From Kiritimatiellia bacterium (GTDB taxonomy: Bacteria > Verrucomicrobiota > Kiritimatiellia > UBA8416): a DNA stretch of 42,760 bases. Every line of letters starts with the position of its first letter. Position 1 is the stretch's first letter. The notes under the pieces are model-generated. The model had not been told where the DNA came from and searched no databases. It worked only from the letters and a program-made list of their open reading frames with translations. The stretch spans positions 1 to 42,760 of the forward strand of contig SKVN01000072.1 of NCBI GenBank assembly GCA_007129405.1, in the 5' to 3' direction. A program made the position numbers and the translations under genes. Positions 1 through 42,760 of the stretch are shown in pieces.

Positions 1-855
1 GCGCACCCCATGTTTCGTCGTGATGTGCCCGGGCAGAAGTCGTTTTCCAAATTGCGCAGTGCGATCGCTGGTTTGTACGCGCATCGCGGCATGATGCGTG
101 AAGCAGAAATTGCGTTTCGCGAGTCTCTTGATCTGTATCCCTTATCTCCGGAAGCACACTTTCGTTTGGCAGAGCTATATTTGCGGCGTACCCGCTTCGA
201 AGATGCCAAAGAGTTGATTGAAAATTTTATTGCATTTGATCCGGCCAATGAGCGTGCAGAGAACTTTTTGGATCAAATCCATCATTTTGAGCGTATGCAC
301 TTACGTGTGCTGGAGCTCGAACAGCAGTTACGCGATGGTACCATCACGGCGCAGGATGCTCTTTCGCTGGCAGATGCTTACCGCCAGCGCGGGCAAACGG
401 ATCGTTTTCGTGGGTTGGCGGAGAGTATTGCCACGAATCCAGATTCGCCTGCCTTTTTGCTTCTTCCGCTAGGGCAGTTATATGTACAAGCGGGTATGTA
501 TGCGCAGGCTGGAGAAGTTGTGCAAACGGCACTGGATCGTCTACCGCCTCATGCACCTCCACAAGCATTTCACGAGGCTTTGGCTACGCTACGTGCAATT
601 GGAGATTATGATAGAGCTGCTGCTGTTCTCTCGCGGTTTTTGGAACAGCACCCCGAGGCTTGGGAAAGTTGGATTGCGTTAGCAGAATTACATGCGGCGC
701 GTAATGCGTTCGATGCTGCAGGGGTGGCGCTTGGAGCCGCGATCCGGCATGGGGGTAGCGAGGCCCGATTGGCCATCGAAACGAATCCGACGTTACGCCG
801 GATTCAACAGGAGCGCACAGAGCATCGTCAAGGTGTATTTGGCGTCGGTCGATGA
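1..855 (+). CDS. C-terminal TPR region of a larger protein, 5' truncated by the window; possibly the end of a DUF2723-type membrane protein
   Basis: Frame is open from base 1. Helical TPR-like repeats (AEIAFRESLDLYPLSPEAHFRLAELY; LEQHPEAWESWIALAELH). The QKSFSKLRSAIAGLY segment resembles PVC DUF2723 proteins from memory. Confidence 0.7.
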   Translation, partial: AHPMFRRDVPGQKSFSKLRSAIAGLYAHRGMMREAEIAFRESLDLYPLSPEAHFRLAELYLRRTRFEDAKELIENFIAFDPANERAENFLDQIHHFERMHLRVLELEQQLRDGTITAQDALSLADAYRQRGQTDRFRGLAESIATNPDSPAFLLLPLGQLYVQAGMYAQAGEVVQTALDRLPPHAPPQAFHEALATLRAIGDYDRAAAVLSRFLEQHPEAWESWIALAELHAARNAFDAAGVALGAAIRHGGSEARLAIETNPTLRRIQQERTEHRQGVFGVGR

Positions 856-873
856 GATGCGACGAGGTGTGAC

Positions 874-1506
874 ATGGCAACGATTCACAGTCGCGATTTG
901 CAACAATTTCATGATGTGGAGCGTGCATTGTGGAAGCTGTTCTCCGTTTTTGGGCCCTTATGTGGCAGGTGTGCTCGCAAAACATTACGCGAACATGCTG
1001 CTGGCAAGCGGGATGATCGTGCGTCGTGGTGCTGTTGCATGATTGATAACCAAATACATGATCACTGGGACACCTTGAATCCCGTGCAGTCTCATTTTGA
1101 CCGTAAGTGGTATGATAAGTTGACGCCCTTATCGATGGGGCGAATGCCAGGTAACGGACCATGCCCTGCGCTTGGTGCGCAAGGATGCCGTTTGCGGAAA
1201 TGCCGCCCGGTTACGTGTACCACGCAGCTTTGTTCCAAAATGCTTGCGGTCTTGCGATGCGTCGGGTTATACGATGGGCGCACAACGGCTGCGCGTCAAA
1301 TCGAGGAATTGCTGCCTTTACCGGATATTCTGCATGCGCTGTATCGAACGGGTGGCAAGGGGCGTAAAGTGACGCGGGATGAGGTTGCCCAATATATTGG
1401 GATGATTCATGCGTATCGTGCAAAGTTCGAAGCCGTTGCCGAGGATGCACACTGTGCTGCGATTGATGCGGTATTGCCAGATGATGGTCAGGATGAGGAG
1501 ATGTGA
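874..1506 (+). CDS. Cys-rich protein, divergent YkgJ/CxxCxxCC-like metal-binding family
   Basis: GAGGTG SD upstream. 12 Cys, including CGRC, WCCC and CPALGAQGCRLRKCRPVTCTTQLC. Confidence 0.6.
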   Translation: MATIHSRDLQQFHDVERALWKLFSVFGPLCGRCARKTLREHAAGKRDDRASWCCCMIDNQIHDHWDTLNPVQSHFDRKWYDKLTPLSMGRMPGNGPCPALGAQGCRLRKCRPVTCTTQLCSKMLAVLRCVGLYDGRTTAARQIEELLPLPDILHALYRTGGKGRKVTRDEVAQYIGMIHAYRAKFEAVAEDAHCAAIDAVLPDDGQDEEM

Positions 1507-1508
1507 CG

Positions 1509-2288
1509 ATGCGTATTGGGATTGCGCAGATAGCTGCTGATACGATTGACCCATTCGAAACAAGTCATTATGAACGCTTTGTGGCGCGTGCATGTGCTGC
1601 TGGCTGTGCATGGGTGCTATTTCCTGAATTGTCAGATAGTGGGTATGACTTGGAGACCCGTGCGGCGATGACGAGTTCGCATCAGGCTGCGTTGGCAGAT
1701 ATGGCCCGAGATGCCCGGTTGTGGATTTTTGCGGGATTACGAAAAAAAGAGGAAACGGGAGAGCAAAATACGCTCATGGTTTTTTCGCCTGATGGGCGAA
1801 GTTTGCCGTACTACAGCAAGATGCACTTGTTTTCACATGAGACCTTGTGTGAGGATGCAATATTTGTAGCAGGGTCAAGTCCTGTTGTTGTCAAGCTGGA
1901 TGCGTTTTGTGTAGGTTTATCGATCTGTTTTGATTTGCGATTCGCTGCACTCTATCGTGCATACGCACATGCGGGTGCTGATATTTTTGTTGTCGCTGCG
2001 GCTTGGCCGGAAGCGCGTATTGCCGATTGGCAGTTGTTACTGCAGGCGCGCGCCTTGGAGAGTCAGGCTTTTGCGATTGGTGTAAATTACAGTGGTAAGA
2101 GAGGTGCCGTGACTTTCGGGGGAAGATCGATGGTTTGTGGTCCAGATGGAAAGGTTCTCGCTACGGCATCCGCAGATGCATCTGCGCTGCTTGTGTGTGA
2201 TCTGGATCTCGAAGAAGTTGGTCAAATACGCCAAGATTTTCCTGTTTTGCGACATGATCGTGAAATTGGAATGATCGTGAAAGGGTAA
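1509..2288 (+). CDS. Carbon-nitrogen hydrolase (nitrilase superfamily, Nit/omega-amidase-like)
   Basis: Glu-Lys-Cys triad motifs LFPE, YSKMHLF, ICFDLRF, plus ARALESQ. GAGGAG SD before ATG 1509; alternative GTG start at 1503. Confidence 0.9.
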   Translation: MRIGIAQIAADTIDPFETSHYERFVARACAAGCAWVLFPELSDSGYDLETRAAMTSSHQAALADMARDARLWIFAGLRKKEETGEQNTLMVFSPDGRSLPYYSKMHLFSHETLCEDAIFVAGSSPVVVKLDAFCVGLSICFDLRFAALYRAYAHAGADIFVVAAAWPEARIADWQLLLQARALESQAFAIGVNYSGKRGAVTFGGRSMVCGPDGKVLATASADASALLVCDLDLEEVGQIRQDFPVLRHDREIGMIVKG

Positions 2289-2302
2289 AAAAAGGGGGGG
2301 GC

Positions 2303-3580
2303 ATGGAAAAAGCACAATCCGAAGAACTGCGTTATAAGAAGACGCTTCAATATGGTATTTATGTGTTTCCTGTATTGCTGTTGTTGGTGGGACTTTTTAG
2401 TGCCTCTCCCGCCACGGTTTGGAAGGGGTTACGAAGTATCATCGCTTCTCCCAGTGTTCTCTTGCACGACTATTTGTATGTTGGTGGGTTGAGCGCGACG
2501 CTGGTCAATGCGGGGTTGTGTGGCATTATTTGTTGTGTGTTGCTGGCTTTGTTGCGGGTTGAGCTGAACGGCCCTTTCGTGGCTGCGGTTTATACGGTCA
2601 TAGGATTCGCATTTTTCGGTAAGAATATTTTCAATATCTGGCCTATTTTCATCGGAATTGCACTTTTTGCCAAGGTGCAGGGCGTGCCTACGCGTAATTA
2701 TGCTCTCGTGGGCCTGTTTGGTACCACTCTGGCGCCTTTGGTCAGTGCAATTGCGTTTGGTTCGCATCTTTCCGGGGGCATTGCGGTCGCCTTGGGTGCA
2801 GCCTTAGGTGTGCTGGCGGGGTTTGTGCTGCCACCACTAGCATCGCATATGTTGCGCTTTCATGATGGTTACAATATCTACAATACCGGTTTTACAGGGG
2901 GGATTGTCGGATCTTTTCTCACTGCGTGGCTGCGTAGTTTTGATTTCACCGTGGCTCCGACGTCGCGGTTATCAGATCAATATGACGTTTTTCTGAAAGT
3001 GCTGTTGTTAGGCTTCTTTGTGTTTCTCATGCTTGCGGGGTATGTGATCGATCGGCTTGGTGCTCGCGTTATCGCGGAAAAGATGCGCTTGATTCATGCT
3101 TCATCCGGCCGGCTGATTAGCGACTTTATGCGCATTGGGGATGTCCCGTCTTCAATCTTTAACATGGGGTTCATGGGGCTCATCTCTTCTTTCTTTGTGA
3201 TCGCCTTGAATGGACGTTTCAATGGACCCGTCATTGGGGGGATTTTGACGATTGTCGGGTTTGCGGCTTTTGGTAAACACGTGAAAAATTGCGTGCCTGT
3301 CTTGCTTGGAGTGTATCTGGCATCCTTGTTAAAGGTGTGGGATGGTGGTAGCACGCCGGTGATCATTGCGGGTCTTTTCGGTACCACGCTTGCTCCTATC
3401 GCGGGGCAGTTCGGTGCACTCGCTGGCGTGTTGGCGGGATTTTGCCATTTGTCGATCGTGATGAATGTGGGGGTATTGCACGGTGGGGTGAACTTATACA
3501 ACAATGGTTTTGCGGGGGGCTTTGTGGCATCGTTTCTGGTGCCGATTATCAATTCCCTGAAAAAGGAGGATAAGGCATGA
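2303..3580 (+). CDS. DUF1576-like polytopic membrane protein
   Basis: Hydrophobic throughout. Duplicated motifs GFAFFGKN/GFAAFGKH, LFGTTLAP twice, HDGYNIYNTGF/HGGVNLYNNGF. Confidence 0.8.
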   Translation: MEKAQSEELRYKKTLQYGIYVFPVLLLLVGLFSASPATVWKGLRSIIASPSVLLHDYLYVGGLSATLVNAGLCGIICCVLLALLRVELNGPFVAAVYTVIGFAFFGKNIFNIWPIFIGIALFAKVQGVPTRNYALVGLFGTTLAPLVSAIAFGSHLSGGIAVALGAALGVLAGFVLPPLASHMLRFHDGYNIYNTGFTGGIVGSFLTAWLRSFDFTVAPTSRLSDQYDVFLKVLLLGFFVFLMLAGYVIDRLGARVIAEKMRLIHASSGRLISDFMRIGDVPSSIFNMGFMGLISSFFVIALNGRFNGPVIGGILTIVGFAAFGKHVKNCVPVLLGVYLASLLKVWDGGSTPVIIAGLFGTTLAPIAGQFGALAGVLAGFCHLSIVMNVGVLHGGVNLYNNGFAGGFVASFLVPIINSLKKEDKA

Positions 3581-3930
3581 AGCATGAATTAAAAAAGGTT
3601 CTTAAGATTGCTGACGAAGTGATGACGGTTTGTATGTACAAATTTGATCCTGTAAAAGCTTATTTTACCACGGAAAAGTGTGAGACAGGCTATGAGCTGT
3701 TTTTTCGATTTGAATCTGTCACGGTCAGCGACAAAGAGCTGGATGACTTACGCGAAAAATTGTCCGCTGAGCGGAATCCTGAATTAGAGGATTACTATTG
3801 GCAATTAGCGGGCGAAGTGGAGAATAGCAATGAATTGTATCTAGTGGCACTCATGAGTGATTTGTCTGAAGTCTGCTATGATGGGAATGATCTCGCAATT
3901 CATCTTTCTCGTAAAGCAGAACAAGCCTAA
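3577..3930 (+). CDS. Small acidic soluble protein coupled to the DUF1576-like gene
   Basis: ATGA overlap with the upstream stop, AAGGAGG SD, motif RNPELEDYYWQLAGE. Confidence 0.75.
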   Translation: MKHELKKVLKIADEVMTVCMYKFDPVKAYFTTEKCETGYELFFRFESVTVSDKELDDLREKLSAERNPELEDYYWQLAGEVENSNELYLVALMSDLSEVCYDGNDLAIHLSRKAEQA

Positions 3931-3942
3931 GGTGTTGATTTG

Positions 3943-4992
3943 ATGATGCCGCAGGCGCCATTCTCTCCAACCGTGCCTGACGATGTGGCTGGTATTTTTG
4001 ACGCTCTCGGCTTGACGCTGCTGGGAATTGCCGATGCCATGCCGGACGCTGCCGCGACTGCGAGATATCAAGCGTGGCTGCAGGCCGGACGGCATGGTGA
4101 TATGGTCTGGATGGAACGACATGCTGTAGGAAAGTATGACCCATCGCAGATATTGCCGGGGTGTCGGTCTGTCTTGGTTACAGGGCTTTCCTATTATCAG
4201 CCTGGCGCGTGCGGTGTTGGGCAGGGGCGTATTGCGCGCTATGCCTGGGGGCGCGATTACCACAGGGTGCTTGGTAATCGGTTGCGCAGGGCGGCGCGCC
4301 AATTGACGGATCGCTATCCGCAAGATCGCTTCAAGGGGTATACCGATGCTTTGCCATTAGATGAGCGTTATTATGCCTGTGCAGGCGGTGCCGGTTTCAT
4401 CGGTCGTAATACCCTGCTCATTCATAGTGCTTTGGGAAGTTGGTTTGTGATTGGCGAAATCTTATCCGCGCGCCATTGGCCTGCCACACCACTGCGAGAG
4501 CCTCGGCATGGTGCTTGCCCGACGGGCTGCCGCAAATGTCTCGATGTATGCCCTACAGGTGCGCTTACAGATTTTGGAGAGATCGACGCCAGTCGTTGTA
4601 TTTCTTATCTGACGATCGAAAATAAGGGACCGATTCCGGCGGAGTATCGTAAAGCGGTAGGTGCCTGGCTTTTTGGATGTGATTTGTGCCAGGAGGTTTG
4701 CCCGTTTCAGTTACGCAAGCAGGTTACAACAGAGCGCGATTTTCTGGCATGGCGTGCGGGGCCTGGTGTTTCGCCATCTGAAATTCTTGCGATGGACGAG
4801 GATGCGTTTGCCGCACGCTTTGCAGGTACTCCGATCATGCGTACAGGATTATGGCGCATGCAGAGAAATGCTTGCATTGTGGCTGGTAATTTGCAGGATG
4901 CACAAAGTTTGCCTGCATTACACCGTATGCGGATCGGAGCAGATCTGATTCTTCGCGAGCATGCGGCGTGGGCGCTGGCCCAATATACTTGA
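3943..4992 (+). CDS. queG: tRNA epoxyqueuosine(34) reductase
   Basis: GRHGDMVWM, RIARYAWGRDYH, GFIGRNTLLI, GSWFVIGEI; ferredoxin motif CPTGCRKCLDVCPTGAL; CISYLTIE; GCDLCQEVCP. Confidence 0.95.
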   Translation: MMPQAPFSPTVPDDVAGIFDALGLTLLGIADAMPDAAATARYQAWLQAGRHGDMVWMERHAVGKYDPSQILPGCRSVLVTGLSYYQPGACGVGQGRIARYAWGRDYHRVLGNRLRRAARQLTDRYPQDRFKGYTDALPLDERYYACAGGAGFIGRNTLLIHSALGSWFVIGEILSARHWPATPLREPRHGACPTGCRKCLDVCPTGALTDFGEIDASRCISYLTIENKGPIPAEYRKAVGAWLFGCDLCQEVCPFQLRKQVTTERDFLAWRAGPGVSPSEILAMDEDAFAARFAGTPIMRTGLWRMQRNACIVAGNLQDAQSLPALHRMRIGADLILREHAAWALAQYT

Positions 4993-5002
4993 AGGAATGT
5001 AC

Positions 5003-6265
5003 ATGTCTCCCCCTTTTCTCCAACATCTTGTTGCGCTGCGAACCATTCTGGGTACACACATATTGTTTACTGTGGGTGTCATGTTACTGATGGGGTATTG
5101 TATCGGTATTCTGTCGCGTCGGATTCGATTACCTGAAATTACGGGGTTTATCTTGGCGGGTGTCATGTTGGGGGATAGCTTGCTGGGAGTGGTGCCGCTG
5201 CAGATGACGGGTTCGATGAAAATGATTACCGAAATTGCCTTGGGCCTGATTGCCTTGACCATTGGCAGCGAGTTCTCGCTTGTGAAGCTGCGGCGGATGG
5301 GGAAGACCGTTGTCTGGATCTCGGTCATACAATTGTTGGGCACGTTTGCCGTTGTATTCGGGGCGATGAGGTTGGCTGGGCTTGCGCTTCCGTTTGCGAT
5401 GGTCATTGCTGCCATCGCAACGACGTCGTCTCCAGCCGTGGTTGTTGCCATTGTGCAGTCGTTGCGTGCAAAAGGATTCTTTGTCGATTGTCTATATGGA
5501 GTGGTTGCTCTGCTCGATGCAGGGGCTGTTATTTTGTTTGGGATTTGCTTTTCCCTGGCAGCCGGCATGCTGGGATGGGTTGGGGGAGATGCTGGTCCGG
5601 GGAGTTTGTTCTGGGCGGCCGTAGTGGAAGTTGTGGTGTCGATTGTTGGCGGGCTCATTATGGGAACGATTCTGCATTTGGCGGTATGTCGAAAAAACCA
5701 TCCCAACGAGATTTTGTTGATCGTTTTGGGTGTTACCTGCTTATGCACAGCCATTGCCATCGTGTTTCATCTGTCGCCTCTTCTGATGAACATGGTCGCG
5801 GGAGCTGTCATGATCAATCTGTCGGCCCGCCACCATCGGATTTTTCGTATGTTAGAGCCACTCACTCCTCCGATTTATGCGCTGTTTTTTGTGCTGGCCG
5901 GGAGCGAATTGCAGCTATCCTTGCTCACGCGTCCTACGGTTTTGTTGTTGGGGGGCGTCTATGTTTGTAGCCGGAATCTGGCAAAATGGGCAACGACGTA
6001 TCTGGGGGCACGTCTCGCGCATTGCCCGCCCCCGATTCAGATGAATCTAGGATTGTGCATGTTGCCGCAGGCAGGGGTTGCCCTCGGGTTAGTATTGTTG
6101 ATACAGGCTTCTCCGCAAGCAGCCAACATGACACCGTTGCAAGCGGAAGTGACAGAAACACTGGTCAATGTTGTTTTGTTGTCCGTGTTTATCAATCAGC
6201 TACTGGGTCCGCCTTTGGCGAGGGGGGCGGTAATGCGCGGGAATGACATGGAGGAAGATGAATGA
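5003..6265 (+). CDS. Cation:proton antiporter (CPA2/Kef-like)
   Basis: Many TM segments; LPEITGFILAG, IALTIGSE, ATTSSPA, VALLDA, LPQAGVALGL. AAGGA SD before ATG 5003. Confidence 0.88.
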   Translation: MSPPFLQHLVALRTILGTHILFTVGVMLLMGYCIGILSRRIRLPEITGFILAGVMLGDSLLGVVPLQMTGSMKMITEIALGLIALTIGSEFSLVKLRRMGKTVVWISVIQLLGTFAVVFGAMRLAGLALPFAMVIAAIATTSSPAVVVAIVQSLRAKGFFVDCLYGVVALLDAGAVILFGICFSLAAGMLGWVGGDAGPGSLFWAAVVEVVVSIVGGLIMGTILHLAVCRKNHPNEILLIVLGVTCLCTAIAIVFHLSPLLMNMVAGAVMINLSARHHRIFRMLEPLTPPIYALFFVLAGSELQLSLLTRPTVLLLGGVYVCSRNLAKWATTYLGARLAHCPPPIQMNLGLCMLPQAGVALGLVLLIQASPQAANMTPLQAEVTETLVNVVLLSVFINQLLGPPLARGAVMRGNDMEEDE

Positions 6266-7086
6266 TTTTGCTGGATGCTATATATGCCGACTGTTGTTGT
6301 GTGGATTTTCATGCCCGAAATAAGGATGAGGTGCTGCGTAAGCTTGCTGACTTGATGGCGAGACATCCTGCGGTGGCGGCGATCGGGGCAGATGCGGTCT
6401 ACCGGTTGCTTTCCGATCGGGAGGCCAAGGGAACCACCGGGCTGGGGCGCAGTGTGGCTTTGCCACATGCCCGCGTTCAGGGATTGAAACAGTTTGTTGT
6501 GGGCGTGGCCGTAGCACCGAAGGGCGTAGATTTTGGTGCGATTGATCGCCGCAAGTGCCGGCTCCTATTTGTGGTTCTGGGGCCTGCAGAAGAACCGAGC
6601 GGGCACTTGAAGGCATTGGCTGGCATATCTCGCATCACAGGTTCGGCGCGTCGCCGACGTACCCTGCTGCTGGCAAAAACATCCGAGGCACTATATGAAG
6701 TCATGGTGCAGCATTGCGATCCAACCGCGTCTCCTTCTGCACAGACCCAGAAAATGCGTATTTTGCTCATGATTCTTTACGATGAAGATTTATTATATGA
6801 TATTCTACAGTATTTTCTGGAGCAGGGGGTCGAGGGCGCAACGGTGCTGGAGGGACTGGGGATGGGGCATTACATTTCGAACGTACCTGTTTTTGCTGAA
6901 TACATAGGTTTTATGCAGAAGCGCAAACAGCATAGTCAGACCATCTTTACACTCATTCCGGCAGAACGTGAAGCGGCCTTGCTGGAAGGTCTTGAGTTGA
7001 TTACGGGCGATATGCAGACGCGCCAAGGCGCGATGGTGATAACGGTGGATACGGCATTCCATAAGGGAAGTATGCGCATGCTGTAA
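6262..7086 (+). CDS. PTS EIIA (Ntr/fructose-type) domain fused to a C-terminal PII-like domain
   Basis: REAKGTTGLGRSVALPHAR phospho-His motif, GVDF, HLKALA. The C-terminal GVEGATVLEGLGMG...TIFTLI...GAMVITVD pattern follows PII topology. ATGA overlap with the antiporter gene. Confidence 0.85.
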   Translation: MILLDAIYADCCCVDFHARNKDEVLRKLADLMARHPAVAAIGADAVYRLLSDREAKGTTGLGRSVALPHARVQGLKQFVVGVAVAPKGVDFGAIDRRKCRLLFVVLGPAEEPSGHLKALAGISRITGSARRRRTLLLAKTSEALYEVMVQHCDPTASPSAQTQKMRILLMILYDEDLLYDILQYFLEQGVEGATVLEGLGMGHYISNVPVFAEYIGFMQKRKQHSQTIFTLIPAEREAALLEGLELITGDMQTRQGAMVITVDTAFHKGSMRML

Positions 7087-7100
7087 AGCGCGGTTGCGGG

Positions 7101-7919
7101 CTAGCGACTTTGGATGGCTTCGAATTCCTGCGTGTAGAGATGCGCGATGGTGTCGGAGTAGATGACAACGGCATTTTCGTAACTCTGGGTAGCGGCCGTA
7201 ACCGTGAAATTGAACGATCCGGTAAAAACCACGGCCTGATCCAGTATCGCGAATTTATGGTGCATGGATGCAAAGCGCCCGCGCATTTGAATAGGTGTCG
7301 TGGTGATGTTGCGGTGCGCACCCAGTGTCGTGATGATTTTAGACATTCTGCCGACTTCGATCTGGCCTTCATCGTATTTGATATGGATCCGAACACCTCG
7401 CTGGGCAGCCTCTTGTAAGGCTTCTGTGATGGGGAGGCTGGTTATGGTATAGATCGCAATTAAAATCTCGCGTCTGGCCTCGTTAATGGCATCCGTGAGG
7501 AGGGATTCGCAATCGGGTCCAAAGGTGGCAATCACGCGTGCGTCGGATTCGCGACGTCCCTGCAGTACATTTCTGCGACTCGTTGATAATGGCTCTGTGC
7601 CACGTTGGCCGGACAAACGCCTTGCGATGATCTGATCGCGCCATTCCAGGCGGTGCATCGGAATCGCGATCCTCTGATTGTCACGTCCTTTGAGTATGAC
7701 TTGATTCTGCTGCAAGTTGATAAAGGCGGCTTCGATTGACTCTCCAGCTTCACTATTCCAGATGCGATAAGAGAGCGGAGGAGTGGTCGTGTCATCCGTT
7801 TCATTGGCAACCGCGAAAAGGTTGCATAAAAGCAATATGAGAACCGCGTTGCAGAATCTGACACCAGTTTTGCCGCGTCGGGATATTTTGCTCTGTGAAA
7901 CTGTCATGCTGTGCATCAT
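7101..7919 (-). CDS. Exported single-HKD phospholipase D/Nuc-like protein with an N-terminal SHD1-like domain (start uncertain, 7907-7943)
   Basis: HHKFAILD-x6-GSFN motif, IAIYTIT, SYENAV. RIWNSEAGESIEAAF...VILKGRDNQRIAIPMHRL...DQ is SHD1-like. Hydrophobic signal AVLILLLCNLFAVA. Confidence 0.8.
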   Translation of the reverse strand: MMHSMTVSQSKISRRGKTGVRFCNAVLILLLCNLFAVANETDDTTTPPLSYRIWNSEAGESIEAAFINLQQNQVILKGRDNQRIAIPMHRLEWRDQIIARRLSGQRGTEPLSTSRRNVLQGRRESDARVIATFGPDCESLLTDAINEARREILIAIYTITSLPITEALQEAAQRGVRIHIKYDEGQIEVGRMSKIITTLGAHRNITTTPIQMRGRFASMHHKFAILDQAVVFTGSFNFTVTAATQSYENAVVIYSDTIAHLYTQEFEAIQSR

Positions 7920-7954
7920 ACTGTGTTTAGATATGGTTCGCAACTTTTAGAATT

Positions 7955-8146
7955 GTGGTCGCCTCCGCATCACCGACCACGGCACTCCGTGCCAACCCAA
8001 AGCGGCGATTCGGATCGCCGCAGTCCAAAAAATAACCACAACCCCAATATGGAGTGCGGTGATGTCTTCGTCCCTACTCCCTTCGGGGCACGGGGCTACG
8101 GTGGCACAGGCGCGCGACAGCGATCTCGCCGCTTTGGAGGGAGCGA
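7955..8146. repeat. REP/REPIN-like palindromic repeat cluster, copy 1
   Basis: CCAAAGCGGCGATTCGGATCGCCGCAGTCCA is followed by the inverted unit TGGAGTGCGGTGA...CGCCGCTTTGG. Parts match 39430-39489 and 42689-42740 as reverse complements. Confidence 0.85.
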
Positions 8147-8175
8147 GAGATAAGAGATAAAGACTCGTGGATATG

Positions 8176-8616
8176 CTATCTTGAAGAAGGTTGGGATTCC
8201 AAGGCTTCTAGCCGTTTTTCCAGTGCGGTGATCCGATCGTTGCTGTCTTCATGTATACCTTGCAAGGTCGCCAACAGAAATCCGTTGATTTCGTTTTGCT
8301 GCGACCAGAGTCTGTAGGTGTAAAAACGGAGCATACTCCAAATGGCCTTCTTGAGGGCCACCAGCGGTTTGCTCCAACGCTGGCGGCGTTCGATGATTTC
8401 AAAATCGCTGATGTCTACGAAGGCGGTGTCGTTTAGTGTCGCCAGAAGCGTTTGGATGAACTCGGTGTTACTTGCAAACCCCGCAGGTGATTGCACTTTG
8501 CTTTCCAGCAGGCGTTGCATGGGCAGTTGGGCTGTTGCATGGCGACTGGCGGCATCATGCATCATTCGTTGCGCTACTTCATCCGTATTGATTCCTGCGG
8601 CAAATATTTTAAGCAT
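8176..8616 (-). CDS. Hypothetical protein with C-terminal coiled coil
   Basis: Starts 6 nt after the MBL hydrolase stop. LVALKKAIWSMLRFYTYRLWSQQNEIN followed by heptad-like RITALEKRLEALE. Confidence 0.7.
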   Translation of the reverse strand: MLKIFAAGINTDEVAQRMMHDAASRHATAQLPMQRLLESKVQSPAGFASNTEFIQTLLATLNDTAFVDISDFEIIERRQRWSKPLVALKKAIWSMLRFYTYRLWSQQNEINGFLLATLQGIHEDSNDRITALEKRLEALESQPSSR

Positions 8617-8622
8617 AGTGCG

Positions 8623-9267
8623 TCATTCCGATTGTTGCGCGTTTTGTAAAAAGGGGTTTGTGTGCATTTCTTCTTCCAGTGTGGAGGTTGGGCCGTGTCC
8701 GCTGCAGATCACGGTTTTCGGTGGCAATGAGAGGAATCGTTTCAGTGAGTTGTGCATATCGGCTGGGTTACCTCCTGGAAAGTCCGTCCGTCCCGCAGAG
8801 CCCGCCAGTATCGTATCGCCAGTAAAAATCGTATTCTCTTCTGGAAAGTACAGGCATACTGACCCTGGCGAATGTCCGGGGGTTTCAAGGACATCAAAAC
8901 GCAGTCTGGCAATTTCATTATCACGAGATTCCGTAAGATCAGCTTTCAGGAGTTCGTCCGGAGGGGGCTGTGGGGGTGCATAATACGGTGGCATCTGGTT
9001 GGATGGAGAAAAGGCCCATATGGCGTCTGAAGGGTGTATTCGTATGGGGGCCGGGTATTTTGTGCTCAATGCGGCCAGTGCGGATATGTGGTCCATGTGT
9101 CCGTGCGTGATCAGGTATCCTTTGATATCGAGACGCATTTTTTGGATACAGTTTTCAATGAGCGGAGCATCTGCGCCTGGATCAATGATGATTGCTTCTT
9201 GATCTTGGTTGGCCAGCAACCAACAATTTACTTCGAAAGCACCAACAGGAATGGATTGAATTTTCAT
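8623..9267 (-). CDS. MBL-fold metallo-hydrolase (glyoxalase II-like, YcbL/GloC type)
   Basis: IIDPG, THGHMDH, TPGHSPGS, FTGD, GRTDFPGG, SGHG. Confidence 0.92.
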   Translation of the reverse strand: MKIQSIPVGAFEVNCWLLANQDQEAIIIDPGADAPLIENCIQKMRLDIKGYLITHGHMDHISALAALSTKYPAPIRIHPSDAIWAFSPSNQMPPYYAPPQPPPDELLKADLTESRDNEIARLRFDVLETPGHSPGSVCLYFPEENTIFTGDTILAGSAGRTDFPGGNPADMHNSLKRFLSLPPKTVICSGHGPTSTLEEEMHTNPFLQNAQQSE

Positions 9268-9328
9268 AGCATGTATAAGCCTATCGGTTAGGAGATTAAA
9301 GATTCAAGCTCATAATGTAGAAGTCGGC

Positions 9329-9357
9329 TTGACATGTGTGCCGGAGAAGTGTAATGC
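9329..9357 (+). promoter_or_regulatory. Possible sigma70 promoter for the aminotransferase
   Basis: TTGACA at 9329-9334 followed by TGTAAT/TAATGC at a 15-17 bp spacing, in a divergent intergenic region. Confidence 0.35.
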
Positions 9358-9458
9358 CCCGCTGGGGCAAAAGTTTTTCTATGCGAAAGCAGCGTTCGAA
9401 TTGAAAGAGTAAAAGATTGTGAATTCCCGATGAGAATTCTCTGCGAGGTGGACAAGAA

Positions 9459-10631
9459 ATGGAATACAAGCTTGCTGATCGGATGGGGCGGATAAATCCA
9501 TCCATGACCTTGGCGATTGATGCCAAGGCAAAAGAAATGATCAAAAGTGGCATTGATGTTGTAGGTTTTGGGGCTGGAGAACCGGATTTTGATACTCCAG
9601 ATCATATCAAACAGGCCGCAGTGGATGCTTTGTCGTCGGGATTTACGAAATATACGCCGGTGGCGGGGATTGTTGAATTACGTCGTGCGATCACACATAA
9701 GTTCGAACGGGATAACCACGTCTCTTATGCGCCTGAACAAATTGTGGTTTCCTGCGGCGGAAAGCATACCTGTTTCAACATTATCCAAGTGCTTTGCCAA
9801 CAAGGAGATGAAGTTATTATATCCTCCCCGTACTGGGTGAGCTATCCTGAAATGGTCAAACTCGCGAACGCCGAACCCGTTTTTGTGGAGACGGATGAAT
9901 CAACTGGTTTCAAAATGACGCCAGATCAGCTTCGGCAGACGATTACGGCGCGCACACGATTGGTCATTTTGAATTCTCCTAGCAATCCCACGGGGGCGGT
10001 TTACACGCCATCGGAACTGCAGGCTTTAGCCGATGTTTGCTTGGAAAAGGGCGTGTATATATTAAGTGATGAGATTTACGAACACTTGATTTATGGGGAT
10101 GCGTGTCACCGAAGCCCCGCGTCTTTTGGTCCAGAGTATAAAGCAATTACAATCATTGCGCATGGATTTGCGAAAGCGTGGAGCATGACGGGGTGGCGGT
10201 TGGGGTTTTGTGCGGCACCTTTACCGATCGCCAAAGCCATAACAACGCTCCAGAGTCATAGTACGAGTAATCCTGTCAGTTTTGCGCAAAAGGGTGGGGT
10301 GGCTGCGCTGGAGGGACCGCAGGATCATTTGTTGGAATGGCGTGCGGCTTTTCAAAAGAGGCGCGATTACGCTTTAGAACGCTTACAGGCTATGCCGGGC
10401 GTAATTTGTTGTCAACCGGAAGGGGCGTTTTATCTATTCCCGAATATCTCGGGAACAGGGCTTGATTCCATCCAGTTTTGTGAATTGCTGTTGGAGGAGC
10501 AGAAGGTAGCCGTTGTTCCTGGTATTGCATTTGGTTCGGATGCTAATGTTCGGATTAGCTATGCCACCGACATGTCAACGATTGAAAAGGGGCTCGATCG
10601 CATGGATGCCTTTTGTCGATCGCACGCGTAA
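9459..10631 (+). CDS. aspC: PLP-dependent aspartate aminotransferase (class I/II)
   Basis: GAGEPDF, YWVSYPE, NSPSNPTG, SDEIY, GFAKAWSMTGWRLG (PLP Lys), GAFY, RISYA. Confidence 0.9.
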   Translation: MEYKLADRMGRINPSMTLAIDAKAKEMIKSGIDVVGFGAGEPDFDTPDHIKQAAVDALSSGFTKYTPVAGIVELRRAITHKFERDNHVSYAPEQIVVSCGGKHTCFNIIQVLCQQGDEVIISSPYWVSYPEMVKLANAEPVFVETDESTGFKMTPDQLRQTITARTRLVILNSPSNPTGAVYTPSELQALADVCLEKGVYILSDEIYEHLIYGDACHRSPASFGPEYKAITIIAHGFAKAWSMTGWRLGFCAAPLPIAKAITTLQSHSTSNPVSFAQKGGVAALEGPQDHLLEWRAAFQKRRDYALERLQAMPGVICCQPEGAFYLFPNISGTGLDSIQFCELLLEEQKVAVVPGIAFGSDANVRISYATDMSTIEKGLDRMDAFCRSHA

Positions 10632-10652
10632 TTTCTTGTTAAGGGTGGTTCT

Positions 10653-11870
10653 ATGCAGATTCGCGATATGGTTTTCATTTTCCACTTAAAGCGTTGGGCG
10701 ATGCTTGTTGCTGTATTCCTGATGCAGACCTGTTTGGGAGGACTGTATGGGTGGAGTGTTTTTGTTCCGGTTTTGCAGAAAGATTACGGGTTTACACGCA
10801 TGCAGACCCAGATTGTATTTGGGCTCACGATTGCGAGTTTTACCATAGCGATGATTTTAGCGGGGCGACTACAGTTGCGCATAGGTGCACGGTTGAATGG
10901 GCTGATTGGTGGTGTGTTGTTTGGAAGCGGATATGGGATTGCTGTCTGGCAGCAGGGACAATTTTGGGGTCTGGTCATGGGAATTGGGGTTGTTAGTGGG
11001 GCTGCGATCGGATTCGGTTATGTTGCAGCTTTGAAATCAGGTATGCTTTGGTTTCCTGCTCATCGTGGACTGGTAACGGGTGTAGCTGTGGCGGGATTTG
11101 GCGGCGGAGCGATATTGTTATCGCAAGTTTCTGCGTTCCTTCTTGGTCGGGATATAGGTTTATTGGACATATTTAGTATGGTTGCATTCGGATATGGTGG
11201 ATTGATTTGCCTTTGCGCTTTGTGTCTCTTTCGTCCTCCGGAGAGCCGTGCGGTGCCGGTTCCGCAGCCCTCTTTGCGAAAATTACTATATGACAGGCGA
11301 TTCTGGCTTTTAGGACTGGGGATCTTTTCGGGTACATTTGCAGGATTGCTTGTTGTGGGCAACCTCAAGCCGCTTGGGCTAGCACATGGGGTGTTGGAAA
11401 CGACGGCGATACTATCGATTAGTTTCTTTGCCTTTGGGAATGCTGTGGGGCGGCTGACCTGGGGTTGGGTTTTTGATCGAATTGGGTATCGTTCCATACC
11501 TGCTAACTTATTGATAACAGCTGTAGTGATTCCGGCTATGTTCTTGTTGCGCGGATATACGCTCGCGTATTTAGGTTTTGCAGCGTTTGTAGGATTTGCC
11601 TTTGGAGGTTGCTTTGTGGTTTATGCTGCCGAGGTTTCGCGGGTGTATGGTTTGGAAGGCGTGAATTGCGTTTATCCACTTCTATTTCTTCTATATGGCA
11701 TTTCTGCTCTGTTGGGGCCTGCTTTTGGTGGGTGGGTCTATGATTGGATGGGGGGATATGGCGCTGCCATCTGGTTGAATGTTGCCGTGTTATTCGTGGC
11801 GGCTTTTGCTACCTGGTCTCGCCGTCGCGATATGGTGCTTGCCGAGGCTGAACTGGCAGAGGAAGCCTGA
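10653..11870 (+). CDS. MFS transporter, oxalate/formate antiporter (OFA)-like
   Basis: About 12 TM; GGLYGWSVF, WFPAHRGLVTGVAVAGFGGG, GRLTWGWVFDRIG. Confidence 0.88.
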   Translation: MQIRDMVFIFHLKRWAMLVAVFLMQTCLGGLYGWSVFVPVLQKDYGFTRMQTQIVFGLTIASFTIAMILAGRLQLRIGARLNGLIGGVLFGSGYGIAVWQQGQFWGLVMGIGVVSGAAIGFGYVAALKSGMLWFPAHRGLVTGVAVAGFGGGAILLSQVSAFLLGRDIGLLDIFSMVAFGYGGLICLCALCLFRPPESRAVPVPQPSLRKLLYDRRFWLLGLGIFSGTFAGLLVVGNLKPLGLAHGVLETTAILSISFFAFGNAVGRLTWGWVFDRIGYRSIPANLLITAVVIPAMFLLRGYTLAYLGFAAFVGFAFGGCFVVYAAEVSRVYGLEGVNCVYPLLFLLYGISALLGPAFGGWVYDWMGGYGAAIWLNVAVLFVAAFATWSRRRDMVLAEAELAEEA

Positions 11871-12009
11871 TGTATAATTTGCATTACGCGAGTTGGTTTT
11901 GTCTAGAAAGTTAGCCTTGACTAAAGAAGTTGTATCTATTAAACAAGCTCCCGTTTTCCGTTTATAGCGGTACTGAAGAAGGCGTCAAAGTAATAGGTGA
12001 GGGAGTCAT

Positions 12010-14076
12010 ATGTATTCGCATTACAGGTTGAAATGGTTGAGCTCGGTTATGATGGGTGCGTTATTAACTGGTACATGCTGGAGCGATGCAGAGCTTCCAC
12101 ATGTGTTGGCTCCCCTGACGGTGCTTGGAAGGCAGGATGATGCTGGGCTTCAGCCCGGGGCGGTATCTGTCATGAAAGAAGCTGAGATTCAGCAGCTGCA
12201 GCCTCGCTCAACGGAGGACGTATTGCGCCGTGTTCCGGGGATTTATATTAAAGGCGAAGAGGAAAATGCGGTTGTTGTTAATGTCGGGGTACGAGGGTTG
12301 CCGGCCGGTGACTATAAAACACTCGTGTTGGAGGATGGGGTGCCTGTCCAGCCGGGTATTTTTGTGGGCAATTCGCGCTACTATAACCCTCGTGTGCAAC
12401 GCATGGAAGGTGTTGAGGTACTCAAGGGCGCGGCTTCGTTGCGTTATGGGCCGAACACGATTGGCGGTGTGATTAATTATCAAACGAAAACACCGGATGA
12501 TGGTATTTCCATCCGCGCACGTTACGGTTCCTGGAATACGCGCGAAGCCACGATTACGTTAGGCGGAAATATTCCTGGTGAAGGATCCCGTTACGGGGTG
12601 ATTGTAACCCGCGCGAGAAGTGATGGCTTTATGGATCGGGGCGTGGATATGACCGATATGATGGTTAAGACAGGGACTGCGATTGGGGAAGATCACTTCA
12701 TTACACTCAAGTTTTTGTATCACGAGACGGATGCAAATATTTCGTATCGTGGATTTTTCCCTGATGCCTACAAGGCTGGTGCCCAGTTCAATCCCGCCCC
12801 AGATGACTGGTTTTTGACAGAACGTAAGTCGTTTGATATCAGCCATGATTGGCAGATCACTCCGGACGTATCGTTGTTGACCTTAGGCTACTGGAGCGAT
12901 ATGAACCGGGATTACTGGCGCTTCGGTCTGGTCAGCGGGCAACCCACGACGTTGAACGCGGATGGCTTCCGGGTATGGAACTACAGCGATGAAGTACAGG
13001 GGAATAATCGTTCTTTCGAGCGTTTTGGGTTAGACACACGATTGGTTGCCGGACATGGTGCATTGGGGCTTGAGAATGAAGCCCAGTTTGGTGCACGCGT
13101 GATGCGTGAGGAGATGTTGGATCAGACTGTTCGCGCGGATCGCACTGCACCCAGAACGCCTACGCAAGCGTTCCTTCGCGATCGGGTTGACTCTGCTGGC
13201 AGTTTGGCTCTATTTGCCCAAAATCGTTTTGGATTTACAGAACGATTAGCGGTAACAACGGGACTGCGCATGGAGACGTACGAACAGAAGCGTGATAACC
13301 GGCAAAGTGCTGCATCCCCTGATCGTTACACGAATACCGAAGTTATGCCTGGTATTGGGGCAACGTACCAAGTTACGTCTTTAGCGCAGGTTTTCGGTAG
13401 TGTGTATCGTGCTTTTGCTCCACCCCTTGTTGGCAGTGTGGTAGGTGCAGAGCAGCCGCCCACGGATGCAGAGACGTCGATCAATGTTGAATTGGGGGTG
13501 AGGGGTGCAGATGGCCGTGTGCAGTACGAGGTGACTGCGTTTCAGATGGACTTTTCGAATCAAGTGGATCCGGGTGTTTCCGGAATCCGTAACCCCAATG
13601 AAGGAAGTGCACTCATTCAGGGGGTAGAAGGTATGCTCGGGTACGATTTCGATAATGGATTTCGCGTCAGCGGGAATCTGACGTGGATTCCTACTGCTGA
13701 GTATGGCGAGGATCGGCCAGGTGTCGCTGCTAAAGGTAATCGTTTGTCCGACTCGCCAGAGCTTACCGGAAATCTTGTCGTGGGCTATCAACAGGGTCGT
13801 TTGCAAACGGCAGTTTTGTTTAACTATGTCGGAGAGGCATTTGGTGACGGATCGAATGTCAGGGAGCTGACGACGGAAGAAACCGGTACATGGGGTGGCG
13901 AAATTCCAAGCTACTACACCATTGATGTGACGGGGCAGTTTACAGTGAACGAATCAATGGATGTGTTTGGCGCGATCAAGAATCTTACGGACGAACTATA
14001 TATATCTGGTTTGCGGCAAGGTATCTATGTGGGGCCGGAGCGTAGCTTTGAATTGGGTGCGAAGGTGCGTTTCTAG
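12010..14076 (+). CDS. TonB-dependent receptor (FecA-like family)
   Basis: Signal peptide; plug motifs EDVLRRVPG, LVLEDGVP, VEVLKGAASLRYGPNTIGGVIN; KNLTDELY; C-terminal Phe. GGGAG SD. Confidence 0.93.
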   Translation: MYSHYRLKWLSSVMMGALLTGTCWSDAELPHVLAPLTVLGRQDDAGLQPGAVSVMKEAEIQQLQPRSTEDVLRRVPGIYIKGEEENAVVVNVGVRGLPAGDYKTLVLEDGVPVQPGIFVGNSRYYNPRVQRMEGVEVLKGAASLRYGPNTIGGVINYQTKTPDDGISIRARYGSWNTREATITLGGNIPGEGSRYGVIVTRARSDGFMDRGVDMTDMMVKTGTAIGEDHFITLKFLYHETDANISYRGFFPDAYKAGAQFNPAPDDWFLTERKSFDISHDWQITPDVSLLTLGYWSDMNRDYWRFGLVSGQPTTLNADGFRVWNYSDEVQGNNRSFERFGLDTRLVAGHGALGLENEAQFGARVMREEMLDQTVRADRTAPRTPTQAFLRDRVDSAGSLALFAQNRFGFTERLAVTTGLRMETYEQKRDNRQSAASPDRYTNTEVMPGIGATYQVTSLAQVFGSVYRAFAPPLVGSVVGAEQPPTDAETSINVELGVRGADGRVQYEVTAFQMDFSNQVDPGVSGIRNPNEGSALIQGVEGMLGYDFDNGFRVSGNLTWIPTAEYGEDRPGVAAKGNRLSDSPELTGNLVVGYQQGRLQTAVLFNYVGEAFGDGSNVRELTTEETGTWGGEIPSYYTIDVTGQFTVNESMDVFGAIKNLTDELYISGLRQGIYVGPERSFELGAKVRF

Positions 14077-15440
14077 CTACTGGGCAGGGCGGGGAGGCTT
14101 GCGGCAGCTACGGCTTGGCCATGGCGTTTCATGGTTTCATCCGGTATGTGCAACTGGAGCGCCGCGGCAAGTTGTGGATAGTGTTGTTCCAAGCATTGGC
14201 GTGTTTGGGATAGCATGAGATCCCCACCGCTGCCACTCGTCACACGCCCCAGTATCAAGACATGCTCCAAGTTGTAGAAGCTGGACCAATGTGCCAGAGT
14301 ATGGCCAAAGGCGTTTCCGATTGTGGTGTAGATCTCTTGTGCCAAGGGGTCGCCCGCTGTCATGTGCTGCTGAACCTCAATCAATTGTTCCGGAAGCGGC
14401 ATTTCCGGGGGCAGATTCATGCCTACTTCCCGGGCAAGCCGGGCTACGCCTTGCTGGGAAAAAAATTGTACCGCACAGCCTCGATCGCCTGACCATTCGT
14501 CTACGGGGGCTTGATCGCTATAATCCACCGGCACAAAGGCGAGTTCATTCAGCCAGTTGGTGAGGTGCCCATCGGGGGTGACATAACCTGCTGCGGTGCT
14601 GGTGCCCATGGATACCCCTAGTAATGCAGATACTTGTAATGACATCGCACCGGCCAAGGCGGTGACCTCACCGTCGTTAATCACAACAAAGGGTACGTTG
14701 TTCCAAACTTTCTGCACACGCTGAAAGATGTGTCGGACCGATTGGTCAAAATCTGCAGTGGCCACACCACGGAAGAGCGAGGCTACGCGGACTTCGTTAT
14801 CGACATAGACACCAGCGGCACTACCACCAATGGCATCCACGCGTGGTAGATGTTTGGCGGCGCGGTTGAGTGAGTCCATAATACCGTCAAAATGATACTG
14901 CGGGTCTTTTTGAAAATATGGATCCCACGGGATCTCCTCGGAGAAAACGACTTTTCCGTCAATCAGCGCAGCTGCCTTGCGGTCGCTACCGCCCAAGTCG
15001 AATCCTATCCGGCATCCATCGAGATGTCCGCCCATGGTCTGGGACTCCGTGTTGACTTCAGGGATTTCGTGCTCGGATACCGCCTCAATGCGAATGGGGG
15101 CACCATAAATTTTTTCTCCAATCAGGTCGGAATCGAATTGTCCTGTTGGCGCACTCTTAAAGTGATCTGAGAGTTTCTGGCGCAGGATTTGTGGGCCTGA
15201 GAAGAGGATCCGGTTTCCGCCGTAGATCCAAAGCAGCGATTTGATGTGGCGTTCCATGTATTTGCATGTTCGTTCGATGTGGGATGGTTCGCTAAGAATT
15301 TGAAGATTCGTGCGTGCAATGGTGGTGCCTGCCCGTAGAATGGCAATCGTTACCGATGCAGTAGCTTCTCGCGTATGCTTTACTTCCCGCTCGTACTGCT
15401 GGTTCCATTGCGCAGCGGCTTCAAATTGGTTTGGCATCAT
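14073..15440 (-). CDS. ROK family protein (sugar kinase-like) with N-terminal extension
   Basis: IGFDLGGSD, VINDGEVTALAG, GTSTAAG, ELAF. GGAG SD upstream. Confidence 0.85.
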   Translation of the reverse strand: MMPNQFEAAAQWNQQYEREVKHTREATASVTIAILRAGTTIARTNLQILSEPSHIERTCKYMERHIKSLLWIYGGNRILFSGPQILRQKLSDHFKSAPTGQFDSDLIGEKIYGAPIRIEAVSEHEIPEVNTESQTMGGHLDGCRIGFDLGGSDRKAAALIDGKVVFSEEIPWDPYFQKDPQYHFDGIMDSLNRAAKHLPRVDAIGGSAAGVYVDNEVRVASLFRGVATADFDQSVRHIFQRVQKVWNNVPFVVINDGEVTALAGAMSLQVSALLGVSMGTSTAAGYVTPDGHLTNWLNELAFVPVDYSDQAPVDEWSGDRGCAVQFFSQQGVARLAREVGMNLPPEMPLPEQLIEVQQHMTAGDPLAQEIYTTIGNAFGHTLAHWSSFYNLEHVLILGRVTSGSGGDLMLSQTRQCLEQHYPQLAAALQLHIPDETMKRHGQAVAAASLPALPSS

Positions 15441-15475
15441 GCTTGTTTCTCCGTGTCGTCGATCATGGTTCGTGT

Positions 15476-16387
15476 TTAACGGAAAAAGGAAAATCGATCA
15501 TGTGATTCTTTTTCAATGTGTGCGAAGTCTGCGGGGCCACGCCGATAAGGGGGCGGGCTAATCACTACGGTTTCATCATCCGGGGGGATTTCGTGAAACG
15601 CCTCTGTCCCGGTAGGTCCATGGCGGGGTGAAAATCCACGCTGTTGCATAAGTGTTTCGATTTGTACTTGGCGATATTCCCGGTTCCCCATGATGTAGAT
15701 AAACCCGGCGATGATGATAAGGATAAAGGCTGTATGGGGCGTGAGCCACCTTATGCGTTGCGTAAGGTGCAAGATGCCCAGTAATCCGAAGGCAATGGCG
15801 AAACCGCGTCCCAGAAGCATGGCGATGCGTGTGGCGCGCAAGCGGCCGAATCGCGGAGTCAAAAGCGCTCTGACGATACGTCCTCCGTCCATGGGAAAAG
15901 CTGGTAGCAGATTGAACAACATCAGCAGAGCATTGCCCCAGGCGATTACCTGAAGAAAAAGACCGATCCAAGCCCGGAAATTTTCTGCATCGAGAGGAAA
16001 CCAACTTGCAAGAATACCGAATGTGATTGCAAGTGTGGCGCTCACGGTGGGTCCGGCAATTGCCATTGCGAATTCGTCTTTAGGGCGTTTGGGGATATTT
16101 TCCATGACGGCTGCGCCCCCCGCGATCATCAGAGTGATTTCGCGCACTTTACAGCCTTTACGCATGGCGACGAAAGAATGCCCCAGTTCATGGAGTCCAA
16201 TGCTTGCGAATAAACAGGCCAGTAGCAGGGTCGCTCCTGACAGTGCTACAATTGCAAACCCAAAGCCATAGGTCTGAAGGCCAATCCGAAAGGTCTGCAG
16301 GGCAATATACCCAATCAGAAAGAATAGTGAGATATGGATTTTAAGCGGAATGCCCCAGATGGTTCCGATGCGATAGGAATATTTCAT
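15476..16387 (-). CDS. Site-2 protease (M50 zinc metalloprotease), no CBS domains
   Basis: GIPLKIH, HELGH, IAGP, FNLLPAFPMDGGR. Confidence 0.92.
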   Translation of the reverse strand: MKYSYRIGTIWGIPLKIHISLFFLIGYIALQTFRIGLQTYGFGFAIVALSGATLLLACLFASIGLHELGHSFVAMRKGCKVREITLMIAGGAAVMENIPKRPKDEFAMAIAGPTVSATLAITFGILASWFPLDAENFRAWIGLFLQVIAWGNALLMLFNLLPAFPMDGGRIVRALLTPRFGRLRATRIAMLLGRGFAIAFGLLGILHLTQRIRWLTPHTAFILIIIAGFIYIMGNREYRQVQIETLMQQRGFSPRHGPTGTEAFHEIPPDDETVVISPPPYRRGPADFAHIEKESHDRFSFFR

Positions 16388-16474
16388 GATACTACATTTT
16401 ATAGATTCAAAATCAGACCCGTAAAGCAATATTGCCTATACTATAGGCCAGAAATCTACGAAAAGCGAGCAGGG

Positions 16475-17233
16475 TCAATCATCCTTTGTTTTTCTTTGAT
16501 ATAAAGCAATGACGGGAGAACCCAGCCATCTCGTTAAGCCACAGAGTCTGGCAACTCTTTCCATGAGTTGACTCAGGCGTTTGCACCGTAATAAACGGTG
16601 CAATGCCATGGGGAGGAAGAACTGTTTGTATGTTGCAACACGTGCAAAGCCTTGTTTGTAAAAAACCTGGTCTACTTCTTTATGGCGGAAAGAGCGCCAA
16701 TAGCGCGTGTTTTTTTCAACTTTCTTTTTGGCATCAAACAATGCAGGGGCTATCGCGTTAATACTTTGCGAGGTTGGGTAGTCTAACAGGACATAGGTAC
16801 GGGAAACTTTGCAAAGTTGTTCAACCAGACGTTCCCATTCCTTGCAGTGTGTTAATAAGCGAAAGGATGACACCAGATGAAAGTGTTTGTGGGGGAAGGG
16901 GAGTTGGAGTAAATCTGCTGCTATATAGCTGCAATTCGGATGCTGAAGGGCCTTCTCTAGCCGCGTGCCAGGCGTAGGGGCACTGCCTACGACCATGACT
17001 TCGTGGTCTTTTTCAAGATAAACATGTGTCAACTGTGCATGTCCGCCGCCGACATCCAGAATGGTGTGTACATTCTTTGTGCATGCAAGTACATGTCGTG
17101 TTCCCTGCTCTTGCACCCAAAGGAGCCATTGCCCTGACGGACCGGCGAAGCGGGTCGCATAATCATCAGATGCCGTCTCAATGTCGGCCAGGGGAGGCGG
17201 TATATTTGGCTGGCGATCCGTTTTCTTGCTCAT
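16475..17233 (-). CDS. Class I SAM-dependent methyltransferase
   Basis: ILDVGGGHAQ and ADLLQLPF motifs. AGGAG SD. Confidence 0.85.
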   Translation of the reverse strand: MSKKTDRQPNIPPPLADIETASDDYATRFAGPSGQWLLWVQEQGTRHVLACTKNVHTILDVGGGHAQLTHVYLEKDHEVMVVGSAPTPGTRLEKALQHPNCSYIAADLLQLPFPHKHFHLVSSFRLLTHCKEWERLVEQLCKVSRTYVLLDYPTSQSINAIAPALFDAKKKVEKNTRYWRSFRHKEVDQVFYKQGFARVATYKQFFLPMALHRLLRCKRLSQLMERVARLCGLTRWLGSPVIALYQRKTKDD

Positions 17234-17432
17234 TTGGTTTTTCTCCTATTCTTACACCCATCATCTCAAAACTGGCCGCAACATGTTTGCGTGATTCTGT
17301 AGCGAGAGTACTCAAGTGTGTGTCGATTGGAACCCCAGCCCGCGGCCTTGAAAAATCATCAAAAGAGGTAGGCGTTGCTATCGGGCAAAAGCGTTGTTGG
17401 TCGCGATCACGTGTAGATCTTTCTTTCATGTA

Positions 17433-18422
17433 TTACAACAGGTTATGTTCTCGATACCAAGTGCCCATTTGGGATAGCGCCTCAAAAGGTGTGATATGTG
17501 GTATGTAGCCTATTAACTCGCGGGCTTTGGAATCGTCGTAGGCACGATGCTTGGTAAAGAAATCTACACGGCGCGGATATAATGGTGGGGTAATGCCCAT
17601 ACGCTTGCAAATCCTGTCGCAGAGATAGGCCGCTATTTTCACAGGAAGGACAGGTATGTGCAACCGGGGTTGCGGAGCATCAAGAATCTGGCAGATATTC
17701 TCTACCATTCGATTGAGTGAAATGGATTCCGGTCCGGCAAGAATGAAAATTTGACCCTCGGCGTTCTTGTTTTCGGCTGCTTGGATGAATCCTTGTGCCA
17801 AATCATCAACGTGTACAAAGTGGTAGTGGTGATTGCCCTTTCCTATCATGACGAAACGGTGTCGATGAATAGCGCGAAACAGTTTGAGAAAGCGGGTGTC
17901 GCCGGGCCCGCATATGGCGGTTGGACGTATGATGGTGACGGGAAGATCGTGTGTTTGCCCCCAATGCAATACAAGGTTTTCGCCTTCCAGCTTGGTCTCC
18001 TGATACCAGTCGCCGGGCCGGAAAGGCGCATTTTCCTTGGCAGGGGCATCGGGATCGATCCAGCCGTGTACACCTGCTGTGCTGCAGTGTACAAAACGTT
18101 TCACGCCAGCGGTCGTGGCTTTTTCTAATATACGCCGTGTACCGTTGACATTGATATTATGAAAAGCCTCTCGATTCGCACCTTCCTGCCGATACATGGC
18201 GGCAATATGGAACACCGTATCGACATTTTCAAAGTCGGCTAGGTTGATGGCTTCATCCTGCCCGATATCGCCGCGCACGATTTGAACATCAAGACCTTCT
18301 AATCGCTCCGTGGATGCCCCGGGGCGGACCATGGCCTTGACTCGATAGCCATGCAGAACAAGATTGCGACAAAGATTGCTTCCGGTAAACCCTCCGGCTC
18401 CGGTCACGATGGCCTGCTGCAT
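17433..18422 (-). CDS. NAD-dependent epimerase/dehydratase (extended SDR)
   Basis: VTGAGGFTG, FHIAA, NVNGT, HCST, YQETK (YxxxK), HVDD. GGAG SD before ATG 18422. Confidence 0.92.
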   Translation of the reverse strand: MQQAIVTGAGGFTGSNLCRNLVLHGYRVKAMVRPGASTERLEGLDVQIVRGDIGQDEAINLADFENVDTVFHIAAMYRQEGANREAFHNINVNGTRRILEKATTAGVKRFVHCSTAGVHGWIDPDAPAKENAPFRPGDWYQETKLEGENLVLHWGQTHDLPVTIIRPTAICGPGDTRFLKLFRAIHRHRFVMIGKGNHHYHFVHVDDLAQGFIQAAENKNAEGQIFILAGPESISLNRMVENICQILDAPQPRLHIPVLPVKIAAYLCDRICKRMGITPPLYPRRVDFFTKHRAYDDSKARELIGYIPHITPFEALSQMGTWYREHNLL

Positions 18423-18595
18423 AAATGTTGACTCCAAAGATTCACTGTTCATGACAACATTTGTCATAAAAGACTACGATGCCATATTCAATCATGCCGT
18501 GCATCCTAAGGCAAAACACCTTGCTGGTGCAAACTAAGTATTCCTTTCGCATCGTCTTTTTGATATGTCACTCTTTTGAAAGTGAGCATTTTGTT

Positions 18596-19771
18596 ATGGC
18601 GGGCGATAATCAGCGAATCTTGTTTATTGTTTCACAACCATTTTTTCAATGGCGGGGTTCTCCCATTCGTGTGGGGTTTGATGTGCAGGCACTTGCAGAA
18701 TTAGGGTATACCGTTGATTTGCTTGTGCCACCTTTCGGAGACGATCGTGTGGTGCCCGGTGTTTGTGTTCATCGTGTTCGTCATATTCCCTGGGTACGCA
18801 GTCTGCCAATAGGCCCTTCGTTTCCTAAGCTGTTGTTTGATTGTCTGCTTTATTTGCGTGCCCGCGCACTATTACGTCAACATGATTTCGCTGTTCTCCA
18901 TGGGGTGGAAGATGCAGGCGCGATTTGTGCTTTGTTGGCCAAACGAGCCAAGGCAAAATTTGTTTTTGAAAAGCATTCGGATCCTCGATCCTACCGAAAT
19001 GGTTTTGTTCGGAATGTTCTAATGGGGGTATATGCTTTTGTTGAACGCAGAATGATTCGCAGTGCTGATGCTGTAATTGGTACGGGGCCGGAATTAGCAA
19101 AATATGCAGCGCAGGTGTGTCCTGATAAGCTCGTAGTGGAGATAGCCGATATTCCCTCATCGTTGGAGGGGAGTACGCCTGAAACTGCGGCTTTGGCGCG
19201 CCAACGGTTCGTGCAAAAAACGACGGATATTTTAATTACATATGTTGGTTCGTTCGCGGTGTATCAAGGCATTGATCTCCTATTTGAAAGCATATCGTTT
19301 GTTTGTGCATCATCACCGGATGCCCGTTTTTTAATCATCGGCGGAGACCCCGCGCAGATTGCCAAGCGTAAACAGGCTTTAGAGGCCGCAGGTTGTGCAG
19401 ACCGTGTCTATTTTGCAGGGTTGATTTCACCGGATGCCTTGCCGGCGGTACTTGCTGGCTCGGATATTCTTTTGTCGCCACGCATTGCTGGCGCAAACAC
19501 GCCCCTGAAGATATTGGATTATCTCAAAGCGTGTCGACCGATTGTTGCAACGGAAAATGCGGCTAATCGGCAGATATTAGATGAGGCAACAGCGGTTTTT
19601 GCGTCGCCTGATCCGCAAAGCTATGCCGCTGCGATATTGCGCTTGATTGGCGATGCCGCTTTGCGTCAGAAGTTGTCTGCCGGCGGGCAATCGTTAATCG
19701 ATACGAAATATAATTTTGTAAACTTCAAGCAGGAACTTTTTGCCATCTATCGTCAATGGAGGGAAGAATGA
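18596..19771 (+). CDS. Glycosyltransferase family 4
   Basis: GT-B features YVGSFAVYQGID, DILLSPR, NTPLKILDYL, PIVAT. Confidence 0.88.
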   Translation: MAGDNQRILFIVSQPFFQWRGSPIRVGFDVQALAELGYTVDLLVPPFGDDRVVPGVCVHRVRHIPWVRSLPIGPSFPKLLFDCLLYLRARALLRQHDFAVLHGVEDAGAICALLAKRAKAKFVFEKHSDPRSYRNGFVRNVLMGVYAFVERRMIRSADAVIGTGPELAKYAAQVCPDKLVVEIADIPSSLEGSTPETAALARQRFVQKTTDILITYVGSFAVYQGIDLLFESISFVCASSPDARFLIIGGDPAQIAKRKQALEAAGCADRVYFAGLISPDALPAVLAGSDILLSPRIAGANTPLKILDYLKACRPIVATENAANRQILDEATAVFASPDPQSYAAAILRLIGDAALRQKLSAGGQSLIDTKYNFVNFKQELFAIYRQWREE

Positions 19772-22335
19772 GTTGTGTTGCCAAGAAGATTTTTGTGCCG
19801 GTCTGTGTGGCATTTGTTATCGCGTTTGTTTCTGGTGTGATAACCACTTGGCCACTGGCGCGGCATGCGGGGGAGGGGATTTCTGCTTTACATCGTGCTG
19901 AACATGGGAGTTTACGTATTTCCATTCCTGGCGATCATCTTCAGTTGATGTATTTTTTTCAATTGATGCGCGATTTTGTTGCCGGTGAAACACCATGGTT
20001 TCATAATCTTTATGAATTTAATGAGGGGGATGACGCGGCGCGTTATCGTGTTGATTTTTATTATGTCCCATTTTCGCTGGTATTCAGTGCGGTTGATCTT
20101 TTGACTGGGAATGCTGCGTTAGCGTGGAATGTTGCCGGATTCGTATCCTTGTGGCTTGGTACATTGGGTGTTTTTTTACTGGTACGGCGGTTTACATCTC
20201 ATTGCTGGGTTGTGGTCGCTGCTACGGTGGCCGGAACCGTGCTGCCATACCGCCTAATCACGTTTTTGCATGGAAGCCCGACAGGTTTTGGCATTGCATA
20301 TGTTCCTTTTATGCTGCTTGGTCTTGACTATGCCATTCGTGCGAAAAAAGTGGCGGGCGGTTTGCTTGCCGGACTCGTATTTTTTCTGGCAGAATGGGCC
20401 GATCTGCATGTGTATTTCTTTCTGGCCTTGGTTACGCCTTTCTGGTGTGTGTTTGTCTATTTATACGAAGGCTTTTCATTTGATCGTAAACGTATTCGTA
20501 AGATATTTGTTGCGTTACTTCCGCTCTTGTTTTTTGTTTTCGCAGCGGGTGTCCGGGTTCTTCTTATCCGTGAGGTACTCAAGGGGTCCGTGATGGCGGA
20601 CGGACGAACGGTAACAGAGGTTGCTCAATTTTCTCCTTCTCCCGATTCCTATTGGTCGCTCAATCCGGATCATCCGAGCAGCTATGTCTACTTGACCTTT
20701 TTGATTCCGCTGATGATTGTTACTGGATTTGCGCATGCAATTCTAGGGGTGCGAAGGGATTTTTCACGTGAGAGATTGCTGCATTTTCTGTTATTATGCG
20801 GTTTGCTGGTTGGTATCGGCTGTATTTTGTTGCTTGGGCTAGGACCGCGGATGCCGCTTCCGCGGTCGGATCGCTTGTGGGAACTCTTTGTTCGTGTCGT
20901 GCGTCCGTATCGAATGATTCGTCAACCTGCGAAAGTACAGGTTTTGCTCCCGTCTTTGTTGGCAGTTTGCATAGCCTTGCCATTTTCCTCTGTCTATTTG
21001 AAGAAAGCAACTGTGCGAAGTAACTGGATTTTCGGGGTTCTGGCATTGCTTTTGCTCGGGGAGGTTGCATGGCGAATTGACCCTGCTATTTCCGTTTTGG
21101 ATCAAGAGCAAAAGGCCTATGCTGCCGTGGTTGCCGATGCGAAAGCAAACGGTGAGGTTCCGCGCGCCGTCGCCGTTGTCCTCTGGCCGGGTGATTCTCA
21201 CTGGTCTTCTCTAAACCAGTATTATGCTATGAAGTACCGAATACGCATGCTCAACGGCTATAGTCCAATTGTGTCGGCCACGTATTTTGATGATGTCTTT
21301 TTGCGGTTTTTCAGTTTGAATCGTGGATACGCCAGTGATGCGCAGTTGGATGAGCTGCTTGCCATGGGCATTCGCCATATTCTGATTCATGAAGATGCCT
21401 TTCCCGAAAGAGTGAGCCCTTTTGGCGTGGCGCAGACATTGAAGGGATTCTTGGAGAATCCGCGTGTGCAATTTTTGCATCAGGATCGGGCTGTTTGGGC
21501 TTTTGCCATTCTTGATCGTGCCGATGAGGCGCCTCATACTTCGATAGCGTGGAATACCGCTTCGGTGACGTTCAGCTGGCCTGCAACGTGGCTGGTGGCA
21601 GAAAACGTTTCGATTCTAGGGGATAGCCATGATGGATACGACGGTCCGTTCTTGCGTTTATCAAAGCCAGAAGCATACATTGAAATTCCAGACTGGGGTA
21701 TTCATTATGTCGAAAGTTTACGATTATCGGCACGTGTACGCGGACAAGGTTTGCTTGCATTGCAGATGCATATAGATGGAGAATTTTACGAGCAGGAATA
21801 TGCGGTTGATGCGGATACGTGGCAATGGGTGGATCTTCCGTATCCTGCATTTGAGAGTTTTCAAACCAATCTACAGGGGCGATTACGTGTCCTGCAAGGG
21901 GGGCTGGATGTTGATCATCTCTATGTGGCACAGGGAGAGGTGCCCGCAGATATGTCTGTCGGGGATGTTTTTCGGATCCCTTCACCAACATTGTTCCGTG
22001 CGGGGTACACAGATTTATCGGAAAATGCGGTCATTTTCCGCCCGGAATTGGTTCCATCTGCATACGTTTTGTATGGACCGCGCCTTCCGTTGCCAGTGGG
22101 TGACTATGTTTTTCGGCTTATCTACGAGTCCGAAGTAGAGGGAAGCATAGGAGAAATCGGTTTTCGTGATCCGGGTCGACATGATAACCCGGAAACGGTT
22201 GTTGTTATGGGGGCAGATGGTGTTGTGGAAATGCGATATAAACAAGTTGCCAATCTTCCCGTGACCATAGAGTTTTTCTACAATCGATCTGGTACTGTAT
22301 TGATTCGGGATCTTGAAATTGAACGCCTGGAATAG
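19768..22335 (+). CDS. Large polytopic membrane protein, GT-C/YfhO-like, with C-terminal beta-rich extracytoplasmic domains
   Basis: ATGA overlap with the GT4 gene. GDHLQ acidic motif after TM1, about 11 TM segments, MIRQPAK, MLNGYSP, then a soluble tail with LYGPRLPLPVGDY. Confidence 0.65.
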   Translation: MSCVAKKIFVPVCVAFVIAFVSGVITTWPLARHAGEGISALHRAEHGSLRISIPGDHLQLMYFFQLMRDFVAGETPWFHNLYEFNEGDDAARYRVDFYYVPFSLVFSAVDLLTGNAALAWNVAGFVSLWLGTLGVFLLVRRFTSHCWVVVAATVAGTVLPYRLITFLHGSPTGFGIAYVPFMLLGLDYAIRAKKVAGGLLAGLVFFLAEWADLHVYFFLALVTPFWCVFVYLYEGFSFDRKRIRKIFVALLPLLFFVFAAGVRVLLIREVLKGSVMADGRTVTEVAQFSPSPDSYWSLNPDHPSSYVYLTFLIPLMIVTGFAHAILGVRRDFSRERLLHFLLLCGLLVGIGCILLLGLGPRMPLPRSDRLWELFVRVVRPYRMIRQPAKVQVLLPSLLAVCIALPFSSVYLKKATVRSNWIFGVLALLLLGEVAWRIDPAISVLDQEQKAYAAVVADAKANGEVPRAVAVVLWPGDSHWSSLNQYYAMKYRIRMLNGYSPIVSATYFDDVFLRFFSLNRGYASDAQLDELLAMGIRHILIHEDAFPERVSPFGVAQTLKGFLENPRVQFLHQDRAVWAFAILDRADEAPHTSIAWNTASVTFSWPATWLVAENVSILGDSHDGYDGPFLRLSKPEAYIEIPDWGIHYVESLRLSARVRGQGLLALQMHIDGEFYEQEYAVDADTWQWVDLPYPAFESFQTNLQGRLRVLQGGLDVDHLYVAQGEVPADMSVGDVFRIPSPTLFRAGYTDLSENAVIFRPELVPSAYVLYGPRLPLPVGDYVFRLIYESEVEGSIGEIGFRDPGRHDNPETVVVMGADGVVEMRYKQVANLPVTIEFFYNRSGTVLIRDLEIERLE

Positions 22336-22355
22336 CAGCTAGCATACCCCGAATA

Positions 22356-22910
22356 TTAATTGGTTGGTCGCCACTGACCGATAAAACCTCGCTGTGGGCT
22401 GTCTGTCATAATGGCCCGTTCGACCGTGTAGTTGCCTGCGATGCTTAAAATTTCATTGCCATTCAAGAAAATGCGCAATGCGCCTTCGCTAGACTGCACG
22501 CGCCATCGCGCGACACCTGAAATCGGCACGCTGAATCGTCCATCCCAAAAACCGCCACCAGGTCCTTCTAGTAAGATTCGTGATGGATCCCTGGCTCCTC
22601 CGCCTGTATCCATCGTCATAATCAATAAGCGGGAAAAGCCTTGCCCTTCAACACGAGCAATAATCCATTCAGCATCTCCTGGTGTATTCAGTCCTGGAGG
22701 AACTTCAACATTTTGGGTCTCCCATTTTACCACACCGTTAGAAGCTTCGATTATGCCTACATCGCGCCCATCACGCCATTCGCTACCGGTCGCAGAACCA
22801 TTGGCCGTGGTTTCATCGGTTTGCGGCGCAGTGTCAGGATCGGCGAGTTCACAACCGCTGGACATCGCGAGACCGCATAGTAGTAGTACAAAAAATATTG
22901 GAAATTTCAT
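22356..22910 (-). CDS. Hypothetical lipoprotein
   Basis: MKFPIFFVLLLCGLAMSSG-C lipobox, Thr/Asp-rich linker, beta-rich body. GGAG SD. Confidence 0.7.
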   Translation of the reverse strand: MKFPIFFVLLLCGLAMSSGCELADPDTAPQTDETTANGSATGSEWRDGRDVGIIEASNGVVKWETQNVEVPPGLNTPGDAEWIIARVEGQGFSRLLIMTMDTGGGARDPSRILLEGPGGGFWDGRFSVPISGVARWRVQSSEGALRIFLNGNEILSIAGNYTVERAIMTDSPQRGFIGQWRPTN

Positions 22911-23198
22911 GATCATTCTCTCCGTTGTTCAAAAAATCTTGATTTCAAGGCGAATTCTTTAAACCTACCAGTTCTTATGATGAAGTGCAACTATGGAGTT
23001 TCATGTATACGCGCACGAATGCTGTGTGCTACGGTCTTTTCTTTTCCGTTCCACACCGGTGGACTAGGCTTTTTATGGATTTTGTTTTTAGTGGTATTTG
23101 TTTGTTTCCTGCATCAAGTAACGTATCATTATTGCGCTGCATGCTGATGTAGTTGACATACATGAACGCATTTTGATGAGGTGCGATTGAGGGGTTGC

Positions 23199-24083
23199 AT
23201 GGCCGATGACAATACATATGCGAATTTGACTGCTATGGACAGGGTGCCGTTGGAGACGGCGTCGCGTTATTACTATTTCAAGCCTATGGCTGTTTTTTTT
23301 AATGCGTTGCATTTGCGTGCATTCCAAACTGCTGGCCTCTGCTGGAAGACACCCGTTTTAGACATCGGTTGCAGTGACGGTTCGTATGGCTTGCTTATGG
23401 CGGAGGTGCTAGGTGCACCAGATCATATCCTCGGTATTGATGTTGATGAAAAGGCGATCTCTTGTGCGCGCACGGAAGCGAAAATGCTATACGATGACAT
23501 GCTCGTCGCGAGTGCTGCGCAGTTGCCTTTTGATGATAACGCCTTTGAAATGATCATCGTTAATGCGAGTCTGGTTTCCATTCAACCTGGTTTGGAAGCA
23601 TCCATGCGCGAGGCATATCGCGTATTGAAAGCCGGCGGACGTTTTTACGCGACGGTTTGCACGGATGCCTATGAAAAACAGTATTGGATTGCGCGTCTGT
23701 TGCGTGGACTGGGGCTGGGGGCTCTTGCGCGCCATTACATGCACGCGATGAACCGGAGAATGCAGCAAGCGCATCTGCTCTCATGGGAAAACTGGATACA
23801 ATTATTTGAGGACAACGGTTTCAGGGTAGTCCAGCACTTTGGTTTTTTGCCTTTGCGTCTGGTTCCGCTATGGAGTTTTCTGGCGTGGACACCGTTGCGT
23901 ATTATTGGCATATCTAAACGTATTCCCTGGCCTTGGCTTCATAAAAAAATGGCTGTGTTGTGGACACATGTGTTTGCAGGTATTTACACAAGGACTGAAA
24001 GCAAGTTGGATTCCCAAAAGAGCGGGTATATCCTCATCGAGGCCATCAAAGTTTCACCGGAGCACTCTGTTCCGATTTCTTGA
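23199..24083 (+). CDS. Class I SAM-dependent methyltransferase
   Basis: VLDIGCSDG, GIDVD, ASAAQLPFDDNAF, YRVLKAGGRF. GAGGGG SD. Confidence 0.9.
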   Translation: MADDNTYANLTAMDRVPLETASRYYYFKPMAVFFNALHLRAFQTAGLCWKTPVLDIGCSDGSYGLLMAEVLGAPDHILGIDVDEKAISCARTEAKMLYDDMLVASAAQLPFDDNAFEMIIVNASLVSIQPGLEASMREAYRVLKAGGRFYATVCTDAYEKQYWIARLLRGLGLGALARHYMHAMNRRMQQAHLLSWENWIQLFEDNGFRVVQHFGFLPLRLVPLWSFLAWTPLRIIGISKRIPWPWLHKKMAVLWTHVFAGIYTRTESKLDSQKSGYILIEAIKVSPEHSVPIS

Positions 24084-24125
24084 GCAAACGCTTTTTCCCA
24101 TAATGGATTTGCAGATATCCATACG

Positions 24126-25535
24126 TCACCTTGCGTGATATGCATACAAGTGCTTCATTTGATAGACTAGTGCGCCGGATACGACGATAAGAAGTGCTGC
24201 AGTTATAGGGAGTGGCAAACCCGCCAGGTGGTGGATGGTAGGTATTGCTGCGACTGCAAGGCAGGGCAGAATGAGAGGAATGATTCGGCGGGCGGTATGG
24301 CGAATGGGACTGCACAATAGTTGTGTCATTCCTAATGCGCACAAAACGGCCTCGCTGGCAACAGTAGCGATGGCTGCACCCAAGGCTCCTAAACGAGGTA
24401 TGAGTATTAGGTTGATCAGAATATTCGTACCTGACGTTATTAGCAGGAGTGGTGTTAACGTTATTTCACGCTCCGTGGTCAGCAGGTATGTCTCTGTCAC
24501 CGTGTTAAACATGTTGAGAGCAAGCCCGGGAAGCAGCACGGCGAGCAGGCTGACGGAAACAAGAAAGGCGTTGCCAAATAGCAGGGGCATGGCAATCGGT
24601 TGAATAAATCCGGCAATGATCAGGCATGGTAGAATCAAGACAAAGAGCGTGCGTAGAGCTTTGACGATCTGTTTGGGTAATTGGTTCGGATCCGTTGCAT
24701 GGTACTTGGCAAATCTGGTGAAGGCAACGAAGAAGACAACCCTGGGTAGAGCCGCAAAAATTTCCATGACGCGATATGCAGCTCCGTAGAAGCCGACTTC
24801 CGCATCAATTGCGAGTGCTTTAAGCATGATGATATCGATCTGATAGTAGACGATCCACAGGAGCCCATGCAGTGCGAATGGTAACGCTTTTTTGTAGGTA
24901 TTCCGCCAGCTTTCCGGCTGTTGATTATGGGCGAGCGGGAAATGTCGTGCTAGGTAAAGGCCGGTGCCGGCATTGTCGATCAATCTGGATAGAACAAGCG
25001 CTACTGTGGTCAGGATGAGGCTGCCCGTTATAAACAAGATGATGCTGGTTAGCACCACGGTAAAAAGACGTTCGATAAAAACACTGACAGATTCTTTATG
25101 AAACCAGTTCTTTCCTTTCATAATGCCGCGCCAGCTCATTTTGATGCTTCGGCAGAGCTCGGCTGCAATCATAAGATAGCATAGAATCATACCCTCACGG
25201 GAGAATCCTATCCAGTGTGTGATGAGAGGCAGAAGCGCAAAGATCGGAATGGTGTTTAATATTTGGATGAGCAAAAAGCGCAAAGTCGGTCTCGTTCCGT
25301 CTTGCGGGTTTGCTGCCACTGTGCGTGTCAGCAACATCGGCAACCCGAATTGTATAAAAACGCCTAAGATACCGCCTAAGGCGACAGCAGCCGAAAAAAC
25401 GCCATACTGTTCCGGTCCTACCACGCGGGCAATGAAAACATAGAGTATGAACATGAGGCCCAGCGTGGATTCACCCAATAGCGCGTATATATAGGAAAAA
25501 TCTTGTTTTCCGAGCCATGTAATCCATTTTTTCAT
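24126..25535 (-). CDS. Oligosaccharide flippase (Wzx/MOP family)
   Basis: ARVVGPEQYGVFS, QFGLP, YYQIDIIML, EVGFYGAAYR, NLILIPRLGALGAAIATVASE. Confidence 0.9.
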   Translation of the reverse strand: MKKWITWLGKQDFSYIYALLGESTLGLMFILYVFIARVVGPEQYGVFSAAVALGGILGVFIQFGLPMLLTRTVAANPQDGTRPTLRFLLIQILNTIPIFALLPLITHWIGFSREGMILCYLMIAAELCRSIKMSWRGIMKGKNWFHKESVSVFIERLFTVVLTSIILFITGSLILTTVALVLSRLIDNAGTGLYLARHFPLAHNQQPESWRNTYKKALPFALHGLLWIVYYQIDIIMLKALAIDAEVGFYGAAYRVMEIFAALPRVVFFVAFTRFAKYHATDPNQLPKQIVKALRTLFVLILPCLIIAGFIQPIAMPLLFGNAFLVSVSLLAVLLPGLALNMFNTVTETYLLTTEREITLTPLLLITSGTNILINLILIPRLGALGAAIATVASEAVLCALGMTQLLCSPIRHTARRIIPLILPCLAVAAIPTIHHLAGLPLPITAALLIVVSGALVYQMKHLYAYHAR

Positions 25536-25782
25536 GCTGAAATTACGTAGATGTTGTGCGTTGGGAATGGGCGACCAAGGCGTCGTTTGCGAAAGGTATG
25601 TTGCGAGCAACGAGCGGGTCTGATGCAAGCGCCTGACAGTTGCACCTGTTTTCATCAGAAGTAAGCAGCCGATGCGGGGCAATCTGGCTACGCACTCTAT
25701 ATGCAAACGATTGCAAAGCATGTTGGATCATACCTGGTATCGTTTTATGATTCCGCTGATCGGTGAGGTGCAGCATAGATAC

Positions 25783-26754
25783 CTATGATTCGGATGATGG
25801 GTGTAAAAAAAGATGTGGTTCCGGTGGTATGATTCGCGGGCTAATGGTTTCCTGGAATCTTGGGAATTGTATAAACAGGAGGATAGAGCACAGGGCAAAG
25901 GTTGTGAAGACGGTAATCATCAGGCCTTTTTGTCGCCAGAGATGTTCTGGGAATTGCACGGGACTATTGGGTTTGAAGCCAATGCGAAAATAGTATGCCA
26001 TCGTGAATGCCACAGCCGGCGCGGCTAGAATGAGTTCCACCTTGTACCGTGCAATAAAATAGCCAGATAGTAATGCAAAGAAAGCAACATAAAACAGTAC
26101 GGAGACCAGAAGTCGCTCCTCATTGTAAAAGCCGAAGGATTTACGGTAATCTGCAGCCGTTTGTTCGTTGGCAATTGTACGGTATTCGGCAAAACGTTTG
26201 AGGGCCATGAGGAACCCCCCGAACATCCAGTAGGCGAGCAGTGCCGAGGCAGGAGGGGCCGCGCCGAAGCCTGTGCTGTACCAACCGAGCAACAATCGCA
26301 ATGGATTGTTGATTGATTCACTCAAGACATCCAAATAGGGTTTGTCTTTAGTGCGCACAGGAGGAACGTTATAAGCGCATCCTGCCACCCATAACCCCAG
26401 CAGCGCGGTAAAAAAAGGCATGCTTATCATGATTCCGAGAAGCAGGCCGGAAGCGGATAGTATGCCCCACCAAAGCCATCCCAGAGAAATCTTGACCTGC
26501 CCGCTTGGGACGGGTCGATGCTGCTTGACGGGATGGTGGCAATCTTTCGGAGCATCCAAAATCTCGTTCATGACATAATTGGAGGATGCAATCAGACACG
26601 TTGCCATAAACCCCGTCAAAATGGGTACCCACGTAAAGCTATCCCGCATCTCGGGATGAAAAAAGAAATAGAGTAATATGCCTGGAACCATGAAGATATT
26701 TTTAAACCAATGGTCAGGTCGCGCAATCTGGATATACGGGTACCATTTTTTCAT
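25783..26754 (-). CDS. UbiA-family protein, decaprenyl-phosphate phosphoribosyltransferase-like
   Basis: ARPDHWFKN, NYVMNEILDAPKDCHHPVKQHRPVPSG, KDKPYLDV, KRFAE. 4-nt overlap with the deacetylase gene. Confidence 0.85.
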   Translation of the reverse strand: MKKWYPYIQIARPDHWFKNIFMVPGILLYFFFHPEMRDSFTWVPILTGFMATCLIASSNYVMNEILDAPKDCHHPVKQHRPVPSGQVKISLGWLWWGILSASGLLLGIMISMPFFTALLGLWVAGCAYNVPPVRTKDKPYLDVLSESINNPLRLLLGWYSTGFGAAPPASALLAYWMFGGFLMALKRFAEYRTIANEQTAADYRKSFGFYNEERLLVSVLFYVAFFALLSGYFIARYKVELILAAPAVAFTMAYYFRIGFKPNSPVQFPEHLWRQKGLMITVFTTFALCSILLFIQFPRFQETISPRIIPPEPHLFLHPSSES

Positions 26755-27635
26755 TTTACCTTTCCGGATAAGAGTTTCGCGTAACTGTTCTTGTAGCGAG
26801 TTCTGAGGATTTTGTACAGTGATTCCCTGCCAACACCTGGGAGGCGACGAACAAATTCACCACTGATGCGGACGATTTTGTGTGGGTCATGACCCGGTGT
26901 AATAATGGGGAGGTGCGGCAAGGTTCCTGTCCAGAATGCTGTGTATCCAGCTTGCACGGCAATATCAATCGTATGGTTTTTACTGTAGTAGCAGGGCCAG
27001 GCAAGATGTTGTATGGGTTTATGGAAGTGTTCTTCGAGTGTTTTACGAGCCAGTAGGAGATCATCGTACATGTTGCGTGGCACGGCACGTCGTCCTTCCA
27101 GGTGCTCGTGAGAAACACCGGTCAAGGGTAGCGGAGTAGGCCAGGTTTGTAGCGATCGATGCTCCCATGTATGGGATTGCAAGTCGACAAGGCCGGATTG
27201 ATGCATTTCCGTCAGTTCTTCCCATGTGCAAGGCCGATTTGCATGCCAGGGTTCTTCGCTTGCAACGCGGTGAAGTCCGGGGGCAACAAATAGCACGGCG
27301 GTTTGCTGATATTGCTGCAACAAGGGATACGCCACCCGGTAAAAGTTATCTGCGCCGTCGTCAAATGTGAGCACAATGCTGTTTTTCGCAAGTGCTTTCT
27401 TTCCGTTTATCCAATCCAGCAAATCGTCTGCCGTCGTTGTGTGGTAGCCATTCTGTTCCAGAAAAAGCAAGTCAGCTTCAAACGATTGTTTTTCAACGAG
27501 ATGGTAACAAAAGACGGGAATGGCCTCCTGTAAGGGGAAAGGTCTACGAGCCGTGACAAAATACGGTAGGCCGCCCGTAGCGAGAGCATGTAATTCAGGG
27601 CCGTTTTTTTTGATTCTGTCGGAAAGTAAGCTCAT
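26751..27635 (-). CDS. Polysaccharide deacetylase (CE4/NodB, IcaB/PgaB-like)
   Basis: PVFCYH, LTFDDG, TWEELTEM, QSHTWEH, LAWP. Confidence 0.88.
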   Translation of the reverse strand: MSLLSDRIKKNGPELHALATGGLPYFVTARRPFPLQEAIPVFCYHLVEKQSFEADLLFLEQNGYHTTTADDLLDWINGKKALAKNSIVLTFDDGADNFYRVAYPLLQQYQQTAVLFVAPGLHRVASEEPWHANRPCTWEELTEMHQSGLVDLQSHTWEHRSLQTWPTPLPLTGVSHEHLEGRRAVPRNMYDDLLLARKTLEEHFHKPIQHLAWPCYYSKNHTIDIAVQAGYTAFWTGTLPHLPIITPGHDPHKIVRISGEFVRRLPGVGRESLYKILRTRYKNSYAKLLSGKVK

Positions 27636-28807
27636 GTTTCTTGCTTATGTTTTGCATCCGTGTTTGCTGATCTTGTGTCACAAAAGGCGCGAAAAATATT
27701 GCGGTACAAGTCTAGCAGCTTCTCAATATGTTGATCGATCGCAAATGAAGCCGATCTTCTGCGGGCCTCGCATGCAAATTGCTGGTTCTTTTCCTTGTCA
27801 AATATGAGCTCTCTGGTGGCCTCGCATAGAGCTGTCAAATCTCCCTTGGGAACGAGAATACCACATGTATTATGTGTATTATGCACGACGACCTCCTTCA
27901 GACCGCCGGTTGCATAAGCAACGACCGGTACTCCGGCAGCAAGGCTTTCCATGGCACTGAGCCCGAGTCCCTCACTGTATGATGGCATAAGCATTACCGC
28001 AGCCAATGTCAATAAATCGGGAATATCGCTGCGTTGCCCTGCAAAGACGACCGGCAGACCTTGTGCTTGTTCACGCAGATGTTTTTCTTCGGGCCCTTCC
28101 CCGACTATCAGCAGCCAAATCTTTGGGTTGCGAATGTGTCGTAGGACATTGATGCTGTCAGAAAATCCTTTGACCGCATGCAGTCTGCCAACAGAAATGA
28201 TTACCGTCGCATCTTCGGGTATGCCGAGTTGCTTTCTCAATTTGAGGCGTTTCGCTGGTGAGGTGGGTACACAAAACGGGGAAAGGTGCACACCATTGCG
28301 AAGAACGCTTATCGTTGCAGGTGGAGTTTTGAAATAGGCTGCTGCGAATTGGGCAACCGCGTTTGATATGGCAAGGGTCAGCTCCGACCAATGCCGCGTC
28401 AGTCGCATCATTTGACGGATGGGAACGGGCGGTGGAAGCATATCATGTAGATGTGCGATACAGGGAATCCCGGTTATACGGGCAGCGATGCGACCCGATA
28501 ATATTCCTTTCATTCCGGCACAGTGCAAAATCGCGATTTGGTCATTCCTGATGCGTTGTACGATGTCCAGAACCGCACGCGGGTCATATTTGGCGCGCTG
28601 TAAAAAAGTAACTTCGACCCCTTGTTCCTCAAGCAGTTGTGCCATCTTGTGATACCTGCGCAAAAAGACAACATGCAACTCGACCGCAGCCGATTTCTCA
28701 AGTTGTGGCAGAACATCGAGAAAATAGCGGGTTGCACCATGTATGCGGCCGCCCTCGTGACCGAGATGATCGCTTACAAAGAGAATGTGTATTGGTGATG
28801 TATCCAT
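27632..28807 (-). CDS. Glycosyltransferase family 4
   Basis: VGRLHAVKG, GQRSDIPDLL, PSYSEGLGLSAMESLAAGVPVV. Confidence 0.92.
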   Translation of the reverse strand: MDTSPIHILFVSDHLGHEGGRIHGATRYFLDVLPQLEKSAAVELHVVFLRRYHKMAQLLEEQGVEVTFLQRAKYDPRAVLDIVQRIRNDQIAILHCAGMKGILSGRIAARITGIPCIAHLHDMLPPPVPIRQMMRLTRHWSELTLAISNAVAQFAAAYFKTPPATISVLRNGVHLSPFCVPTSPAKRLKLRKQLGIPEDATVIISVGRLHAVKGFSDSINVLRHIRNPKIWLLIVGEGPEEKHLREQAQGLPVVFAGQRSDIPDLLTLAAVMLMPSYSEGLGLSAMESLAAGVPVVAYATGGLKEVVVHNTHNTCGILVPKGDLTALCEATRELIFDKEKNQQFACEARRRSASFAIDQHIEKLLDLYRNIFRAFCDTRSANTDAKHKQET

Positions 28808-28840
28808 GAATATCTGATTGGCAATCGGAAGCAACAGTAC

Positions 28841-31237
28841 CTACTGTGGAAGCGTGAAGCGTTGTTTGGCGGAGCGTGCCTGCGGTCGATAATCGTTTCC
28901 ACCTCCTGGATCATATACCCTTACCCGAACATATTCTGCTTCGGGGGGTGGGGGGGCAATAATCTTACGCACTTTCAGGATGCCTTTTTCTCTCCAGGCA
29001 GATAGATACTTTTCGTCGTGATACACTACGTTGCGTCGATACAGATTCAAGTCAAAATCATCTTGTCCCAGTAAGCTTTTCCCGTCGCTTGCCATATAGT
29101 GGACGGCCATGGCAAAGTTTCCTGGAAAATAATGCACATAGAGATCCGTGGCAAGCGTAAGCTCCTTCGATTGCGGCTCATAGGTCAAATGTGTATTCTG
29201 CATATATCCGATTGCAAAGGGGATGTCGGTCTTTTCGATCTTGTGATTCCGGTATTTTGCGGTGCTCAGATAGGCAAGCAGCAAAAGGCAGATCAGGAAA
29301 ACCAAGCGCATGGCGATCAAACATCTTTTTCCTACGGGGTTTTTATTAAAAAGTATGATCACAAAATAGCCGACCGCAAAAAGTGCTAAAGCAATCATGA
29401 TGGGAACCTGCAGACCGCTCGTTTGGTAATAGGGGACAAAAGGCGGAAACCGAATTTTCAGGATGTCGGGCCACATCGTATTTGTAACAAATCTGGCTGG
29501 ATGTACCCTCAAGTACCACATGCCCGGTTTCAGTATGGCTTCTATTCCCATAGCAATAGACATTGTCCATAATATGATGGATATGCGATTGCGCATTTGT
29601 ACTGTAAATAGGGCCGCGGTAAGTGTGACGACGGGAACAAGCGGTAACATGAAACGATTTGGTGGTGCAAATCCACCCCACCAGCACCACCACGTTCCGG
29701 TGATGATGGTCGTGGCGGCCACAACGGTACAAATCGATGAAAGCAACATGGTCCTAAAAACGAGGTTTGGATGATAGGATTTGAGTGCTCTATTGATACT
29801 GATTATGCCAGCCGGTAAAAGGAGTGTGACGGGAGCGAGCATTACAAGACCATATTCCCAGTCCAGCCAGATGCCGGGAATTCCTTGGCGCAAGGCATCA
29901 TCAAGGGGTAGAAACGACCCTAAGCTATCTGATGCAGGCAGGATTCTTCCGTAAAGTAGCATGTTAAATTTGATCATACTGAAAGCCGAAAGGGCAAAGG
30001 GCAGCGCAGGTAGAATGTAGGCCTTCCAGTTAGGCCAGAGCATAATGATACGCATGATCACAAATGGGAGACACCATAGCCCGTACTTATCCTGCAACCA
30101 GGGGGAGAGGGAAAACCATAATGAGATTTCGAGGTTCCGATACCATTTCAAATTGTTTTCGAATGCAAGGCGCAGTAGTCTGGCTACGATGAAAAACATG
30201 ATGGTTTCGGAATAAACGGCCACAGACATTACGGAAACGGGGAGCAACATCGTGCCCCCCATGCCGAATAACATAGCCATTGCCGTATTTGATGTGAGGT
30301 ATTGCACGATAATCGCGATTTCGCGGGCGGCACATGCAACAAGGATGATGAGAAACATTGCGATCCAGGCTCTGTGATAGTCTCCCATCAAGTGTCCGAT
30401 GGCATAAAAAGGTGCAATCAGAATAGATGTTCCCGGTCGATGGGTAGAGTACATTGCATCACCAAACGCTTTTGCCCGCGCCTCGTACTCGGCTGAACCG
30501 GCGCGTAAATGCGGGTTGTGGCGTGTTGGGCCACCCGCATGTTTGCCGTCCTCTCTTCTGTAAACCGAAACCGGTAAGATGTTGGTTGCAACGTTGAGAC
30601 TTTGATTCCGTACCAGGCTGTCGGCCATATAGAAATAGGCTGGTTGATCTCCCGTCAAAAGATAGTCGCGGCTATTTTCGTTTATAGGTAAGGCCACCTT
30701 GAAGAGGGCGATACTGTGGAAGAGTATCGAAAAAACGAAAACCCACAGAAAAGGATGGGGCATTCGTTGCGCAAGACCAGCAATGATTTGCGCCGTCGAT
30801 TTGAACGCATGCTGATAGACGGGAAGTATTACCCGAAAGATGAGGTGGTATAATGTCCAGATCGTGCTAAGGGGCAGGAGAAGAGGCGCGAAGGCTGTAA
30901 AGGGAGGTACGGCAAATGCAGCCAGCCAGCCAGCAATACCTGCGTAAAGCACAACACGGAAACATTTTCGAAAGGCAAAGATCGCATCCTTATGGGAAAG
31001 TTTATAGCGCAACAAAATCCATGTGAGAATTTGGAAAAGAAGGAAAACAAGCGCTTTTTGTGCGGCATACCTATATTCGCTCGTTACGATGTTTGCAAGG
31101 GCACTATGCGGATCTTGTTTCTGCGCGCCAATCCACCAGATACGCTGCAAGAGAAAGATCGGGAAACTAGAGATGGTATAAACACAAATCCATAAACAGA
31201 GACTTAGAATCCCCATTATACTGGCCTTTATTTTCAT
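28841..31237 (-). CDS. Large polytopic membrane protein, GT-C-like
   Basis: TGDQPAYFYMADSL loop motif, YSTHRPGTSILIAP, YSE, PWLQDKY, WWCWWGGFAPPNRF. GAGG SD before ATG 31237. Confidence 0.65.
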   Translation of the reverse strand: MKIKASIMGILSLCLWICVYTISSFPIFLLQRIWWIGAQKQDPHSALANIVTSEYRYAAQKALVFLLFQILTWILLRYKLSHKDAIFAFRKCFRVVLYAGIAGWLAAFAVPPFTAFAPLLLPLSTIWTLYHLIFRVILPVYQHAFKSTAQIIAGLAQRMPHPFLWVFVFSILFHSIALFKVALPINENSRDYLLTGDQPAYFYMADSLVRNQSLNVATNILPVSVYRREDGKHAGGPTRHNPHLRAGSAEYEARAKAFGDAMYSTHRPGTSILIAPFYAIGHLMGDYHRAWIAMFLIILVACAAREIAIIVQYLTSNTAMAMLFGMGGTMLLPVSVMSVAVYSETIMFFIVARLLRLAFENNLKWYRNLEISLWFSLSPWLQDKYGLWCLPFVIMRIIMLWPNWKAYILPALPFALSAFSMIKFNMLLYGRILPASDSLGSFLPLDDALRQGIPGIWLDWEYGLVMLAPVTLLLPAGIISINRALKSYHPNLVFRTMLLSSICTVVAATTIITGTWWCWWGGFAPPNRFMLPLVPVVTLTAALFTVQMRNRISIILWTMSIAMGIEAILKPGMWYLRVHPARFVTNTMWPDILKIRFPPFVPYYQTSGLQVPIMIALALFAVGYFVIILFNKNPVGKRCLIAMRLVFLICLLLLAYLSTAKYRNHKIEKTDIPFAIGYMQNTHLTYEPQSKELTLATDLYVHYFPGNFAMAVHYMASDGKSLLGQDDFDLNLYRRNVVYHDEKYLSAWREKGILKVRKIIAPPPPEAEYVRVRVYDPGGGNDYRPQARSAKQRFTLPQ

Positions 31238-31296
31238 ATTATTCCTCAATGTCCGGTTATCTCTTATCGTCATATGCCGTTGCATGCGACCGAGAA

Positions 31297-31932
31297 TTAA
31301 CGGATTGATATTCGCATCATAAATGATATGGCGATAAGTCGCATACCTTCTGGTGTCGGGTGCAACCCATCGACGCTTATCAAATCTCGGTTATTTCCAA
31401 AGTCACGTTCAATATCAGCGAGGCGGATACCGTTTTCACGTGCTATTTTTCGGATACGTTGGTTGAGCAGCTTGGTTTCATTATTATGCGCGTCGTCACG
31501 ATAGGCAGGTAGCAGTGTGCCAATGACGGGAATCATTTGTAATTCACGGGCACGATTGGCGATCGCGAGAAGATGGTTGGGCGTGTTCTGCGTTTGTCGA
31601 TAGGATACATCATTGGCACCAAACAGGATCAGCACATACCCAGGTTTGGAACGACGTACGTGACTCTCAAACATGTTGAGACCTTCCCAACTTAATGCAC
31701 CGGATCTTCCGCCGTTTATAACATGGAGTCCAGTCATCTGCTCTAATTGGTACGGATAGGATTGATTCGCTAGTACACCGTATCCTGCGGTGATACTATC
31801 ACCTACTGCAAGGACCAGATTGGGATCGTTATCGCCAAAATCGTGGCTTTTCTCCTTGCTTTCGCAACCAGAAAACAAAAAAACAAATGTCCAAATGGCA
31901 ACAAAAAGCAGCGATCGTCTTAGCACGGTCAT
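31297..31932 (-). CDS. SGNH/GDSL hydrolase lipoprotein
   Basis: Lipobox FLFSG-C; blocks GDSITAG, NGGRSG, GAND, DGLHP. Confidence 0.9.
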   Translation of the reverse strand: MTVLRRSLLFVAIWTFVFLFSGCESKEKSHDFGDNDPNLVLAVGDSITAGYGVLANQSYPYQLEQMTGLHVINGGRSGALSWEGLNMFESHVRRSKPGYVLILFGANDVSYRQTQNTPNHLLAIANRARELQMIPVIGTLLPAYRDDAHNNETKLLNQRIRKIARENGIRLADIERDFGNNRDLISVDGLHPTPEGMRLIAISFMMRISIR

Positions 31933-31970
31933 GTTACATACTCTTTCTCGATGTTGTTTTTGTTATACAT

Positions 31971-32708
31971 TTATCTCCTCCGAATGGGGCATGCGGGGGT
32001 ACCAGCACAGAAGGTGTGAGCTGGTAGATCTTGCAGTACTACGGAGCCAGCACCAACCACGCAATGCGACCCGATTGTTACACCATCCGTGATCGTGGTG
32101 TGGGCTGCCAGCCAACAATTGGAACCAATGCGGGTTGGCCCCTTGGACAACATCCCGGATTGTTGCGCAAATGGTGCGGCATCCTTGGATGTGTTATAGC
32201 TTCCCCCGTTTAGCAAATAACAGAAGGCTGCGATCATGGTGCCTTCACCGATTTCCAAATCACCAGATGAGAAGATTTGGCAGTTGGATGAGATGTTGAC
32301 GTTATCGCCGATGCGGATATTGCCGTTTTTCGTGTAGAGAATGGTGTTTCTACCAATGTAGACGTTATCACCGATATAAATACCTTTGTTGGTATCTCCC
32401 TTGGCGTCAAGCACAACGCCATCATCAATGATGACATTAGAGCCTATCTGAATTTTGTGGGGGTGACGCACCGTAAGGTTACGACCAAAAATGGTTTTGG
32501 AACCGGTTTGGGCAAATAACCCGGGATAGAAAATATTTCGTAAAGCCAAACCCGCTGCACCAGATATGGAACCAAAAAGAAAAGTTGTCGATTCCGTTCT
32601 TAATGCGCGTCCCAATGAAACATTTCCGAAACAAAGTTTTCGGTAGGTGTACCACGCTGATTTGCCGCGAGCTTCTTTTATTTTGTATTCAGTGTTATCT
32701 TCAGACAT
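31971..32708 (-). CDS. Hexapeptide-repeat (LbH) acyltransferase
   Basis: IQIGSNVII, IYIGDNVYIG, IRIGDNVNI, IGSNCWL, GAGSVV, GTPA. Confidence 0.92.
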   Translation of the reverse strand: MSEDNTEYKIKEARGKSAWYTYRKLCFGNVSLGRALRTESTTFLFGSISGAAGLALRNIFYPGLFAQTGSKTIFGRNLTVRHPHKIQIGSNVIIDDGVVLDAKGDTNKGIYIGDNVYIGRNTILYTKNGNIRIGDNVNISSNCQIFSSGDLEIGEGTMIAAFCYLLNGGSYNTSKDAAPFAQQSGMLSKGPTRIGSNCWLAAHTTITDGVTIGSHCVVGAGSVVLQDLPAHTFCAGTPACPIRRR

Positions 32709-32846
32709 ATCTATTTGCCCAAGGTGTTTGTATGCATTGCTTTATGGGTATCATCCTTTATGCTATCTATATGTCAAGCATCGTTGTGATGGCAGAAAAT
32801 AACATATTTTAAAAGCGTCTGTGTTAGAAAATATACAAAATAATGC

Positions 32847-32874
32847 TTGCGAGCAAAAAAAAAAGGGTTACTAT
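32847..32874 (+). promoter_or_regulatory. Putative sigma70 promoter for the kinase gene, with an A10 tract in the spacer
   Basis: TTGCGA (32847-32852), 16 bp spacer, TACTAT (32869-32874), in an AT-rich divergent region. Confidence 0.45.
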
Positions 32875-32969
32875 CGGATTGTGAAAGGGGGTAGCGCACT
32901 AGCGATCTTGATCGGATCGGTGCATCAGTTGATTTATATATTGATCCCATAGCAGAACAGGGGGGCGCA

Positions 32970-34604
32970 ATGAGACCATCGTTCCATTCAGAGCACGATG
33001 AAGATAGTGCTACCAGTGGACAGTTGAAGTTGTTTCGACAGTTGCTGGAGCATTTCCCTGAAACAATATATTGCGCACACGTTTCCCCGCAACGAGAAGT
33101 TGTTTTTATTTCTGGTGGCGTAGAGGCACTAACTGGATATCCGCCAGATCACTTTATCGGTTCCTCGGCCGCACCGCTACAAGATTTCATACATCCAGAT
33201 GATCGTGAGCGCGTGAGACAGATTGTCGGAGAAGCTGTTGATAAAAATGCGTCCTTCAAATGCGAGTATCGGATCATTACAGCGGATAACGTTGTAAAGT
33301 GGGTATGGGAACATGGTGCTGCCCTTCAAGCTACAGAACAAACGGGATGTATGCTGCTGGAAGGGTTAATGATTGATGTTACTTCCATCAAGCAGAGACA
33401 GCAGACCGCAAGAGAGTATCAGCATTTACATAATCGTTTGGATGCGCTGCAGAAGGAGGATAGTCTGCATCGCGTAATGGGGTCTGTTGCGCATTTGTTT
33501 AACAATAAGCTTCATGCGGCTTTAGGTTTTTTGGAGATGGCTGAGCTCGAGCAACGGAACTTACATCGATTTGACGTGATCCGTTCGTTACAGCCTATTC
33601 AAGCTAGTCTCATGGAGGCAGCGCGCATTAGTTCGCGTATGCTTGCTTGTGCGGGCGAGATACACAATGCAAAAGAGATTGTCGACTTGGCGTCGTTTTG
33701 TAACGCGTTACATGATGAGTTGAAGCGATCTGAGCCTCCACAAATTGATTTTTCCTGGAAGTGTAATGTGTCGGCCGCTGCCGTTATTGGAGATCCGAAT
33801 GGTTTGCGGGAAATGATCAAAGCCATGGTTTTCAATGCATTTGAGTCTTCTGGGGTGAAAAATGTAATGTTACATTTAGACTACGCTCAAAATCTCGTGT
33901 GTTCAAAAGATGTAATATGTTTACCAGAGGACTGGAAAAGTCAGCATCAGACCAGTGTGTGCATATCTGTGCGAGATGATGGAGAGGGCATGTCGCCGAC
34001 GATGATGCATCAGATATTCGATCCCTTCTTTAGTACGAAATTTGTTGGACGTGGAATTGGATTAACGGTCGCGCTAGAGCAAGCCCGATCCCATGATGGT
34101 TGTATGTGCGTGCACAGTACAGAGGACGTTGAAACATGTTTTTCGGTATGTTTGCCCGTATTGCCATCTTCTGATGCTTTGGAGGATGCGGTTCAGGATG
34201 TAGATGTAGAAAGTCGTGTGAAGACGAAGCCGTGTGCAAGTATATTGGTTGTAGATGACGAGCAGCCGCTGCGTCAAATGGCAGCTATACAGGTTCGCAG
34301 TTTGGGATATATACCTTTGCTAGCATCCAATATGTCTGAAGCTTTAGAGCTTCTCAAGCGACATGCAGGGGAAATAGTCGCTGTGATTAGTGATATTCGA
34401 ATGCCCGGCAAAAGCGGGTGGGAATTGCTCATGCGGATACGTCAAAACCATGCCGATTTGCCGGTCATCCTGATGAGTGCATATGAAAAACCGACAGCTT
34501 CGCCATCTCCAGAGCATCCGCTACCAAACGGTTTTTTACGCAAACCCTACCTTACTGCTGAACTTCGCGCTCTTCTCTCGCAATTTGTTGGTGAGTCTGT
34601 ATAA
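32970..34604 (+). CDS. Cytoplasmic hybrid sensor kinase (PAS-HisKA-HATPase-REC)
   Basis: PAS IHPDDRERV/EYRI/KWVWE; H-box AHLFNN; NAFES; DDGEGM; DPFFSTK; GRGIGL; REC VVDDE, SDIRMP, KP. Confidence 0.92.
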   Translation: MRPSFHSEHDEDSATSGQLKLFRQLLEHFPETIYCAHVSPQREVVFISGGVEALTGYPPDHFIGSSAAPLQDFIHPDDRERVRQIVGEAVDKNASFKCEYRIITADNVVKWVWEHGAALQATEQTGCMLLEGLMIDVTSIKQRQQTAREYQHLHNRLDALQKEDSLHRVMGSVAHLFNNKLHAALGFLEMAELEQRNLHRFDVIRSLQPIQASLMEAARISSRMLACAGEIHNAKEIVDLASFCNALHDELKRSEPPQIDFSWKCNVSAAAVIGDPNGLREMIKAMVFNAFESSGVKNVMLHLDYAQNLVCSKDVICLPEDWKSQHQTSVCISVRDDGEGMSPTMMHQIFDPFFSTKFVGRGIGLTVALEQARSHDGCMCVHSTEDVETCFSVCLPVLPSSDALEDAVQDVDVESRVKTKPCASILVVDDEQPLRQMAAIQVRSLGYIPLLASNMSEALELLKRHAGEIVAVISDIRMPGKSGWELLMRIRQNHADLPVILMSAYEKPTASPSPEHPLPNGFLRKPYLTAELRALLSQFVGESV

Positions 34605-34682
34605 AGAGATTGTAGCGTCCTTTTTTGCTACTGTAGTGAAGGTTCGCGCTATGGTATTTTCTGTACCTGACGGTCTAAACGT

Positions 34683-34731
34683 TGTAGGAGTGTGCGAGAA
34701 CCAACGTAAATCTCTAGCACCGTCCCCTACA
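34683..34731. repeat. Degenerate GTAG-type REP-like hairpin
   Basis: TGTAGGAG-T-GTGCGAGA...TCTAGCAC-CGT-CCCCTACA imperfect inverted repeat. Confidence 0.35.
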
Positions 34732-34738
34732 GGTTTTT

Positions 34739-37372
34739 ATGAAGTATAGAAAAAGCATTATACCCTGGTTACAGAAACTCTTTTTTCTTTTTGCTTTTGT
34801 TGCGATATGGAAGACAAATGCAGAGTTAGCCGATATGTCCACCGGTGGTCCCTATGATCCGGAGGAGGAATATCGGTTATCCATAACGGGCATTATTGGA
34901 ACCGTTGCTGATGATCATATATTGGTCACGCGTGTAAAACGAGGCTCTCCCGTAGATAACGTCGTGCAGTCTGGTGATCGAATTATCCGCATACAGGGCG
35001 TTAGCTTATCCCGCGATTTGTCAGCAAGTATCCGCCGGCATATGTTGCGCCTTTGGCGAGAAAACAATGGGCGTCTTGCTCTGACGCTTGTACGGCCCGG
35101 GGAAGATAAGCAGGAAGATCTTGTGTTTGGGGTACAGTTGCATTTGCCGGCACCTTCCGGGACGATTCAGCACTTTGGTCCGATGGGAATCTTTGCGGCA
35201 TTACAGGAAGATCACATCGAGATTACGGAAGTGGTCAAGGGGTCTCCTGCTGACGGGGTATTACGAGCTGGAGACCGTATACATAAAATCGGTGGCAGAC
35301 CTTTGCGAGGGGACTTTTACAAGCTCTTTACCGAAAGCATAGACCAGGCAGAGACGGAAGCAGCAAACGGGGAGCTGTCGCTTGGGGTATTTCGCACACG
35401 AGAGGGCGATGCGGACGAGCAGTCAATCGATCTGACGCTCGTGTTGCCTGTTACCGGAACGCGCACCGAATCGAGTCCGTTTGCATGCCCGAAAACCGAC
35501 GCTTTGATTGATCGAGCAGCGGAATATCTCCTTGCCAGTGGTGATATGGGCCGCTTGAACATAGGCTTGTTAGGGCTGCTTTCAACAGGCGAGGAGCGCT
35601 TCATTGCATATGTCGGAAAACGTTTGCGCGAAGCGGATTTTACCCGGCCGGATCTGGATATTTCCATGTCGGCGTCCATGACGAGTTGGCCATGGTCCTA
35701 TCAGTTGATTACGCTTTGCGAATATTATCTGCTAACGGGGGATACCTATGTGTTGCCAGCCATTCGGACGGCTGCATTGACCTTTGCGCGTGGTCAGGAT
35801 ATTGCGGGCTTGTGGAATCATCGCATGGCGGATCCGGAGGCCAATCGTGGCCAGCTTCACGGCAGGCTTTATGGGTATGGCGCGATCAACCAGACTTCGG
35901 CACCGATCTGGATCGGGCTGATACTGGCGGAGAAATGCGGTATCGATGAGCCTGAGATCCGCCGTGCGATTGAGAAAACCCGCGCGTTATATGCAAACTG
36001 GGCAGGCAAGGGAGGATTGCCGTATGGCAATCACGCCGCCATGGAACACATTCTTACGAATAATGGAACAAGTGGGAGCGTGGCCGTGGGGTTCGCCTTG
36101 CTAGGGGACAAGGAGGCCGCAGCGTTTTATGGGAAGCTTTCCGCGGCATCGCATGGCGATATCTTTACAGGGCACACGGGGCCCTTCTTCAACTATTTAT
36201 GGTCTGGTCTTGGTGCAAATGTGTTAGGACCGGAAGTGTGGGCGGCCTACGAGAATCAGATTCGCTGGTTGCGGACGTTGACGCGCGTCTGGGATGGCAG
36301 TTTTCAATACATGGAGCAGCGTGGTGACATTTTTTCCTATAGCGAATTAAGTTCAACAGGGGCAAACCTCCTGAATATGGCGGCGGGTCGTCGGGCTTTA
36401 CATATTACGGGAAAAGGGATGGATGAAAACCTGTGGCTCCGAGGGGATGCGGTTCAATCTGCGATTTATCGACCAGAGCCAAATGAAGAAATGGCTTTGT
36501 CCGCGCTGTTAGAGCTTGTAGGTCATGTCTTGCCGCCTGTGCGGCTCGAGGTAGCCCGATCCCTCGCAGGGCATGCGGCAGATGTTGAAGAGGGTATTAG
36601 GGATATGCTTTATGAGGGCACGAGGGAACAGCGGATTGGTGCCTTACATACGTTGCGACATATCGAGATAGCGCATGTGGCAGATTCTTTGATGTCTATT
36701 ATTATGGATGATTCGGAAGATCTTTGGATTCGCGAACTCGCCATAGGTACCGTGGCACAGATAGATTCTGCTGATTCACTTGCGGGTGCGCTACTGCGTC
36801 TGATCGTATTGGATAAGCCCTACGATCGTTTTGGTAATTTGGATTTGGCATTAGGGCGTGCGCTAGTCAACATGCTCTCTCCTGATCCGTATGCGCACGA
36901 TTTGGATTGGGATGTATTCTATGCTGCCGTTTTGAAACTATTAGATCATCCACATATGTGGGCGCGGGGTGCAGGAATGAGATTGTTGGAGAACATTCCG
37001 TTAGATGAATTCTATCGGGTCGCAGACCGCGTTTTGCATGTGATTCGGGACGAAGATCTTTCGTACACCGCGTATCATGCAGATGGGCCTCGCCAAGCGG
37101 GGCTTGCTTTGCTGAATCGCTTGCAGATCGAAGAGGTTCTTGCATTGGCGATTCGAACGATTGATGCACCCACGGGGCAGCAAGGTGTTCGCAGGCGCAA
37201 CCGGATAAGCCTGATCCGTTCCTTTGGACGTGAAGCAGAGCTCGTAATTCCTTTGTTGGAGGAAGTGCTAGGCGATGCTGCGGTGCCGCTCGCCGAGTCT
37301 ATCCGGGGATCAGAAATGCGGCGTGAAATGATTCCTCTGGCGGAAGTGACGCAAGGAGGCGACGCGCCATGA
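34739..37372 (+). CDS. Exported protein with two PDZ domains, a DUF6288-like helical domain and HEAT-like repeats
   Basis: Signal-like N-terminus. PDZ motifs VTRVKRGSPVDNVVQSGDRI and ITEVVKGSPADGVLRAGDRI. LCEYYLLTGD, GRLYGYGAINQ, GHTGPFFNYLW. HEAT-like VRLEVARSL and IRELAIGTV. Confidence 0.75.
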   Translation: MKYRKSIIPWLQKLFFLFAFVAIWKTNAELADMSTGGPYDPEEEYRLSITGIIGTVADDHILVTRVKRGSPVDNVVQSGDRIIRIQGVSLSRDLSASIRRHMLRLWRENNGRLALTLVRPGEDKQEDLVFGVQLHLPAPSGTIQHFGPMGIFAALQEDHIEITEVVKGSPADGVLRAGDRIHKIGGRPLRGDFYKLFTESIDQAETEAANGELSLGVFRTREGDADEQSIDLTLVLPVTGTRTESSPFACPKTDALIDRAAEYLLASGDMGRLNIGLLGLLSTGEERFIAYVGKRLREADFTRPDLDISMSASMTSWPWSYQLITLCEYYLLTGDTYVLPAIRTAALTFARGQDIAGLWNHRMADPEANRGQLHGRLYGYGAINQTSAPIWIGLILAEKCGIDEPEIRRAIEKTRALYANWAGKGGLPYGNHAAMEHILTNNGTSGSVAVGFALLGDKEAAAFYGKLSAASHGDIFTGHTGPFFNYLWSGLGANVLGPEVWAAYENQIRWLRTLTRVWDGSFQYMEQRGDIFSYSELSSTGANLLNMAAGRRALHITGKGMDENLWLRGDAVQSAIYRPEPNEEMALSALLELVGHVLPPVRLEVARSLAGHAADVEEGIRDMLYEGTREQRIGALHTLRHIEIAHVADSLMSIIMDDSEDLWIRELAIGTVAQIDSADSLAGALLRLIVLDKPYDRFGNLDLALGRALVNMLSPDPYAHDLDWDVFYAAVLKLLDHPHMWARGAGMRLLENIPLDEFYRVADRVLHVIRDEDLSYTAYHADGPRQAGLALLNRLQIEEVLALAIRTIDAPTGQQGVRRRNRISLIRSFGREAELVIPLLEEVLGDAAVPLAESIRGSEMRREMIPLAEVTQGGDAP

Positions 37373-37397
37373 TCGTATCCATGCATGAGGGGCGAGC

Positions 37398-39380
37398 GTG
37401 AGTGCAGTACGGGCTGTGATCGCAGTCTGTGTGGGCTTTTTCTTGTCCATCTTCATCTGGGTCGTTGTGCCGTATAACAATTTCCTGCTGAATAATAGCT
37501 TTGTCAGCGATGGATATCTGCCGGAAATTGTGATGCTCCTACTGGTCCTGCTTGTTCTCCTTGTCAATCCCGCGCTTGCACGCATATCTCCGGCGGCGGC
37601 TTTTTCACAGCAACAGATCATTATCATTGTCAGCATGCTGCTGTTTGCAGCCGTTATTCCGAGTAATGGCCTGATGCGGTTTTTCCCACATAGCCTTGCC
37701 ATGGCAACGCAACAGATCAATGAATCCGATGTTGTGGCGAGCGCGGTTTCTGCGTCTCGCTTGCCGGCAGCATTATTTCCCGATGCGATAGGCCCCGGCT
37801 TGGATACGCCGGTTGTCGATACATTCCTTGATGAATTGCATCAGGATGAAGCCATACCCTGGGGCAGTTGGATCGCGCCGATGTTATCATGGGGGGCACT
37901 GATTGTTGCATTCTGGACTTTAATGATCGGACTAGGCTTTATGGTTTTGCCGCAGTGGATGAACCATGAACGTTTGCCATTTCCTTTGCTGCGCATTTAT
38001 GGGGCACTCGTGGAACCACCGGCGGAGGGACGTGCTGTGGCACCTTTGTTTATATCACGGTTGTTCTGGATCGGGTTTGGGGCCGTGTTCTTGCTCTATA
38101 CAACGAATGGATTGTCGATCCTGACGGGAGGAGGTTTTCCTGCATTTCCCTTGCGGTGGGATATTTCCTATCTCTTTAAAGATGGCGTATGGGTTCACGC
38201 CCCTGGATTTCTGCGAGGTTCGCGTCTCTTTTTCCTGTTTCTAGGGTTAGCATACTTTATGCCGAATCGCTACAGCTTCTCCATTTGGTTTATGGTGCTG
38301 GCGTATGGCTTGTTTATCATGTTCGCACGCACCTATATGCCCTTATTTCAACCGTTGACGATTTATGATCAGACAAGTGGCGCTTTCATTGCCATGGCGG
38401 CATGGGTCGTTTGGTTAGGTCGAAGCACATATTGGCGCTTGTTCTTGTCGGCAGTAGGTATGGGAAGCAGTGAAGAGATTGATCCCGTGGGACGGCTGGC
38501 AGCCAGACTGTTTCTCGGCGGGGCCATGGGGATGTTGGTTTGGTTTATGTGGGCAGGAACCGGTTTTATTGCTGCGGTGGGCTTCGTGTTGCTGGCAATC
38601 GTCATCATGATTATGGTCGCGCGGGTCGTGGCGGAAACCGGAGTCGCATATATTTGGATCATTCCGCTGACGGCAACGCGTATCTTCGGTCTGTTTCCCA
38701 GTCGGTTTTTTCATATTGCCACGGTGTTGATGGAACGTGCCCACTACGTGGTGGCGAATCGCGCTTCCGCAGTCAGTGCGGCCGTCATGGCCATGCTTGC
38801 GTTAGGACTAAATCGCAATGCATCCGTCAAACACAAGGAGGGACTGGCCTGGTTAGGTCTGGGTGTTTTGGTGATCGGTTTTATCGTGTGCGGGGCGGTG
38901 CATCTTCATATGGGATATCATCATGCTACGTCTCTAGATGGAATCAATATGCCGGTTGCGGGAAGAGGGGCACAGATGATGAGTATTGATCCCATGCGGC
39001 GGTTACTAACTGCACGTGAAACCGGCTTTGCTTTCGGACCATTGCGTACGATGGTGGGCGGCGTCGTGTTTGCCATTGCCTTGCTCATGCTGTGTGCGCG
39101 CTTCCCGTCATGGCCGTTGCACCCTGTAGGGCTGCTGTTTGTATATTCCTCCATTGGGCTTCGTATCACGGTAAGCATCTTTTTTGGGTGGCTGATAAAG
39201 TCGCTTATGTTGCGATATGGTGGCAACAGAGCTTATCGGGCATGCATCCCGCTGTTTTTGGGGATCATGTTCGGTGAAATATTTGCGAATGCATTTTGGA
39301 CCCTGGTGCCTGTTGTGCAGATTCTCTTCGGTGCCGATCCGGTGCATTTGCAGCGTCTGATCATATTCCAGTATACGTAA
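37398..39380 (+). CDS. DUF6785/DUF6784-like polytopic membrane protein (putative transporter)
   Basis: Many TM segments; IPWGSW, QWMNHERLPFPL, RVVAETG, WPLHPVG, LRYGG...PLFLGIMFGE. Confidence 0.75.
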   Translation: MSAVRAVIAVCVGFFLSIFIWVVVPYNNFLLNNSFVSDGYLPEIVMLLLVLLVLLVNPALARISPAAAFSQQQIIIIVSMLLFAAVIPSNGLMRFFPHSLAMATQQINESDVVASAVSASRLPAALFPDAIGPGLDTPVVDTFLDELHQDEAIPWGSWIAPMLSWGALIVAFWTLMIGLGFMVLPQWMNHERLPFPLLRIYGALVEPPAEGRAVAPLFISRLFWIGFGAVFLLYTTNGLSILTGGGFPAFPLRWDISYLFKDGVWVHAPGFLRGSRLFFLFLGLAYFMPNRYSFSIWFMVLAYGLFIMFARTYMPLFQPLTIYDQTSGAFIAMAAWVVWLGRSTYWRLFLSAVGMGSSEEIDPVGRLAARLFLGGAMGMLVWFMWAGTGFIAAVGFVLLAIVIMIMVARVVAETGVAYIWIIPLTATRIFGLFPSRFFHIATVLMERAHYVVANRASAVSAAVMAMLALGLNRNASVKHKEGLAWLGLGVLVIGFIVCGAVHLHMGYHHATSLDGINMPVAGRGAQMMSIDPMRRLLTARETGFAFGPLRTMVGGVVFAIALLMLCARFPSWPLHPVGLLFVYSSIGLRITVSIFFGWLIKSLMLRYGGNRAYRACIPLFLGIMFGEIFANAFWTLVPVVQILFGADPVHLQRLIIFQYT

Positions 39381-39428
39381 AACATTCGTGAAAGTGCATC
39401 ATTGCGCTCCATATTTTCGTGGGTGAGT

Positions 39429-39643
39429 ATGGAGTGCGGCGATCTGAATCGCCGCTTTGGGGGGCACGGAGTGCCGGGGGACGGTGATGGGCTTAGCGCG
39501 ATTGATGAATCGATGGTTTGCTATGAGTCGAGTAGGCTGTGGGGGGGCGCTCCGCTTGGATGAAAGCGGTGAGATCGCTTCGCTCGTCACCGCACTCCAT
39601 ATGGATTGGTGGTGGATATGGAGTGCGGCATCATTCTGACGCC
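39429..39643. repeat. REP/REPIN-like palindromic repeat cluster, copy 2, between convergent genes
   Basis: TGGAGTGCGGCGATCTGAATCGCCGCTTTGG; inverted AAAGCGGTGAGATCGCTTCGCTCGTCACCGCACTCCA (39563-39599); a third partial TGGAGTGCGGC unit near 39619. Confidence 0.85.
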
Positions 39644-39649
39644 AAACGC

Positions 39650-42568
39650 TTAGTTTAGAATAGTCTTGATGATTTGAGGCGAGAGCTCTTGTAGTGGCTT
39701 TTGGGTTGCGCCGTCTGCGTAAGCATAGAGACACTTGAGCAGTTGACGTGCTTCGGGATGTTTCTGTAAACCCATTACGTCTATTGTGCAGACAATCAAA
39801 CGGCCTTTGCCGACTTTTGCCTCGAGAATGAGGCCCAACTTATGATTGCGGTCGAAACCATCGATCACTTGTACGACCGGACGGAATTTGTGCGGTGTAT
39901 CATTCAGGATCATCGGGTCGCAATGCTTGACCAGTTGCCACCATTGCCAGTTGGAATGGAACTCCGTTGGAAAATCCTTGAAGAGTGGATGCTTCGGGTC
40001 GAGCAGAATTCCTTGTGTTCCTGGAAACTGCTTGCCATCCGGAGTTTTTTTGTTGCCTATACGGAACATGGGTGACCAGAATCCCGTCTGGAAAGCCATC
40101 CGAACGGTTCTCTTGAGAGCACCGGGTCTGGTCAAAAGCAGTACGGTTGCGCCTGCCTCCAAATCGGTTTGCACTTTGCGGTTCAGGCTCCGTGTAACCG
40201 TGACTCCTTTTGGTGCTGCAATGATATTCTGACCTTGAAGATTTTTCAAACCCTTAGCAGCGGCAAGGGATTGCCGCCCTCCATGTTCATATGACATTTT
40301 GGAGGGACGCAATCCTTTGCGTCCGCTACCAAGGTCTTGTTGTATCGTGATATCCGGGTATACCCAGATATCGTAGCTATTTTTGTACGGCGTGCCTGGA
40401 ATCGCAATTGTAACCTGTAGTTTCTCGGCTTTTTTAATGCCGCTGAGATCGGCGGAGAACAAATCGACATCGGTTACATTGCCTGTGGGAATGTCCATTG
40501 TGCGGGTCTGTCCCTTGGCAACGACTTTCTTGTTGGCTGTAATGGTCCAGGTCAGATGTTTCTGGATAAAATCTTTGGGGCCATAATGCGCAATGCGAAT
40601 GCGGCCATGGAAGGTTTCCGTATTGGTCCATGTGTATTTCGTCATCCAGAGTAGGGGCACCGTTTCGCAACAGAATGCTCGCCATGCTGCGGGGGAGATA
40701 AGGCCTTTTGAATCCATAAATGCGTCTAGAATGCCGACCAGAGCAGTACCTTGACCGCTGAAGTCCATGAGGTCGAGGAGATGAAATCCACCATGGCCGG
40801 CGGTTCGCAAGCAGGCCTCGATATCCTCGCGATGGCAAATTACAGATAGTGCGCCAGATGCCTTGAGAAAGTCCCGTGCTTGATTGAGCATTCCCGCGGC
40901 TTTGAGTCGTTCCCGGAATATTTCAAAATTGCGAGCACGTAAGACACCCGTGTACTTTTTGATTTCGCGATAGTCTGGGTATACTTCGAATTCACCATTT
41001 TCGTGGGTGATAACGGGAATCGGTACCCCTTGGATGGCTGAACCATATTCGACGGTTGTGGATGGGGCTTGGTGGTCAATGTGGAGATTCGATTCAAACG
41101 ATGCTCCCCGCACGGGACGTTTCCTGGATGTGCCACGTGTGACCCAGAAATCGTCTCCCTCCCGGCGGCCGATATCCCAATGGAAGTGCCCCGAGCCCAT
41201 GGCATACAAATGACGATTGTCAATCGAACGGAAGTGATCGCAAATACCCTTCATGACGCTCTCATCACCACCGAGTTCGTTGCCGAGCGTTAGCATCACA
41301 AATGAGGGGTGGTTGCCGTAGGCTTTCAGAATACGTTCTCCTTCTCGCAGCAGATAGGCGGTCCGGATGGCAGGGGGACCGCCATCGCCCTCCAGCTCGT
41401 CCAGCGTTTCATAAGCTTCTGCAGGGGGGCGATAATCCTTGTTGTCGGGGGCGGTGATTTCGCGTTTGTTGGGGAGCTCCGCCAACAGGTACATGCCTAG
41501 TTCATCTGCCGCTGCAAAAGCTGCTTCGGGTGGACACCAGGAGTGGAACCGGTAATGATTCAGTCCGTATGATTTGGCAATAGAAAGCAACCGCATCCAT
41601 TCTTGCTTTTCCATGGGGGCATATCCCGTAAGCGGGAAGATGGCACTGTCCACGCGCCCTCGCAGGTAGGTTGGGCGGCCGTTAATCACAAACTGACCGC
41701 GGTCCGTAGCAAAGTTGCGCAAGCCGCACACGACACTGCAAGTATCTTGCCGCCACGTGGCGACCGGCATGGCCTTTGTTTCCAGCGTGACGCGCAGCAA
41801 GGCTGGGTTGAACTCGTCCCAGCAACAAATGGAGTCGGGAATTCCGATGGTTGCTGCTGTTTGGGTGACGCGTTCCCGTAACAATGTGCCACTCTCTACC
41901 GCAGGAATTGCCGGGGCCTTCTTTCCTAAAAACTCGGCTTTCCAGATGAAGTCAGCAGCACCACTCCAGTTCGTTTCGTTGATGATTGTAGCTTTAACCT
42001 GAATTTTACGTTCTGCTGCGTTTGGATATGCTTGCAGACTCTGAATCCAGATGGGCTCCCTTGCGGTGAGGGTTATCTTCCCAAGGATTCCGTTCCAATT
42101 GGTTTGGGTACGCTCATCCACTTGGTGGCAGGGACCTACGGGAGGCAGTTTCGCGTTATCAATCAAAATGGTAATGGTATGCTTGCCGGGTGTCAGCAAT
42201 TTGGATAAATCGAATTCATGGGGGGTCGACAAGGAGTCATCACTACCGGTCCATTTTTCATCCACCCAGACCTGACTGTTTTTGGTGCGTTCCAGAAAAA
42301 GAAAGACTTTTTTGTTTTTCCATGCTGCCGGAATATCAACTTCCTGCTGATACCATGCGGGGCCGATCCAGCGGTACAAACGCGAAAGCCTATCGGCACA
42401 GGCTTCGTTCGTGACCTCGCCATAGCCGGCTTCATCGGTGGTTCCGGGGAGAGAGATGGTGTCGGGCAATTTCTTGTTGAACCAGCGCTGTTTAATGCCT
42501 TGGTTCTGTGGATCCAGTTTGAACCGCCATGTACCTGCGAGCGAAAGCGTGTTTTCAGAAGTAGCCAT
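39650..42568 (-). CDS. Glycoside hydrolase family 2, no signal peptide
   Basis: SLAGTWRF, AWYQ, LFLERT, NWNGILG, YGLNHYRFHSWCPP, ADELG, GNHPSFVM, LGNE (acid/base), THE (nucleophile). AAAGGA SD before ATG 42568. Confidence 0.9.
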   Translation of the reverse strand: MATSENTLSLAGTWRFKLDPQNQGIKQRWFNKKLPDTISLPGTTDEAGYGEVTNEACADRLSRLYRWIGPAWYQQEVDIPAAWKNKKVFLFLERTKNSQVWVDEKWTGSDDSLSTPHEFDLSKLLTPGKHTITILIDNAKLPPVGPCHQVDERTQTNWNGILGKITLTAREPIWIQSLQAYPNAAERKIQVKATIINETNWSGAADFIWKAEFLGKKAPAIPAVESGTLLRERVTQTAATIGIPDSICCWDEFNPALLRVTLETKAMPVATWRQDTCSVVCGLRNFATDRGQFVINGRPTYLRGRVDSAIFPLTGYAPMEKQEWMRLLSIAKSYGLNHYRFHSWCPPEAAFAAADELGMYLLAELPNKREITAPDNKDYRPPAEAYETLDELEGDGGPPAIRTAYLLREGERILKAYGNHPSFVMLTLGNELGGDESVMKGICDHFRSIDNRHLYAMGSGHFHWDIGRREGDDFWVTRGTSRKRPVRGASFESNLHIDHQAPSTTVEYGSAIQGVPIPVITHENGEFEVYPDYREIKKYTGVLRARNFEIFRERLKAAGMLNQARDFLKASGALSVICHREDIEACLRTAGHGGFHLLDLMDFSGQGTALVGILDAFMDSKGLISPAAWRAFCCETVPLLWMTKYTWTNTETFHGRIRIAHYGPKDFIQKHLTWTITANKKVVAKGQTRTMDIPTGNVTDVDLFSADLSGIKKAEKLQVTIAIPGTPYKNSYDIWVYPDITIQQDLGSGRKGLRPSKMSYEHGGRQSLAAAKGLKNLQGQNIIAAPKGVTVTRSLNRKVQTDLEAGATVLLLTRPGALKRTVRMAFQTGFWSPMFRIGNKKTPDGKQFPGTQGILLDPKHPLFKDFPTEFHSNWQWWQLVKHCDPMILNDTPHKFRPVVQVIDGFDRNHKLGLILEAKVGKGRLIVCTIDVMGLQKHPEARQLLKCLYAYADGATQKPLQELSPQIIKTILN
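40231..40336. repeat. Palindromic REP-like doublet located in frame inside the GH2 CDS
   Basis: Hairpin GCGGCAA-GGGA-TTGCCGC-CCTCCA, spacer ATGTTCATATGACAT, inverted TGGAG-GGACGCAA-TCCT-TTGCGTCC. Outer pair GACCTTG/CAAGGTC. Confidence 0.75.
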
Positions 42569-42688
42569 CCTAGTCGTCCTTTTACTATTTTGAGCAAAAA
42601 TACTATTGCAATAGCTGCATCCTAAACGGCATTGTTTATAACTCAACGATTTTTTCAGTCACTGCGTTGGGTGGTGCGCCTCGTCGCT

Positions 42689-42760
42689 TCGCTCCCCCCA
42701 AAGCGGTGCGGTCGCTATCGCTCGCCTGTCGCGCCGTAGCGTATTCGCGAAGGGGGAGCA
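42689..42760. repeat. REP/REPIN-like repeat, copy 3, probably truncated by the window end
   Basis: TCGCTCCCCCCAAAGCGGTGCGGTCGCTATCGCTCGCCTGTCGCGCCGTAGC is an imperfect reverse complement of 8095-8146. Confidence 0.8.

Follow-up and report, generated by a model that had tools for sequence, protein, structure and literature searches.

A two-gene unit, in which a membrane-only cation/proton antiporter is followed by a protein in which a divergent PII-fold domain is attached to an EIIA domain of the phosphotransferase system (PTS), is found in many phyla and is likely, judging from its sequence, to be an undescribed switch tying ion and pH balance to the carbon-energy state of the cell. The unit studied here lies on contig SKVN01000072.1 of a Kiritimatiellia genome (GCA_007129405.1), and the whole stretch of 42,760 nucleotides that was analysed is referred to below as the window (Table 1). 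Both halves of the proposed switch, PTS control and PII gating, have precedents; their combination is without precedent in the open-licence literature. No account of an EIIA–PII fusion, or of its pairing with antiporters, was found in that literature, a scope within which subscription papers largely do not fall, and the terms "fused" and "PII" are absent from a 2026 review of the nitrogen-related PTS. To this extent the view, first reached from the sequence alone, that no characterized example exists still stands. To our knowledge, nearly all cases of PTS control over ion transport come from Escherichia coli, where PtsN acts on targets whose genes lie elsewhere, and PII gating is confined to a few transporters of nitrogen compounds and bicarbonate. 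With a two-gene unit spread across many phyla, one can ask directly how general the metabolic gating of cation/proton exchange is.

Table 1. Features of the antiporter and EIIA–PII gene pair, in window coordinates.
Feature	Position	Strand	Evidence
CPA2-type cation/proton antiporter, 420 aa, membrane domain only	5003..6265	+	PF00999, E 5.8e-32; NapA relative; motif tally
Codon of Asp172, invariant predicted ion/proton-binding aspartate, CPA motif position 7	5516..5518	+	Asp in 81/81 antiporter rows having a residue there; PMC6181914
ATGA stop/start overlap	6262..6265	+	Sequence; junctions of relatives
EIIA domain (fructose/mannitol/Ntr type), residues 1–152 of the 274-aa protein	6262..6717	+	PF00359, E 2.5e-22; VIA-align
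Codon of His69, predicted phospho-acceptor	6466..6468	+	Alignment with 1a6j; conservation
Divergent PII-fold domain, residues 164–274, long T-loop	6751..7086	+	Model, Foldseek, VIA-align, profile, conservation

The stop codon of the antiporter gene (TGA, 6263–6265) overlaps the start codon (ATG, 6262–6264) of the 274-residue open reading frame (6262–7086), as had been noted earlier and as the sequence and translations confirm, and a GGAGG site lies directly 5′ of that start codon. Among the 76 relatives in which the junction was scored, the two genes overlap by 1 base in 47 and by 4 bases in 10 (57 of 76 together), and every junction falls between −17 and +18. The ATGA overlap is likely to couple the translation of the two proteins. 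Promoter and terminator scans returned signal at chance level only.

The pair is widely distributed. A protein search gave at least 28 full-length homologues among the 120 matches listed, and a scan of species genomes, in which 137 of 209 candidate stretches were confirmed, left 80 loci, which are kin found with a single query and not independent events. The antiporter gene is directly upstream of the fusion gene, on the same strand, in 79 of these 80 loci (L080 is the exception). The pairing of antiporter and fusion is far beyond chance, and both the pairing and the tight coupling suggested by the sequence-only reading are borne out by these counts and by the narrow range of the junctions. 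According to record titles the loci represent at least eight phyla, mostly the Spirochaetota, with Kiritimatiellota/Verrucomicrobiota, Planctomycetota, Cloacimonadota, Fibrobacterota, KSB1, WOR-3, and others. The remaining window neighbours (queG and genes for DUF1576, PLD-like, and nitrilase proteins and a 117-residue product) recur in just one of the 80 loci, that of the closest relative (L001). Within kin of the source genome the PII-like domain occurs in 5 of 40 genomes (3 of 4 in the genus, none of 11 in the rest of the family, and 2 of 25 in the rest of the order), and the nearest tree branches of the window antiporter include spirochaetes; taken together, this patchy distribution and these branches suggest that the pair may have been transferred horizontally as a cassette. 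A profile search of cluster representatives recovered 735 proteins at E 0.001, of which the best 150 consist of fusions of about 270 residues, stand-alone proteins of 110–120 residues, and fragments. Over 61 pairs, antiporter distances correlate more strongly with those of the PII domain (r 0.52) than with those of the EIIA domain (r 0.31), with a bootstrap interval of −0.03 to 0.34 for the difference and the order reversed in 5.5% of bootstraps; this gives a weak hint that the antiporter co-varies more with the PII domain. Mutual information between the two proteins (75 paired rows, Neff 53) contained only noise at variable positions.

The antiporter has a single Pfam domain, Na_H_Exchanger, at residues 30–405. 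Since only 15 residues are left after position 405, the protein has no C-terminal RCK/KTN domain, in agreement with what had been proposed for it, and none of the relatives scored extends more than 7 residues beyond the aligned end. Its nearest relative of solved structure is NapA (E 3e-4). The binding-site motif of the window protein is T141-S-S-P144 ... L171-D172 ... K328, with a single aspartate; most relatives have ATAP ... DD ... K. Both D172 and K328 are invariant in the 75 rows of the antiporter family, motif position 5 (Val167 in the window) is Glu in none of them, and positions 6–7 are DD in 52, LD in 9 (the window protein included), and GD in 14. The window antiporter also carries Gln in place of Glu at position 399. 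According to PMC6181914, Glu5 with Arg8 marks CPA1 and Asp6 with Lys8 marks the electrogenic CPA2 clades. With Asp7 and Lys8 present and no Glu5, the antiporter is placed in CPA2, and with Leu171 at position 6 it lacks the Asp6–Lys8 combination of the electrogenic NhaA/NapA/GerN type. Features of Kef/Trk-type carriers are likewise absent, as neither protein contains an RCK/KTN domain and the motif is TSSP, which matches neither the LSST potassium pattern nor the ATDI sodium pattern. Thermus thermophilus NapA (4bwz, 5bz3) shares with the window antiporter the NhaA fold, the lack of Glu5, and the Asp7–Lys8 combination, but has DD, like the majority of the family, where the window protein has Leu at position 6, and differs in the unwound-helix motif, here TSSP. 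In a tree of 53 selected rows with DD outgroups, the LD and GD carriers group together inside the DD carriers (local support 93, unstarred), which would make the window carrier a derived single-aspartate variant. The transporter is predicted on these grounds to be an electroneutral monovalent cation/proton exchanger. The natural DD, LD, and GD variants of the binding site could be useful for studying which features render an antiporter electrogenic.

In the fusion protein, PTS_EIIA_2 is matched at residues 14–148, and this domain superposes on E. coli IIA-Ntr (1a6j) with a VIA-align Z of 23.2 and an rmsd of 1.7 over 149 residues. The motif ALPHAR occupies residues 66–71, and its His69 aligns with the histidine of IPHG in 1a6j. 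His69, Arg53, Glu54, Thr59, and Pro68 are invariant in all 81 close sequences, and His69 is kept in all 78 distant full-length fusions. An EIIA domain with an intact phosphorylatable histidine had been read from the sequence, and the Pfam match, the alignment, and this conservation all support it. The PF00359 fold together with the active-site His and Arg identifies the fructose/mannitol/Ntr class.

The PII fold proposed for residues ~163–274 is accepted here because three methods agree on it. Residues 164–274 folded alone from a 44-row alignment gave an AlphaFold model with a pLDDT of 88.8, in which a ferredoxin-like core, a T-loop after strand 2, and a C-terminal strand, the features of the PII superfamily, are predicted. 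All 31 Foldseek matches listed are PII-superfamily chains (E 1.3e-4 to 9.7e-4, TM 0.55–0.66), with PstA-like chains among the top matches and the ranks tied. The three best VIA-align matches are DUF3240 (Z 11.5, rmsd 2.6, 86 residues aligned), PII (10.6), and CPII (10.4), scores tied with those of further domains of ferredoxin-like fold, EF-G domain V (10.3) among them; SbtB is matched at Z 9.4, tied with many others, and the partner gene here is not SbtA. A profile of 44 family members searched against the PDB has PII, GlnK, and GlnZ chains as its top eight matches (E 1.2e-4 to 2.4e-3), whereas a narrow profile of the PII domain retrieved no PII from the PDB and hhalign of the narrow alignment against one GlnK gave no match. 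At E up to 1, the Pfam P-II model hits 70 of 82 and 33 of 44 family members (best 1.8e-8), the window domain alone being below the cut-off (E 0.16). Of the two domains of the fusion, the C-terminal one shows the stronger conservation (mean distance 0.56, versus 0.89 for EIIA). By its sequence, the EIIA-fused domain represents a PII-like family that has no name yet and whose pocket is non-classical.

Relative to classical PII, Gln39 is replaced by Tyr204 and Lys58 by Ser225. In the B-loop TG is retained (Thr248-Gly249) and GDGK is replaced, with a hydrophobic residue at the position of its lysine, and the C-terminal arginines, present in the RIRTGE tail of the ordinary GlnK that the source genome also encodes, are replaced by Gly269 and Met271. 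The features compared were Gln39, Lys58, the B-loop, GGFL, and loop lengths, as set out in PMC4316997. By these features the domain is not a canonical GlnB/GlnK, which has Gln39, Lys58, and a TGxxGDGKI B-loop, nor is it a PstA/DarA protein, in which GGFL lies in a short T′-loop and the B′-loop is long; here the corresponding motif is GMGHY and the T-loop is long. Like PstA/DarA as described there, the domain combines a PII fold with the lack of Gln39, Lys58, and a Walker-A B-loop, and it has equivalents of Thr28, of Thr43, and of the GA at the end of the B-loop; in PstA the loop lengths are the reverse of the long T-loop and short B-loop found here. Nucleotide sensing by this domain, part of the sequence-only reading, is therefore unsupported so far, the classical ligand residues named above and GGFL being absent. 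Classical-style binding of ATP and 2-oxoglutarate in the PII cleft is not expected, as judged from the residues lost, although the cleft may bind a small ligand.

This leaves room for a dual-input gate, in which the PII domain would bind an adenine nucleotide or c-di-AMP and the ligand and His69 phosphorylation together would decide antiporter binding; we regard this as unlikely. The window subfamily and the stand-alone members keep an adenine side of the pocket, namely Gly192-Ala-Thr194, Gly200, Gly202, and Thr248-Gly249, where Thr194 corresponds to PstA Thr28: in the close family Gly192 and Gly200 are present in 81 of 81 sequences, Thr194 in 72, and Gly202 in 74, and among 27 stand-alone members Gly192, Thr194, and Gly200 are present in 27, 26, and 27. 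In addition, Thr227, and Asn at position 225 in 16 of the 27 stand-alone members, match the N-T-T consensus of PstA given in PMC4316997. The 78 distant fusions go the other way, Gly192 being kept in only 29 and Gly200 in only 26, and a large sister subfamily without the T-loop glycines keeps the same pairing with an antiporter. PstA-like chains near the top of the Foldseek list speak for the gate; against it stand the tied ranks of that list, the replaced residues listed above, and searches in which CdAMP_rec matched none of 82 and none of 44 family members at E up to 1; a search for the PstA family put none of 121 genomes of the phylum of genome G041 over the cut-off. A candidate source of c-di-AMP with a PTS connection is encoded in the source genome, where an EIIA domain, a DacZ_P-like region, and a diadenylate cyclase domain are fused in one protein (C32:2445–3725, L084), a possible link between PTS state and c-di-AMP. 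What the distant fusions do keep, even where the glycines are lost, is Pro209 (75 of 78), Phe211 (76), and Gly269 (78). The T-loop carries a conserved hydrophobic helix, P-[LV]-F-A-x-[FY], and as the invariant feature of the loop this helix looks like a docking element.

We consider the chances slightly better than even that the 274-residue protein is a dedicated cytoplasmic regulatory subunit of the antiporter that is switched by phosphorylation of His69. EI and HPr would pass phosphate from PEP to His69 according to the carbon-energy state. The PII-fold domain would trimerize, with the hydrophobic T-loop helix as its docking element, and would substitute for a cytoplasmic domain missing from the antiporter, a role that CorC/RCK has in YcgO. 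The unphosphorylated fusion would hold the antiporter shut and phosphorylation would release it, a direction borrowed from PtsN–YcgO that is the weakest step. The proposal that the PII domain supplies the docking adaptor comes from a carrier without a CorC-type domain and a PII domain that travels with EIIA everywhere, and all functional steps of this reading we infer from gene context.

In E. coli, EIIA-Ntr regulates K+ transport through TrkA, and it also acts on KdpD. Both had been put forward as precedents; a closer one is PtsN–YcgO. According to PMC11808508, PtsN in its unphosphorylated form binds YcgO, a K+/H+ antiporter, and inhibits it, and a preprint (bioRxiv 10.64898/2026.08.14.744764) describes binding to the CorC domain of YcgO via His73 with a Kd of 188 nM, abolished by H73E. 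The two systems share the EIIA fold and its phospho-histidine, have a cation/proton antiporter of the CPA superfamily as known or proposed target, and involve no sugar permease. YcgO is a CPA1 protein that itself carries RCK and CorC domains, and the gene for PtsN lies at another place, whereas here a CPA2-type carrier without a cytoplasmic domain is co-encoded with an EIIA fused to a PII-fold domain. The docking site of PtsN on YcgO is thus a domain absent from the window antiporter, which counts against the adaptor reading. The second precedent is offered by GlnK–AmtB and SbtB–SbtA, in which, according to PMC10710835, a PII-fold protein encoded beside a transporter has a long T-loop that can serve for docking, the targets are trimeric, and PII reads ATP/ADP/2-oxoglutarate or AMP. 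The present pair differs in its dimeric target class, in the missing ligand residues, and in the attached EIIA. CPA antiporters are dimers. PMC10710835 states that PII control seems restricted to trimeric transporters, in contrast to which a PII–NrtBCD ABC-transporter structure is among the VIA-align matches listed; the mismatch between a CPA dimer and a PII trimer counts against direct gating.

Loci more distant than the 80 bear on the same question. The broad profile matches 42 of 201 sampled genomes of the phylum of G041, weak matches to other PII families included. Forty more distant loci were picked by hand (L179 is apparently the same record as L001), and four of these were excluded as other families, three being DUF1538-linked PII-like proteins and one a GlnK beside Amt. 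Also set aside was an apparent 747-residue fusion (L143), an artefact of the upstream open frame around a stand-alone PII-like gene. The 36 loci retained carry EIIA and PII-like domains: 26 beside a CPA gene (23 with ATAP/ASAP-type carriers and 3 with NapA-like ATSV carriers), 3 in Mrp operons, and 7 with no antiporter in the stretch, of which 2 are near contig ends and 2 come from genomes that carry an additional set linked to an antiporter. Four gene orders occur: CPA then fusion, fusion then CPA, CPA–EIIA–PII, and EIIA–CPA–PII. At the level of sequence, then, the constant unit is EIIA plus the PII-like domain, fused or split. The seven antiporter-free loci count against direct gating and fit a general ion-stress signalling hub, with EIIA–PII acting on some other target (a transcription factor such as the HTH–EIIA protein, the EIIA-fused cyclase, or a kinase) and the antiporter merely co-expressed. 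Among the loci L163–L172 there are 8 whose operon begins with an HTH–EIIA gene, CPA and Mrp are structurally unrelated partners that would be hard to serve with one interface, and the trimer/dimer mismatch points the same way. We nevertheless hold such a hub to be improbable in view of the PtsN–YcgO precedent, the stop–start coupling at most of the scored junctions, and the direct fusion of EIIA to CPA carriers and to an Mrp-type subunit, which places EIIA at the transporter.

In the source genome ptsH, ptsI, and hprK lie together on contig C36, and no EIIC (PF02378) was found in this assembly, which is 76% complete. HPr is present in all 50 carrier genomes examined, drawn from the genomes of the 80 loci, and PF02378, the sole EIIC family searched, exceeds its cut-off in 5 of them. 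These counts make a regulatory EIIA likely and agree with the suggestion that the PTS context is regulatory rather than one of sugar transport; with a single EIIC family searched and HPr common in bacteria (7 of 14 control genomes), they indicate compatibility with the PTS, not dependence on it. That the EIIA domain is an ordinary one left over from a sugar PTS, extended by chance at its C-terminus and located next to a housekeeping antiporter, is very improbable: the fructose-type IIA model TIGR00848 (E 3.6e-19) scores it on par with the PtsN model TIGR01419 (E 2e-19; 69.9 bits against a cut-off of 138.7, for a protein that is fused), both below cut-off, and an EIIC could be missed in an incomplete genome, but the stronger conservation of the C-terminal domain largely refutes such an origin, as do the linkage in 79 of 80 loci and the scarcity of EIIC among carriers.

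Several related arrangements coexist in the source genome. A second antiporter and EIIA–PII pair (C1:16775–18858, L081), also with an ATGA overlap, encodes proteins 40% and 44% identical to those of the window, and its carrier has GD, Arg for Lys at motif position 8, and a long branch. An Mrp/Mbh operon (C143:1147–5902, L082) contains an MbhD–EIIA fusion followed by a stand-alone PII-like gene of the same family, and a CPA–USP–EIIA fusion is found at C55:1252–3342 (L083). A far-reaching interpretation would see in EIIA plus the PII-like domain a portable two-input switch that has undergone fusion repeatedly, has been placed on three classes of antiporter (Mrp and two clades of CPA2), and reads both PTS phosphorylation and an adenine messenger made by the EIIA-fused diadenylate cyclase. 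Such a PTS-centred ion-homeostasis network in sugar-PTS-poor bacteria would drive a single-aspartate antiporter, here a derived form whose transport mode has changed, and, if true, would include the first case of a PII-fold domain gating a dimeric CPA carrier. We think it doubtful. In a tree of the 110-residue PII domain the NapA-linked fusions are separate from the bulk of the fused proteins, but with a support of 56 for the branch between them the tree does not establish repeated fusion.

The genes of the L082 operon encode MnhE, F, and G, MbhD–EIIA, the PII-like protein, MnhB, an MbhE-like protein, MnhC, and a large membrane subunit. Its EIIA has LVHAR instead of the usual PH, and an internal ATG at 2507 could yield a free EIIA. 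CPA antiporters with a C-terminal EIIA also occur at L005:6596–8854, L063:457–2604, and L078:2510–4642, sometimes adjoining EIIA–PII modules. A Cys-rich, zinc-ribbon-like N-terminal part is fused to EIIA at C130:4289–5143 of the source genome. The EIIA domain of the window protein also matches the cytoplasmic domains of human SLC4 proteins (band 3, BTR1, and NDCBE; Z 11–15; model of 6262–7083), a further case of an EIIA-like fold attached to ion exchangers.

Among the distant loci, four (L145, L146, L147, and L151) have EIIA and PII-like genes located 5′ of rpsF–ssb, with no transporter, and form their own branch (support 97). In L163 and L166–L172 the order is an HTH_17–EIIA gene, an EIIA–PII fusion with degenerate glycines, and then an ASAP/DD antiporter; these belong to the sister subfamily. 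More distant PII-like proteins, two of them with tandem domains, lie beside DUF1538 membrane proteins without EIIA in L157, L158, and L176. In the window itself, a DUF6288–PDZ protein (34739–37372) and a DUF6785–DUF6784 fusion (37398–39380) have unassigned functions. At 2303–3930 a two-repeat DUF1576 membrane protein overlaps an acidic 117-residue open reading frame without a Pfam match; both are in the same gene run as queG and the antiporter, an arrangement kept only in the closest relative.

Follow-up and report, generated by a model that had tools for sequence, protein, structure and literature searches.

A set of five genes anchored by one large membrane protein (here called A) is present or missing together in the tested genomes of Kiritimatiellia, and the modelled fold of A points to a membrane sugar-transferase of no assigned class, whose likely task is to couple a glycan borne on a lipid to the cell envelope, perhaps to exported proteins. 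The set (A, GT4a, SDR, LbH protein and MT1) was recognised in a window of 42,760 nucleotides, which is the whole stretch of DNA that was analysed, where its members lie within a locus of about 16 kb. This locus is not one unit, but a core around A accompanied by patchy accessory genes. The 13 long ORFs at positions 16475-32708 have mixed orientation and were all judged to be real genes; their number, orientation and families, as named in the first-pass annotation, were confirmed from the ORFs and from Pfam/NCBIfam matches. They are as follows:

16475..17233, minus strand: MT1, class I SAM methyltransferase, core-associated (PF13649, E 1e-8)
17433..18467, minus strand: extended SDR epimerase/dehydratase, core (PF01370, E 5e-43; motifs TGAGGFTG and YQETK)
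18479..19771, plus strand: GT4a glycosyltransferase, core (PF13692/PF00534)
19756..22335, plus strand: GT-C 'A', 859 aa, core anchor (AlphaFold2 model and fold matches)
22356..22916, minus strand: predicted lipoprotein, 186 aa, accessory (from sequence; without Pfam match)
23181..24083, plus strand: MT2, class I methyltransferase, accessory (PF13847, E 3e-16)
24126..25721, minus strand: Wzx-type flippase (PF01943, E 3e-26)
25783..26754, minus strand: UbiA-family protein of predicted PPPRS/DPPR synthase type, accessory (best PDB match 8J8J)
26751..27635, minus strand: CE4 polysaccharide deacetylase (PF01522, E 1e-20; motifs TFDDG and HTWEH)
27632..28834, minus strand: GT4b glycosyltransferase (PF00534, E 5e-36)
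28841..31285, minus strand: GT-C 'B', 814 aa, accessory (AlphaFold2 model and fold matches)
31297..31932, minus strand: SGNH/GDSL esterase-type predicted lipoprotein, accessory (PF13472, E 1e-25)
31971..32708, minus strand: LbH protein, sugar O-acetyltransferase type, core (PF00132)

The likely true start of the SDR gene is at 18422 and, on inspection of the start region, that of GT4a is at 18596, divergent from the SDR gene. Pfam/NCBIfam returned no family for A, B or the lipoprotein-like ORF of 186 aa. The SGNH predicted lipoprotein carries a hydrophobic N-terminal stretch and a Cys, and a hydropathy scan of the CE4 deacetylase found no hydrophobic segment. GC content is 0.483 in the locus versus 0.512 and 0.507 in the flanks; promoter-like sites occur at chance level (25 observed versus 25.9 expected) and a repeat scan returned nothing above chance.

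The AlphaFold2 model of A (pLDDT 94.7) has AftD as its best Foldseek match (E 4.8e-11), with STT3/AglB and DPY19 also matched. Specifically, VIA aligned A to STT3 with Z 19.6 (rmsd 5.2, 466 residues aligned, across the membrane and periplasmic domains) and to AftD with Z 18.6 (rmsd 5.0, 471 aligned), the oligosaccharyltransferases STT3/AglB/PglB spanning Z 19.6-14.8 and ArnT reaching 14.7. The model divides into a membrane domain (~1-445), a periplasmic alpha/beta domain (~446-590) and two beta-sandwich domains, of which the first (603-727) appears CBM35/CBM6-like and the second, a putative one, occupies ~730-859. For B (pLDDT 94.0) the best Foldseek match is ArnT (E 1.3e-4), and VIA gives Z 24.4 against ALG12 and 22.0 against ArnT; its model comprises putative extra N-terminal helices, an ALG12/ArnT-like core (~170-600) and a C-terminal beta-sandwich. 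Both proteins therefore model as members of the GT-C fold superfamily and not as Wzy/WaaL, in line with what the first-pass annotation had proposed when it suggested a Foldseek comparison with ArnT, PglB, AftD, EmbB, Wzy and WaaL. No Wzy/WaaL structures are among the fold matches listed for A and B, and neither protein matches Wzy_C (PF04932), which has six matches elsewhere in the genome.

Pfam assigned no GT-C family to 25 relatives of A; none of 26 A-family proteins matches PF09586 (YfhO) or PF19830 (DUF6311), and the same 26 gave one weak DUF6541 match, below cut-off. A has no PF02516 (STT3/GT66) match at E<=0.05, a family with no matches in its own genome (76% complete), and PDB sequences searched with A1 and A3 gave chance-level matches only. 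The structural neighbours of A in the Atlas are DUF6311/YfhO proteins, and clusters bearing DUF6311 align with TM 0.55-0.57 by query and up to 0.80 by target. Across 80 sequences A keeps what look like catalytic-type acidic and basic residues, namely D60 (79/80), D216 (80/80), E288 (69/80) and R389 (80/80), of which D60, placed by secondary structure, corresponds to the Asp that follows core transmembrane helix 1. Conservation is highest in the periplasmic alpha/beta domain (0.62 versus 0.48 in the membrane part), and further conserved motifs are N500-G-Y502 and W477-P-G-D480, which follows a beta-strand in the periplasmic domain. We take this WPGD to stand in place of the STT3 acceptor-binding motif WWDxG, a positional equivalence that is presumed.

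The locus had initially been described as built around two GT-C proteins, of which only A proved to belong to the core; B is a swappable accessory. B is found full-length in 1/61 genomes of the order, and its position in the locus of a sister species (L011) is taken by another GT-C. B belongs to a wide family (1517 representatives), in which D213 and R544 are invariant among 140 relatives, D213 corresponding to the Asp that follows core transmembrane helix 1 (140/140, placed by secondary structure), and Pfam returned one PMT_2 match among 46 relatives. Profile comparison shows little likeness between A and B (hhalign probability 40.6), so the two are not recent paralogues. A fixed pairing of B with UbiA was considered and found weak: both genes are missing from L011, but 12 further genomes carry UbiA and lack full-length B, and the single metagenome locus with B (L177) shows neither UbiA nor any core gene.

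The distribution of A is very different. It is present in 55/61 genomes of the order, mostly as a single copy, and its partners were followed in a panel of 80 genomes (59 A-positive and 21 A-negative; raw genome counts, the A-negative genomes being kin from six families). In this panel the LbH protein occurs in 59/59 A-positive versus 0/21 A-negative genomes, the SDR in 58/59 versus 0/21, GT4a in 58/59 versus 1/21 and MT1 in 46/59 versus 0/21. The first-pass annotation had called for a synteny survey, and this gave a divided answer: the five core genes co-vary across genomes even where they are scattered, but gene order is not kept beyond the genus and the accessory genes are patchy. Indeed, L011 lacks B, UbiA and three more genes of this locus; the 186-aa predicted lipoprotein and MT2 are absent from it, and it retains a GT4b orthologue (49%) and a Wzx orthologue (65% identical) directly beside A. 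The proposal of an undescribed-looking PVC envelope glycosylation system remains the best reading and is strengthened by this cross-genome co-occurrence.

The region might instead be a variable gene cluster for O-antigen or exopolysaccharide of the ordinary sort, with no particular pathway uniting its genes. Such clusters typically hold Wzx, GT4s and modifiers, Wza, Wzc, PGT and Wzy genes exist in the genome, and the loss of gene order beyond the genus would fit. Against this stand the co-variation of the five genes even when scattered and the modelled GT-C folds of A and B, which largely refute it, and we regard it as very improbable. The reported absence of Wzz/Wzc, Wza, Wzm/Wzt and an initiating PGT stood for the locus, where no ORF matches any of them (three other ORFs of the window were also scanned), but not for the genome, since other contigs encode Wza, Wzc-like proteins, two Bac_transf PGTs, a WecA-like protein, the six Wzy_C proteins and two exosortases. 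With export and initiation genes elsewhere in a genome that is 76% complete, their absence from the window says little alone. Coupling of exosortase to A was rejected on its distribution (57/59 A-positive versus 21/21 A-negative genomes), and the A-negative genome G083 also has PGT and Wzy_C. No initiating enzyme tracking the core was found among those profiled, which were the WecA-like protein (4/5 A-positive versus 4/5 A-negative) and one of the genome's 14 GT2 matches (on C140, in 26/59 A-positive genomes); neither was retained as a dedicated initiator.

The exporter neighbouring A varies between Wzx, Wzm/Wzt and a UPF0104 protein. An exporter gene directly adjoins A in 28/97 loci (13 Wzx-like, 9 UPF0104 and 6 Wzm/Wzt clusters), and 32/63 loci of 12 kb or more have no exporter near A. 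UPF0104 is present in 54/59 A-positive versus 4/21 A-negative genomes and is fused to A in locus L013, and in a genus that yielded no UPF0104, A has Wzx next to it. UPF0104, a predicted flippase, is also described as fused to AglD in archaea (PMC5898192).

The pathway that we favour, though at somewhat less than even confidence, is one in which a lipid-linked glycan, once flipped, is passed en bloc by A to an acceptor in the envelope, probably exported proteins. Priming would be carried out by a PGT/WecA enzyme encoded elsewhere in the genome, after which the core genes would assemble a short glycan on its polyprenyl carrier, on the side of the cytoplasm, with SDR, LbH and MT1 making or tailoring a conserved sugar and GT4a adding it. 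A flippase (Wzx here) would move the glycan outward, accessory GT-Cs such as B may add optional periplasmic branches, and as the last step A would transfer the glycan to its acceptor. En bloc transfer is suggested by the modelled fold of A, aligned with STT3/AglB/PglB and AftD over both domains, by its mostly single-copy occurrence in an order where STT3 was found in only 2/61 genomes, by a fixed partner that is a GT4 and not a tested polyprenyl-phosphate sugar synthase, and by the exporter genes beside A and the UPF0104 fusion. Since GT136 is located in a Wzm/Wzt locus, adjacency to an exporter cannot separate the mechanisms. The YfhO family includes the protein O-glycosyltransferases PgtC2 and PgfM1/M2 (PMC12041528), but its characterised enzymes, as far as they are covered in the parts of PMC12041528 and PMC8035078 drawn on here, use single-sugar donors, which counts against en bloc transfer together with the CBM-like domains and the top rank of AftD.

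These same features would suit A as a single-sugar transferase akin to AftD, YfhO or GT136, the main alternative, which is possible, though we doubt it. A would then take its monosaccharide from a polyprenyl-phosphate donor, once UPF0104 or Wzx had flipped it, and use it to branch or extend a glycan that its CBM-like domains recognise, be it an O-chain, the LPS core or some other polymer of the envelope, and the locus would be a decoration kit for a Wzy- or ABC-made polymer. The CBM-like match (VIA Z 13.9) favours this, as CBMs of AftD, EmbC and GT136 bind the acceptor polysaccharide (PMC11127046) and YfhO enzymes glycosylate teichoic acids (PMC8035078); so do the distribution and fusions of UPF0104 and the Wzy_C proteins of the genome. 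However, of the two candidate synthases of a monosaccharide donor that were profiled (one GT2 and UbiA), neither was found to track A. Furthermore, enzymes that decorate side chains tend to be patchy and bound to particular serotypes, but A occurs nearly throughout its families and has fixed cytoplasmic partners including a GT4.

An improbable third role for A is to glycosylate a lipid, either lipid A or some glycolipid of the membrane, in the manner of ArnT and from a tailored lipid-linked sugar. ArnT is among the fold matches of both A and B, LpxC is present in 2/3 A-positive genomes tested, and the CE4 deacetylase of the locus resembles the ArnD type of donor deacylation. But A is nearer to STT3/AftD than to ArnT, its large periplasmic alpha/beta and CBM-like domains suit a macromolecular acceptor, and the A-negative G083 also has LpxC.

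For protein acceptors of en bloc transfer, sequence motifs gave little signal. N-X-S/T was not enriched (observed/expected 0.99) in 260 heuristically chosen predicted exported proteins, a test of low power, and in 36 lipoproteins it reached 1.28 with a control motif at 1.24. The motif D-S/T-(A/I/L/V/M/T), which we take to be that of Bacteroidota O-glycosylation, was not enriched either (0.86). The 186-aa predicted lipoprotein, with a Thr/Ala/Asp/Ser-rich linker C-terminal to its Cys, is a candidate acceptor only.

The glycan had also been called acylated, which is doubtful because residue 171 of the LbH protein is Tyr, at a position that His occupies in half of the orthologues. Among locus orthologues position 171 is His in 11/22 and Tyr in 11/22, and it is Tyr in 120/120 closest relatives; it is presumably the site of the Maa/LacA-type catalytic His in the external loop. 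The UbiA protein is predicted to be of polyprenyl-phosphate phosphoribosyltransferase (PPPRS/DPPR synthase) type, its best solved-structure match being decaprenyl-phosphate phosphoribosyltransferase 8J8J (E 9e-8). It carries N63-E64-x-x-D67-x-x-x-D71 and K186-R-x-x-E190, compared with N-D-x-x-D-x-x-x-D and R-x-x-E in PPPRS (PMC11127046), so that N63, D67, D71, R187 and E190 are present and the second position is Glu, as in all 11 orthologues checked. Its NCBIfam score of 85.7 bits is under the cut-off of 234, and at E<=1e-20 it is matched in 13/61 genomes, weakly in one of these. The periplasmic branch sugar might perhaps be ribofuranose from the UbiA product, a tentative assignment. An arabinose donor was rejected for now, as PF04030 (DprE1 family) was found neither in the own genome (76% complete) nor in 5/5 UbiA-bearing relatives.

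Among known systems, the YfhO/DUF6311 enzymes (YfhO of B. subtilis, S. aureus and Listeria; streptococcal PgtC2 and PgfM1/M2) are the nearest neighbours of A in predicted structure and features, being large GT-Cs with extracytoplasmic domains in a family with both polymer and protein glycosyltransferases; A differs in lacking a PF09586/PF19830 match, in having no GT-A partner found to track it, and in its Gram-negative host with fixed GT4/SDR/LbH/MT partners. The CBM-like domains of A and the DPPR-synthase-like UbiA recall mycobacterial AftD/Emb and Rv3806c, but identity is 12-15%, PF04030 was not found and UbiA occurs in a minority of A genomes. STT3/AglB/PglB (GT66) gives A its highest VIA Z, over membrane and periplasmic domains, and SDR, LbH, GT4 and flippase resemble what we take to be their counterparts in Campylobacter (PglF/PglD/PglA/PglK); unlike these systems, A has no PF02516 match, carries WPGD instead of WWDxG and goes with no sequon enrichment in the low-power test above, and no aminotransferase or PGT was seen among its fixed partners. 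The Citrobacter youngae O1/O2 pentofuranose systems (PPPRS ORF15, flippase ORF14, GT136 ORF12, SDR ORF13; PMC11127046), like the present locus with its predicted PPPRS-type UbiA, bring together such a UbiA, an SDR and a CBM-bearing GT-C in a single glycan locus of a Gram-negative bacterium. Here, however, UbiA has no HAD phosphatase domain and has Glu at the second motif position, the SDR tracks A and not UbiA, and Pfam/NCBIfam found neither a 5'-phosphatase (fused HAD or separate) nor a small four-helix flippase among the 13 locus ORFs. A GtrA-family gene is present on C194. Finally, the Bacteroidota LFG locus combines a conserved part with a variable Wzx/GT locus for lineage-wide O-glycosylation, its transferase being given as unidentified in the part of the account drawn on here (PMC12871550); methyl and acetyl tailoring is a trait shared by description, but the Bacteroidota motif is not enriched here.

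Lipid-linked GT-C pathways are of an already known kind; what is new is an unclassified anchor enzyme with a fixed partner set over many families of a mostly uncultured class, and no description of its route was found in the literature searched. At its broadest, and rather unlikely in full, A would found a new general protein oligosaccharyltransferase family, distinct from STT3/PglB and PglL, that acts on a glycoproteome common to the class Kiritimatiellia, with a conserved core glycan exported by any one of three unrelated flippase types and diversified in the periplasm by swappable GT-Cs, ribofuranosylation with a polyprenyl-phosphoribose donor being one such step. Should A act on proteins, it would give bacteria one more pathway of general protein glycosylation; should it be a branching enzyme, it would mark an unknown conserved envelope glycan. 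The A-UPF0104 fusion, together with Wzx beside A where UPF0104 was not found, allows the flippase role predicted for UPF0104 to be tested directly. A is carried by two records that bear no MAG label, L071 ('Kiritimatiellota bacterium B12222', a complete genome in which the core forms a compact cluster) and L119 ('B1221'), and the question thus looks testable at the bench.

All 13 open reading frames that the first-pass annotation had assigned to the locus (16475..32708) lie where it placed them, and each of its labels for the soluble enzymes is backed by Pfam and NCBIfam. Those relatives of A that carry a name come from Kiritimatiellia/PVC records, and profile searches of the same two collections gave no family match for either of the large membrane proteins:

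19756-22335, forward strand: A, large membrane protein of 859 aa, no family match
28841-31285, reverse strand: B, large membrane protein of 814 aa, no family match

The window corresponds to contig C187 in a source genome of 1.97 Mb that is 76% complete. A PAS/HATPase/receiver hybrid kinase (32970-34604), divergent from the LbH protein gene and in the same position in the sister-species locus, is a possible candidate regulator.

Both membrane proteins had been described as GT-C-like, and Foldseek and VIA comparisons of their predicted structures agree, pointing away from ordinary Wzy/WaaL or non-GT folds. Specifically, the model of A (80 sequences, pLDDT 94.7) has AftD as its top Foldseek match (E 4.8e-11), followed by AglB, STT3 and DPY19; its residues 5-588 superpose on STT3 with a VIA Z of 19.6 (rmsd 5.2, 466 aligned), the model scores 18.6 against AftD, and residues 603-726 resemble CBM35/CBM6-type domains (Z 13.9, rmsd 2.5). 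The nearest ESM Atlas clusters are DUF6311/YfhO. Conservation within A is highest in the periplasmic alpha/beta domain; D60, D216, R389, W477-P-G-D480 and N500-G-Y502 are near-invariant, and E288 is conserved in 69/80 sequences. The model of B (140 sequences, pLDDT 94.0) matches ArnT and EmbC in Foldseek, with VIA Z scores of 24.4 against ALG12 (rmsd 4.1, 331 aligned) and 22.0 against ArnT; its family is wide (1517 representatives), with a GDEPHY consensus and invariant D213 and R544. The CBM-like domains and the AftD match of A suggest a glycan acceptor, and the characterised YfhO enzymes use single sugars (available part of PMC8035078); both points favour A as a single-sugar transferase, a reading that we regard as possible though doubtful, and count against transfer of a whole glycan to protein.

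A was found in 55 of the 61 genomes of the order, the source genome included (one by a weak partial match only), mostly as one full-length copy, and in 26/27 high-quality genomes. Across a phylum sample it occurred in 38/200 genomes, 36 of the same class and two outside; five families inside the class were without it. Co-occurrence was assessed with window proteins as queries, at cut-offs fixed in advance, in a panel picked by A status (59 A-positive and 21 A-negative genomes, two further A-positive genomes being left out), where the negatives belong to six families and may represent few losses only, and where an absence means 'not found with this query', each query being a single protein. The LbH protein was present in 59/59 A-positive vs 0/21 A-negative genomes (weakest positive 1.8e-31, near the cut-off of 1e-30), SDR in 58/59 vs 0/21, GT4a in 58/59 vs 1/21 and MT1 in 46/59 vs 0/21. 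As controls, exosortase gave 57/59 vs 21/21 and a GT2 from contig C140 26/59 vs 1/21. One genome inside the order (G038) is a separate case that lacks all five core genes.

Among the 63 loci of at least 12 kb around A, many hold A alone, and the core is therefore often scattered; an exporter is present in 31, LbH in 20, SDR in 14, UbiA in three and a further GT-C-like family in 16 (two by PMT_2 match, the rest inferred from hydropathy). A directly adjoins an exporter gene in 28/97 loci, with families assigned from representatives (13 Wzx-like, nine UPF0104/LPG_synthase_TM, six Wzm/Wzt cluster). UPF0104, for which the available part of PMC5898192 predicts a flippase role in glycosylation, occurs in 54/59 A-positive vs 4/21 A-negative genomes; it was not found in the source genome or in either of the two same-genus genomes, where Wzx lies near A. 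In one natural fusion (L013:8738-12241) a UPF0104/LPG_synthase_TM domain is N-terminal to A, with LbH flanking and UbiA two genes off. A complete genome record carries a compact same-strand run of asnB-like, LbH, SDR, A, UPF0104, unknown, GT4a and MT1 genes (L071:6176-16184), and AsnB-type amidotransferases recur near core genes in other genomes. A is tandemly duplicated upstream of Wzm/Wzt-cluster genes in L147 and L142, present in two copies in L104 and seen as two ORFs in L146.

In contrast to the core genes, B and UbiA are patchy across the order: full-length B occurs in the source genome only and a UbiA orthologue in 13 of the 61 genomes. The sister-species locus retains MT1, SDR, GT4a, A, Wzx, CE4, GT4b and LbH, is without the lipoprotein, MT2, UbiA and SGNH, and carries another GT-C, of the PMT_2 type, at the position of B. 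The closest solved structure to UbiA is the mycobacterial DPPR synthase; UbiA retains five of the six residues highlighted for PPPRS in the available part of PMC11127046, and at the remaining position it has Glu for Asp, as do 11/11 orthologues checked. Because the locus encodes no phosphatase and DprE1 was not found in the source genome or in five UbiA-bearing relatives, the product is likely to be not arabinose but polyprenyl-phosphoribose (or its 5-phosphate). SDR tracks A, not UbiA, so its principal function is unlikely to be ORF13-like pentose epimerisation. The LbH protein (31971-32708) has Tyr where half of its orthologues have His, which makes acetyl transfer uncertain; the His (GGxH) and Tyr (GGEY) types, 11/22 each, possibly reflect two chemistries or a non-catalytic form.

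Standard polysaccharide machinery is encoded elsewhere in the source genome. Contig C163 carries (L031:1432-14613) a PEP-CTERM-like ORF, a 1354-aa exosortase-TPR fusion, Wza, a Wzc-like gene and two PGT genes; C176 has a Wzy_C and Wzc-like pair and C164 a WecA-like gene, with six Wzy_C proteins and one GtrA in the genome. Many genomes of the order have exosortase matches inside open frames of ~1350-1500 aa. Initiating enzymes are commonly encoded apart from the glycan locus (PMC11127046, available part), and the PGT and WecA-like genes mean that priming is available, though no dedicated initiator for the core was identified from the distributions of WecA-like (4/5 A-positive, 4/5 A-negative genomes), PGT and C140 GT2 genes; PGT and Wzy_C were in 5/5 genomes tested, A-negative G083 among them. 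STT3 is found in 2/61 order genomes. Judged by gene content, L035:1-8356 on C34 (Wzy_C, GT2, GT4, cytidylyltransferase, TagF-like glycerophosphotransferase, WecG, exosortase) is a teichoic-acid-like capsule cluster, and L045:5974-10728 on C140 (GT2, a 776-aa DUF2304 fusion that weakly matches the GT-C protein ALG3, DegT-type aminotransferase) probably encodes another, independent system for lipid-linked amino-sugar transfer. Next to a radical SAM gene and two GT2 genes, C161 encodes a nitric oxide synthase oxygenase domain (L033:2612-4090; PF02898, E 1e-121), a surprise given that the cultured type species of the lineage is an obligate anaerobe.

We found no paper on this gene set, or on glycosylation in Kiritimatiellia, in a mainly non-subscription literature, and the supplementary survey in Fig. 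S11 of PMC11127046 could list related systems; the available part of the K. glycovorans description names exopolymer, peptidoglycan and LPS genes only (PMC5148204). Tentatively, and somewhat short of an even chance, we favour a mechanism in which a short lipid-linked glycan would be (i) built on the cytoplasmic side, (ii) flipped, (iii) optionally branched in the periplasm by accessory GT-Cs and (iv) moved en bloc by A, probably onto exported proteins; action of A on a lipid acceptor is improbable, and an ordinary cluster highly improbable. En-bloc transfer is favoured because A, mostly in one copy, spans the lineage and has as its fixed partner a GT4 and not an identified monosaccharide-donor synthase, because one exporter can stand in for another, and because protein transferases are known among the YfhO-family enzymes (PMC12041528, available part). 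Counting against it, no sequon signal was seen in the predicted exported proteins, and GT136 is likewise located in an ABC locus (PMC11127046, available part). We consider it highly probable that the core does form a GT-C pathway of envelope glycosylation, of one kind or another.

Follow-up and report, generated by a model that had tools for sequence, protein, structure and literature searches.

The window analysed here, a stretch of 42,760 nucleotides, carries on its minus strand (39650..42568) an open reading frame of 972 amino acids that contains the Pfam domains PF02837 and PF02836 of a GH2 glycoside hydrolase, and this frame stays open across a palindromic stretch of DNA. This raises the question of whether mobile DNA has become part of the protein and, if so, in what form it arrived. 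The window belongs to a fragmented MAG of 1.97 Mb that is 76% complete. The best named homologue of the GH2 protein comes from a Kiritimatiellia bacterium, and the sequencing runs containing the window DNA are metagenomes from soda lakes, salt lakes and alkali sediments. One metagenome contig jumps from position 40183 to position 40356 of the window, matching on either side only. The original prediction was that a palindromic element of the REP type had landed in frame in an interdomain linker, and the nine motifs named in its support are all in place: GCGGCAA at 40260, TTGCCGC at 40271, CCCTCCA at 40277, the spacer at 40283, TGGAGGG at 40300, GGACGCAA at 40305, TTGCGTCC at 40317, and the outer pair GACCTTG at 40231 and CAAGGTC at 40330. 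The peptide said to result is indeed read in the frame of the GH2 gene.

Homologues settle the first part of the question. Between the WVYP motif and the next conserved stretch, the linker counts 49 residues in the query versus 9 (115 homologues) or 10 (4 homologues); the comparison covers the best 120 proteins of 6,930 matches, and the segment is missing in 119 of the 119 homologues listed. The DNA of relatives has a gap at the insert position that matches the protein gap, so the predicted gap in an orthologue alignment is found at both levels. The GH2 linker thus holds a real in-frame insertion, consisting of a RAYT-associated REP dimer and its flanks. That the insert should be an assembly artefact, or the gene dead despite its open frame, is hardly credible: the MAG is fragmented and no RNA run is among the listed runs with window DNA, but the 972-residue form has four database members, contigs from separate metagenome runs span the junction between insert and gene, in some cases with variant letters, and the NE (430-431) and HE (522-523) motifs, whose glutamates we take to be the catalytic ones, are intact and invariant in 121 sequences.

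The insert was expected to lie between domains, and both a structure match and a model support this. The nearest PDB structure is 8U01 (E 3e-152; TM 0.83), whose subfamily is given as GH2_20 in the part of PMC12243196 considered here. The model was built from 121 sequences, of which the first (P0001) differs by one residue from the window and two contain the insert. Its mean pLDDT is 86.5 and falls below 50 at residues 747-779, within the insert, a low value to be expected in part when just two aligned sequences of 121 have this segment. A beta-sandwich extends to residue ~737 and is followed by the insert and then, from ~789, by an alpha/beta domain; on this model the insert is expected to form a loose loop joining the Ig-like domain to the C-terminal one. 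A fold computed from the single GH2 sequence was unusable (pLDDT 33.5).

Could such a loop be kept for its usefulness, either as a peptide or as an mRNA hairpin? Its presence in divergent metagenome contigs would fit this idea, as would its retention, free of indels, in P0121, one of the four database members, which is 89% identical and differs at 109 of 972 residues, six of them in the linker region. Yet the insert has changed at least as fast as the remainder of that protein (6/39 versus 103/933 residues; Fisher p = 0.43, rates indistinguishable), it is predicted to be unstructured, and the inserted peptides of this family recur in unrelated proteins in other frames, with frame and strand varying between genes. 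We therefore regard maintenance by selection as very unlikely. The peptide is presumably translated and neutral, and the GH2 insertion taken alone is probably an ordinary, neutral case of a known phenomenon. Its value is that of a clean filled-versus-empty example, in which repeat DNA has turned protein-coding and has been kept across 11% protein divergence.

The linker excess and the alignment with intact elements suggest that the whole inserted element occupies 40237..40352, about 113-116 bp with an uncertain right edge at 40349-40352; with a 4-bp duplication this makes 117-120 nt, or 39-40 codons, corresponding to GH2 residues ~739-778. On the left lies a putative decayed IS1182-like terminal inverted repeat (40237..40253, plus strand), which matches the intact repeat at 12/17 positions (p 0.0006) with the same offset as in intact copies. 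REP unit B follows (40258..40283, minus strand), with a TGGAG head pointing towards the spacer and a GGCGGC-type stem, then the variable 16-nt spacer of a tail-to-tail dimer (40284..40299) and REP unit A (40300..40325, plus strand), with a TGGAG head, a GGACGC-type stem and an exact match to the family consensus. The right flank (40326..40352) is a possible remnant of a second terminal repeat, matching in register at 9/17 positions, which by itself does not reach significance (p about 0.07). The arms 40255-40283 and 40300-40328 form a 29-nt inverted repeat, 79% complementary, and folded as DNA the element stretch reaches -26.5 kcal/mol (z = -5.3), a value equalled by 0 of 200 shuffles. An Rfam search with the element returned four sub-threshold matches and none above the gathering score.

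This anatomy revises several boundaries of the original prediction. CCCTCCA and TGGAGGG, taken as the ends of the element, are in fact the heads of REP units B and A, on the inside of the dimer. The outer pair, GACCTTG/CAAGGTC, is probably incidental, as it is absent from other copies and its left arm lies almost entirely beyond the inferred left end at 40237. The near-palindromic spacer is not a conserved feature either, since spacers vary from 8 to 45 nt among the 11 tail-to-tail dimers of the genome and only that of C136 is similar. Moreover, the REP dimer covers just 68-74 of the 117-120 inserted bases. The 21 bases of left flank leading up to REP unit B match an intact end in register at 15 positions, a score reached by 5 of 200,000 random 21-mers from the genome, and metagenome contigs with an intact copy, from two runs, match the window until 40247 and then continue into the intact repeat. 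No 4-bp target duplication is found at either candidate right edge of the GH2 insert; its loss may be explained by age.

The REP units belong to a genome-wide family, as had been anticipated. Four related 26-nt units account for 46 copies at 31 loci of the genome and for none in 600 kb of base-shuffled genome. In this they correspond to RAYT-associated REPs, which are GC-rich, imperfect hairpins of 20-40 nt repeated many times in a genome. The loci comprise the 11 tail-to-tail dimers, four head-to-head dimers with spacers of 24-25 nt, and 16 singles. This agrees with the rule, set out in the part of PMC3733652 considered here, that tail-to-tail dimers have variable and head-to-head dimers conserved spacers. 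Some of the single loci are decayed dimers. The TGGAG head is present in 41 of 46 units and the base before it is free (T16, C15, A11, G3). RAYT-REP units are defined by GT(A/G)G heads in the sections considered of PMC2817692 and PMC6006769; the TGGAG units do not have this canonical head, and having a conserved but non-canonical one they fall outside the canonical GTAG families. The strict unit pattern is patchily distributed, occurring in 6 of 61 genomes and in none of four congeners, one of which (G003) has a divergent unit (L117).

RAYT homologues occur in 28 of the 61 genomes. A scan of all loci for the motif led to one metagenome contig (L106) on which dimers of TGGAG REP units lie on both sides of a rayt gene interrupted by one internal stop; the product of this gene matches model NF047646 with E 4e-6, below the cut-off. 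Eight of 30 RAYT homologue loci lie in arrays of at least five TGGAG-headed hairpins. A cognate RAYT homologue was not found in the genome of the window or in its congeners, and a scan of viral contigs for RAYT gave nothing. Loci with PF01797 were considered as the RAYT partner and rejected: none of four in the genome of the window is flanked by TGGAG units, nor is any of 30 in five REP-bearing genomes, apart from one spurious match.

A second mobile system becomes visible in related genomes. In G028, G016 and one metagenome, the same dimer lies within elements of 122 or 131 bp that end in inverted repeats of 15-17 bp, which we call shells, and the genome of the window itself has a 121-bp shell with a dimer (C163) in which both ends match at 14/17. 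Of 401 genomes of the phylum, 81 have at least one match to the terminal repeat; in many there is just one, near control level, but five genomes have 46-104 matches with controls of 0. The cargoes of these shells are varied and include other REP types and heptamer arrays; one shell (L162) is empty and 42 bp long. Six of 19 short shells are bordered by a perfect 4-bp duplication, the alternative lengths of 2, 3, 5 and 6 bp giving 1, 0, 1 and 0. In a larger set of 37 short shells, two rows of which are inner mis-pairings, the duplication is perfect in 13, matches at 3/4 in nine more and at 0/4 in ten; among REP-carrying shells it is perfect in only 3 of 11.

The likely source of the transposition activity is a full-length relative. 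Genome G310 has a 1,621-bp IS with identical ends that encodes a 368-aa transposase with DUF772 and DDE domains, whose best match is the IS1182 model NF033551 at 96.6 bits against a cut-off of 270. Ends in common with the shells are also found in the IS copies L245, L256, L257 and L262 and in plasmid copies; three of five near-full-length copies (L245, L256, L257) are without duplication. Plasmid relatives of the G310 element are annotated as IS1182/ISUnCu17 and have the same ends, 4-bp duplications and transposases that are 43-45% identical. Among 15 other members of the family to which the window's genome belongs, six encode homologues of the transposase; none was found in that genome, at 76% completeness, or in four congeners. 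Plasmid BLAST with empty and loaded shells gave no real match, and a scan of viral contigs for the terminal repeat returned 51 loci, nearly all of them chance matches in coding DNA. Taken together, these results show that in relatives an IS1182-like shell family with target duplications carries such REP dimers. The predicted REP insertion holds in that the units are RAYT-associated REPs, but what moved was probably more than the dimer, a MITE bounded by IS1182-like repeats.

Within the genome of the window, the flanks of the 11 tail-to-tail dimers, when pooled, are enriched for the terminal repeat on both sides (p <= 5e-5), a signal driven in part by C163; taken dimer by dimer, the left end is significant in 3/11 and the right end in 3/11. 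The shell plus 4 bp corresponds to 117-120 nt, which is the excess of the protein, and we accordingly take the insert to be a loaded shell that is old and has decayed; on these sequence features the GH2 copy probably came as a REP-loaded shell. The best explanation, to which we give a probability of roughly 0.6, is that the ~120 bases likely came in a single event, as an IS1182-type mini-transposon with two REP units tail to tail, and that the protein likely tolerates the result as a loose loop. Mini-transposon delivery at GH2 is something that we infer, given the poor match of the right end and the lack of a surviving duplication.

Alternatively, RAYT alone may have put in the REP dimer as single-stranded DNA together with some flank of a donor MITE, and no DDE step would have taken place at this site. 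TGGAG units do flank a rayt gene, related RAYTs do lie in hairpin arrays, and the GH2 copy has a single recognisable end and lacks the duplication. There is also no shell at the head-to-head dimers and singles (4 and 16 of 31 loci) or at many dimers elsewhere, and in G016 a U32 peptidase with a bare dimer exceeds four orthologues by 15-18 aa, too little for a shell. At GH2, by contrast, the length of the insert equals a shell plus 4 bp and the recognisable end lies where the protein alignment places the edge, and the cognate RAYT is just as absent from the genome and congeners searched as the IS transposase. We consider this route somewhat unlikely. Very unlikely is a two-step history in which an empty shell entered GH2 and the REP dimer was inserted later. 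The empty 42-bp shell makes such a start conceivable, and the many unrelated cargoes indicate that loading recurs. Against it, neither 42 + 4 nt nor the 48 + 4 nt of GH2 flank is divisible by three, so that, judging from these lengths, the intermediate would have been frameshifted, and identical loaded shells occur at several loci of G028.

Under delivery as a loaded mini-transposon, a RAYT tyrosine transposase would first insert TGGAG REP hairpins at the palindromic midpoint of a tiny element with IS1182-like ends; that RAYT loads the shells is our second inference. The DDE transposase of the IS would then move the composite in trans, a step supported in relatives by the terminal repeats, the 4-bp duplications and the full-length IS with the same ends, and probable at the GH2 site. 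At GH2, element plus duplication was a multiple of three and stop-free in the GH2 frame, and for this reason the gene stayed open. Finally, ends and duplication would decay and the peptide would stay as a neutral linker.

In-frame REP elements are a known phenomenon, and the suggestion that such an insertion is undescribed in this lineage stands only in part. In the part of PMC3733652 considered here, the PVC bacterium Opitutus terrae has 70 rows of intragenic REPs, one of them a dimer in the GH2 gene Oter_1283; its supplement, in the same part, contains no match to peptides of the TGGAG family. The two systems are alike in occurring in a PVC bacterium, in forming in-frame heterodimers in enzymes including GH2, in their spacer rules and in their link to RAYT. 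They differ in the head, which is TGGAG here, after a base that varies freely, and GT(A/G)G in O. terrae, and in insert length, which is 39-40 aa here and 20-30 aa there for most inserts of dimers or groups; the GH2 insert is longer because it includes shell sequence. The same part of that paper reports, for Halothiobacillus neapolitanus and Anabaena variabilis, REP dimers enclosed by a longer palindrome, and the 41-bp consensus of H. neapolitanus is similar by eye to our shell. These palindromes are treated there as targets, with no duplication, IS or mobility attached to them, whereas the shells have 4-bp duplications, an empty form and a complete IS that shares their ends.

With ISUnCu17 and ISPse1, an IS1182-family element with 16-bp repeats and a 4-bp duplication (PMC3281130, in part), the shell family shares terminal repeats of 15-17 bp, the 4-bp duplication and the DUF772+DDE transposase; unlike them, it includes shell derivatives of 42-350 bp with REP or short tandem-repeat cargo. 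In-frame fusions of MITEs and of Rickettsia palindromic elements are covered in PMC3184786 and PMC10969869, as far as the sections considered here go. Like the Rickettsia elements, which we compared by description only, the present ones are palindromic DNA of 100-150 bp lying in frame within unrelated metabolic genes. According to the portion of a review considered here, the Rickettsia elements encode a conserved peptide, whereas the frames and strands of the TGGAG inserts vary; and in contrast to that case, a RAYT and a DDE transposase can each be put forward as partners of the TGGAG and shell elements. IS1182 is not mentioned in the portion considered of a 2024 MITE review, and we found no paper on the TGGAG family or on IS1182-type MITEs carrying REPs in a search that was sparse in subscription journals and had ISfinder outside its scope. 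The vehicle, a REP within an IS1182-type MITE, may be the new part. Since its terminal repeats are of an ordinary kind, its duplication measures 4 bp and its DDE transposase can be identified, such a vehicle lends itself to a standard transposition assay.

Besides GH2, four or more proteins in the genome of the window are affected; five of the 31 loci were compared with orthologues, and all five alter a protein. The insert in tyrA is internal and makes the protein 42 aa longer than in 4/4 congeners; 42 codons equal 122 + 4 nt, a fit of length only, as this copy has no recognisable ends. The other three are C-terminal extensions, of +44 aa in an ABC ATPase (versus G003), +56-62 aa in a HAD hydrolase (versus four relatives) and +25-32 aa in GH95 (versus three). 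In G016, a Ddl-GNAT fusion contains a whole shell in frame and is 44-52 aa longer than five full-length orthologues, a sixth, split orthologue being left out of this count. The L042 insert also lies in GH95, with homologues too distant to size it.

These cases lead to a broader, tentative reading, that in Kiritimatiellia-like bacteria IS1182-ended elements might serve as general shuttles, loaded by RAYT and spread by DDE transposase. Since the common sizes (122 + 4 and 131 + 4) keep the frame, two unrelated transposase systems might thus jointly write segments of 40-45 residues into housekeeping proteins. If true, this would provide a second, testable route for the spread of REPs, which is still poorly understood (PMC8266576, in part), and would account for the 'target palindromes' described next to REP dimers of other phyla. 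Length plus 4 is divisible by three in 21 of 37 short shells and in 9 of 11 REP-carrying ones, a frame bias that is a lead only, because shell copies are related. Stop-free reading is common in these sequences, with 66 of 90 frames open in the dimers and 13 of 18 in three intact shells.

The GH2-type REP dimer, a pair of TGGAG-headed hairpin units, also contributes coding sequence to a second protein of the source genome (G000), the prephenate dehydrogenase TyrA (contig C35, 7121-8260), where it is the source of an internal, in-frame insert of 42 amino acids that is missing from all four of the same-genus genomes. Further apparent in-frame overlaps with REP sequence were seen in the source genome at C21:10629-10654 and at three other loci (L064, L073 and L042), the proteins concerned being a small membrane protein, a DUF763-like protein, the N-terminus of TolB and a GH95 protein.

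REP dimers of the GH2 type were also read by eye inside two further shells, as we call the short MITE-like elements, at L052 and L062 (both in genome G010) and L049 (in G022). Both shells have different ends, one with apparent 10-bp duplications and the other with a 4-bp duplication, also read by eye. Several MITE families may be loaded with REP dimers. Since the head-to-head dimers of the source genome at C45:2177, C78:244, C120:6548, C126:8866 and C164:3210 have longer flanks in common, their sequences suggest a larger composite repeat around them. Shell lengths appear to cluster near 100, 110, 121, 131, 140, 155, 165 and 175 bp, spaced by roughly one helical turn, and the copies are related. 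In the IS1182-like element (L245:1255-2875, L256 and L262), either end is itself a palindrome of about 65 bp in which the terminal repeat recurs, inverted, on the inner side of a GC-rich hairpin; the tiny shells could derive from one such end alone.

The GH2 gene converges with the genes for a PDZ-DUF6288 protein (34739-37372) and a DUF6785/DUF6784 membrane protein (37398-39380), and the gap between the latter and GH2 (39406-39640) is filled by a second, distinct REP-like family of the TGGAGTGCGG type, found by BLAST as 52 pieces over 31 contigs, with 57 10-mer matches. A third repeat family occupies the final 105 bases of the window (42656-42760), which are identical to C43:17-121, so the two contigs may join or may have a repeat in common.

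Elsewhere in the source genome, a RAYT-like gene (C23:10144-10392, L022) is flanked by yet another repeat family, and GGGACAG-type short tandem repeats precede the long Y1-transposase genes (frames of 339-367 amino acids) on C195 and C129 (L023 and L024).
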